From the NCBI GenBank assembly GCA_020137815.1, contig CM035357.1, positions 4,960,001 to 5,024,000 of the forward strand: a DNA stretch of 64,000 nt, given 5' to 3'. The first letter of the stretch is position 1. Each line of letters starts with the position of its first letter. Both the position numbers and the translations under genes were made by a program. The notes beneath the pieces were generated by a model. That model saw only the letters and a program-made list of their open reading frames with translations, searched no databases and had not been told where the DNA came from. Origin of the DNA: Hormiphora californensis (Eukaryota; Animalia; Ctenophora). Positions 1-64,000 of the stretch are shown piece after piece.

Positions 1-393
1 ATTTGTAAAAAAGGGGGTTGACCTAGGCAGGACTAGGCAAGACTAGTGATGTGAAGAGGGAGAAAGAAACTCGTCACGATCATTTTAAACAGCGTTTCAA
101 TTGGTATAAAGCAAAACAAAGCAAAACAAACTTAACAGTATTATAATATATTTATCCACAATTAGTTAATAGTGGCGCTGACAAGCGCCCAATATTTCAG
201 CGATGAAATAGTTTGAACCTGGTAAAGAAACCCGAGAGAAAGAGAGTCAGGTGTCTCGAAAACATTTTCACTCCTTTTCATACAACAATGAGAGTGCAGA
301 GTGCTGCAGAACTATGGCATACAGTACAATTATTTGGGGGATTCGGTGAATGGGGAAACGTCCGTGGGCAGCAGAAAGGGTCCAAAAGTGGCT

Positions 394-1689
394 TTACGTG
401 TCGCGGTTGATAAGGCCTGATGATATATCTTCCATTCGCGGGTATACAACCTGAAGACAGATAGGATGAGTAATAGAAATATATTGTCGTATTTTATATT
501 TAACTCATCTACCGAACCCTCGCAGTGAGCCACACAAAAGTACTGTACCAGGAACCGACCAAAACAAGTAAAAAACCAATCAGAACTCGTTATTTAGGTC
601 ACGTGACTGGTTATCAGCCAACCAGGGACCATCATTTCATGATTCGGGCGGTTCCTTTACTGTACCTTATTCTGAGTGAGTTGATCCTGGGCCCAAAGAA
701 GGATCCTCATGATACTGTGAAGTTTAGTAGTAGTCTGTTCGTTTTGTGATTCTAGTATGGCCGCATTGAGCTCCCCCGCAACCAAGTGTTTGTGCGAGGG
801 TTTCAGGAGGTCCCCAAATGGGCTTGATTCGGGGTCAGGGAAGGCAAACAGGGCCATACATCGCTCCAGTTCGGGTAGGATTTCAGGGTGTTCTTCACCC
901 TGGGGCGCTAGCTCTCGCTGGGCAAATGTTAGGGCTTCCTCCATTTTATCTAGAGAGAGAGAGAGAGAGAGAGTATATAAGTGTAAGAGAATGTAAGTGA
1001 TTAGAAATGGATTAGAAATCGCCAAAATGCAGGATTTCAATTGATCAATGTTAAAACCTCACGCCACAGAACAGCGGGATTTTCGGTTAACACAAGGCAT
1101 TGACAGTTTCCTAAAACTTGGAAGTTGGAACAGCCAATTCAAGACGTAACGCACTTACTTTCCCTGATGAATTCAATTAATTTTTGCTGCTGTATATGAA
1201 AATACAACATGGGTTTCATGTCCAGCAGCTCGGGATCGAAATCGTTGATCATCTCCGTCACTTCGTCAACTTTCCCATCGTTAATTGCCTCTCGGATCTT
1301 AATCCTTTCTGCCATTGTATCCAGGTCAACTTTTGATTCCACCCCTGCCTCCCTCCTGGGGTGGCGGGTGTTGTAATGGGTGCTGAATATATCTATTTAC
1401 TGGTTGATGGTTCACTATTTACCAACTCAAGAAGTCTAATTCTTAACTTTTGGAGTACACTCTGAAGTCCAAAGGTCAGGAATTATAAAATGTCGAAGGA
1501 AATGTTCCCAATCCCCCTAACCCACGCTGTACGACAAAGCAACCCCAAAACTTACTTGAAGCTTTCAGCTGCGTCTCTGTATCCCTCAGTAATTAGATAA
1601 TCCATGACCAGGGAATTCATTTCTAGCCTACCGACAGGGGCTGTCTCCAACCGGCTCATCCACTCGCTCGTATCACCTTCAGTTTCCAT
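394..1689 (-). CDS. GID8: GID8/TWA1 (CTLH E3 ligase subunit; LisH-CTLH-CRA), 4 exons: 1689-1556, 1355-1159, 949-666, 451-394
   Basis: Spliced translation METEGDTSEWMSRLE..LEMNSLVMDYLITEGYRDAAESFKREAG..ERIKIREAI..LYFHIQQQKLIE..EEALTFAQRELAP..ELERCMALFAF..ELNAAIL..LLWAQ; all GT-AG junctions in frame. Confidence 0.93.
549..657. mobile_element. 109-bp hAT-like MITE (CAGGAACCGACC TIR), copy 1, in a GID8 intron
   Basis: TIRs; perfect 8-bp TSD TACTGTAC (541-548 / 658-665); two further copies in the window. Confidence 0.85.
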
Positions 1690-2393
1690 GGCTTCAAACC
1701 TACTCATTGCTTAGAGGGAAATGAGGTAGAGACTAGAGAGTTGTCAATTGTCATACAATATGGAAGCAGTTGGGGATTTAGGGGAGTTTGTGTGGCGAAA
1801 TTAGTCGATAAAAACTCAGGTATGTCACTCTCACATTATATATCTGTGTCAGATGGGTGATTGAAAGAATGTTAAAAAAGTTAAATATTGTAGATATACA
1901 CGCTTACACACATACACCGACCGATAAATCAGATTAAAGAATAATTTCTTTAAAGGACACTTACATAACGGTGGAGGGGCAACCACAAAAAACACTCATC
2001 GTAAAATATTTTTTGTTCAATTTTAAATTTTTGTACTTTTTGTTATTTTTTTGAGTTTTTATTTTTTGCTTCAATTTTTTCAGTTATAATATCATTGAGA
2101 TGTGTTTGTGATTTTTTAAACTTTTAGCTTGGCATTTTTGTATTTTTTTTTGGTTTTTACAATTTTTTTCACAGATCACGTCTTGTAACATTTCATTATT
2201 GCTATTTCTTGAACTTCGCCTGAAGTGTGTGTGTGTAAGAGAGTAAGATTATAATGCGAGAGTACGATTTACGAATTAGGAGAAGATCTAGGCAAAAAAA
2301 GTTTGCTTCTATTTTTAATTTTTTCGTTTTTTGCAGTTACCCCATACCACACACACTACTTACGAAAGCTAACATCCAAAACAACCAGGTTGT

Positions 2394-5300
2394 CTACCTA
2401 TACCAGTTATTCTGGATGTTTGCTTTCGTCGCATTGTTTATACTGGAAATATTTGTCACTTGCTTCAACATATTTTCCAGCGCAGGGTTTTTGAAAGTCG
2501 ACATCGCCGATTGCTGCTGTGTAGGGCCCCTGTTGAAGCCACCCTGCTGCTGCTGCATTGGGCCAGGTAGGGGGGCATCATTTCTACCCTGCCAATTATT
2601 ACCACGGCCCCCATTCTGATACTGATTCCCAAAACTGTTTCTGTTACCACCATTATTACCACCATTATTGTTCAAACTCCGGCGATAGTCTTGGGCAGGG
2701 GGAGGGTTGTTATTGGTTGGCCGGGACAGGGTCTGCTGTTGCTGCTGTTGTGTGGGTCGATGATTAAGAAGGGGCTGATTTGTATTGTAGTTTCCACCAC
2801 GTGATGGTGGTGTCTGACTTAGGGGAGGAGCGGAATCCCTCATAGAGTTATTCAAGCCGCGTGGTGAGGGATCTGTGAGGCTACTACGAGTTGTTCTTGG
2901 CGGGGGATCTCGAGAATTGTTGCCATGGTGATTGTTGTTGTTGGTTGCCATGGAGGAGGAATGATGTCCTGAGTGGTTGCCACGAGATGACGTCATGTGA
3001 CGTACCGGTGTACTGTTATTGTATGTGTTACGTACTGCAGGGGTGCTGTTATTATTATTGTAACCACCCCTTCCCACGGCACCACCTCCTCTAGCGCTGG
3101 CTCCACCCCTAGCGGGGTTTCCACCCCGGTTTGCACTCCTTGGGGGAGAGGCGGCACGGCCTCCTCTAGCGCTAGCGCCTCCCCGGGTACTCCTAGGGGG
3201 AGAAGGGGCTCGCCCTCCCCTAGCGCCTCCCCGAGTGCTACTTCTAGGGGGAGAAGGAGCCCGACCTCCCCTAGCGCCTCCCCTAGTGGCTACTCCTAGG
3301 GGGAGAGGCGGCTCGCCCTCCCCTAGCGCCTCCCCGAGTGCTACTTCTAGGGGGAGAAGGAGCCCGCCCTCCCCTAGCTCTCCCTGGACTGACTGTTCGG
3401 CCTGGTGCAGCAGAGGGTGATTGTATTCTGCCAAAGCTACCAAGCTCTAGTTGACCCTCGAACCTCATTCCGAATGGCAAAGCTCCTCGTCTTCCTAACA
3501 GTATCACTCTCATTGCTCCTTTTCCTTTTATCTCCTCCTCCGACGCCATTCCGAATCGGGCTCGACTTATCAGCACCAACAATAATGGTGGTCTTTTGTC
3601 GTTTGGAGTTCATTTCAGCGGCTGAGGAGGAAGAAGCGCCGCTGGAAGGGCCACTGGTAGCCTGAACCTGTGGTTGGTCTGTGGACTTCCGCTTACCAAG
3701 ACCGCCCAATGATTTTTGTAGATTCCCTATGTTGACCTCGACATTTGCGACCTTCACCTTAACCTCAACCTTCGAAGCGGGAGACTTTGCCGTAGAAGCA
3801 GCAGTAGCCTTTGTCGTAGAAGCTGCAGTGGGAGCAGGTTTTTTAGTTTCGGTAGAGGATGATGAGGTAGCCCACTCTTCTGCCATTTTCTTGATGTCAA
3901 TAGGGGTAGTGTTGGAGAGGGTTATCATCGGGAGGGGAATGTTTTCAACCTTCACACCTGAAAAGGGTATAATTGTTAGACAATAGGGCACAAACTACAT
4001 TTAAATAGGAGAAGTGGGATATAAAACAAACACTAGGTATGTGTTGCTAAAGGTTAGTTTTACCTAAAAGATAAGCTCGGATCTCCCTGACTGCTGGTGT
4101 TTCAGACTCGTACTCCTCTTTTTCAAGAGCAATACATGCATCATTTATGAGGGGCATGGTTTTACCCCACCCCTCCTTATTCATTTTCCCCGAAATGAAC
4201 TGATGCACCCTGTCGCTGTACGCAGCAGCTAAGGATTTCAGTTTGTGCACCCGTCCTATGACGTGGGCTTTCTGTTCTCGTTTCAGGTTGAGTTTCTGGT
4301 TACACAATGTACACATAAAGGTGCGGTTAGAGGAAGTTGAGAGAGGTTTGAGGGCACTGATTCCAACCATGAGATTGTTGAGTTGAGGCTGGAGTTCCGA
4401 AATTTCAGGTTTAGCACCTGGGGGAGAGGGCTGGAGTTAGTAACAGTTAACACTAATGCTCCAAAAAGGGGGATGTAAGCAATAAACCTGGGTTTACCAA
4501 ACACGCTTATGGCCATTCAGTATGTACACCTGATTGTTGCAGAATGGAAAACCAGAATGGAAAACTTACTGGTGGACGGTTTGGGGGAGGTGATCTTGAT
4601 TTTGTTTTTGGCACAGTACCATTTCTCTGCCAATTCACGGAGATCTAACTTCTCTTGCTCAGCAGTTAGAGGCACCACATCCGCCAGAGGGAAGGGCAGC
4701 TCGTCCAATTTCAAGCCAAGAATACCTGATATATAAATGGGAATTCAATTAATATATTGTCGTGATTACTGTTTAAGAGCCCAACTGGTCATTATAAATA
4801 GGAAATTGCTATTACTATTGATTCCTTCTAGTGCTGTAAAAAAGAAGAGAGCACAAAAATAGCACCCACCTGCTCGTTTCTTTTGATTTTCATTAGACTC
4901 AGCTATCCCTCTCCTTTTTCTCAATCAACCTGCACTCTTTATTCAGCAGGGCAGAGTACAGCTGAGAGTCCTTGGCTCTCAACTCCTCAAGGTAAGGGGG
5001 AACTGGATCACTGTAACTCCCCGTAACAACTTTCCTTCCGATGCAAACTGGCAGTCATGTGGGTCTTCGAAAAAGACAACCGTTTGGTAAGGGGAATGTC
5101 GCACAGAGTACAGTGGTACTTGTTGTTTTTCCACTCAATATACTTCACACCAGTCAGCAGGAGGGAATATTCTGCTTTCTTGGCGTTAGGTCTCGCTACC
5201 GTGGGTGTCACTACTGTCTCCGGTTTCGTTGATCTCTGATATCACAGGAAGGAGCTGTCCTGTCCTCTTCCTCGAACAACACAATACCGTCTGGGATATC

Positions 5301-6279
5301 AGGTTCAATTGAAGGGAAATCTTGGGATGAGGCAACTGACATGAGAGCAGGGGGTTCTGGTGATAGAGTTTTAGAGAGCAGTTCTTCTTCTTCAGCGGCT
5401 GGCACCACGATGTCTTTTTTAGCTGCTGCCTTCTTCTTTTTCGCTCCAACCGTTATTTTCTTCTTGGCGGTTACGACTGCTGCTTTCGGTTTGATAGGCA
5501 CCATCGGGGCGAGAATCTCAACTTCAGGTTTTATAATGTTTCTGAAAATCTCCTTCTTAGACTGACAGAGTCAAGAGGAATCGCAGTACATCCGGATCTT
5601 CTTTCTCTTTCTCAAACACCTCTTGAGCTTTCTCCCTCAGTCTTTTTCTCAACTCTCGGCTGCTTCCCTTAGCCTCGAGCTGTTTTAACTCAAATGCCGA
5701 GACAACATCATGAGACTTGATTGACTGAATGATGTGTCCACTGGTAGATGCGTGTAAGTCTATACCATGGTTAAAAGTTTCAAGACAATGTCCACACAAC
5801 CAGGAATTAGATGGTGCGTAATATTCAATCTTGGCAAGGCCAATACATCCCTGCTTTGTTAACCGTTCCTGGGTGGACCCTGGTTTGAGACTGACCAAGT
5901 TTTTGTGATCGAAAACCTCCTTGACCGGCTCCTGGGTGACTGGAGTACATTCCAACACGGCATCACGGTACAAAACATGATCAGAGGTTTCACAGTGAGC
6001 GTCCCATTTATCAACTTGAGTAAAACAGAAACTACAAAATTCGTCCCCTGATTTCAAATCTGATATCCGTTTATTCACCTAGGTAGGGAGATTGTTTAAT
6101 TATGTCATACACATCTTCGAAATTATCATTAGAAAGTACTATATATTAAAGCTAATATTATAGATTTTACCTGTGTTGCATGATCGTCTGATGCGAGATG
6201 GTGGCTAAACTCCACACCGGTATCGAAGGTATCCTGGCAAACATTGCAGTAATGCTCTTCTGGGCCGGCTTCGGCCATC
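2394..6279 (-). CDS. Multi C2H2 (matrin/U1-like spacing) zinc-finger protein with RGG repeats and N/Q-rich tail; several apparent frameshifts
   Basis: ATG 6279 MAEAGPEEHYCNVC..HLASDDH; further CxxC..H-x5-H fingers in ORFs 5557-6078, 5008-5211 and 4047-4370; RGGARGGRAPSPPRS repeats; GT-AG introns. Confidence 0.72.
3085..3380 (-). repeat. Coding tandem repeat (about 50-60 bp) encoding RGG/SPPRS units
   Basis: Repeated ctccccTAGCGCCTCCCC and agggggagaagg units. Confidence 0.8.
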
Positions 6280-7191
6280 AAACTGTAACTAAAGAAAGAT
6301 ACTGTTTTAGTGTAACTTAATCAAAAGGGAACAAAAAAGGAAAGGTGAGAAGTTTATCAGATTCAGGGTTTTTGCCTTGATCGACCATCTCTCACCGGCC
6401 CCGGTACAGACTACAGATTTGTATCGCGAAAGGGTGGGGTAACAAGGTTATCTAGGGTGTGGGCGATTAGAGGTTAGCATACACTTCAGCCCCCTTCACA
6501 ATTTGATACACTCTTCATTAGCTACAGCGGCTGAGTGGTTTGCTTGTTTCGTTTCAATTTTAAGTGCATTTTTAAGCAAAAAACCGAGACCGGGGTCTCA
6601 GGTATCAAAACGCACACCATGGTTGGTCACAGAGTGAGCCTAGAAAGTGGTACAACCCACTGAGATGCACTGATGATCGACTGAACTTAGCGCTGCGGCG
6701 TAAAATTTCCCCTTGACTTTTTCGTTTGCCGAAAACCAAAACGGACAAGCGACGGAGATAAGAGTGATCCACGAGTCGGTGCGCGGCTCTTATGCAACGC
6801 GCGTTAAGCAGTGCAGTACAAACATAATTTTATCGCGCCTGTGCGTTATTTCACAGCATCAGCATGGTCAGTTTGAAGCTGGGCTTCAGTTGAGAAGACC
6901 GAAATCAATCACCTGTCATTGGACCTTGGGCCCGCCTCTAACAGCACGTCACAAGTAAAACCATGAAAAACACGATTGATTTTGGAAGGGGAGTAAATCG
7001 GATTAAAATTCTTGCACATATTTTCAAAAAAAGAGTGATCTCTTCCTCTTATGAATACCAGAAAAAACATCACATGTAATTTCTACACTACACATGATAT
7101 CGTCCACTCACACACACACATGTTTAATTGTAAAAGACATAATCCTTGTCACACCCCCTCACAACATGACGATACAAATGAAAAAGGGAAA

Positions 7192-10100
7192 TCAACCCTG
7201 CTTGTCCCTCATGGTTTTTCGCTTTCCGGTGACCGCCTGGAATCCGCTCTTGATGGATTGGACAGCGCATCGGGAGTTGCACGCTTCGCATTGCAGGAAG
7301 TGCAGTCGACCATCTTTTTGGAGGAGTGTGTCAGCCGATCTACACGTGTGGCACGTAACGTACTCGCCTGAAGGAGTGTAATTAGGTTGTGAATTTAATT
7401 AGTGTCATTAGTGGAATTTGTTATGTTCTAACCCTCCCTTTACATTTGTAAAGGTAGGTGTTTCGGGTGCGGGGCGCCCGAAACACAGTCTAGCCAGGCA
7501 ATAGTGGAGTATGGTCATTTAGTTCGTAAAATCAAGGAAGATATTCTGACCCTTGTGGTTACTTACTTAAAACCGTCAGGAATTAGTGCTAAAAATCTTC
7601 ACTTACGAATGTAACGTTTTAGGACACCCTCGATATTTTTCTGCTGGAATCTCCCCTTGATAAGCAACTGGTTATACCCGTCCACTGAGCCACTTGTTCC
7701 CAACTCAGCCATAAGGAAGTCCTGAACGTGACGGGGCGTCCTGTGCAGCCTAGGAGAATGGGTGGTTAGCTCAGATATGGTTCGGATTTAGTGTGACGGG
7801 ACGGAGAAATCGGAGCACTAGGAACAGAATAAATCCCCGAGAGAGCAGGTCTGTATTATGGTGAATATTGCACCACATGATTCATATGGTGTAATACTCA
7901 CCGAATTATTCATCACATTATGATTCGTTCGAGGGAATTTCTCAGAGAATTTGAGCGATCAAATGACAGTCGGGCTTCAATTCCGGGTGGGGACAACATA
8001 TGAGAGTACGTGTTGCAACATATCGCGCGCGAACTACCTTAACTTTTCACACAACTAGGTTACCGCGCGTTACGGTATCGAATTGGCGATGTCCAATATT
8101 GGCCACAACCGGTCTTAGGACACACAGCCTCACGGTTAACGATCATCAATGATGATATAAAGTCCTTTTTTTTTCAACTGTTCACCCCCAACACGCATGT
8201 AGGGGACGCGGGGGCCACGTAGGCTATGGCCCCCGCAACTTTTTCGGTTGCCCATACAAAATTGGATGTTTGGATCCCCAATCATTGAATTTCACTACCT
8301 TACACTGGTTTTCGCTAGGCTTCTCGCCTATCTTGCGAGCATGGGAACGGCTTCGGTTATCGGGGTAGACCTTTTCTATCCTCCCTAATATCGTATATCT
8401 TGCTCTCTCTCTTCCTGGCAATCTTTGCTAACACCCAAACTATTCTTGATTTCTACCACTCTCGTCTCACTGATGACCCTCTTATCTCACCGATAAATGT
8501 CTCTCTCCCACCCTTTCTCTCCCACTCCGGCCTTACTCTGTCAGGCCAATGCTCTGACCACAGTTCTCGCACGCTCTTGAAGAAATGAGAGTAGGGTCAG
8601 GCCAATGCTCTGACAGGCCTTACTGGAAGATTGGGTCTGTGGAACGTTAGTAAGTAAACCAAAAAGTCGCCGTCTTCGACTTTCGTCAATAACGACTCGT
8701 TCTTGACGAAAATGGCGACTTTTTGGTATAAAAATCAAAATTTTTTTCCCGGGCTCAGCTGTCGCTTCGCCCAATCTATAAGAGTTTCCAATAAAAAACT
8801 CGGGGTATGTCATATCACGTGACTGGTCAGTGCAGTCACGTGACTAAAAAATTTTGGCCAAAAAAATGGCCCCCACAACTTCAAAACCTCCCCTACATGC
8901 ATGACCCCCAAAGTCGTGCGCGGAATTGTTTTGCGCGTTTATCACATGTTAACGTGTAGCGCGCGCAGCGTAAATTAAAATATCACACGCGCACGAGTTG
9001 AGGGGTGAACAGTTGAATAAAAATGGACTTTATCATTGAAGTCCGAAGAGGGAACTTACATTTTGCAGATCTCCAGGAAGTTAGCGAAGGAAGTTTTCTT
9101 AGCACCATGTCGAACAACTTGGGGTGGTCTCATCACATACTTCTTCTTCTCTCCACACTGCATCTCAGGGTTCTTTTCCCTCATTTTATCCATCGCACGT
9201 TTCAGCAGCTGGAGATGGGGGTTTGGTATTAGTTGGAGGAGGGTGGATTGGGTTTATTTGGGAGAGATGGAGTGGGCTTAGTCAGGGGGGATGAAGTTGG
9301 GAGTAGCTTTGAATTAATCATTATATTACTACCTAACTAAATCCTTGTCACACACTGACTGTACATCGCGCAACCTACGCGGCCTCACGTAGCTGCACCG
9401 GGCCTTCGGCCCGGTGCGAAGAGGAGGGTCTCATATCCTCCTCATAAGTATAGTATATATAGTAAGGAGTGGACTTAGTCAGGGGAGATGGAGTGGACTT
9501 AGTCAGGGGAGATGGAGTGGACTTAGTCAGGGGAGATGGAGTGGACTTAGTCAGGGGAGATGGAGTGGACTTAGTCAGGGGAGTTGGAGTGGGTTAGGGA
9601 GATGGTGTGGACTTAGTAGGGAGTAGCTCTAAAATCTAGCTAACTACCGCGATATCAACAGTATTATTCATAGTGAAACTATTAATGAACTAACTAATTA
9701 AGTAACTAAACTATTAATTAACTATCTAAATCCCTACCTCCTCATAAGTATAATCCCTCTCAGATGTTTCCCAGCTGTTAACCGCAGAGAGATCAACACC
9801 CTCGTCGTGCATGGCCCCATCCATCTCTGCTTCGGCATCATCCAGGATGACCACCTCCTTCTTCTTCCTCTTCTTCTTCTTCATTACAGTTGGGTCGAAC
9901 TCGTCCAGTGTAATAGCCACATCGTTATTGTCAACAGGGGGCTGCGGGGAATAATGGTGTTAGAAACAGGTGGATTGGGTGTTTGCCCCTAAAAAGTCCA
10001 AATTCAGTGAAGGTCGAAATGATATATACCACTATTCCAATGAACAATTATTAGAGCTATACTATATTATGTGGAGATAAGATGAGTGAGACAGAACCAT

Positions 10101-10665
10101 TTGTTAGAACGGGTTAGAAAATGATGATGTTAGAACATGGTATTAGTTACCTGATCGCTGTTCAGATTGAGATTCTCAACTTCCTTCTTCACTTCCTCCA
10201 CGCCATTCTTCTGAAACACATTTAACAAATCAGAACATGTATATATATTTGTAAACAGATTAAATGTTTTCTCATAGTCGCAAGTCTGTTATCTTCTCCG
10301 TTTTGCAGACAAGGTGATATCACAGAATTTAATCTGAGTTTTTCACCCCCTCTACCAATGAGTTTATTGTAAAACTGACGTTTTCATCAAGAATGTCGAC
10401 CGGTGCGGCCTTCTTCTTTTTCTTCTTCTTGAGGGTGGGGTCGAACTCCGCCTGAGAGGGGACAAGGCGTTACATTTACTTTGTCATACTGAGATACTGC
10501 ATACTGAGATAGGGAAATGATATCACGATTCACAGGGGGGAGTTACATTTACTGATAAATCAGTACTCAGTAGAACCAATACGAAAATATGCAATTATTG
10601 ACTAAGTGGCCACATGATTCACCACCACCCAGACATGTTTTACTTACGAATGAGTCTTCCGTCAT
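7192..10665 (-). CDS. EIF2S2: Translation initiation factor eIF2 beta, 7 coding exons (approx. 10665-10648, 10451-10380, 10210-10151, 9941-9738, 9208-9060, 7749-7607, 7367-7192)
   Basis: [81 protein letters not shown]. Confidence 0.95.
7418..7502. repeat. Short interspersed intronic repeat (also 22774-22849, partial 24431-24452)
   Basis: ttgttatgttctaaccctccctttacatttgtaaagg..cggggcgcccgaaacacag.ctagccaggcaat recurs. Confidence 0.75.
8160..9030. mobile_element. Non-autonomous TIR element (AAGTCC...GGACTT ends, TA flanks) in an eIF2-beta intron
   Basis: About 30-bp TIR aagtcc.ttttt.ttcaactgttcacccc; TA on both sides. Confidence 0.75.
8538..8616. mobile_element. 79-bp MITE (CTGTCAG...CTGACAG) nested in the previous element; relatives at 38794-43005 (split) and about 45768-45854
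   Basis: 8-bp TSD GCCTTACT on both sides. Confidence 0.8.
9341..9463. mobile_element. Possible Helitron/Helentron-type end fragment with GC hairpins
   Basis: gcaccgggccTTCGgcccggtgc hairpin followed by an AT-rich tail; splits a 24-bp tandem array. Confidence 0.3.
9465..9625. repeat. 24-bp minisatellite (gagtggacttagtcaggggagatg)
   Basis: About 6 copies visible; one degenerate copy at 9260-9300. Confidence 0.9.
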
Positions 10666-11837
10666 GGTACTTCCTACTAAAAAGTGTTACAGAGTGAGAT
10701 GTCTAACAATAACAATCGGTTACAGTAATGGTTATTGAGGATTTGGTTTAGGCCCAGTAAAGTGTAAACCGAGAATTTATTAAATTAATTTAATCTGCTT
10801 AATCGTTATTTTCTTTATACTCGAGAATGTATATTGAGGCCCGGTAAATTAATATTAGACTGTCAGACTGTAAAACATCTATGCAAAGAAGGATGACATC
10901 ACGATGAGTCATGAGTTACACATCAGATCAAGCAATTATTCAAATGCAAAGTCTAAAGGATTTGTTTTGTTCAAAGAAATAAAGCCTTGAAAATCTTCAT
11001 CTCTGTAGTTTCAAACTTTTTAACACTAAATTTAAAATATTAAATTGAGCATTTAAAATGCTTTTAAAAAATATTCGTTTTCTTTTGTTGTTGGATTAAC
11101 GGTGGCGGGCGGCTGATTAAAATATATACCACTCTACAAACATACCACTCTACCAATTTAATACTAACGACAAATAGCGAGGAAGTTTAGTTTTCTACTT
11201 CCGGCTGTACGAAATGAGTAGACGGGTTTTATTGTAGAACACGAAGACTCCTGACCCCTCTAGTGGCTGTTAACAACTCGCACACTCGTGGTTCAGAGTT
11301 TTATCGGGCATTTAACAAAGCGAACAACTTCACTTGATAAATTCTCGAGTCGTCTATGCCCTGATAAAACACTGAACCACGCGAGTTCACCATATGGGTC
11401 CCGGATCACTCCCTTCACATGTCTCCAACGCGGATAATGCCGTCAGCCCTAGTCCCTACTCCCTACACATCTGATGACTGATTCAGAGCGCTCTTCAAGG
11501 CAGGGACGGCGCTGGGCCTTCGGCCCAGCAAGTCCCTGGGGCCTGGGTGTCAGGGGCGGCAGCCTCGGTCAGGGGTGGAACCCCCCACAAGCAGGGTCCA
11601 GAGGCGTAGCCCCGACGGGGACGTAGGGGTCAGAGCCCCCGGAGGCAGGGTCCAGACTCCAGGGCCTGCAAGCCCCGGTAGGGGTTGAGGTGGCGAAACG
11701 CCCCGAAAATTTCAGGCATTTTTAAACGATTTTAAGCATTTCTGAACAGTCAAGGAGTCAAAAACGGGAAAAATCTTGGCATACGTTGCAGGCCCCTTAT
11801 AATATAATATAAGGGGCCTGGAGGGAATACCGCGCTA

Positions 11838-12059
11838 AAGTCGGATTTTTTGAAACTGTCACCCCCCTAGGTATTTTCAAACTTCGTAAATGGTCATAAA
11901 ACCGGTTCCTGACGAGATAGAGACTTGAAATTTGGAGGTTACGAAGATCTTGCTAAGTTCTTCCTAACCTCCAAATTTCAAGTCTCTATCTTATCAGGAA
12001 CCGGAGATATGGCAAATTTTGTTATTTCAGGGGGGTGACAGTTTCAAAAAATCCGACTT
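11838..12059. mobile_element. Foldback MITE AAGTCGGATTTTTTGAAACTGTCACCCCC, TA TSD; relative at 38285-38505
   Basis: Long TIRs; empty site cgcgcTAggg at 13028-13029. Confidence 0.85.
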
Positions 12060-12561
12060 TAGGGGGGAATACATAATCAATCATATCTCCGGTTCCAGAT
12101 AAGGTACAGAAATCGTTTTGTTAGCGTTGGAAAGAGGAAGATAACAGCTTTCAAATGCAACCGGTTTCAGGTCTCTATCTTATCAGGAACAGGAGATATG
12201 AACCAAACTCCGCAAAATCGAGTGCGGTAAAATCAAAATTTGAATGAAATTTTAAAAAAGGTGTCCCTGCAAGAATCTGTGACGTCACTTTTTGAAAACA
12301 ACCCATCTTTCAACGGCTATTGCTCAGCCTCCTTAAGTCCAATTAACTTCTCTCAAAAACAGCAAGGTAGATAATCGTCAGATCTAACAACTGGTGAAAG
12401 AATCAAGTCAAACGGACTTCAGGAGCCAAAGTTATAAGCACCGCCGTTTTTTCGACCGCAAAGTTATCTTCGACCCAGCCGGGATCAGGCCAAACGCGCG
12501 CGCGGCATTCCCTCCAGTCCCCTCGTTGCGGGGGTGCGCGCATGAGGGGGCTGCAGCGCAT

Positions 12562-12945
12562 AAGGAACCATAATAAAGTTCAAGAGCGCACCCCATCCAA
12601 GAGCGCACCACCTCCAAAAGACACCACTCCAAGAGCGCACCACATCAAAGAGAGCTCCCCATCCAGAAGATACCGCGCGCAGGGGACACCACGCGCAGAA
12701 GAGACCGCACGCGCAAATACAACGCCGCGCTGGTCTCTTCTGCGCGTGGTGTCCCCTGCGCGTGGTATCTTCTGGATGGGGAGCTCTCTTTGATGTGGTG
12801 CGCTCTTGAAGTGGTGTCTTCTGGAGGTGGTGCGCTCTTGGATGTGGTCTCTTTTGGGTGTGGTGCGCTCTCAGGTGTGGTCTCTCTTCGATCGGGTACG
12901 CTCTTGGGTGCTCTTGGAGGCTCTTGAACTTTATTATGGTTCCTT
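12562..12945. mobile_element. Foldback element AAGGAACCATAATAAAGTTCAAGAGC with AT target; second copy at 43053-43442
   Basis: Near-palindromic; AT on both flanks; empty site gcagcgcATtcc at 13528-13529. Confidence 0.85.
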
Positions 12946-14147
12946 ATTCCAAGGAAAAATCAAGGAGTTGGCATACGTTGCAGGCCCCTTATAATATAAT
13001 ATAAGGGGCCTGGAGGGAATACCGCGCTAGGGGGGAATACATAATCAATCATATCTCCGGTTCCAGATAAGGTACAGAAATCGTTTTGGTAGCGTTGGAA
13101 AGAGGAAGATAACAGCTTTCAAATGCAACCGGTTTCAGGTCTCTATCTTATCAGGAACAGGAGATATGAACCAAACTCCGCAAAATCGAGTGCGGTAAAA
13201 TCAAAATTTGAATGAAATTTTAAAAAAGGTGTCCCTGCAAGAATCTGTGACGTCACTTTTTGAAAACAACCCATCTTTCAACGGCTATTGCTCAGCCTCC
13301 TTAAGTCCAATTAACTTCTCTCAAAAACAGCAAGGTAGATAATCGTCAGATCTAACAACTAGTGAAAGAATCAAGTCAAACGGACTTCAGGAGCCAAAGT
13401 TATAAGCACCGCCGTTTTTTCGACCGCAAAGTTATCTTCGACCCAGCCGGGATCAGGCCAAACGCGCGCGCGGCATTCCCTCCAGTCCCCTCGTTGCGGG
13501 GGTGCGCGCATGAGGGGGCTGCAGCGCATTCCAAATCAAGGAGTCAAAAAAGAAAATTTAGAAAAAAAGTTCGCGTGCCTGGCGCTGTAGCTGCGCGGCA
13601 CAATACTGCGCGCGCAGCGTACATGCGGCGTAATCGCCAGTTTTTCGGTTCTTACATAGCAAATGCCCAATGAAATTTCACTTCCAACACCCGATGACAA
13701 ATTAAAATCGTAAGTTTTAATGTAACGAGGATCGTTAAGTTCAGTAACAGTACCACTATCAAACAAATGTTTTAAAGGCCACGGTTATTTACACCCACTC
13801 ACTCTTCTTTTGGCACGTTGGGCAGCCAACACTCTTCAAAAACATCAAGAATAGAAACCAATTGGAACATAAACGTCACACGCCCAACTCTAGAAATATT
13901 TAAATACCGCTCGTCACATTTCAATATGTGATTTTAATTCACCAAAAACAATAACAACACACTGTTTCACATCACGGGACTCTTCTTCTTCTGACACAGT
14001 CGTGAGGTAACACAGAACGGGTTGTGGTTTTATTTTGCTCCCAAACAAACGGTAAAAATCGGAATACGCAAGATTAAAAACTATCTGATATATATGTGTG
14101 TCGAGGAGGGAAAGAATGTTTGTTGAGATTCAAGTTGTTGTTGTGTT

Positions 14148-17100
14148 TCAACGACGTCTGCTAAGACCTTTGTGAAGGGAGGGTAGCTTCCTCTTCAAAA
14201 GGGCAAGGAATGTCCTCTCTAAGGACTTTCCCTCGTCATAAACTGCTGAATCGTCCTAGAGGAACAGATATATGTTAGTCATGCATTGAAGTTGTCTCTC
14301 ACGTGCGGCAACTTCGTAACCAAGGCATTGACCTACATTAAATATGAAAAGGACAACACATTTTTGGGCTACATTTCGGGGGGGGGGGGGGGGGGCTACA
14401 TTTCCTATCTCTCATCTCGTATGATAAGTAATTATTTGTTTCCAAGTCCCCTCACCTCGTTGTAACTGTAGCAGTTGTCAAGAAGTAAGATGACATCATC
14501 GACAAACTCAGCAGCTGATTGGTACTGACAGAACAGAGCTTTATCTTTTATCTCCGATAGACAGATGGGATGTCTAATCAGCTTGTAGTAATCTGGAACC
14601 TTCCTTTTGTCAACCAAATCTGAAAAGGTGAAAAGGTGAAAAGAGTGGAAAAGAACTAAATTGTTAGTGGACTTCCAACTTATTAGTGGTTTTGATAGTA
14701 GTTTTGTTAGTGGTCGGCCATTACTAACACAGTGCCGACCAGTGCCGAATTAAAACTGTGACTCCGAACCTAAAAATAGAAGATTCTTACCAACGAAATC
14801 TGAGCTCTCTGGACTTTTCAACAGTTCCTGAATGATCTCCTCTACAGCCTCCAAATCCCTATCAGCCGCTCCCCTCTTGGCATTCCGCCGACTGTTCCTT
14901 TCCTCCCGTGAACTGCCGCTGTTTCTGTTGGCACGTGGGCTGCTGTTTCGGTTAGGACGGTCACTACTGTTACCCCTACTGTTCCGGTTGGGGCGTTCGC
15001 TGCTGTTCCGGCTGGGGCGTTCACTGCTACTGTTTCTCGAGTTACCAGATCTAAAGGAAGGGGTAAGGTTACAATGTTTCTGAAAGTTGGGTCATATGAA
15101 AAAAAGTACAGTGAGGAAGTTTTGTTTTCTCCTTCCGGCTGGACAAATGAGTAGACGTGGATTTTATTGTAGAATAACGCGTTATTCTACAATAAAATCC
15201 ACGTCTACTCATTTGTCCAGCCGGAAGGAGAAAACAAAACTTCCTCACTGATATGCGGCTAATAAACAATCAACCGATCCTTATTCTCTGTCAAAAAAAG
15301 TACAGCTTTACTTGGTAAGTCTGAAGGTTGGGTCATGGGGGGAAAAGTACAGCTTTACTTGCAGTAACCCCGAGCAGTACAATATCACACATCTTATTGT
15401 TACCTCCGCGTCGCTCTCCTATCTGAATCATCTCCGGAACAACTATCACTCTCGCCCGGTCCATCACTAACAATCTCCTCAACCCTGCTCCTCTTTTTAC
15501 TCTTCTCAACCTTTCTTTTCTTCCCAGAACTCCTACTATTTGCGGAGGAAGACCGCTTCTTTCCCTTTCTCTCCTCCTCATCCTCTCGATCCCTCTGGAC
15601 TGCCCGAGAGTTGGTTGTTGTATCCTGTTCGTGCTCCTCTCCACCGTTCTGACAAGTACTACATTCCCAGTCTCCCCTGTAAAGTAGTGATGTCATGGTG
15701 ATGTCATAAATAGCAAACTGAATCCAATTTATATCGTTCAATAGGAACTATTATAAAGGGTGGTGTACAGATTGACACCCTTGGATTTAAAATTGGCTAG
15801 GAGCCAGTAATAAACAAAAGGATGGATTATATCTTTTGCAACATCTCTTACCTTGGTATCCGTTTTAGGGGTGGGTTATGGCAAAACAGATGAAAAGCTC
15901 GGGGACACTTGTCACACAGAATCAACTCCCCGGCCTCCTGACACACGCTACAAAAATCATCATTCCCATTTTCAATCACCGTCCTCTCGTCGTCCCCATC
16001 CCCCTCATTGTCTGATTCCCCTCCCTCTGATTCTCCGCTAGTACTCTCCTCTTCCTCCTCTTCAGCTAGTTTAGCTTCAATTACAGGGGCACACGTCGGA
16101 CAAAGCCATGCATCAACGGGAACCTGGGAAAGTTATTGTATTGGTGTGTTTCTCAGAGTTCTGTGTCCAATATTGATATTGAGTAGGAAAATGTTGATTT
16201 GGGGTTGATTTCAAATAAACTTGGTGTGTTGCTGATATAATGGAGGCTGCAGGGCATCCCCGGGAGGCAGGCATGACATTATATGTACCTTTTTTAGTGG
16301 AGGTCTAAGACAGCCAGTGTGATATCCAGTATCACATACATCACAAATCAGCAACTTCTTCTCAGCTCCCTTCTTCTTGCAGTTTTTACATTTCTAAAGA
16401 GAGAGGAACATACTATTAGAACGACTGTGTTCGGGGCAGGAACCGACCGAATCAGGAAATACTGGTCCCTGATTGGCTGATAACCAGTCACATGACCTAA
16501 ATAACGAGTTCTGATTGGTTGTTTACTTGTGTCGGTCGGTTCCTGGTTCGGAGCGTAAAACATAACCAGGGGGAGGGGGAATTACCCCAACCAAACCCAT
16601 AAATTCTAACAACTTACGATATTTTCGATGCTTCGTTCCCATTTTAGCGCATTATCAAGCACACTGTATAACATGTGAAGTTCAGAGTAGGTTTTAGCGC
16701 TACTAACCAGATTCCTCCAAACCTCAACCTTTTCATGGTATCGATAACTTAGATCTGGAGGAGGCAAGATTATTATGAAGAGAGAGAGGGAGGGGGAAAG
16801 AAAGTCAGCACTGTCTGACGCCGCAGACCCCGAATTGAGCACACTGTATTCAAAAACGCAGTTTGGCGCCTATTTAATTAACTAATTAACTAACTTTCAA
16901 TCACGCAACAAATTTCAATCACCTAATTAACTAATTAATTACCAGATGGGTTGTAATAGCTTGGCATTGGTTTCTTCAGATATTTTGCATCTACGGACTC
17001 CTGAATTGCTAACAGTGCGGTACTGCATTCTTCAACTGTTGGTAAATCTGAAGGGGGATATTTACATGATGGTGGGTCCGGGAGGGAGTGTGAGGGCGTC

Positions 17101-20100
17101 AGGGGTCGGGGAGGTGTGATTTTTCGCCGGGAGGTATGCCTTTTCGCGCGATTTTAAAGCAATTAAAAGAGGAGAAATAGAAGTATTTGGAATCGGTGTC
17201 ACGGGGAGAGCTGTAAATTGTCCCGTGCATATAATACCGGAGAGGAGCATGACGTGTTGTTGAAAAGTCTGTCACTTACGTTGCTTTAGATATTTGTTGA
17301 AGTTTTCCACACCCCCCAGTCCTGCGTAACTGAGATTTGTTTCCATTAGTTCAAGATCCTGAGGAAAGTTTTCGTGAGTTGTCTTGTTTAGACTGTCTCT
17401 GTTGGACAGTACGAGATGTGAGAAAAGCCATGCCAAGAAATTAGACTTCAGAGATCTTTGTCTGAGCCCTGACCTTTTTTAGCGCTTTAGTGGTGGCATC
17501 CTCGCTGCCATAAAGCCTCATATTCCGAGCGGGCAGGTTCATTTTCCTGATAGCACTCCGGATCCTATCATCATGAGCGTGGAGATTTAGAGCCAACATC
17601 TTCTCCCTGGCTCCCTTCTTGTTGAGGGAGGCTTTGAGGGACTCAAAGTGATCCTCCGAGGCGACGCAGAACCAGGTGAGGGGTTGAGGTTTTGGGACAA
17701 CGCTAGGGATAGAGGTGGGGGGTTGGGAAAGGAATGTACATTAAACAGAACTGATTTGGAGTGCTAGTGGCTCCTTGTACCAAAATCTGAAGGGACTCAC
17801 AGTGTTTGTACTTCAACTCCACTATCCTCGCTGTTTTCACTACCATTGCTTGTATCCAGAGCGGAGTCCCGTGACAAGTTCCTGAAATATTCCCCGTCCG
17901 CTTCTGTCCACCAACCCTAGTAGAGAGTGAGTTTCTGTTACTGCACTGGTCAAAACAAAACTATCAAAAAGTGGTAAAAAAGTGGTAAAAAAGTGGTCAA
18001 ACCGATCACTGAACCAATGATCAGTACCTGTTCAATATAGAATCCAGGGTAGCCCGTGAAGACCCAGTATCGATTGTAATTACGGTCCATTCCTAGTGGC
18101 TCTGTCCTCAGACTGTGTACCGTCGTTTCCAGCTCCACCTAAAAAAGAGTTGGGACTGGAAAATAAATATTGGAGAGAAAGAATAGAAGTTGGAATTAGA
18201 GAAAAAGAATTGGAGAAAGATATTTTTTCTAAATCACCAAGTACCTTCAGTTGTTCCTCTTTCCTTCGTTGATTTTGAATCTGCTGCTGTTGTTCCCTAA
18301 ACTTCTGCTCCTTGATTCTCTCTGCCTCCTGCTGGGCCTTCATCTTTTCACTGGAGAGAGAGAGGAGAATTAGTTTCGAGCAGTTGTGAGAGTGGATAAA
18401 TCGGAAATAAAAACTACTTGTTCAGAGTCCAAAAATGACAAATTCACTTACTCTTCCTCCTTTTTTCTCCTGATATCCTCGCGTCGTTTCTTAACAATTT
18501 CTGCCAGCCTACTCTCTTCCTCTCCCTCACTTCCAATTCCCTCATCATCCTTGTCTTCATCTTCCTCCTCATCTCTCCCACTGCTCTCTTCGTTTTTATC
18601 CTACAAGAGGTCAAGTTGTTCTAACCCTCCAATATTTAACCCGGTGAGAGAGGGGCAACTAACTTCAAATAACGAGAGATAAAGTTTCACCAGACCCTAT
18701 TTTCAACACGAAAGTTGTTTAACGTACCGCACTTTTCAGCATATCAGTCATGCTCCTTTGTTTCTCGCTGACACGCTGTTTGTTACGTAACACCGCCTCA
18801 TTCTGCAGGTCCCTCCTCAACCTATGCATCTTATCAGTGTTATCAAGTACCATGGTTCCAAAAGTTCCAGAAGTGACCACTTCCTCAAACAAGAGACCCA
18901 GGACATATAGTTTGTTATCTGGGGTGAGGTTGAAGAACTCCTCGGAACGGAGTTTGGTGATGATGTCATCCAGTTTATTGTCTTCCCTCAGACCCTGAAT
19001 ACTCCTGGTAGATGATGATGATGAGGGTAAGTGAATGGGTCGTGGAAGGGGGATAAAAAACCACTGTTGGTAAATTTTTAAAAGGCTCTTTAGCAAGAAA
19101 CGCCGGAAAAAATATGAAAAATAAATTCAAATGGAGGTATATTGGAACTTCCAATATACTAGGGACATATTTTCTTTCCTCCAGGTAAAGGGAAGAAAAT
19201 ATGTCCAGTGAAAGTAGTTTAAAAATTATGTCCAGTGAAAGTAAATCTCAGTTACTCACTCTAAGTACACAAGAACGGCAGCTCCGACACTATGCTCAGA
19301 GAAATCGACAGTGCTAAGAGGGATGGCAATCCCTGGAATCCTCAACTTATCCCGTTTCTCTTGCACCAGAGTCTGGAGGATGTTGATCATGATGGTAGAA
19401 AGGATCCGGTGTCCTCGAACACCCTCCGTCACTGCTTGTTCTATCAGATCTGGAAAGAATAAACACTGTTCTATTGACATTGACAAGCCAAGGAAACTAC
19501 CTGATAAACCTGCCAAATATCTAGATATTCGCTGGTCTTATCTGTATAGCTCGGGATGAGGGGTAATTTCATTTCCAAGATCTTAACTAGTTCAGACTGT
19601 ATTTTGACAGTCGTACAAACAACTGTTGTTAAACTGTTGTACAATTACAACCCGGGGTTGTAATTGTACAACCCCCCAACTCCCAAGTCCCCTTGTTTGG
19701 TTTGCTCATCCTTACCCCCGGTGTAGTTAGTATCATCCTCATTATTTGTAAAGATATGACTATAGAAATACACTGCCTCTGAGATCAGGATCAGGTTCTT
19801 GAAGGATGATTGGTCCTCAACCCCCGCTGGCAGTTCAACTGGGATGTAAGTGGGAAGGGGAACGCTGTCTTCAATAGTTAAATCGTCAACGATTATCTGG
19901 GGGAAATGGTATCAACATTGGAAACATGATAATTGGTTTGATACATGTCTAGAAGAGTATCAGTATGAACTATTATGTTGCTATTTGAATGAGGTTAGGG
20001 TGGTGAGGGGGATAAGTGGAGGCGTCCAACAAAATGGTAAAACACATACCCTCTCAAGGGCGATTTGAATCAATCTCTCTTGTCGTTGCTTCTCCCTCTC

Positions 20101-23100
20101 CTCCTCTCTCTCCCGTAGTTTATTCTCTCTTCTTCTTTGCAGTTCAGCTATCCTTTGTTCCTCTTTTATCCGCAAATACATGTCCTTTTCCTCCTGTGAC
20201 ATCTTCGACCTAAACAAAGATGAAAGTTGAAAATTGAAAACTTTAAAGAGCACCCGCCTATAAATCACCCGGAAAGTTGATTAAAAAAATTAAAATTCCT
20301 ACAACTCCAACTTACATCTTTTCTTTCTCCATCAACTTTTCCCGTTTCTCCAGGAGTAATGATTTAACTGGCGTGGAGAGTGCAAGGGACTGTACTACAC
20401 TGTCCGTTGTTGACTTTGCAAGATCGTTTAGGATCATAGATCGTCTGTAACCATTTTCTTCGACTCCCAACCTGAGTGGTAAGTAAATTCAACAATGTTT
20501 CAATATGTACTGATATACCCCAACAATCTTAAATTATGCCGCGACTTCTTATCTCAGAACTGCTGAATTTTTACTTTCGCCACCAAGATAAGTGCGATTT
20601 GCCTGTCAGCAGGTGCCACCAAATCCACGGTAATTATACAGTTTCGGGGGATAGTTTCGACTTTCAAGTGATATGTATGAAGACACTCAAGCAGTCAGCT
20701 GATGTCTCTGATCGTGCGTTGGTTCTACTGCGGTACATAAACGGTAGGCCGTAGGTGAGCCGTGAGTAGAACTTCGCTCCTAATAAAAGGCGACTACACC
20801 ACCCAGTTGAATGTTCCTTGTAACAGTGTGCCCCCTTCTTGGGACGCTGTTACTACCTATATATTCTGCTCATCTCATCAATTACTCTATAGTTATGTTC
20901 CACTATATTGCATTACTCCTATCCTGTCTGGTATACACAGCTACTGCCTATGGTGAATGTGGAGATGACTACTGCTATTCCAATCTGCTGCCATCACATC
21001 TATAAAGGTCTTGATGTCTACTACTGCTGTGACAAACAGATATGGAAATATCTCGTTAAAGGTATTATAGGTATGCTTTCCGGTATTTTTATGTTCGGAT
21101 TGTTACTGTGGTTCAAGTGGCCCACACAGTTTGAAAACTTCTGGTTGGGTGTTTGGAATTTTCTCAAGTGTGGCTGTCTTAGGAGGAATTTTATAGACGC
21201 TGACGGATACGAGAACATTTAGAGCGCTGTGTGACTATTGAAACTGATAACGGAATTGCCTTGTTAGGCCCTTTCTCCCCACAGCCACTCTTGTACAAAT
21301 GTAAAGGACGGTTAGAATCGCCTTGCTCGACATTTTTGATATATTTTGACCGTTTTTATACCCGCTGTTACAAACCGAGTTTATTTGGTACTTACAGATC
21401 TCGAATAGTTGTAGAGATGGTGTTTTTATTGGTAAAATTGAGGAGGGACGTTTGTTTCATCTTTCCAGAATTCTCACCACCCTGAAATATGTAACGGTAG
21501 AAGGAAATGAGCCAACACATGCACAGAAAACATCCCTGCCCGCCATCTTGGTGTTGCTAGCTCTCACACACATCACGAGGCAGTGTTGGAGCGGGAAAAG
21601 CATCCCGAAACAGAGGCAGAAAAAGCGCGCACTGCGTTTCAAGTGCTGACAATTATCACTTTCGTTACTTTGAGGTTCGCGCGCGTCCCTCAAACGAGCG
21701 CCTTCCTCTCTTTCCCTCCGTCACTGATGTCGTACCAGCTACACTCGACAGAGAGCGAGACCTTTCTCTCTTTGTCTCATTCTCCCTATCTTCTTCGTCT
21801 TTTTGTAACTCGGCGAGCAGTAGGAGAAAAATAAAGGACGAAGAATCACGGCCCCTGATTTACGGGCATAATGCTCACTAAAAACAGGCAGAAAAGCGTT
21901 TTTCGGACAGATCTCATGGCCGATCGACGACTCTCACCTTTTCAACAATCTGCTCCTTATACTTTTTAACGAGAGATTTAACTTTGTTCGTAAACTCTCG
22001 GAGCTCCTTCGTCGAGGTCTTCTTCCCCGATTTCTCACTTTTTGTACTGTTACTATCGGAATCAGATATCGTCACCACCTCTGAGTTACTGCCACCCTGT
22101 GTGGTGGTTGGAGGAAGTGGTTAGTTACTGCCACCCTGTGTGGTGGTTGGAGGAAGTGGTTAGTTACTGCCACCCTGTGTGGTGGTTGGAGGAAGTGGTT
22201 AGTTACTGCCACCCTGTGTGGTGGTTGGAGGAAGTGGTTAGTTACTGCCACCCTGTGTGGTGGTTGGAGGAAGTGGTTAGTTACTGCCACCCTGTATCAT
22301 GGTGGTGGTGGTTGGTGTTAGTTAGATCTGGATTGGAGGAAGTGGTTAGTTACTGCCACCCTGTATCATGGTGGTGGTTGGGGTTAGTTAGATCTGTAGT
22401 TGGAGGAAGTGGTTAGTTACTGCCACCCTGTATCATGGTGGTGGTTGGGGTTAGTTAGATCTGTGGTTGGAGGAAGTGGTTAGTTACTGCCACCCTGTGT
22501 GGTGGTTGGTGTTAGTTAGATCTGGATTGGAGGAAGTGGTTAGTTACTGCCACCCTGTGTGGTGGTTGGTGAACTAGTTAGATCTGCGGTTGGTGAACTA
22601 GTTAGATCTGGATTGGAGGAAGTGCTGCAAAATGTGATAAAATGCTTAATCGGAGTGGTTTGTGTGCTCTTTTGTTAAATCTGTAAACGTAAAACTCCAT
22701 GAAGATGTTGTGTGGCTCACACCGCATTTTATTTCAGTGCGCTCTGTGATGGTTTGGTAGATCAATGAAGATGTTGTTATGTTCTAACCCTCCCTTTACA
22801 TTTGTAAAGGAAGGTGCGGGGCGCCCGAAACACAGCCTAGCCAGGCAATGAAGATGTGCTTACAAACACCACTTACCAAGGAACCTCCTCTATTGTTCGG
22901 AATTTCCTTCCAAGTCGTGATCAACTTTCCGTCCTCTCCGATGCTGTGGATCTTAATCTTTTTAGTAGCTCCACTACTGGATCCCTTGCTGTTTGGGGTT
23001 AGAGATTTGGACTTTTTAGCCGTCCCCGTTGTCATTGTTTTTGGACCACTCTTCTTTGTACTCGCCTGAAATCATAAATATTTCACGATATAAATCACAA

Positions 23101-26100
23101 ATGTTTCACGATATAATAATACGATAATACGATAATACTTATATCGGGTCTTATTTTCGTAAAATGTGTCTGGATAGGGACTGGATAGTAGGGTGTGCTA
23201 TTTCAAATTTTTTTCGACTAGGCCATTCAGTATCTAGCTAATGTGAAACTATGGACAATTCTCTATCACATCAGCAAAACAGAATCGAGATAGTGTTTGT
23301 CAGTTACGTTGGCATCGCGATATAAAAAGTGTAGTTTTTAACTGAAAAATGGTAAAAACAGGGAAATATGTGTGGTTTTCACCAGTTTTTGACATGTTCT
23401 TGATATCAACTTTTTATGTTCAGGATCGTGTTCAGCACCTCGAAACTGACAAGAATTGATATGCATCATTAAATGATGCTAAAGTTCATTTTTGACCTAA
23501 AAATGTTCATTTTTGACAAAAAATGTTCATTTTTGACAAAAAATGTTCATTTTGGACATGTTCTTAAATTTTGAGAGCTTTTTCATGAACGGGATCGTGT
23601 TCCACAGTCCAAAATTAGTCGATTACAACCGAAATTTGCTTTCCACCAAGAAAAAACTTAAAAAAATTAAAATTCGTCCCCACGATTCTGTAAGTTGGTA
23701 AAATTAGCAAGAAAAAAAGTGAGAAAAATTTTTATTTTTGTTCATAAAGTGGATGTCTGAAGACTCAAACTGAAAGTAACAGTTGTATAAGTTGTCACGA
23801 GACGATTTATATGTGTGTTTTGTTCGAAATCACGCCCTAAAACAGACTTTTTGAAATGAATATGCCCATATATGGGCATAGCTCGTGCCAACGTAATTGG
23901 GCCATGGTAGAGCCAAAACTTTGTGATAAAATGTTTTAGAATGATCGTAGGAGCTCATTTAACCCGATACCAAGTGGATAGTGGAGAGACTCACCGCTGC
24001 AAGGACAGATTTAACAGTAGCAAACTTGTGGGGGATGGAATACTTCAACAACATCTCCTTGGACACATTGTACATGTTTGATGATTTGGTCGTGTGAAAC
24101 TTTATAAACATCTTAATCAGCTCCTTAGAGGGGACCACAAACGTCCGACTGGAAATAATGTGGGATTATGGAGAGGGACTAGACAACTCCCTCTCCAGTC
24201 GAGTGCAGAGGGAGTTGCTTTACAATAGAAGAAAACAACATATCTCTATGAAATTGATAGTATCTTCTCGGAGAGAGAGAACCACTACCGTGCGTCCCCC
24301 ACTTTTACTACCTTATTTGGCTTGAAGGGATATCACTGGCAGTCTCTTCGGTCTCCACGTACTTCAACCCGTAGCTGTACCTAGGGAGGGATAGTTAATA
24401 ATACGGTCCTTAATCGATATTATATACATTTTGTTATGTTCTAACCCTCCTTTACGGAGCTCGCGAAAAGGGTCCCGATATTATAATACTTAGTGCCCAG
24501 TAAAACGATAGTTCAATTAAGAAACTAACGTTTCAAGGGCCTCCTCATCCTCCTCTAAAGATGTGATACAACTGGTAACAATGGCATCCCTCTCATTGTG
24601 CTGCACTTCCTCTCCTTCCATGCACTGCACTTTGTACCTGGGGGTGTGGTAATTAGAAGGTGGTAATTAGGGGGTGGTGATTACTTATTTGAGCGGGAAA
24701 CGTATAAAATAAAACTAAAGTACCCAGCAAACACAGTTTGCGTAGATTGCTTGCCAGCGCCAAATTTCAGACGGTCATAGCTCCACTCCCTGGTGAGATA
24801 GAGATTAGAGACAAAACAAATTTCGAGTCTCTATCTTATCAGGGGGTGGATCTATGGCCGTCTGAAATTTGGCGCTGACAAGCAATCTACGCCAACTGTG
24901 TTTGCTGGGTACTTTAGTGATAAGGGGGATTAGTGAAGAGCCATTGAACATTGAACATTTGTTTTGAGAGAATGTAGTGAGTGTGAAAATAAAGCGACGG
25001 AGACCAAAATTAGATTTTTTAAAAGTGAGGTGTAGTACACGTCACCTAACAAAACCTGACACCGCGAACTGGCATTTTTTGGGGGTTTAAGGGTACGCTA
25101 ACCAAAAATTTTTTCCCTGCCCGGGTGGATGCCCGAAGGGCATCCACCCGGATGATCGGTTTAGCACGTGTGCTAAAAAGATCATAAAGGGTTTAGAAAT
25201 CTCGGATTTGAAATAGTAACTCGAGCGTGGTCAAAATCGCGTGTGTCACGGTAGCAGACTGACAACCGCGATGCTGACAATTTTGAAAAGTTCGTCCGCA
25301 AAGTTATTTCACTACGGATTGTGGTGGCGTGCGCTCAAAATTTGCTGCGCGCGCACACTCTCAATGCAGCGTATGTATACACACCTCACGCGTTACAGCA
25401 TAGCCGTAGCGCTCGAATGGATTTAACTTCTTGGTAAATCTGATTGAAACTAAAAGGCGTTGAAAGCTCAGCTCGTTAGTATGGTGACTGAGGGAACGTG
25501 AGAAGTTTCTCATGCATAGCTCGGTGTCACATAACATTGTAATTAGGCGTTGGCGGACGACGATCAGATCACATTGCACGGTATCGTCTGGTGTGACTGT
25601 GAGCGGCGCTTACCAGATCTCATCGTTTATCAGTGATCGGTTCGAGTATTCGTTGGCAGGGAAACACAGCATTATGAAACATAATGCAATAATAATTCTT
25701 GTTTTCGAGTGCAGGGAAATCTCTCACCGTAGGGTTGTAGGCCATGCCAAGGAGACCTCAAATATGCAATTTGAGCTCTCAAGTCGAATTCATATTTTTG
25801 CTACAGCTGTTTAAAAAATGTCCTGTAAATACGTTTTTGGCATCTCAAAAATTTTTTTTTAAAGATAGGAGCATGAAAATTTGGGGATTTGAAGAGGACA
25901 TGAAGGTGAACAACCACAAAAAATTTTTTTGCAATCCGAGCTGATTTCCGGTCCTGAGATGGATTTCTTTTTTTCCACTTTAACGCCCTATTTGGCAAAG
26001 TTCCGAAAACATGTGAAAGCTGTAAATTGGTGAAAAGTTGCGTCTAACGATTATCTAAGTGGCCATAAATTTTGGGCGTGTCCTTATTTGAGATAAGCTG

Positions 26101-27762
26101 TACAGAGTTTTTTTTGTGAAAGCTGTCATTTCAGAAATAAATAAATTCCCTGTATCTCAAAAACGGCTGATCGTAGAGACCTGAGACTATGCTTAAACGA
26201 TTCAGAGGGTCCGATTTTGGGGGGGTCTTCTGAGAGACATTTTGCTCCTACTTCAACCGTTTTTGCTGTAATTGCGAAAAACAAAACCCATCTTCGCCAT
26301 CGTGGATTTTTTTGTGATTTTGTTTTTGGTGATTATAGGGACCCATATGGACCAAATAGTGAAGGAATTAGCTTGTTACACATTTTTCCATAGTTTCGGT
26401 CCTTTCTTAGCTAAAATTCCCTAATTACAGGATATTGGATTTTAGCTTTTGCCCTTTCCATAGAATTTGTTTTTCGCAATTACAGCAAAAACGGTTGAAG
26501 TAGGAGCAAAATGTCTCTCAGAAGACCCCCCCAAAATCGGACCTTCTGAATCGTTTAAGCATAGTCTCAGGTCTCTACGATCAGCCGCTTTTGAGATACA
26601 GGGAATTTATTTATTTCTGAAATGACGGCTTACACAAAAAAAACTCTGTACAGCTTATCTCAAATAAGGACACGCCCAAAATTTATGGCCACTTAGATAA
26701 TCGTTAGACGCAACTTTTCACCAATTTACAGCTTTCACATGTTTTCGGAACTTTGCCAAATAGGGCGTTAAAGTGGAAAAAAAGAAATCCATCTCAGGAC
26801 CGGAAATCAGCTCGGATTGCAAAAAAAAATTTTGTGGTTATTCACCTTCATGTCCTCTTCAAATCCCCAAATTTTCATGCTCCTATCTTTAAAAAAAAAT
26901 TTTTGAGATGCCAAAAACGTATTTACAGGACATTTTTTAAACAGCTGTAGCAAAAATATGAATTCGACTTGAGAGCTCAAATTGCATATTTGAGGTCTCC
27001 TTGGCATGGCCTACAACCCTACGGTGAGAGATTTCCCTGCACTCGAAAAAAATTTTTGGTTAGCGTACCCTTAAACCAATATTTTACACAGAACTGATTA
27101 ACTAATTAATTAACTAATTAATTAACTGGTATATATATTTACCTGTCAGTAATCTGGGTGGCCATCCAATCCAAATTCCGCTGTGAGTGATGAGCCAAAA
27201 GTAGCACCGGTTTCTCCAGACACACAGGGAACTTCTTCAACCGTTTCCGAGCTAGACTCTCAGATTTAACAGCATCTGCCAGTGTCAGATTGGATCGCCC
27301 CGTCAGTTCGCACGTCCACACGTCCTTGGAGTATAGCTGAACCTTGTCTATATACTCACTGAGAGGGAATTAGGGAGAGTAAGAGATACGAGAGAGGAAA
27401 GGGAGGATTAGTCTAGGGAGAGATAAGAGTCCAACAGAGATATAATGAGGTGGCAGATACTGTTATAACTATCCAACAGGAACCGACCGAATCAGGAAAT
27501 ACTGATCCATGATTGGCTAATGACCAGTCACGTGACCTAAATAACGAGTTCTGATTGGTTGTTTACTTGTTTCGGTCGGTTCCTGCCACCCAAATATCAT
27601 AGGTAACTAGGACAATAATACATCGTGGATCACAGCCCCATAAACTTACTCGTATGTTTTGAAGGCCTCCCCCGAGGTCTCAATATAGAAGACTTCCTCT
27701 TCTTCTTTCCAATCAGGGGGTGTGGTTTTGAACTGGTAGGTTGCCTTGTTCAGAAGTGGCAT
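14148..27762 (-). CDS. BAZ1 family (WSTF/ACF1-like) chromatin remodelling subunit: WAC-DDT-WHIM-PHD-PHD-bromodomain, about 25 exons
   Basis: [35 protein letters not shown] (WAC); [18 protein letters not shown] (WHIM2); WERSI; PHDs [25 protein letters not shown] and [24 protein letters not shown]; [20 protein letters not shown]; stop at 14148. Confidence 0.9.
15109..15250. mobile_element. 142-bp perfect spacer-less palindrome (MITE-like, CAGTG ends); degenerate half-copy at about 11178-11243
   Basis: Arms mirror each other around acgcgt (centre 15179/15180). Confidence 0.8.
16437..16545. mobile_element. 109-bp hAT-like MITE, copy 2
   Basis: TIRs; TSD GTTCGGGG/GTTCGGAG. Confidence 0.85.
20895..21222 (+). 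CDS. Small single-pass membrane protein with a six-cysteine ectodomain (Shisa-like/WBP1-VOPP1 type), nested antisense in a BAZ1 intron; needs one 1-nt correction near 20980
   Basis: [18 protein letters not shown] signal peptide; C-x4-C-x3-CC-x11-CC; TM segment [18 protein letters not shown]; tail ..DGYENI; acceptor ctctatag 2 nt before the ATG. Confidence 0.6.
22084..22623. repeat. 39-bp minisatellite with longer variant units, intronic
   Basis: agttactgccaccctgtgtggtggttggaggaagtggtt repeated. Confidence 0.92.
24718..24914. mobile_element. Foldback MITE AAGTACCCAGC...GCTGGGTACTT, TA flanks
   Basis: About 85-bp inverted arms. Confidence 0.85.
25091..27070. mobile_element. Non-autonomous TTAA-target DNA transposon (GGG ends, Kolobok-like) containing about 580-bp inverted arms
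   Basis: TTAA-GGGTACGCTAACCAAAAATTTTTT ... AAAAAATTTTTGGTTAGCGTACCC-TTAA; arms at about 25702-26286 and 26467-27049. Confidence 0.85.
27477..27585. mobile_element. 109-bp hAT-like MITE, copy 3
   Basis: TIRs; degenerate TSD CTATCCAA/CCACCCAA. Confidence 0.82.
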
Positions 27763-27927
27763 GGAGACCTAGCTAGAGAAAAGGGGATGGTTAATTTAAT
27801 TTGGGGGGGGGGGGATGGAGACCTAGCTAGAGAAAAGGGGGATGGCTAATTTAATGGGGGAGGGGGGGGGGGCATGGAGACCTAGCTAGAGAAGGGGGGG
27901 GCGGAGTGGCATGGAGACCTAGCTAGA
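27757..27927 (-). repeat. Four tandem copies of the BAZ1 acceptor + ATG context
   Basis: atggagacctagctaga x4 on the plus strand. Confidence 0.8.
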
Positions 27928-28292
27928 ATTATAGGAGAGGGACGAGGGTGTGGTTAATTTCACGGGGGGGGGGGGGGATCTACGATATGGAAGGGTGGTT
28001 ACTGACAACTGTACGATGTAGTAAGATCTGGCAAATGTGGAAGGTGGCACTTTCTGACACGATAAACACAACTTTATCACAGAGAAATAAGGTACAGTAT
28101 AATCAGTATATTATAACTTTGTAGGTATTTAGGGAGTTAAAACGTGATTAATAAATTGAAAAAGTGCTCACACGATTGACCGCACATGTTTATTTCCATC
28201 CGTATCCAATAAACAAATGGAAACCACTTGTTGCCTCAGCAATTGAAAAGTTTAATATCAAGTCCTGATATGAGTCCTATTACCAAATCCAC

Positions 28293-31200
28293 TTAGTAGG
28301 CAGGTACCATCTCCATCCCATCTTCATCTCCCTCCTCGCCGCCATCTCCTACAGCATACTTGGTCAGATCCAGAGACAAGGTCTTACTAACAATACACTG
28401 CTCTTCCTCAGGGTAAATACCAATCAGGGAATCAGCCTTGGTATAAAATTCCTCCTTCAGAGAGATGATGATACATTGAGTATCCGCATCAGCCTGTCGC
28501 CGGATGTACCTCGCAACACGGTTAATATTGGTGTTGTCGAGTGCTGCGTCGATCTCATCGAGTACAAAGAATGGGGATGGTTGGTAGCTGTGGATGGCGA
28601 ATAGGAGTGCAAGGGCCGCCACGGTTTTCTCTCCTCCAGACAAGTTGTCCATGGGCCTAAATCTCTTTCCTGGTGCGACACAATTGTAACTTATTCCATC
28701 TAGGTAGGGCTCCTCAGGGTTCTCTGGACCGAGGAAAGCCTGGGCGCTGGGAGAGCTGGCAAGGTGCTTGTAAATCTCATCAATCTTTGCTGTAACGTGA
28801 TCAAACGCGTCCATGAACCTCTCAATTCGTTTCCGTTGGATTGCCTCAAAGTCCATCTTGGCTTTTTTCGCTCGTCGTCGGGACGATTCAAACTCGTTAT
28901 TCGTTTCCTGAACAGAGTGGTGGTTTTATGGTCAAATTGTTAAGGTGGGAAGCTATTTTACCAAAACTGCTATTGACGGAGACTTCGTTGGAACTTAGAA
29001 ACATCAAAATTAAAACTAGGAAATATTGCTACACAGTACACACACGCTCATCTGTACTCCACATGTGTACATACATGACATTGCAAACTGCAAGCTACAG
29101 ACGAACAAACACAGTATACACACACACATACAAAGCACTCACAGTCTGACACAGGCAGTGCTTACATACAATTCACATACACACATGGCACACACTGCAG
29201 CATGCGGCATGGTACAGGACACACAGACCTCAGTATAGAGTACTGAACACTTCACCACTCCAATGGAGTGAGCGTGAAGAGTTCAGTTGTTTTTCTGATG
29301 TTGCCAGTTGTTTTTATGGAGTGACTCCATAAAAACAACTGGCAACTGACAAGATTTCAATTGTCAGAACAGGAATTTCACTGCTTAACCCACCCTCACT
29401 ATTACTTTACCTGGAATTTCTCCTTGACAGTATCTAGTTTCTCCAACGCCTTCATGTTAGGGGCGGTAATCCTCTGCAGAGTGTTCATCATACTCTCTAA
29501 CTTCCTCTCATACGCCTCACACTGAAACAGAATGGGGGAATTTATAACATGGTATAAGTGGCAAGGGTCAACGGTTTCAAAATTCGAATGTTCTTACATA
29601 TATATGGGCAACAAAACTGCATCATTGCATTCAACAGTGCACTGTCCAGTAACTATAAAAACTAAGTATGTAAATTTAAATTTAAATATTACCTGATGTT
29701 CGATTTCCTTCTGATCCGTATACTCCTTCATTTCAGCATCAAGAGAACTGTAATCCAGGACAATCTTTGACTCCTTTTCGTAGATCTTGGCAATGTTTTG
29801 TGTACTCTGGCTGTCAGGATCTGTTGAGGTTGACTGCTGTGTTCCCTCCAATTCAGAGGTCTGAGTTGCTCCCCCTGCCCCCGGGTTCTGGATGTCATCC
29901 ATACTGCCCTGTTTTAGGGGCAGTTTGATGTCCTGGAGTTTACAGGACTTCAACAGGCCATGTCTCTCCGCTTTCTTCTGCTCCACATTCACATCTTGGC
30001 TGTTGGAAAGTTTTTGGATCTTGGAAATCTCTCTCATGTGATCACTGAGGATTTTCCTAATCTCCTTCAACTCAATCTCTGTCTGTTCACTGTTGCTTTT
30101 GAAGTCTTCCTTCTCCTTCGTTGCTTCTTCGTAATCCTTCTGGGTCTTCTCGATGGACTTCAACTGTTGCTTCTCTTCTTCTTTCAGTTTGGCCAAATCG
30201 TCTTCATCCGCCACCAGTTGGTCCTCGTACTTCTTCACCTGACCCTTTGTGTTTCTCCGCTTCTCAAAATCAAGTTGACTCTGCAGTTTGGATTGGTGAT
30301 TAGCAAACTCAAGCCTCTTTTTTGCTTTCTCCTGCTGTTTCGACAGTTGCTTCTCCTCGTACTGACGAATGTTATCAAGACCGTTGCTCTTGCAGAAGTC
30401 CTTGAAAATCTTGTCTTCCACAACATTTAGCTTGTCCTGGAAATCATCAATCTGCCCGGCTCTCTCCTCTATCTGGGTATCTAACTTCTCCACAACAGGT
30501 GCCAGATCGGCCAACTCGTGTTTAATCGTCAGAGCTTCCTTGTTGTACTCAGACATGGTTTGATCAATGGAACTGTCCCTGTCTCGTTTGCTGTACTTCA
30601 GTCGAGTCTCCAGACCGTTGATCTGTGAAGTGAGGTTGTTGAGCTCTGGTTCCTTTCGTCTGATCACATTGAGTTCCTTCAGTTCCTCCAAATACCGATC
30701 ACGGGATCTCTTCAATCCATCAACTGCCTTCTCGTCCCACCTCTTTGCCTTTCTCTTGATGTCACTGGCACCGCCATGAAATGATACCCGACTTGCTGAA
30801 GAGTGTTCCATCGAGCGCCACGGCTTTGTGTCTCTCGCTCCCGCTGAAGCACAGTTTCCTCGCCTCCTCCATTGTATCACAAACAAGGGAATTTCCACAG
30901 GCATACTGGAGGGCCTTCTTGATTTGAGGAGGATCGTACCGGATAACATCAATAACCAACTTGGCCGAACCACCAAGGCTCCTCAGTTTCTCGTTGGTCG
31001 GTTTCACCTGGATGGTATCCAGGGGGATGAAGGTGGAAGGCTCCGATCTCTGCTCCTTCATGTACTGGATACAGTCACGGCCGCATTGCTCCGAATCGAC
31101 AACAATGGCATCCATGTTTTTACCGAGAACCTTGGTAATAGCTACCTGATACCTTCGGTGAACTGGCTCACATAAATCAATCAATCGTCCGTGAACACCC

Positions 31201-32721
31201 GGGAAGAGACGTTTCATGCTCTCAAGAGTTTCTGCCTTTCTTTGGTTTCGTGCAGACTCGTGTTTGTCCACTTTAGCGTCCCGCAGCTCACTCTGGACAC
31301 CCTCAAGTTGAGATTGGTTCTCCGAGTACCGTTGGTTAGCAATCCTAATCTCAGCAGCCAGTTTATCCTTCTCCTGCTTTAGCTTGTTGACAGTCTGAGA
31401 ACTTTGGGAGATGTACTGCTCCAACTTTGTAATCCTCTCCTGAAGCTGCTGCTTTTGCTCCTTCAGCTGAACCTGCCTCTGCTCCAAATCCACTTTCTTC
31501 TGATTTGTCTGTTCCAGCTCTTCCTCGTCGGCTTGCTGCTGTCGCTGAATCCTGTTTAGGTTCTGCCGGAGTGAAGTTGTCTGTTGGCTCGCCTTCTCCT
31601 TCAGATTGTTGTACTCTTGGACCTTGTCATCCTCAAGCTCAATCTCCTGGCTTTCCTGGTTCTCCTCCTCGTATGTCTCGATCATACCCTGGACTTCAGC
31701 CAGCTCTTTCTCCAGATCAGCAACTACAATTGTATGGTTCTCAAGGGCCATCTCAGCTTTTGTGATGGACTTCTTCGTCAGGTCAACCTTCTTTTGGAGA
31801 TGGACAACTTTCTCCTTTGTTTTGATGTACTTTGGTCGTTTTAGATTCAGCTCAACTTCTTTTGTTTTTACATTTTTCTCCAAGATCTGCTGCTCACGCT
31901 GGATCCGAGCAATTTCCGCTTTCTTGCTCTTTAGCTCCAGCTCAACCTTTCCTTTCTTCCTATTTTCCGAGGCAAGGTGTTTGTTGATGGAGGTCATCTC
32001 ATCCTTAATGTCAGATATTTTCCTGTCAGTGTGGTAAAGTTTAAACAGCTGAAACTCCAACTGGATGTCATTGAGATTCCTGTTTAGGGTAGTAAACTTG
32101 TCTGCCTCCTCTTTCTCAGCCTTGGCTTCCCTCCTTTCCGCAGCAATGCCCTTTCTCTTGTGGTAAGAGAAACTCGTGTCTTCTTGGGCTTTAACCATTT
32201 CCTCCCGTAGGCGTTCATACTCTTCCTTGAGTTCGTCCGACCGGCTGATTTGTTCGAACAGATCGGTCCTCTCTTTGGGAGTCTTCATCGCAATAGACTC
32301 CACTGCTCCCTGGAAAACCAAGAAATTCTTGGCTTTGATTAAAATACCAAGTGTCTCTAATTTGGCTTGGTATTCAGCAGGAGTCAGGACTCGCCCGTTG
32401 ATTCTGTACTCGGAGCCATTGCCAATGATGGTTCTGGTAAACTGAATCTCCTCCCCATCGTTCTCCTGATAAACAGCAGTCACGTATGCTCGATTAGCGG
32501 CCGCTTTTCCAACTACTGCACCATGGATTAGGTCTTTCAGGGACCTAACTCGCAGGTTAGAGGTCTTGTCGCCGAGCACGAAGCTAATGGCGTCCATGAG
32601 GTTACTTTTTCCGGCTCCATTCGGTCCAATAATGGCAGAAAACTTGGAAAACGGTCCAATAACTTGGTAAGCCCTTGTAGGACTTGAAATTCTCCAACTC
32701 TAAACGGTGGAGAAGCCCCAT
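28293..32721 (-). CDS. SMC1: Cohesin subunit SMC1; exons 32721-29693, 29521-29411, 28907-28293; two apparent 1-nt insertions (about 32670 and about 30777)
   Basis: [32 protein letters not shown] (Walker A); hinge [12 protein letters not shown]; [15 protein letters not shown] signature; [13 protein letters not shown] (Walker B). Confidence 0.96.
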
Positions 32722-33477
32722 GTTTGGCTACAAAAAAGGATAGGTGTGTTACAAAAGGGTGCACAGTGTAAACTGTAAGTGTACAATACAGTTACAGATG
32801 ATAGTATGAATGCCTTTCTGCTGTAAGAGGGAAAAATTATTCGTCATATATATATGTGGCCAGTGCAGGGTAATGCAGTATTTTACAAAACTTTATCACG
32901 AATTTGGCGAACGGTGACGGGTGAATTGGCAAATATCTCGACGCTCCCTTAAATTTGTTCGTAAATTTGCTTATCCGGAATAAGCAAATTTACGAACCCC
33001 AACGCGGGATATATAATAGGGGCACTGTTCAAAACGGCGAATTGGCATACGCTGCAGGCCCCTTATAAGGGGCCTGGAGGGAATACCGCGCTAGGCGGGA
33101 ATACATAATATATCTTATTCTCCTCTTCCCTCAGAATGAATTCCATTTACAATGTCCTGAAGAACGACTTCGATTACGAAGGAATTAATCTTCACATTGC
33201 CCTCCTCTATTATCCCATGTGAGTATTTACTCCTTCATAAAACATTCCATCTTCATCTACTAGCCCATGTGATTCTTGGAGAAAAGTGAGAACAGCCAGG
33301 TTTCCCCCCTATTTTTATGTTTTCCATTTTATATTTCCTAACATTCTGACATCAACCATCATAGGTACATTCAACTGGTACTGACAATAGAGACGTTCAT
33401 CCAGACGATTACCCTCCTCTTTGTACTGCACTGGCTGTACAACACCATGACTAAAAGAAACATCCTGAAGTCTCTAC

Positions 33478-34158
33478 GGGGGGGTTCCAACCTATTTTTT
33501 TGTATTTTTTTGTATTTTTTTGTACGGACCATACATAAAAGTATCCAAAATTCCTGTTTTTTTCCATACAAACAATACAAAAAAGTACAAAAAAGTACAA
33601 AAAAATAATGAAGGATGTGGGTGCGTGAAAAAAGTATAAATAATACATGTACATGAACATAAACTGAACCCAGCTATACATAAACGGTAAGAAATTGCGA
33701 TTCGGGGAAATTTCTCGCTTAGAAAATACGATTCGAGAAAATTTTCTCGGTAAGAAATTGCGATTCGGGAAAATTTCTCGCTTAGAAAATACGATTCGAG
33801 AAAATTTTCTCGGTAAGAAATTGCGATTCGAGGAAATTTCTCGCTTAGAAAATACGATTCGAGAAAATTTTCTCGGTAAGAAATTGCGATTCGGGGAAAT
33901 TTCTCTCGCGATTTTGGCATGCTACATATGTAAAATATGTATATATTTTGTGCTAAATTGCGTGAAATAGCGTGGAAGAATGTTTAAAAACAGTAAAAGT
34001 TCGAACAATAATGGTAAATTACCATATAAAACTGTTTTTATTTTTTTGTATTTTTTTGTACTTTTTTGTATTTTTTTGTATTTTTTTGTATTTTTTTGTT
34101 TGAGGAAGCCCGTGTTTTTTTCCGTACAAACGTACACGAAATAGGTTGGAACCCCCCC
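33478..34158. mobile_element. Non-autonomous TIR element (GGGGGGGTTCCAACCTATTT ends), 8-bp TSD, internal 63-bp tandem array (33684-33906)
   Basis: TSD GTCTCTAC at 33470-33477 and 34159-34166. Confidence 0.85.
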
Positions 34159-34927
34159 GTCTCTACAGAAGAAGCCTGAATGGGAGGTGAACTAGGACAA
34201 ATTGGAGGGACCGGCAGTTGTGGTTGGAGAAACAGATTGTTAGCAAGTGGAAGACTTACTTGAGACTTACTAAGCGGGGAGAGGGACAGTTATGTTTAGA
34301 AGGAGAAACGGACTGCTTAGTTTTGTAATAATACTGCCAGACTGACTGTTAGTTAGATGGGGATATTATATGTATGCGACTGATTGTTAAAACAAGACCT
34401 GAATTGTCAGGGTGAAGCCTTGCCGTCTGAATTGTTACTGTAAAGCTATAACATATACTATCAACCCCTAATTTGGTGGTTTATAGCTTCGAGCATGTCT
34501 CTCTCTAGGCCCCTGGTTCAATTCCCGGGCAAACTCAGTATTTTTCGATTTTCTTCCCTATTTAATTCTTGCTCTGATCTCATTGATAAATAATCAATCA
34601 ATCTCTACTTAACCGAGGTCTGTCCGTATGCATGTGAGATAATCTCATAAATGGGGAAATCTTAGTGAGATTTGCCGGAAATCTCACTGTTATTTCCACG
34701 TTTAAATATTTTGTACAGAGGTCATGTGTTGTGCGAAAGCAACAGAAGAAGATATAAAAATTACTTCCTTATCAATTAAAATAAGAAATGCTCCCCTCTT
34801 GTCCGTACGAGATCAAAATTGAGCTGGAAAGCTGGCTGAGGAGAGAGGGGAAGAGGTGGAAACCGTTCAATATTTTTAACCCCACAATGCCTCCTTGGCC
34901 TTGCCATCGCTAAGGAGTGCAAGAAAT

Positions 34928-35050
<123 letters not shown>

Positions 35051-35870
35051 CAATCATGTAATCACTTCCGTATAGGACTGAGAGAGCAGAGATGATATCA
35101 CCGAGAGAGAAAAGAATCTCTGATCTGGCTCTCCTCTTTTAGAGATTCTTGGGAAAGCAGAGAAGGAAACAATTACCCCCATGCAAAGAATCGACCATTT
35201 CTAAAACCTTCCTCTTGGCCTTGGTGGTTATGTTCCTGTTGGTTGATATTTTATGTTTGCACATCCCCCCTCGCCAGTCACCATGGGAATATATGAAAAA
35301 TCTTATGGGATTCATATCTATGTGAGACACAGATAGAATTCGAATGTCAGAACTGTTTAGAAATGAGGGATGGGTAACCGGTAGTAGTTGTCAGAAGAGA
35401 GTTAAACCGTGAAATATATCCCATGCACTGAGCGATAGATGCGAAATGTGTTGACGTGTGATATCAGTATTCGTTTTCTCTGAGGAGATTTATGTCGAGT
35501 GTTGTCTCTGCTTATATGGGAAGATCTGATAAATTCTAATTGCTCTACCCCGCTTGTTCATGTCTTAGTTGTACTTTTTCTTCTTTCCAACCTTCCTCTA
35601 TTGTGGAACTACACTCATCTTGAACTGATCGCCCACAGTACTTTCTTGAGACTTACATGATCTCCGCTGGGCTCCCTCTAGGACATGCACTTCTTATTAG
35701 CCATTGCTTAAATTCAAGAATGAATTATATGCGGCTGTCTTCTGACTATGTCGCTGCGACATAGTCGCATTGCCTCCAGCCCCACATTTGAAGATGAAGC
35801 GTGTGAACAAACAAAATGTTTTGATTTCCAGTTCACATATTATAACCAATTCTTCTCCCCCAGCATCACA

Positions 35871-37047
35871 ATGGGAATAGAGAAGTTAGTGGTAACGCTA
35901 GATAACCCTGTTTACCAGCCAGGTCAAGTCCTCTCAGGGCATATCTCGTTCACCATCAACAAAGCTATTGATTCTGACGGAGTGTTTATCAAGGTATCCG
36001 GTAAAGCAGAAACCCAGTGGAAGGAAAGGCATTATAACAGGAACAACAGGAATCGGTCCGGTCATGTAGGAGGTAAGGTTTTATATTAATCTCTTGAGGC
36101 ACACGTGCTCTCACGGGTGTATACTGTATATACCATATGATTGAAATTAACAGCTTTATTTTTCATCACATGCTCAGTAACACTTCATTACAGGACATCG
36201 CCATGGACACCATGGACACCATGGAAACAATCAAAGGCAAGCCCAAACCCTGGTATACCACAGCAAGGAGGTTTACATCAAAGAGAAATGGGCAGTCTTC
36301 ACCCCACCAAATGGGAAGATAGAACCTGACAACTACAATTTTCCCTTTACCTTCCAGCTTCCAGTTAACCTCCCTGGATCATTTAATGGTGCACACGGGA
36401 AAATAGAATACCATGTAAAAGGTCACGTGCACAGGAGTGGGCTTTGCTTGGCTACAAAGCAGAAACTTCCGTTTACCCTTGCACCAATACGAGATCTAAA
36501 CAAGACCCCCGAGAAACAGGAACCGGTCACCCAAAAGAGAGAGAAAAAGTTTGGGATGCTCTTCTGGAAGAGGAAGCCGGTTGTTGCTACAGTGAAGCTT
36601 AACAAGCAAGGGTTTGTGTACGGTGAGAGTGTGATGATCTCGGCTGAAATTGATAACAAGAGCGGGGTAAACATGGCCCACACCAGAGTTTCACTTTGGA
36701 AGACCGTCACGTTCTCCGCCGATGAAAAGAGAGCAAAAATAGGAGTCATGAATCCTACACAAACAACTGTGTACGGCAGTCGGACCTGTACGGGGGCAAT
36801 TGCCAAAACTAGGTTGGACGGGGTAGCAAAAGGAAACAAGGTTGAGCTACCAGCGGCCTGTCTGGAGGTACCAATAGATACACCAGCTAGTACCATGGAG
36901 CATTGCAACCTTATTGATGTGGCTTATACCATCCACTTTGAAGCTGTCCCCTCCGGACTGCATCGTCTTTTTAAATTTGTAATGATCATACCAATCGATA
37001 TTGGAAGTGTTCCGTTCAAAGATGTATCAATCAATGCAACAGAGTGA
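35871..37047 (+). CDS. Alpha-arrestin (ARRDC-like), exons 35871-36072 and 36194-37047
   Basis: VYQPGQVLSG..GKAETQW; YNFPFTFQLPVNLPGSFNGAHGKIEYHVKG; GFVYGESVMISAEIDNKS; CNLIDVAY; IPIDIGSVP. Confidence 0.9.
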
Positions 37048-38029
37048 GCGATCAAGCACAGCTGAGTTAAAGTGTGTGTTTTGGACCGTGTAGGACTGAA
37101 AATCTGATGAAAGAAGGATTTAGTGAGACGATATAATGTTGTTTATAAGAAGTTGCATGAGATTAAGCATTTACCTTAGTGAAGCTGAGGAGGACTAAGA
37201 GGTGTGTCGTACTTAGTTAAGTTGACTTTAGACCAACATAATCGTTTTCGCAACTACATTATTATTTGTATTATAAATCGTCAGGGACTTGCGGGGTGTA
37301 CCAGGAGTGTTGTTTTGAGCAGCCATTCCTATTGTGTCCCTTTCCCCTTCCGATCTCTGTGTCGTAACACAATACTGATGGTACGCCCCGCAAATTCGGG
37401 TCCCTCTTTGCTTAAATACAATGCTGAGTTTGATCTAGTTTGAAATATTTTACTACTGACTACTCCCAAATCAAAAACTAACATACATAGGTATTCTGCT
37501 GTATAGCCTAAAATTTAGGCCCTAAATGATTGGAGTAGTACTTGTCCTACTTGAAAACATGCTGTCTAATCTAACGAATTTCAAAATCGGTGGAGCCTAA
37601 TTTGAAAGTTATGTTACAGTGGACAAGACGATGGATCGAAATATCTAGTGGAACTAACAGACGTCCAGAATCATAGATTGAAACACCACCAAAGTTGAGA
37701 CACCAGAGGGGATGAGTAGGCGTTCTATCCCGCATCCCGCGGTTGGGTGACAGATGACACAGTGTGCCAGACACACTGACAAGTAGTACAAAGTCCAAAT
37801 CCGCTGTTCTAGCCACTTGGAGTCAGTAAGAAAGAAAATTTTGGTTGGCATAACTTTTTTTTCTCTCTAAATTCACTAACCCCAACACCGATTGGCATCA
37901 CTTTCCAACAGCCGAAGAGAAGCTGCCGAAGAGAGATAGGGGGTAACCGTATGAAGAGTTAATCGCGATGAGTCTCATTCACATTGGGTTCGGTCATTTG
38001 CCCCCGGTGTTGGGGTTAGTAATAAATAT

Positions 38030-38701
38030 ATATTTGGCGGGCGCCGTTACGATCTGGGTGTTTGGAGGCCTGTTTACAGGTGCGCGCTGCCAAAAAAGTT
38101 GATTCACTAAAATGGCTCTAACCGCCAAACCACTCAACCGTTTTGGCTGATTCAAAGTTTATCTGGTAGGGAATGTCAAGGCCTAACCCCAACCCAAACC
38201 CCAACCCTAACCCTACTTTAGCCCTAACCCTAAAAAACCGTTTGTCAGCACTCCCAAAACACCCAGATTTTAACGCTGGCCATAAAGTCCGATTTTTTGA
38301 AACTGTCACCCCCCTGAAATAACAAAATTTGTCATATCTCCGGTTCCTGATAAGATAGAGACTTGAAATTTGGAGGTTCGGAAGAATTTAGTAAGATCTT
38401 CGTAACCTCCAAATTTCAAGTCTCTATCTCATCGGGAACCGGAGTTATGGTCATTTTAAGAAACTTGAAAACTCTAAAAAACGACAGTTATTTAAAATCC
38501 GACTATATTTGGACCAAAATTTTCTTTTTTACTGACTCCACGCTGCTGGCCCCCTGTTCTGCGCCACGCGCAGCGCGGGATATGGCAGCGCTTTTCAAAC
38601 CATGCAGCGCATTCCAACGAAACACCCAGATTTTAACGCCGCGCTGGCCAGCGTTAAAAACTGGGTGTTTCGTGAGTGCTGACAAACGGTTTTTTTTAGG
38701 G
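38030..38701. mobile_element. Cluster of nested MITEs: repeat arm 38030-38228 (inverted partner 43445-43625), TIR element 38229-38700, inner MITE 38285-38505
   Basis: cctaaaaaaccgtttgtcagcactc / gagtgctgacaaacggtttttttttagg TIRs; (cctaac)-like repeats. Confidence 0.7.
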
Positions 38702-39256
38702 TGATTCACACCTCACCGTGTCTAGTGGCTGCTCTGCACCGTTTCACCCCTCAGGTCCCTAGTGGGTTGGCCCGTTAAGTAGTTTATTGTTAGCTGTCAG
38801 GCCAATGCTCTGACCACAGTTCTCGCGCGCTCCGAGAGAAACGAGAATGGGTCAGATAGGTGCGGAGGAGTGAGTACCACTACGAGAACACTAGAGGTGC
38901 TTTCAGTATTGCTGCACCTAAATTATGGAATCAGCTACCGCGATCAATCCGGGACTCAGAATCCCTTACTACTTTTAAAACATCCCTGAAGACGCACTTG
39001 TTCTTTAGAGCATACAAGAATTACAAGAATTACAAGAATTACAAATAAGTTTTGGTATTGTACACAATCAATAGTCAAAATAATACCACGCACTCAGCCT
39101 AAGCATCCACGTGAAGTGTTGTGATAAGTGGGAATGAAGGTTACTTGCCTTCCGTCAGCAGACTAAAGAGCGAGTTGTCCCCAGTTGTGTGGTATCCTGT
39201 GACCGGAGGTCTGTCGGGAAGTGTGTCGAGAAATCTGCCCAGATTGACTTTTAGGT

Positions 39257-40100
39257 CAAAGACCTAGGAGTCCTTGTTTCAACAAACTGTGCATGGTCGG
39301 AGCATATCGGCAGCATCACGACAAAGGCTCGTCGGATGAGTGGATGGGCACTTAGTGTGTTTCGGGATAGATCGGATGACACCATGCTAACCCTACTCAA
39401 ATCCATCGTCAGACCCCAGGTTGAATACTGTTGTCCCCTATGGAACCCTGTCAAAAAGTCAGATATTGCACTGGTTGAGGAGGCACAGAGACAATTCACC
39501 CGCAGGATCGCGAGTTGTTCGGGCATGAATTACTGGGACAGACTCCATCACCTCAAAATCCTGTCCCTTCAACGGCGCCGAGAACGATATATAATTATCC
39601 ACGTCTGGAAGGTCCTGCATAAGGTAGTACCAAACAGTACGAGTCTCTTGTTTACAGAGCACCCACGCCTTGGCACCAGAGCGGTAATTCCTCGGTATAA
39701 CTACTTGGCCCAAAAATCCATCTCTGGCCCCTATGACTCATCATTCGGCGTAAAAGGAGCTCAGTTGTGGAATGCAGTGCCTCGGGTAGTGAGATCTTCA
39801 GCTTCCCTACTCGAGCTAAAGCAGTCGCTCGGTAAATATCTGTCCACCATCCCTGACCAGCCACCGGTTCGTGGGTATAGTGTTCAGCACAGTAACTCCC
39901 TGTTGGACTGGAGAAACGATCCGAGTGTTTTCAGAGAGTAAATCATTCAGGGGTGTTTTGCTTTTCTATGTTGTTTGGCTGCCCATTAAAACCCGACTCC
40001 TTTTGGTGTCTGAGTGTTAGCTCTTTTTGAGCTGAAACTTTGTGTACAATGCTTAATTTATTTATGAATGTTTATGAATGTTTATGAATGTTTATGAATG
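39257..40100 (+). mobile_element. 5'-truncated CR1-group LINE inserted antisense into the previous element
   Basis: KDLGVLV..VEYCCPLWNP..SLQRRRERY; (TTTATGAATG)n tail; TSD TAGGT. Confidence 0.88.
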
Positions 40101-42037
40101 TAGGTTGTCAACAGATGTAGATAGACGAACTGATGTCGGCATCCTGTTGAAGAGTTGGATAGCTCGTATCCCAAAGGATTCCTCTCGAAGAGTCTGGACT
40201 GATTTTTGAGCAGTGTGATGGATTTGTGGGAGATGGGCCTTTGGTCCATGACGAAGATGATTGTAGAAGGATATGTTCGTGCTGTTTGGTACCATCTCGT
40301 GAAGTATCTTCCATACCTGAATTATCATGTACCGTTCTCTTCTTCTTTGTAGAGAAAGAATCCTCAGATACTTAATCCTTTCCCAATAGTCCATACCTTC
40401 ACATTCTTTCACCCGTCGAGTGAAGAATCTCTGTACGGTTTCCAGTTGAGCAATATCTTTGATTTTACACGGTGACCAAAGTGGGGAACAATACTCCAGC
40501 TTTGGCCTAATCAAAGACTTTAGTAGTGTCAGCATCGTTCCTTCAGATCGGTCTCTGAATACTCCCAAAGTCCACCCGGCCAGGCGCTTAGCCTCCTTCG
40601 AAATGATGCTGATATGGGTTTCCCAGGAGGCGTCGTCCGTCATGTAAATCCCCAGATCCTTAACACAGTAGGCTGGCTCGATGGCTTCACCCGATGTGCT
40701 GTTGTATCGGTAGCACTGGACATTGAAGGGAAGTGCCCGCAGGAATATTGTATTGTTCAATCTGTAATTCATAACTTCGTACTTGTCTTCATGAAGTAAC
40801 ATGTTGTTGTTTCTCGACCAGATTGCGATGTCGTCCAGGTCCTTTTGAAGGGCTTCTTGGTCTTCCAGCTCTTTAATAGCTCTACGGTTCTTTGTATCAT
40901 CTGCAAACGTTAGTGGGTGTCCGCTTGTCCATTCCACTAGATCGGCTATATACAAGATGAAGAGAAGAGGCCCAAGCACGGACCCCTGAATCACACTACT
41001 CAAGACCGGTTCTGATCTTGAGAACTTTCCTTCCAGAGCCACCTTTTGGGTTCTTCCAGTCAAAAAAGCCTCAATCCACCCTAGTAGCTTTCCTCTTACT
41101 CCATATTTCCTTAGTTTACCTAGGAGAATCTTGATATCCACCTTGTCAAACGTTCGGTAGATCGAGGCCAGTATCGTGTGACATCGGGGTATATAGACAG
41201 CAATCATGTTGTTGAAATCGTCACTAATTGAGGTTGTATCGGTGACAATGAGGGAACTGTGAATAAGAAGTGCACATCCGCCCCCAGTCCTAAACTCCCG
41301 ATCAGATCTGAAAAGGTTGTACCCTGGAACATGAACTTGGGCATCTTCGATCCGTCCGTCCCACCATGTTTCGGTGAGACTTACTGCAGCAACTGGAAGC
41401 TTAGAGGAGGTTATCAAGTCCGCCACGTACCGCATTTTCCATTTTGTTTGGCTCCCCGCAGATGGGTTGAGACTTCGCCCGTTCAGAAGGATAAGGTTTG
41501 AGCCTTTAACCTTACCTCCGTATACATCGTTGCGTTTTTTGTTTAACGTGCACTTTGAGTGAGGGTTATCCCAGGTGGTATACTCCAGGACACGTTCGAC
41601 TGGTTTGGACTTGTTTTCTGTTTGTTGACCTCGTTTGCTACAAGGCCTGACAGTTTGTCCGACAGCCTCACCAAGAGGCGCTCGAAAAAATCCTCTTCCT
41701 TGCTCCTGTTATCGGTCTCCTCTCTGGAAGGGTTCCTGGGTCTGTTCCAGCCGGTCTGTGAGCTGTTGCTGGCGTTTCTGGTTCGGGACCTGGACCTGTC
41801 TCTGTTTTCGGAACTGTTGTTACGGGATCGGGGCTGATGGTTCGAGGAGGTTTTGCGGTTTCGGTCTCCAGCTACCTTCCATCCTTCATCATCATCGTCA
41901 TATCATACATACAACCAATGATCGGCAAAATAATCCTCACTTCCCTACATTTGGTACATCCACATGGATTCCTGAGTAACTACTGTCTCCAACTCCTATT
42001 CCTGATTCCTGGGCTCCCTTTTTCTCGTGTATTCCTT

Positions 42038-42690
42038 CACATCGATACCTGGGTCCTCTACTCCTACCTCCTCCACATCGATCCCTGGGTCCTTTACTCC
42101 TACCTCCCCCACATCGATCCCTGAGTCCTCTACTCCTACCTTGCTCCACATCGATCCCTGGGTCTTTTCCCAACCTCCTTCACATCGATCCCTGGGTCCT
42201 TTACTCCTACCTCCTCCACATCGATTCCTGGGTCCTTTACCTACCTTGCTCCACATCGATACCTGGGTCCTTTACTCCTACCTCCTCCACATCGATCCCT
42301 GAGTCCTTTACTCCTACCTCCTCCACATCGATTCCTGGGTCCTTTCCCTACCTTGCTCCACATCGATCCCTGGGTCTTTTCCCAACCTCCTTCACATCGA
42401 TCCCTGGGTCCTTTACTCCTACCTCCTCCACATCGATCCTGGGTCCTTTCCCTACCTTGCTCCACATCGATCCCTGGGTCCTCTACTTCTACCTGCTCCA
42501 CATCGATCCCTGGGTCCTTTACTCCTACCTCCTCCACATCGATCCCTGGGTCCTTTACTCCTACCTCCTCCACATCGATCCCTGGGTCCTTTACTCCTAC
42601 CTTGCTCCTCATCGATCCCTGGGTCCTTTACTCCTACCTCCTCCACATCGATCCCTGGGTCCTCTTCCTTGCGCTGCTCCATATCGAGCA
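42038..42690. repeat. About 36-bp minisatellite (cacatcgatccctgggtcctttactcctacctcctc)
   Basis: More than 15 degenerate copies. Confidence 0.9.
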
Positions 42691-43052
42691 CATCCTCATT
42701 CCTCATTCTACAAACTATTCACAACATCCCTTCTACACGCTACTCATCACTTGTTATCACGACAGTTTATTGATTCTGTTTTTTGTACATACAATGTGAT
42801 ATTGAAGAGTGTTTGAATTAGACGAGATAACCCAGCTAGAGGTAGCTACGGGCGGAAACGTCCGCATGTTGGACATATTTATTTTTAATATTTGTGAACC
42901 AATATGTTTAGTGTATTAGCGGGGTGTCAATAATTACATTTATTTAATTTATTGACATTATAAATATAATTTTAATCTTGTAATCTTGTAATCTTGCTCT
43001 GACAGATTGTTAGGGTTAAAGTTGAAAAGCGCTGCCTTATCCCCCTGCTTAT

Positions 43053-43442
43053 AAGGAACCATAATAAAGTTCAAGAGCCTCCAAGAGCGCACCACAATCA
43101 AGAGAGACCAAAATCAAGAGCACACCACATTACCACAATCAAGAGAGACCAAAATCAAGAGCACACCACAATCAAGAGAGACCAAATCAAGAGCGCACCA
43201 CAATCAAGAGAGACCAAATCAAGAGCGCACCTCATCCAAGAGAGCTCCCTATCCAGAAGATACCAGATGTGGTGCGCTCTTGAATTTGGTCTCTCTTGAT
43301 TGTGGTGCGCTCTTGATTTCGTCTCTCTTGATTGTGGTGTGCTCTTGATTTTGGTCTCTCTTGATTGTGGTGTGCTCTTGATTTTGGCCTCTCTTGATTG
43401 TGGTGCGCTCTTGGAGGCTCTTGAACTTTATTATGTTTCCTT
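43053..43442. mobile_element. AT-target foldback element, copy 2
   Basis: Same TIR as 12562-12945; subterminal aagagcgcaccacaatcaagagagacc repeats. Confidence 0.85.
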
Positions 43443-43802
43443 ATCGGGGGCCAGTAACGTTTGCCAAGGGCTAAAGTAGGGCTAGGATTAAGCCTTGACA
43501 TTTCCTACCAGATAAACTTTGAATTTGCCAAAACGGTTGAGTGGTTCGACGGTTAGAGCCGTTTTAGTGAATCAACTTTTTTGGCCCTAACCCAGATCGT
43601 AAAACGGCGCCCGTCACCAAACACCCATATAAAAAACTGGTCTCTGCGGGGTATCAAATGTAACAATTGAATTGAATCAGTCAGGTCGTGCTTGCTCACC
43701 AATCCCTTAAGTCTTTCACCTTTCGAGACCACTGGAGTTTCACCAAGGTCCGGGAACCAGTCCTTATCGTTACCATCCGTCGTTTCAGGCAGTCTAATAT
43801 TA

Positions 43803-45023
43803 CAGTCGGACCCCGATTTACCGGGCCCCGATTTACCGGAACCCCGATTTACCGGGAGGAATTCTTTCCCCCGATTTTTTTTGGAAAATTTTCGAAGTTT
43901 GGCCGGTTGGTAAACTTGCATTTGCAATTTGCTAGGTCTAATGGGGATCACGTATCGGTTCGTTTCGAACCGTCTAATTAGCGGCAGGACATGTGATAAG
44001 ATGCACCGATTCGAAACACGATTCGAACGTGGCTGGTATACCTTAGAAAAATTTCATAACTTTTTTTTGCAAAATTTTACAGAATCATTGTCAATGCTTT
44101 GATCGATGCTCCCCGTCAATTTTCAGAGAAAAAGTTATTTTGAAATTTTGATACTTTCTCACCCCGCTTAGGGTGCCCAGATTCGGCATGGTATCACGTA
44201 TCGGTTCGTTTCGAACCGTCTAATTAGCGGCAGGTCACGTGATAATATGCACCGATTCGAAACACGATTCAAACGTGGCTGGTATACATTATAAAAATTT
44301 TATAACTTTTTTTTGCAAAATTTTACAGAATCATTGTCAATGCTTTGATCGACGCTCCCCGTAAATTTTCAGAGAAAAAGTTATTTTGAAACTTTGATAC
44401 TTTCTCACCCCGCTTAGGGTGCCCAGATTCGGCATGGTATCACGTATCGGTTCGTTTCGAACCGTCTAATTAGCGGCAGGTCACGTGATAATATGCACCG
44501 ATTCGAAACACGATTCAAACGTGGCTGGTATACATTAGAAAAATTTTATAACTTTTTTTGCAAAATTTTACAGAATCATTGTCAATGCTTTGATCGACGC
44601 TCCCCGTAAATTTTCAGAGAAAAAGTTATTTTGAAACTTTGATACTTCCTCACCCCGCTTAGGGTGCCCAGATTCGGCATGGTATCACGTATCGGTTCGT
44701 TTCGAACCGTCTAATTAGCGGCAGGACACGTGATAAGATGCACCGATTCGAAACACGATTCGGACTCGGTCGGGGTGGTTTACCTTAGAAAAAGTTTTTA
44801 CATTTTTTTTTGAATTTTTAAATTTTCTATTTCTAATGACAGAAGCAATGATCATATTGTCATCAATAAATGTATAATATACAATTAGAGGTGTCTTGGT
44901 ATAGAATTTTGGACAAAAGTAGGATTTATGGGTCAAATATGCTCTACCCCGATATACCGGGCACCCCGATTTACCGGGCAAAATGGCTTCCCCCGAGGAT
45001 CCCGGTAAATCGGGGTCCGACTG
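43803..45023. mobile_element. Tc1/mariner-pogo-type non-autonomous element with about 3.3 internal 246-bp tandem repeats
   Basis: TA-CAGTCGGACCCCGATTTACCGGG ... CCCGGTAAATCGGGGTCCGACTG-TA; repeat starts at 43951, 44197, 44443, 44688. Confidence 0.88.
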
Positions 45024-46999
45024 TATATAACATTATCAAGTTGTTGGTTCGATCTTCAGAGGCACTGGGTAAGAGCAGATACACAACGGTGACGGGCGGC
45101 GGCAGTCTCTTAAAACAGTGGACATGGCGTAGCTCACAATCCCCTGTAGTTTGTACATCACTGATACTCTTCTCCAGTAGGGAATCCTTGCGATTATAGC
45201 TAGAGTATCCTCGAACTAACCTCGCCCTGTAAAGCAATGATTTTGGTACCGCTCTAACAACTCATCCTTGGGGGTATCAAGACGCCAATGTCACCAAGGC
45301 GGTTCCTGTTGGTCCTCAGATCGTTTAGGACTTCCATGGTGTCATTCGCCAGGGAACTGATATTAGGTGTGTGTTATCATCTTTCTTCTCCTCTATATGC
45401 TTCCTTGAGTCGCCTTACACTGTGTCCGTGTATGCTGTATGGACAATTCAACTGCTTCCAGTTCCTGGCCATTTGGGAAAGAGTTGAATTGTTCATTGTG
45501 TCAGGCGACTCAAGGAAAGAGGCAATGATCGGTACCAAAGAATACCAGCCATGTCTATGTAAGCGATTATCAGTTATCTTCTGCTTTTTAGGTGGTATCT
45601 AGTCTTTTCAAGTAGTTGTTCTTCAATTTGCTCCGGTCAAGCCCCCTTCCCTATCTTTTGGGTTCAGAGTTCTCGAGTCGTCTATGCCTGATAAAACTGT
45701 GATTCACGCGAGTTAACCACAGGGGTCACTCCCTCCACACACCATGAATTGTTCAATGTAATTTTTTCTGTCAGAGAATAGGCCTGACCCTATTTTTATT
45801 TCTGTTCTGCACGTGGAGCACGCTAGAACCGCGGTCAGAGCATTTGCCTGACAGTTTTAAAAATAATGACTTTGAACTTTTTTATCGCTGTTTGTAGGGA
45901 AGTAAATAAATAAATCATTATAGTGGTTTATGTGTATTTTCGGCTAAAGGGTTAGCGACGTCTGGGTGTTTGGTCGTACACCACCGACTCCATGGTAGAT
46001 TACTTTTTTGTTCCACTAGCCCGCAGTATTACAAATATATTGAAAAATAATCGAGGCTATCAAACAAATGACCACCTATCAAACCCAAGCATGTACTGTT
46101 CGAGAGACTTCATCATTGAGCTGTCTGGCGCCGCGACCCCATCTGCAGGGTCTGGCGCCGCCACACTGTCATAGAGGAGATATAAAATCCCTGCTAAGTG
46201 ATAAATCGTGGACTGAAGCCATCATGGATGGAAAGGATTGTTGACATGGTTAGTGTGGATTTTATTGATAATTTATTCTTACAAGGCTTTTAGTGGGAAT
46301 ACTTCTTGAGTTACTCAACAACACTTTGTTGTCAATCTGGCTCTCTGATTGGTCACGCTTGTGCGTCTTCTTACCGTTTTGGCCAAATCCCATATTATTC
46401 AGATACCCGATACCGTATTCCCATTACAAGTAGCCTTGTAAGCACCTCAGCTATAGCTGTCTTCAGTCTGGGATGCGCATATATTGAGACCAATACTAAA
46501 ATGATACCACTTTTCTCTTTACATAACAAGTTTTATTTAACAACAGAATAAAATTCGGACATAGTCAGCGGCGTGAAAGCAATATAAACAGCTGAGAAGT
46601 TCCAAACACACACACATGATTTGCAGTGAGAATAGAACTGGCACAGAACTATTTGTGTTACCTAATGTATAGAAACCAATACTACACACAATCATGAATG
46701 ATGAATCCATGATACACTCAGCTGCAGTGACTACTCGATATATATCTCAACTTTAATCGTTTTCGTTATCGTCAGCTCAAATATTATATTGTATTTAAAT
46801 GTATATCTAATCCACTGTAAAAGTCCTAAGCAAGCTAAATACAAGAAAATGGTGTAAAAACAAACTCTCTGCATATATACCTACAGATCGCTACACAACG
46901 TGCTCTCCGTGTTGATCCCCGAAGAAAATATAATACAAATGCTCACAATTCCACCAGATCAGGTGTCAGATGAAAAGCTCTACTCACAATTAAATGTGC

Positions 47000-48261
47000 T
47001 CACATTTTCTCTCTCTCATACACAAAGCTAAACTTGGACACAATAATAGTCATTGGGAGTGCAAGAAAAACGATGCCTAGAGTGAGAACAAATCCACCAA
47101 AGAGTTTCCCACCTGCGCTCTGAGGATACATATCCCCATATCCCACCGTTGTTATGGTAACAATAACCCACCAACAACTCTGCATGATACTGTCAAAGTC
47201 CTTGTTATAGGCGCTCTCAATGTAGTACATGATCGAACCGAACGTAATGACAAAGATGAACAACAGACAGACGAGGAGGATGAGTTCCCGTTTAGCATTG
47301 CTAACTGCCTTCATGATAATCAACAGATCTCTGGAGTGTCTGATGAACTTGAATATACGAACAATACGGAAGATCCTACAGACTCGGAGGACCACGTATG
47401 CTTGTTTATTGTCCATACTGTCTTCCCCGCCATTGCCAACACCATTTGCCATGAGGCCCACGTAAAAGGGGAGGATCGAGAGGAAATCCAAAACGTTGAA
47501 GAAGTTCTTCCAGAAGTCAATTGGGCGAGGCCACGTCAGTAATCTTATAGTGAAATCAAAGGTAAAAAAACCCATAATCACGCAATTAACAATGAACAGA
47601 TACCAAAAGTATGTTGCGTTTTTGTCCGTGAATTGTTGTTTGAATTTCGGCTCCGACTCGAAGATAAGGAACGCTATGGAAACACAGATGAAGGCAATGT
47701 CGAAGCCATGCCAGACCGCTGCAACTTTGGAAGAACGGGGATCCTGGAGGAAATTATGAATTTTCATTCTACACGATTGGATACAGTCCACCCCAGATGT
47801 AGAATCACCATCCGGAATGTAAACAGCTAACTCTCGCTCCTTTTTGATACCAAAGAATTCCTTCTCCTTGGCATAGACATCAGGATCTACGTTGAGTGGG
47901 GGTGCTTCCTTCCCCGTCTGGTAGTAGTGCAGGATAGAGTCAAAACAGGGTCGGTGCTTGTTGAAGTAGAACGCATCGAGTTTATCAGACCAGTATTTGT
48001 TACGCCGCTCAGGATTGCCAAGGAGGGTCGCTGGAAATTGATTCAGGGAGGTGTATGTTGTCACAAAGTTCGTACCCGAAACATTTATCGTCACCTAAAA
48101 TAAGGGCAAACGAACGTTACATGACGTGTGAACTGATGTCAGGCAAATAATAAAGCTCGTTTTAGAGACTTTTAATGTTTGAGACTTATATTATTCCACT
48201 CACCAAATCATCATCATTTGTCACTTCATCTTCCTCTGTAACTGTCGTCCCTTTTGCCTGC
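47000..48261 (-). CDS. Shaker-family voltage-gated K+ channel, constant exons (48261-48204 and 48094-47000)
   Basis: T1 domain INVSGTNF..QFPATLLG..FDSILHYYQTG; S4 LRVCRIFRIVRIFKFIRHS; pore WWVIVTITTVGYGDMYP; exon 48261 requires a phase-2 upstream exon. Confidence 0.95.
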
Positions 48262-49675
48262 CTGAGGAAGAGGGGGGTTAGAAATATTATCGATGTATCT
48301 CTCCTTATAATTTGGCCTGAGTAAGGGCTCTTCCACCCCTTGGCCCTTACTCAACAAGCCAAGATCTGAAAGTTATATTATGACTACAATTTTACCACGA
48401 TTTATACACGATTTCTCCATTCATCCCAGCAATTGATGCAATGAAAAGTTATATTTGTAGCTCATTTTGCGATGATCATCACCGTACGGTAACTTTTCTT
48501 GAATTGTGTGGCTATCTCTCCCACCGCACCGCTAATTTTCTTGCAGTGTCGCGGAATTGGTGGGCAATTAACAAATCTCTTGGTGAGAACCACGGAATCT
48601 TCACTGAAGACTAAACTCACTATAATCCAAATAAATTAATATATAATCCAATGACGGTAAATTCATAAAACTCTCTAATTGTAAGCCTCAAAATATGGAG
48701 AAAAAATAAAAACAGAGTTGGTAGATTTATCGAACCTTTTAGTGAAGCATATATTCATTGATCCTTCTTCACAACATGCACACATGGATCAGAAAGTTTT
48801 ACACGGGTGTCTTTATCAATGGTGTGTGGGTGGGTCGTAGGGTGATATTTCCAAGGTTTGTGTGAATAGTGAATAGGTGGTTGTAGGGTGTACAAATAGA
48901 AGGCGTACACACAACAAGAGTGCACATGGTGAATGACAGTGTGTAAAATAACAAGGTAGAAACTGTGATGGTATTGCACAATGGATCCCATTGTGTGACC
49001 ATGTGCAGTAACTAGGAAGGCATCGTCGAAACAGGGTATCATTTGATGCAGGTGTGTTTGTTTGTTAGTGCTGCGATTCGGACTATGCAAAGCATATCGC
49101 CTCAAACGCTCCAAGGAGCTTTGGAGCTCCCTATACATATGAAAGTTGTTGAGTACTCAACAATATGAAAGGGAATCTGGATCATCGAAACAATCGAAAC
49201 AGAATGGGTATAATAAGGCGAGATGTAGATGTGTAACAAAATACAAGTTTTGGAGAAGTGCAATGCGTGGAAGAAACACGAGCAACAGCTCTCTCTCTAT
49301 CTCCTGCTGCACGAACAAGGAGTTGGGTAAAACAGACTTTTAAACGAAAACAAGATAGAGAGGGGAGAGAGGTAGAGAGGCTGGTGGGGGAAACACTTTC
49401 AACACCCTGCTATTATATGATACACGCAGTACGCTAGAGGTGTTCCTACCAAGCACGTGTGGAATGAGCGGAATTTTAGTTTCACAGCTACGGTAGAGTT
49501 GTGGAGTCTACAGTAGATACACAGTAGATAGCACTTGCATTCAGCTCAGAGAATCAATTATTAGTTACAGGATCTGTTAGAACCTCATGCCAGATGAAAC
49601 AAGTTCTATAAGTTCAACCACTAGCCGGTGTTGACAAGCTACTTAATTCAAAGTCTGGAACCGAAATTAGCACTA

Positions 49676-49903
49676 AAGGTCCCCCCAAACTACTATGTCC
49701 CTTGCTGCGCGCGACCGGATTTTAGATGGCCATAGCTCCACCCCCTGATAAGATAGAGACTTGAAATTTGTTTTGAGAGGAGATCATGTCGAGTTCTTCC
49801 TGCAAAACAAATTTCAAGTCTCTATCTCATCAGGGAGTGGAGTTATGACCGTGGGAAATTTTACAAAACCCGAGTGAGGGACATAGTAGTTTGGGGTGTA
49901 CTT
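49676..49903. mobile_element. TA-flanked MITE with AAG...CTT ends, related to 24718-24914
   Basis: ccccaaactactatgtccct TIR; shared catagctccac..gatagagacttgaaatttg core. Confidence 0.8.
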
Positions 49904-50068
49904 TAGTACTATTCGTGGTGGTGTGAAAACTGAAAAGTCTTGAATTAAAAGTAAATAACACTTTTACAATAAACTAAACAATCCACTAGGGACATCAGCG
50001 GTGAAACTGTGCAGCAGCCCTAGTTAGACGGGTGTGAATCACTGGTGTGGTTTGTGCAGAAAATTAAA

Positions 50069-51340
50069 GTTGTTGTTGTTGTTGTTGTATGCGCCTCCGC
50101 TTCCAATCCTCTACTTGTGATTTTATCCCGTCCGGCAGCCAGTTCCTCACGCCCGAGAAGGACGGAGCTCAGGTTCCAGAGTTTCCTCTTTCCCCCGGGA
50201 GAGTTTTCTTCCTCCGTCTTATGTCCATGGTTTTGGAGATAAGGGTGGAATCGTCTCCCATAACTATCTTAACAGGTCCCATGAAGAGGACCGCACCAGC
50301 ACTGTTTTCACATTGTGCCAGTCTCGGATATCTCCAGCGACCCTTGGTGAGTGGCATCTCAGCATTGATCGCTTTAGATGTGGCCTTGGCTAGGACAATT
50401 CGGACGCTCCATTGACTATGGCACCTTTGTAGATTTTGCGCTGCCAACCTCTGATTTGTAATCAGTACTCCATGTGGGTTCATGGAACATCACTTTTTGT
50501 TCGTGATGCAGATGCAGCGTCCGGCCGTTCATGGGGTAGTTAGGGCAGGTTCCTTCCCAATTAACGGAACTCTGGCGTGTGAAATGTTTAGTGGGTTAGG
50601 TATCTATGTGCGTCACTCATAGAAATTTGTTTTGTAGCATGGGATAGTGGTTTGTTCTGTTTGTTGATCAGGTTTTTGTGGAGGCTTGTTTGTTGGTAGA
50701 GATGGATGATGTTGGTTTGTTACCTTCATCGTTTGGGGGGTAATCGCCATTTGGGAATCTCGTACGCTTCTCATGGACTTTTGAAGAAGCGTAGGTAGTA
50801 GCGAGGCTACTGGTTAGTGTAGTTTCTCCCTGTTGGGCTACGGAAAAACCCCTTGAGTTTATCTCGACCACGGCGTGGGAATTTTGCCGAGAGTCGGTGG
50901 TAGCTAACCAGTTATGACCTAGCCTGTTAGACCTTTTATACCTGTCCAGAGGCTAGGTGGACAGAAGGTAGAGGGAGGCCAGTTGAGATTAGACCTCCTC
51001 CAGCCTGGACTTTTGCTGGAGGACGGGTTTTGGCCGGTATTTAGCCATCTACTTTGGCCCAGTGCACAAGGCTGGGGAGATGGTGTAATACCGGCCGGGG
51101 GGTATCTCTATTCAGAGAGAGATGAGTCATGAGCGGATTAGAGAAAGGAAGAGAGAAAAACACACCACCCAAGGAGGGCAGCTCTGTTTCCTTGGAGTGG
51201 TATGTGAGATGCTCCAGGCAGTTCAAGAGCTTCATGGTTTACCCCGGGGTATGCCGGGTCACCCCTGAAGATTCCCTGCCTGGTCTGTAGGACACTATTG
51301 CTATCTAAAAAAATAGACATTAGCCGCGGCCTGCAACTCA
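50069..51340 (-). mobile_element. Probable degraded retroelement fragment
   Basis: Coding-like composition with broken frames and a (CAA)n tail; no diagnostic motif recognised. Confidence 0.25.
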
Positions 51341-51398
51341 AGGGCGTGGGAAGGAATCTCACCCTCCAGAAAATTAAAGTTAAGTCACACACTCTTAC

Positions 51399-51478
51399 CC
51401 TCCTCCTCCGATGAGTTCAGTGCTGCTTCTGCTATTCAAAACTTTGTTAAATTTACTGTTACACGCTGCCCCCTTCAT
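51399..51478 (-). CDS. Kv variable first exon A: MKGAACNSKFNKVLNSRSSTELIGGGG
   Basis: 80 nt = 26 codons + 2; donor GTAAGA. Confidence 0.55.
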
Positions 51479-51667
51479 TTTCACGACGATCCAAAGGCCT
51501 CTAAGGATCTAATATATCCGGAAAACTTCTGCTCAAGCGGTATACAGCAATCCCCGACTAGAAAGCAACAGAAGCTGATGCAGATTTCACCTCCTCCTCC
51601 TTCTCCCGTTCATTTAACTAGATTAACCCAATCAAGTAAGAATGCAGTTTGATTAGGTTAACAGCAC

Positions 51668-51799
51668 CTCTTTCTCTCCCTCATTCTCTACCTTCTCTCT
51701 TTCCTTCTCTCTTTCTCTCTCTCCTTCTCTCTTTCTCTTTCTCCTTCTCTTTCTCCTTCTCTATCTCCTTCTCTCTCTCATTCTCTCTCCTCTCTCTCT

Positions 51800-51844
<45 letters not shown>

Positions 51845-51870
51845 TTCTCTCTTTCTTTCTTTCTCTCGTC
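51668..51870. repeat. CT-rich microsatellite
   Basis: Directly visible. Confidence 0.9.
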
Positions 51871-52322
51871 TTCTCCCAGAAGAGTCTTGCGTGGAGGAGT
51901 TTACACCGTCAATTATCTGCAATACGCTGACAACCAAACCAACTTACGGCAAGAGCTATTTCTGGTGATTAGAGCTAACTAAATCGAAATAATGCAAATG
52001 TATTATATATATAAGTTGATTGGGTGACTAAATGAGAAGTATCTTGCAACTCCTTCGAAGTTGAATATCATCAAAACCAAGAACTTAAGGGCAAGCTAGA
52101 AAAACATCAGCAATCATTATCCTAGAGCTGTCTGGCGGCATCCTATTTTCAACAGTGCACGATCAGAAGATAAGAAGATCGGGTCGGCACAGCCAGACTG
52201 TAATCCTAGTATATTAATTCGAGTGGAAAATAGCCCTAAAATGATCTCTCCCTGTAACTTCATCATCTAACTATCAATTCTGCATATATTTTGGAATACT
52301 AATTACCCTACCAATCACAAAC

Positions 52323-52711
52323 CTGGGCTCCCTTTCCTGCTTTACACGGAGCATTTGAGCAGTTACGGATGGATGGGTAATTAGGTCAATCTCATCCTCC
52401 TCCTTATTGCCAGGTTCAGGCTTCCTTCCCTCCTCCTCCTTATTGCCAGGTTCAGGCTTCCTTCCCTCCTCCTCCTTATTGCCAGGTTCAGGCTTCCTTC
52501 CCTCCTCCTCCTTATTGCCAGGTTCAGGCTTCCTTCCCTCCTCCTCCTCCTCATTCTCCTGGTCCTCCTTTCTAGGAGAGTCTCCAAAACGCAAATGCTG
52601 GTATGACGACTTGGTACACGGTAACTTCCTCTTGGTTGACTCAGCTGTTGGAGTACCGGAGGAAAGACGACGACCGTTGCCGAGACCCATAATTACAACG
52701 CTAGAATTCAT
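52323..52711 (-). CDS. Kv variable first exon B: MNSSVVIMGLGNGRRLSS...(EEEGRKPEPGNK)x4...EPR
   Basis: 389 nt = 129 codons + 2; donor GTTTGT; acceptor at about 52841. Confidence 0.65.
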
Positions 52712-53601
52712 TCTGCCCCGCGAAATGACACACAATGTCCCCCTCGGGCTCCTCTTCTCTGATGATGATGAAGAAGTCTCTCACAGGATTAATTAATTTG
52801 CTGAGACCTGCTGACGGAGCTAGGCATGCAGACACAGGACCTTTTAATAAAACAATGGAAGAACAAGAGTTAGATGTAGCTTGATTCGCCTGATGACAGT
52901 GACACTGTGTCCGTGAACAATTCAATACAATATGTAGCACAATCCTCCGTCTTCTGCAGCTCAGAGGTATTGTCTTGTGAAGTGAGTCGATCAATACACA
53001 ATAAACGCACCAAGAAAGCAACAAAGGAGTTAGTACACTGAAGAAGTATAGGACAATGATCAGTAGTAAATGCATTTAACCATTTGCCAATGTGAAATGT
53101 GAGTGCACTAACATGTGCATCAAATTCCTACGGCAGAATGACATACTGCTTACGGAATTGAACACACTCTCTTTGAGCATTGAGGACACATTGATGACAC
53201 ATTGAAGATACATTGAGGACACGTTGAGGACACTGCACCTACCCATTTTTTAGGCGTTTAATCCAGTTCGGCGTTGAAGAAGTCAAGATGAAAATTGAAA
53301 AGTAAAGAAACTAGTTAGACAGCAAACCGCACACTATGTATCAGATCATAAATTATTACTATTAATATTAGCTGCATGTGAGAGAGCTTCGTGAGGGTGT
53401 GACAATGTGACATCTTAAACCGAGAAACTCTTTCTCTCTACCTCTCTACAATTACTCTCTCCCTCGCTTCAACACTCTCAGACTCTGCAAACGGCATCAT
53501 TCGACCTTCCCGCTCCCACTCGCTAAGATCTTCTCCATGTGTTTCTCTCGATCTCTCTCATCCCTTTCTCTCTCGTTCATACTAATAAGAACTATACTCA
53601 C

Positions 53602-53738
53602 TGAGGAATAAGTGTTCCCATAGCATTAATAATTCCATTATCCAGGCCTTTATTGTTCTCAAAGAAAGTCATCTTTGCGCTGGCTCGGAAAATGTCCGGT
53701 AACCCGGCTGCCTTCGGTCCTCCACCACCGCGATCCAT
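53602..53738 (-). CDS. Kv variable first exon C: MDRGGGGPKAAGLPDIFRASAKMTFFENNKGLDNGIINAMGTLIPQ
   Basis: 137 nt = 45 codons + 2; donor GTGAGT; AG 4 nt before the ATG. Confidence 0.6.
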
Positions 53739-54400
53739 ACCACTAGGTGTATCACACTAGGAACTACTACACTATAATAACACGTGTATTAATTTGTACT
53801 GAAACGTATGCACCGCTCAAGTAGCGGCGGTGCACTAGGAAAACACTACAGATGTGACAAAACAGACTAAATGTGCACAAAGGTGTGGAAAAGGAGAAAG
53901 GGCAAGCTCTTTTATAGGGCACATGATTTCTCCGATTTCCCGATAGTGGTGTGTCTCGCTGTGCTAAGATAGCGTGGAGTGGTCGGAAGTGCAATAAACA
54001 ATAACCGGAACTCCCTCCCTCCCTCTCTCTCTCTCTCGCGAGGGAGGGAAAGAGAGAAACAAAGTAGGAAGAGAGATAGAGAGGGATAGAGAGATAGAGA
54101 AAGATAAAAAAGAAAGGGAGAGATAGATAAAGAGAAGGGAAGATAAATAAAAAGAGAGAGGGATGTGGTATATGTCTATTAATAATTTTAATACCACGTG
54201 GTTACGGGAAAAAGAGGAGGAGGAGGAGGAGGAATCCTCTCTCTCTCTAGCTCTCTCCCCGCCGAGGGCACTAAACCTGTTTACAGTCAACCCAATTCTT
54301 TAACTTGGTTATTTAGTTTCCTTCTCGGGCGACTTCATAACAACTTGGCAACTTACTACCCGGTAGGTTGGGTAACTATAACAACAGTGCAGCTCACACC

Positions 54401-54450
<50 letters not shown>

Positions 54451-54847
54451 TCCTTCATACCATGGCTGCCTTTCACCTTCTCGTATGAGTGACTAAATTG
54501 ACTTCTGGTTCTAAATACTGTCCGTTTATTGCATTCATATGGATTCAAAAGTCTTTTTTCTACAGCGTTTTTTAGTTTCCTATTTTAACCGTATTTTCCT
54601 CCCTCGCACATGGCTTGCCTCCAACTTCCAACCTCTATGCATAATAGAATCCATCGAGGCTTTAACTTCCTGGTCTTCTAAAAAAATGTGTTGACCATGA
54701 GAGCCCAGAGCGATTAGTATGAAAAACACACCACTATTGGCATTGGTGCAGTGATTACCAGCCAAACGAAAGTTAGAAGTGTAAATTGTGAATCGCTATT
54801 TACCAATTATAGTATAGCAACTTATAGCAGGGGCATCTAAAACTCAC

Positions 54848-55005
54848 CTCGACGTTTTCCCGCCTTTTTTCGACGAGTGGTTCTGCTCCTCTAGATCCTC
54901 AAGTTCCTCGGCAAGAAGGTCCGCCTCGTGCATTTCAGCGTTGTAGCGTGCCCTGCTTAAACACGGCGAGCGTGGGTGCATGCACGCCTGCTGAAGCATT
55001 GACAT
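54848..55005 (-). CDS. Kv variable first exon D: MSMLQQACMHPRSPCLSRARYNAEMHEADLLAEELEDLEEQNHSSKKGGKTSR
   Basis: 158 nt = 52 codons + 2; donor GTGAGT; acceptor ttatag 15 nt before the ATG. Confidence 0.7.
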
Positions 55006-57046
55006 GGTGGACCAATGTTACTATAAATAGCTATGTGCATGTAGATTGGGTAAAACTAATGTATATCGTAAGAAATGTTTGGTAAGTTTAGTCGAATTTA
55101 CGAGGTGTTAATAGGCTACGACCGATGCAACTGTAAGTAACGATAGTGCAGTCACAATGTAACAACTAAAAACTAGATAATATGCACAAAGGAAAAAAGG
55201 AACAGGAGTATGGGTAGAAAACTATCGGAAAGTAGAAATGTTTGTAATAAATGCGAGACAGCTGGACATATCTAAAGTCTAAACTTTAGGGATAATAGCT
55301 GAAGAGTGTATAAGACATCCATCCCGTTTTAGCGGAGTAATGCCGAGAATGCTCATGTTCATGCTATGAACTCATTTTGAACCGGAGACCGCCGGAGAAT
55401 ATTTTGTGCAACCCAGGCTTGTATCACCTATCATATACAATATATCAATATCTAGATCTTGTATTCACATATTTTAACACATCTATGGCAGAAGAGAGAA
55501 GCTAAACTCGGAAACGTGTCAATACATGAGCTCCAGACATGTGTATTTACCTAGGTAAAGCTATGTGTGTATTATTTAGACATGCGTTCGCACTGCAGGG
55601 ATAGTACAGCTGCCGGAGGACAGTTCTAGGAAAGGACTGAAGCATTTGCAAGAACAGCCTCGGTAGTATGACCATATTTGGTAATATGGAACTGTGCCAT
55701 ATTTGGAGCTATATAAGTGCCGATTGCCGAAAAAACGAGAGGATTCGGAAGACTAGAGACAAACAGAAGAAGGCGAGTTTGATGGGATTTAAAACCACCA
55801 AGGGACATTATCAATCGTTATTCAAGGGGCATACGTTTTCGAGCGCTGCTGTTAGCTGTACTGCTGCAAGTTTACCTGACGAAGGGTAGCAAATAACATG
55901 GTACCTCTAAGTAGCAAACACACTACAGGTCTCACAACTCTCTCTCTCTGACAGAGAGAGTCTCTCTGTATCAAGCTCACCCCCTCTCTAGCTCTATAGC
56001 TCTCATAGTCCCTCTATCTCGCTCACCCTTACTTTCTCTCTATCTATCCACCTCCCTCTCTCTGCCTCTCTCTACCTCTATCTATCTCCCTCTCCCGGTT
56101 GGTACTCTTCCACTATCATACCTATAGCTATCTCCCCCTATCTACATATATACGCTAGGTATTTATTGTCTCGGGAAACTGCTGACAAGCTCAAAGTCAA
56201 ATATATTATGTGATGTTCAAGACGCCTCGAGTGCGGGCCTAAGTGATCGGGGAACAAAGTGTTAACCGGGAACTCGCTTTAAGGGTGGAAAGAGCCCAGT
56301 GAAAATATAGAACTAGGAGGGAATGTCCTTGCTAAATCCAATGATAAACGGAGACGGCTTGTGCAGTAAAAATTAACGAAATATTAGATTGCACTACATA
56401 CTTATTAATGATCTATTTTCGCTGGCCTCTACTGTTCACGAAATCTCAATCTCTTTCCTCAAGCTCTATACCACTCGGTTCTAAATTTGCATTCACCTCA
56501 GACGATTAGGCCCGCAGATCTCTTCTCTATCATCATCTAGCGATTACTAGGCCATTACTATTCCGAAGCTATCTTCTGTCTGCTTTATGATGGAATTCGC
56601 CATTTTCAACTCTATCTCTCTCAGATAAGATTGTAGCGTAAACATTTCTTTTAGAGAATATGCTACATTTACCCCAAAAAAACCTAACAGTAAATCTAAG
56701 TGCGTTCACATACACGTCCTTTGCCTACTCTCTATCTCTCCCTCTTTTTCTCTCGAGTCTCGCTTTCTCTAGTCTCTCTCTCTCCCCTCACTATCTCTCA
56801 CGCTATCTCTTTTATCTTCTCCCCTCCCATTTCCTCTCAATATACAACAAGAAGCTTCGGTCAAAAAGTTATATACACCAGATCTCCAGTATATACAATA
56901 GGAGGTCTAGCAAGTGGACTAAGAGGGTTGGGAGATAGTGGTATAGAGGATTGGAGTGGGGGAGAGAGAGAGAGCTAGAGATGTGTGCGTGTATTCTGAA
57001 AAATGACGTACCTCAGATAGATAGAGAGATGCTTACTTTTTTAAAG

Positions 57047-57313
<267 letters not shown>

Positions 57314-58099
57314 CCTGTCCTCCTCTCCGCTCGTTCACTCTCTCCTCATTTGTCTCATCTTCATCTCTCTCAGTCTCGGCCTCTCCTTCCTCTCTATCCG
57401 AGATCTCCTCTAGCTCGTATCTCAGTCCATCGTCTAACCTGCGACCTTCTACACTCAAAAAGGCTATGGTTGAGTAGTCCCATTGTGAGTCACTGTCAAT
57501 GCAGCTTCATATCGTGAAAGACAGATATAGAAGATTTACTGTTTTGAGCGACTGAGATTATAGAGAGAGGGATCATAGGGCTCGAGCAAAGATCATGTTA
57601 AGATTATAAAGACTGAGTCACAAAGGGAAACGATAAATGGTGAAAAGAGTGCTGAAATCGCCATTTTGATTGAGGTTATATGTATAACATATGCAGTTCC
57701 ACTGAAGCAACTAGAATAACATGATGACTTCAATGGTTTCAGCAGACTCGAATTTTTGAAACACCCTCCTGGACGTGAACATTCTCACTGTTATTATACA
57801 CATGATGGCCATGTACATAGATCACTCGACCAACAGAAGCAACATCGTCTCAGCTACAGACAAGACTATGATGTACAGTGGGAAATTAAAAGGGCTGTAC
57901 ACTTCAATACAATATCGGGCTGTGTCTCACTCTCATCTTTCTCACTGTCTTTATCATTTTCAGTAAATTGCCGGGTAGAGTTGATCTACCGACTCTACGA
58001 TGTCCACAAATAAGCCTACAGACCAAACAGCCGTGACTAAACACAAGTTCATCAGACTGTTTTCACTCATCATGCCGTCAAACGTAAAGCGAGATTAAA

Positions 58100-60600
58100 A
58101 TTGGGATGGGAAAAGAAAGGGATAAAGGTTGGGAAAAAGGAAAAGAAGGGGGAAAAAGAGAGAAAAAAGGGGGGGAAAAAATAAAGGTGAAAAAGGGAAA
58201 CGTTTTTGAGATTTTAAATTTTTTAAATAGTTATGAAAAACGGGAAACAAGCTTTTTTTTTTTTTTTTTCACGAAAATTTTTTGAAACCCCCAAAATTTT
58301 TTTTTAAAAAAACCCGGGTTTTACTGACCCCCCCAAAAAAAAACCCTTAAAACAGAAGAATGTACGTGGGAAATTTTAAAAGGGTGTCATTCAAAACAAA
58401 TCGGGTGTTTTTTCCCCTCTATTTCTCACCGTACTTTATCATTTTCAGTAAATTGCCGGGTAGAGTTGATCTACCGAGCTCTCACAGAGTGGTGTGGGGA
58501 AAAAAGGAAGAGCCCCAAAACAACCAAACAATCTAAAAAAAAAAAGTTTCAGTCCCCGATTTTTCCTCTGCAATGGGAATGGTTTAAAATGTGAACGAAA
58601 AAAAAAAGGCAAATTTGGTATAAAGGGGTTTAAGTTAAGAGGGAAAAATTTTAAAAAAGAGAGTGAAAAAAAGGGGTGAAAAAGAGGTTGACATAAAAAG
58701 TGAGGGAGGAAAAAGGGGAGAAATGAGATAGGGTAATATATCGAAACTGCCAGTTTTCCTTTAACACGAAATTATCAAGAGGTGCAAAGTTTAAACTTTC
58801 TCCTCTCTTTCTTTCTCTCTTTTCTCTCTCCTTTTTTTTTTCTCTCCCTCTCTCTCTCTCTCTCTCTTTTCTTCTCTTCTTTCTCTTCTTTCCCCCCCCT
58901 CTCTTTTCCCTTCTCTGCTTTCCCATCTTTCCCCCCTTTTCCTTTTCCCCCCTTTTTCTTTCCCTTTCCCTTTCCCCCCTTTCCCCCTCTCTCTCCTCCA
59001 CGAATGAGCGAGGCCTTTACAAGCTAAAATGTAGACGGCCAGAGAGATTGTGAAAAAGGAAAAGGGGGAAAGAAAAAAGGGGTTTTTTCCCCTTTTCCCC
59101 AAAAAGGGGGGAAAAAAAAAAACCCCCCCCCAAAAAAAAAAAGGGGGCCCCCTTTTTTCCCCCCGGGGGGCCCCCCCCCCCAAAAAAAACCCCTTTTATC
59201 TTTTTTCCCCCTTTTTTCCCCCCCCCCTTTTTCCCCCCCCTTTTCCCAGAAGGGCGAGGTTTAAACTAAAAATTTAGAACCCAAAAATTTTGGGTTAAGG
59301 GCCCGGGGGGGGAATTTTAAAAATTTAGAAAGGGGGGAAATAGAGAAAAGAAGAGGGGGGGCCCGATAGCCCCCCAACCAAAAAAAAAATTTTAAAAAAA
59401 AAAGCTCCTTCCAGTCACCCCTACGTGCTACAATTCAAAGGAAAAAAAAGCTAACCCATCCCGCCCCTATCATCCCTGTGTGCTCAACCTCTGTCCCCAA
59501 CCTTCCTCCCGGTTTGGCTCCACCCACACACCTAACCCGTCCAATAAAAACCCATAGTGTTCTCCACCAAACCCCGTAAATCCTCCACCCCCACTCAACC
59601 CCCCCCCAGCTCCGACCCCCCCCCCAGTGAACCCCCCGTTAAAACAAAACCCCCCCCACCAACCCGTCCCAAAAGAAACCATGGGGGTCCTCCCATTTCC
59701 CTATTCCCCATTTGCCCCTTTTCCCCTGCCCCTAATCTCTCAGCTCCGTCCCCCTTTTCGTCATCCTTTCCCCTGCCCTTCCCGTTTTCCCTACATGGGT
59801 TTTCCCGGTAGGTTTCTCAATTACCCCACCTCTTTTCAGGGTTTTTTTTTATTTTTAAACCCTACTTTTGTATTTGGGCTCCTTTTTTTATTTTTTTAAA
59901 TTTTTTCCTTTTTTTTCTTCCTTTTTCTCTTCTCTTCCCTCTCCCCCCCCCGGGTACGGTTGAGTGTGCCCCCATGCTTCTAATTGTTGTCCCATAAATA
60001 CCCCAATTAGGGTCTTTTTCCCCCGCTATTTTTTTTTTTGCATTATCCACTGCATTCTACCCGGTCTTTTTGGGAGGACTTCCTCCCTCGTGCCGCGCGG
60101 ACCCTCTCTGTTTTTTTCTCCTCCCCCTCTTCCCCCTCTCTCTAGATCTCCCCCCTTTTTTCTCCTCTCCCCCCCTCTTCCCCCTTTTCTCTCTCTCTAG
60201 ATTCATCAAATATTTGCACAGTCACCCCTAGTTCATCTGCATTTTCCCTCCCTACAATGCCTAGTCACACCCAGAAAATCTGCAGTTACCCTGCTTCATT
60301 CACTGGTCAAAAACCTAGCACTCTGCTTTACCCTGCCTTTAAAATGCAAATCCACCCAGTATTCGCATTTACCCGCCTATTTTGCCTAAAACCCCTAGTT
60401 CATTCGGCAGTTATCCTGTCTATCACTGCACTAGTAACACCTAGTTCATTCTGCAATTATCCCCTCCCTCTCCCCCGCCCTCTCCCTATCCTCCCCTCTC
60501 GCTCACCCCCACCCTTTCCCGCTCCCCAATCCTCCCCTCTCCCGAATCCCCCGCCCTCAACCTATCTCACCCCATCAAATCCTAAAGACAATCTCGCCAT
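58100..60600. other. Low-quality, homopolymer-inflated sequence (probably an unpolished gap fill)
   Basis: Extreme A/C/G/T runs; 58434-58476 duplicates about 57950-57992. Confidence 0.75.
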
Positions 60601-61791
60601 GAGCTTGAGAGTAAGATGGCTGGACCGCCCAGAGTCGCCCATACTCTAATAGAATGAGCACTCTCTGGCGGACCTGTTCATGACGACAGACATATGACAA
60701 AGCGTTGGGCCCCCCTATGCACAAGACTACCTCGTTTCCCTAATTGGACACTTTCGAGACTAGTTGTAAGGGGGATCCGGGTTATGCCGTCGCTACCCGG
60801 GTGGTAGAGGACTTGGTACACCCTAGCTTAGTGCCCCAAAAAAAAAAAGAAAAAAAGAGAGGGGGGAAAGATAGTTGTAAAAGTATAGAGAAGGATGCTG
60901 TCCATGATTGTCGATTAATTCGCTGTAATTGTTAATTGTGGCTTGATGAAGGTCCTAATTAAGTTCGACTAACTTTTAAGTATTTCGGGTCTGGTCCCTT
61001 CTATAACTACTATACTTATAGTCCAACAAGAGATTCTATATTCGACATCCAACAGTCGATTGCAGCACTAAGAAATAGGCTGGAGCTGCGAGGGACAAAC
61101 ATATTATATTATGTAGGAACACAAAAAAATGGAATTAACTTCGCTTGAGCTCTGATAATCATATGTGATTGTTTCCGATTGTCATGGTGATCACAGGAAA
61201 TAAGAGCCAATGGACTCATTCTCATTTAATTGCTGATTATCCGGGGGGAAACGAGTATCACCTCTTAGATCTTAGATCTATAGATCACCTTTTTAACTAG
61301 GGATAAAGACCCTGCAGAGTGCTCCACCTCTATTTGATAGTAGGTGGAAGTAGCTGAACGCATGAAAAAATCCGTTTAACAGGGGACGGTGAACGCAGGG
61401 GTCAGGATCAAATACTAATACATTGTCACGATCAGATGATTTGCTAGAACACAAAAAGATATGTGGGTTCCACGTGTATAGGTACACATCGTGTAGAGGA
61501 GCAATAAAGAGCATTCTCAGTACTGATGATGCAGACATTGATTCTACTGTCTCAGCTTGCAATACATTTACTACACCAGTGTGTATATTGGTGCAGTGTT
61601 ATAGGGCCAGTGACGTCTACTGACTACTAACAGGATGTGGAAATACTTTATATAAACGTATAATATAAAATTTTGGATTTGTCATAAAAAAGAATGGCTA
61701 TCATTCGCTTTTTGTTTACATACTGATGCAGCTTGAATGACCGCGACTATTATAATAAGGGTTTAGTTTTTTTCGGGTTTGTTTGACTTAC

Positions 61792-61937
61792 TCAAGAGTT
61801 CGGCCATTGTCAGTATCAACTTGCCCAGAGTTATCCTCGCAAAGTCTTGGTGGACCCAGTGGAAAACGCTCGATCGCTTCTCGTCTTGTCAAATCGCGAA
61901 TTTGCTTCAAAGACAATTTCGATACGAAAAAAGGCAT
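61792..61937 (-). CDS. Kv variable first exon E: MPFFVSKLSLKQIRDLTRREAIERFPLGPPRLCEDNSGQVDTDNGRTLE
   Basis: 146 nt = 48 codons + 2; donor GTAAGT; tttag 4 nt before the ATG. Confidence 0.6.
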
Positions 61938-62317
61938 CCTACTAAACAACTTTAGTTCTGTTGGAACAACAAAATGAATTCAAAAGTGGTGGAGTGGAAA
62001 ATTTTAAAGTTTAGTGTGAACTAACTGCGGGGGCAAAAATGACCAACTGTAATAGTTCGGCAGCTGCTCTACGGAAAATGTTGTGCCTAAACTTTTTATT
62101 ACAGTTAACTCATACTGGAACAAGTTGTTGAGTAAGGGGTACTCAACAACACACTGAGTTAGTGAAGTGTGAAATCACTTTTCGACATGACTTCGGCTGG
62201 AGTTGAATTTATTTTGTGAAAATTACCCATCACCAGTTTAAAAGATGGGTTAGTTCACCAAAGTCTATCTTCACTTACAAGTGTTTAGATATTAAACAAT
62301 ATAAATGTTTAACTTAC

Positions 62318-62472
62318 CCATTTGGACATGTGTCCAGGTGCTCAGATTCACTCGTGTACTCCTCCCCCATAACGCCATGATGGTGAAAGGTGTAGGTTGT
62401 ACAAAGCTCCTGGTCGTGTGCATCCATGGCGTGTACCGCCGCACTCCTTTTGCTCGGCGGAGATATCCACAT
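62318..62472 (-). CDS. Kv variable first exon F: MWISPPSKRSAAVHAMDAHDQELCTTYTFHHHGVMGEEYTSESEHLDTCPNG
   Basis: 155 nt = 51 codons + 2; donor GTAAGT; ctag 5 nt before the ATG. Confidence 0.6.
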
Positions 62473-63608
62473 GGTAACTAGCTGGTTACCATGGTTACCA
62501 CTTGTTACCTAGTACCGCTATATAACTAGAACATGAGGGGTAAAGTCAGAATAAGAAGATATGGGTAGGATCAAGAGCGAGCAGGTACGATTAAAAGCAC
62601 CTTTAGAAATAGCTGCAATTTCTCATTTACTGAGCACGCTATGATACTATTGTTATAATATTTGCACTAAATATTACAGCTCTGTGCAACCAATCCATTG
62701 GATTTATTTCGCATTATATATTGGGATGGTTTACTAAACCAATCAGCTGGTCGTAGCTTTGCGCTGTAAATTGTGGGCCGAAAAAGGGAAAGAAAGGCAC
62801 ATCTTATATTCTTCGTATTACAGCTAGAAGGAGATAAGCTTGAAAAATTAGTAGCGAATTGTAACATTTAGTTAGCCCTGTCAAGGCACAAGCAGTATCA
62901 TACTGTAGAAATGATCACAAGATCATAACTTCAATACAAAGTCAGCTGGATAGTATAAAGACTGTTCCATTCTTCATGAATATCCTGAAACAGCTAAACT
63001 GGGGGAAGAGGACTAACAAATCCCACCCTCAAACCAGGCCGGGGAAAGGAAACTCTATGGTTCCAACCCTTAATCTCAACCCTTGTAGAGACGGCCTCCA
63101 AGAAGAAGAAGAAGAAGGCTAGTATAAAGAGGTCAATCAAAGTAGGTACTAGGAATGAAAACTGATACGATCAAAGTAGGAAAAACTGATACGGTTTACA
63201 ACGCTAATAAATAATGGTGACAGACGTGAACAAATGTGCCAATAAAACTACCTGTGTCTCCTCGTTAACTAGTTGTTGTTGTAGATATGTGTGTATGGAT
63301 GTTAGTGTAGGTAAAGAGAGTTAAACAAACAATATATCACTTCCTATATTGTTGGAAGGAACGAGGTCATCGTGCAGTGCCCCTGAACTTTAAATGCAAA
63401 AGAACAAAGCATAATTTGTAGAAAATGTTAATAATCTAATTTGTTAGGACTTAGGTCGGTAATATATTAATTCTTGTGCAGGCGAGGAGGTAAGAAGTTT
63501 TGCAAATTAACGTTCACAGAAATGGGGTGGAAATATATCACAGTGGTAGATGTATGTAAATTGGGGGGATACAATCAACTAATTTTGTGTGTAAAAGTAC
63601 CTACTCAC

Positions 63609-63952
63609 AGTTTGATTTTATTTGGGTAGTGCCGATATTCAACTGATTTATGTAGGATTTTGAGAAGGTATGGTAATATATCTTGGGTGACGTGTGTGCT
63701 TTGTGACTTGTGTCCCCTGTTATGTAGTAATCCACCATCCTTCATGCCACACACAACAGATAGAGGGATGGGGATGCTACCAAATACCAATGCCAAGATG
63801 TGTTCAGATTTCATAACATGAAATATGATGTGCATCTTTTGAGAAAAACTGGGCTCAAACAAGGGTCTACGTGGAGCGCTGTTACTTTCTGGTGTAACTC
63901 CGACAGATGGACGATTACCAAGAAAGGGGAATCTGCCGTACAGAGGAAGCAA
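63609..63952 (-). CDS. Candidate Kv variable first exon G (start uncertain), ending ..RHYPNKIKL
   Basis: 115-codon open frame ending AAA CT|GTGAGT (phase 2). Confidence 0.4.
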
Positions 63953-64000
63953 AAAATGTGATGTGCATCTTATGAGAACATTTCTGTTAAAATATTTTGA

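Follow-up and report, generated by a model that had tools for sequence, protein, structure and literature searches.

A single Kv1-like Shaker gene of the ctenophore Hormiphora californensis carries an array of start exons, which our analysis confirmed as real. The constant body of this channel is joined in RNA to one of these exons, F, and likely to several others, one per transcript, yielding the same pore with different N-termini; we place the probability of this reading at roughly 0.75. The window, that is, the whole stretch of DNA analysed, spans 64,000 nucleotides (contig CM035357.1, positions 4,960,001 to 5,024,000), and all features of the gene described below lie on its reverse strand.

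The window gene is a ctenophore (Pleurobrachia-type) Kv1-like Shaker K+ channel. Its constant pore exon (47000..48094), supported by Pfam, PDB, and RNA, encodes the T1 (BTB) domain, S1–S6, and the TVGYG filter, with a stop codon a few residues past S6. Pfam matched this exon to BTB_2 and Ion_trans, its top PDB matches were Kv1.2 and Shaker (E about 1e-61), and the Pfam result together with an alignment to Kv1.2 placed T1 ahead of S1–S6, with a basic S4 and the K+ filter. The T1 Zn-binding motif of Kv2–4 channels follows the pattern HX5CX20CC, which was absent from the window protein and present in a Shaw control. In a quick tree of 40 rows, the window protein clustered with ctenophore Shakers, and a clade of the window gene, the Pleurobrachia model, Mnemiopsis G004911, and the Bolinopsis orthologue received an SH-aLRT value of 98; by this tree, the gene is orthologous to Mnemiopsis leidyi ACHWQZ_G004911 (= ML35172a). 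RNA contigs covered the pore exon in three of the four runs examined there, and a likely 3' UTR (46532..46999; first AATAAA at 46537) was represented by two oligo-dT contigs of run X2, at 46634–46784 and 46895–47045, that showed no differences from the window. Upstream of the pore exon lies a constant 58-nt exon (48204..48261) that encodes an acidic linker without a Met and has a strong pyrimidine tract at its acceptor, 48261, which takes phase-2 donors. An RNA contig of run X1 showed the 109-nt intron 48203–48095 spliced out and ended loosely at 48262. This separate exon with its intron, as well as exon H (below), had been overlooked in an earlier, sequence-only reading of the same DNA. The S6 motif LALPMT is common to the window gene and MlShak13, and LPMT to the window gene and MlShak4; because both relatives are N-type inactivators, the pore of the window gene could accept an inactivation ball. 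Published expression data classify 7 of 16 assayed Mnemiopsis Shakers as silent, and PMT in S6 was considered as a sign of a silent subunit and rejected, as MlShak4 and MlShak13 carry it too.

The most direct evidence for the array came from RNA. One 186-nt contig joined exon F (62318..62472; 51 aa) directly to 48261: its letters 1–84 correspond to 62400–62317, letters 83–145 to 48262–48200, and the remainder to the pore exon. The contig had a depth of 4.7 in one metatranscriptome and contained a single, synonymous difference near the junction. The transcript skips E, D, C, B, A, and H and crosses a low-quality, homopolymer-rich stretch (58100..60600), which is therefore placed inside the gene; this stretch includes an 85% copy of its flank and may hide further exons. 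The sequence-only reading had suggested counting junctions from each donor to 48261. One was observed, from donor 62318 (F); the six runs read out of nine listed contained none for A–E, G, or H, and at their low cover the unseen junctions say nothing about the use of these exons. Runs X1 and X3 were read on 46500–55300 and 60700–64000, X2 and X5 on 46500–55300 only, and X4 and X6 on 60700–64000 only.

The reading frames pointed in the same direction. The coordinates, open frames, and GT donors proposed earlier for A–F were reproduced (80, 389, 137, 158, 146, and 155 nt, all 3n+2), and A–F and G each fuse in frame with exons 48261–48204 and 48094–47000, with the terminal stop only. Upstream of the acceptor, the gene strand has nine GTRAGT donors, and at five of them a phase-2, ATG-open frame of at least 25 aa terminates; 300 Markov simulations averaged 0.40 such frames, and none reached five. 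GTRAG donors gave six such frames versus 2.1 expected (3/300 simulations), and none occurred at 20 GTRAG donors on the opposite strand, with the thresholds of this donor test having been set after the candidates had been seen.

Taken individually, the exons are graded as firm for D, F, and H, likely for A, C, and E, and unproven for B and G, so that the "at least six" N-termini once proposed do not stand as a proven number. Exon H (48736..48785) encodes a 16-aa, Cys-rich N-terminus, a predicted palmitoylation anchor, and was found through a Bolinopsis isoform: for the P0134 N-terminus it ranked first among 297 phase-2 candidates (score 52 versus 12 for the runner-up), with 0/100 shuffles as good. 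No usable acceptor was detected within 150 nt of it. Exon D (54848..55005), whose likely start is the Met at 54981, contains the conserved motif SPCLSRARY with an acidic stretch behind it, and both Mnemiopsis P0123 and Bolinopsis P0132 match it (z about 13; 0/100 shuffles); in a close relative, an ORF of 45 aa begins at the same Met and shows 91% identity. Exon F matches the MW...TTYTF N-termini P0004 and P0008 (0/100 shuffles). Exon A (51399..51478; 26 aa; GTAAGA donor) was the top candidate for the Bolinopsis P0063 N-terminus, a weak match (19 versus 17; 5/100 shuffles). Exon E (61792..61937; 48 aa; GTAAGT donor) has a hydrophobic start followed by basic residues, and its first seven residues were the top candidate for the short MGFF/MGLF-type lobate N-termini (2/100 shuffles); a 24-nt RNA match of run X6 within it was dropped because the flanks were unrelated. 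Exon C (53602..53738; 45 aa; GTGAGT donor) had no match among orthologue isoforms, and the 150 nt before its ATG contain neither ATG nor GTRAG. A TATA box, TATAAAAG (53909..53916), sits 178 nt upstream of this ATG, below a GA/CT-rich island, and is a candidate promoter of C, although only as a hint, being one of six TATAWAWR matches on the gene strand, with seven on the other. Candidate exon B (52323..52711; 129 aa, with a 36-nt tandem repeat) is open and in phase and ends at a weak GTTTGT donor; it had no match among lobate isoforms and no RNA cover in four runs of low depth. Candidate exon G (63609..63835) has a GTGAGT donor, an open phase-2 frame, and three in-frame ATGs (63745, 63814, and 63835), with no orthologue match and no RNA cover in the low-depth runs examined. 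A GLFSL look-alike at 49984 was discarded, as it has no ATG. A mixed-profile search taking in E, C, and G, whose power was shown in a local test, returned no candidate among proteins of 24–84 aa.

Orthologous channels in lobate ctenophores showed the same arrangement. Mnemiopsis ACHWQZ_G004911 is represented by six distinct proteins with five different variable-exon ends and Bolinopsis microptera by six isoforms (XP_063685764-65 and XP_063685773-76), all database models and, for Bolinopsis, automated NCBI isoform models; in both species, unrelated N-termini are joined to the same channel at an identical point just ahead of the acidic linker, and no isoform chains two window exons. The D-, F-, and H-type ends are common to the window gene and its lobate orthologues, whereas the lobate types MAAAVYY and MGSWW have no match in the window and B, C, and G none in the lobates. 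F-type and H-type proteins also came from short Logan/JGI contigs (P0008 and P0129), which likely constitute transcript evidence. When the Pleurobrachia model was used to look for short N-terminal fragments, two proteins and no new N-terminus turned up. The expectation that annotation would miss such exons proved true of this public model, which begins with an intronic N-terminus; a frameshift in the window led us to discard that N-terminus (ATG 48465) as an exon. The proposal of one constant body with several mutually exclusive first coding exons was upheld by the RNA junction for F and by orthologous isoforms for D, F, and H, and more weakly for A and E.

Under the preferred reading, every variable exon would open the coding sequence of a separate transcript, most probably with its own promoter and possibly with spliced-leader capping, so that cell types may choose the N-terminus. 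The tags most likely have different jobs: a lipid anchor would come from H and from the lobate forms beginning with Cys or Gly2, E and the lobate MAAAVYY form could plug the pore, and the conserved motifs of D and F may engage some partner. The lack of a usable acceptor at H and the TATA box at C fit true first exons; the RNA contigs lack 5' ends, and C alone is preceded by a TATA box. The same proteins might instead arise through splicing, with mutually exclusive internal exons selected under one upstream promoter or with the spliced leader added alternatively in trans, which we regard as unlikely. Sites that could act as acceptors occur 53 nt upstream of F, 20 and 87 nt upstream of E, and 79 nt upstream of A, and three Mnemiopsis accessions give one F-type protein, implying non-coding variants. 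Spliced leaders are reported on at least 56% of Hormiphora Iso-Seq reads (PMC8527503); the window contains no spliced-leader gene. The absence of an acceptor-like site at H and the TATA box of C speak against this alternative, and the skipping of six downstream segments by F is explained most simply if those segments lack working cis acceptors. The AG acceptors reported 4–15 nt before the ATG of four segments turned out to be near chance: a YAG ends at that distance before 33% of 230 ATGs in the region, so that four of six has a p of about 0.10, and their pyrimidine tracts scored 0.4–0.6 versus 0.8–0.9 at two real acceptors. Nor do stops generally block chaining, as had been argued: of 82 donor/AG combinations, 19 keep an open frame, among them D spliced to the AG 1 nt before B's ATG.

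The array could also be shorter, with only D, F, H, and perhaps A real and B, C, E, and G chance frames or unused, giving three or four members. The missing orthologue matches of B, C, and G, the seven-residue match of E, the lack of RNA cover on all four, and the weak donor of B favour such a shorter array. However, the GTRAGT donors of C, E, and G belong to a set far above chance, lobate orthologues likewise mix species-specific with conserved N-termini, and the RNA cover is too low to show absence; we consider the shorter array improbable to a similar degree.

We consider it still less likely that the exons serve transcriptional control, one promoter per cell type, with peptides that are by-products hardly altering the channel. 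Several N-termini are indeed species-specific and unalignable, and in some paralogues the constant exon includes a Met in frame; however, the peptide motifs of D, F, and H are kept between Pleurobrachiidae and Lobata, and the constant 58-nt exon of the window gene offers no Met. The split between these groups is placed at about 170–260 million years, a figure given for Hormiphora (bioRxiv 10.1101/2024.12.09.627618).

A library consisting of N-type inactivation balls that tune the inactivation rate appears comparably improbable. N-type inactivation by the N-terminus has been published for MlShak4, MlShak5, and MlShak13, and the paralogues MlShak4 (ML10392a = ACHWQZ_G000176) and MlShak13 (ML01366a = ACHWQZ_G006517) have six and seven annotated alternative N-termini, several of them looking more ball-like than those of the window gene, with inactivation shown for one form of each. 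By a crude criterion, hydrophobic and uncharged first residues with basic ones behind them, a ball would fit E, B, and the lobate MAAAVYY form, and not A, C, D, F, G, or H; the earlier idea of a library mainly of inactivation peptides was thus not sustained. By motif appearance, few N-termini look like balls and several resemble lipid anchors. That E–G belong to another gene, or that misassembly of the low-quality stretch with its flank copy produced the arrangement, is very improbable, being refuted for F by the RNA contig linking it to the constant exon and opposed by the F-type N-termini on the orthologous lobate channel.

Alternative N-termini on a common core are familiar from Drosophila Shaker 5' splice variants and from the alternative first exons of mammalian KCNAB1 (Kvbeta1.1-1.3), KChIP, and DPP6/DPP10, where they change Kv inactivation, lipid anchoring, or trafficking. 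Those cases involve one alpha-subunit gene or auxiliary subunits with few forms, whereas in ctenophores the arrays come on top of a Shaker expansion. Clustered protocadherins and UGT1 also join each of a row of variable first exons to common constant exons, but their variable exons are large tandem paralogues encoding folded domains. The window exons are short and mutually unrelated (0/28 pairs significant after correction; smallest uncorrected p, 0.028) and blastn between their upstream regions, a method blind to short motifs, gave no sign of shared DNA beyond an overlap of the compared regions themselves; the comparison drawn earlier with these clusters therefore fails in its strict sense.

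The independent ctenophore Shaker expansion comprises 27–42 genes, many with arrays of up to about 12 starts, and of 14 paralogue groups looked at, a selection that favours large clusters, 10 had several N-termini. Judged from these gene models, the multi-start design appears to be family-wide. Isoforms of this kind already exist in automated annotations; otherwise, we found no description of these isoforms or of the array design in the literature searched, which covers ctenophore Shaker papers incompletely. One expanded Shaker lineage underlies electrical signalling in ctenophores, and how it attains functional diversity is posed as a question in bioRxiv 10.1101/2024.12.09.627618. In current work, genes are counted and one coding sequence per gene is expressed, as in the main text of the 2024 preprint, where "splic", "exon", and "isoform" do not occur. 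Since F was seen spliced and D, F, and H match lobate isoforms, the number of channel types in comb jellies likely far exceeds what a count of genes implies. More tentatively, and with the odds somewhat against it, much of the expanded family may carry arrays of N-terminal tags (balls, lipid anchors, and targeting motifs) that are ancient and selected by promoters, a hidden second layer of diversity. If true, alpha-subunit tags would do the work that falls to Kvbeta, KChIP, and DPP subunits in bilaterians, well over a hundred subunits would arise from a few dozen genes, and a published "non-inactivating" or "silent" phenotype would describe no more than the single isoform that had been cloned. 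If many genes carry conserved N-terminus arrays and the N-terminus sets fast inactivation in these channels, channel inventories, single-cell assignments, and the matching of native A-currents to genes would need to be redone at the isoform level.

The channel gene on the minus strand carries a variable-exon array that is real, old and bigger than the sequence-only reading had noticed. Segments A to F (51478-51399, 52711-52323, 53738-53602, 55005-54848, 61937-61792 and 62472-62318) have the positions, open frames, 3n+2 lengths and GT ends claimed for them, and every one is in frame with the constant body, a 58-nt acidic linker exon (48261-48204) and a 1095-nt pore exon (48094-47000), giving predicted proteins of about 410-513 aa; candidate G, ending at 63609, has three possible ATGs. 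Under cut-offs chosen with the candidates already known, 5/9 upstream GTRAGT donors on the gene strand ended a phase-2 ATG-open frame 25 aa or longer, where 0.40 would be expected (0/300 simulations), and GTRAG donors ended six such frames against 2.1 expected (3/300 simulations); on the opposite strand, none of 20 GTRAG donors ended a phase-2 ATG-open frame. Two earlier arguments for the array fell away: an AG acceptor near the ATG in four of six segments is hardly distinctive (p about 0.10), as a YAG lies 4-15 nt before 33% of 230 ATGs, and chaining, thought to hit a stop, kept an open frame in 19/82 combinations.

Sampled words of the window were present in eight RNA runs at 5-18%. A 186-nt contig from run X1, an oligo-dT metatranscriptome, matched F (62400-62317) over letters 1-84 with two differences, the 58-nt exon over letters 83-145 and the pore exon over the remainder, skipping the 109-nt intron, so F is spliced straight to the constant acceptor at 48261. 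This junction, carried by one low-depth contig, spans 14 kb, crosses a noisy stretch (58100-60600) and bypasses six other segments; use of F is exclusive and direct. The predicted splicing to 48261 was thus seen from the F donor, but the other variable exons had no RNA cover in the six runs mapped, in which cover was low.

The pore exon encodes T1 and six-helix channel domains, best aligned structurally with Kv1.2 and Shaker, and the T1 zinc motif is not present in the window protein. Its constant part differs from a Pleurobrachia bachei model at 3/382 residues and shares 82% identity with Mnemiopsis ACHWQZ_G004911 (ML35172a in the supplement of PMC11287247); in a quick tree of 40 proteins these three group with a Bolinopsis orthologue (SH-aLRT 98). 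The N-terminal peptide of the Pleurobrachia model is intronic and, in the window, frameshifted; the model therefore lacks the array, bearing out the expectation that annotation would miss it. The Bolinopsis orthologue comprises two gene models on one chromosome (P0125/P0126; P0063/P0132-P0134), one truncated in S1, suggesting duplication or an assembly split; both carry alternative N-termini. Six distinct proteins are annotated for each lobate orthologue, with five different variable ends in Mnemiopsis, and all of these isoforms diverge at one position, before the acidic linker.

Eight lobate N-terminal types were scored against all 297 phase-2 ATG-to-GT candidates of the region, with 100 shuffles each. 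F is a virtually certain variable exon: its lobate type scored 55 versus -3 elsewhere (0/100 shuffles), with the top score at an inner GT, whereas the RNA places the donor at 62318. Scarcely less secure is D (154 versus -9, 0/100). The single protein that D retrieved from the library, a 45-aa open frame from a close relative, shares 91% identity with it, and its start Met corresponds to the one at 54981. A Cys-rich type matched H (48785-48736, minus strand; 52 versus 12, 0/100), very probably a variable exon, with the MCGCK type also matching there (8/100). H is an extra Cys-rich exon kept in Bolinopsis and overlooked earlier. The D, F and H peptides are under old constraint. A, matched by the MKAV type (5/100), and E, whose first seven residues match the short MGFF type (2/100), are likely variable exons, as is C; G is close to an even call and B slightly more doubtful. 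B, C and G matched none of the lobate types, and the MAAAV and MGSWW types had no counterpart among the 297 candidates (40/100 and 73/100).

Around the array, an interval of the intron between H and A (49670-51370) attracts diverged, loose-ended contigs from several runs and contains a TATA-like site of its own at 50940; it probably represents a dispersed repeat or what is left of a transposon. The stretch 58100-60600 is homopolymer-rich, apparently unpolished and likely gap fill, and at about 58360-58482 it carries an 85% copy of 57871-57996. Two tandem arrays lie downstream of the channel gene, a 246-nt one (43947-44761; 3.3 copies, 97% identical) and a 36-nt one (42033-42687; about 18 copies). 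The window also contains a pair of oppositely oriented LINE-type reverse transcriptase fragments (39255-41708; RVT_1 match in 40095-41708), an arrestin-domain gene (35724-37047, plus strand; Arrestin_N, Arrestin_C) and an SMC1-like gene (28293-32699, minus strand) whose exons are very long and whose frame shifts near 30775, probably through a single-base error in the assembly.

Separate promoters would choose the N-terminus: no acceptor precedes H, a TATA box sits 178 nt upstream of C, whose leader is clean, A and C are preceded by GA/CT-rich islands, and F bypasses all downstream segments. In Hormiphora, at least 56% of long reads carry a spliced leader (PMC8527503); such leaders could cap array transcripts or, as a rival to promoters, make the choice. 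The comparison with protocadherin/UGT1-type clusters holds for the similar way of working but not for the cluster type, because the exons here are not paralogous.

Alternative N-termini are known in Drosophila Shaker and Kv auxiliary subunits; that principle is known, and the array is already present in automated annotations. The study in bioRxiv 10.1101/2024.12.09.627618 expressed one coding sequence per gene, with 7/16 silent, and the portion consulted never refers to isoforms, exons or splicing; no published account of these isoforms was found in the literature searched, whose coverage was incomplete.

A survey of 19 further channel clusters, merged into 14 paralogue groups, used automated annotation models, with up to 15 members listed per cluster. 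Such isoform models are usually RNA-based. The sample is biased because 10 clusters were chosen for size; among the members listed, 10/14 groups had at least two different N-termini, six at least four and four only one, with a maximum of at least 12 starts in one Bolinopsis gene. Across four paralogue pairs, 2/7, 1/4, 3/6 and 3/7 Mnemiopsis N-termini had a clear Bolinopsis counterpart. MlShak4 (ML10392a) and MlShak13 (ML01366a), published N-type inactivators that are both named in PMC13749725, were matched through the PMC11287247 supplement to surveyed genes with six (ACHWQZ_G000176; P0061/P0184-P0190) and seven (ACHWQZ_G006517; P0155-P0165) annotated N-termini. The MlShak4 constant part opens with a ball-like Met peptide, which upstream exons would lengthen.

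The window S6 gate resembles those of MlShak13 and MlShak4, and is thus compatible with N-type block and no sign of a silent subunit. A library mainly of inactivation peptides is not supported: by a crude rule of uncharged hydrophobic first residues followed by basic ones, the possible balls are E, B and the MAAAVYY form of lobates, whereas A, C, D, F, G and H fail the rule. Three of the first five residues of H are Cys, and Gly2 or Cys clusters open several lobate forms, starts that suggest acylation. The N-termini are best read as a mixed set of tags.
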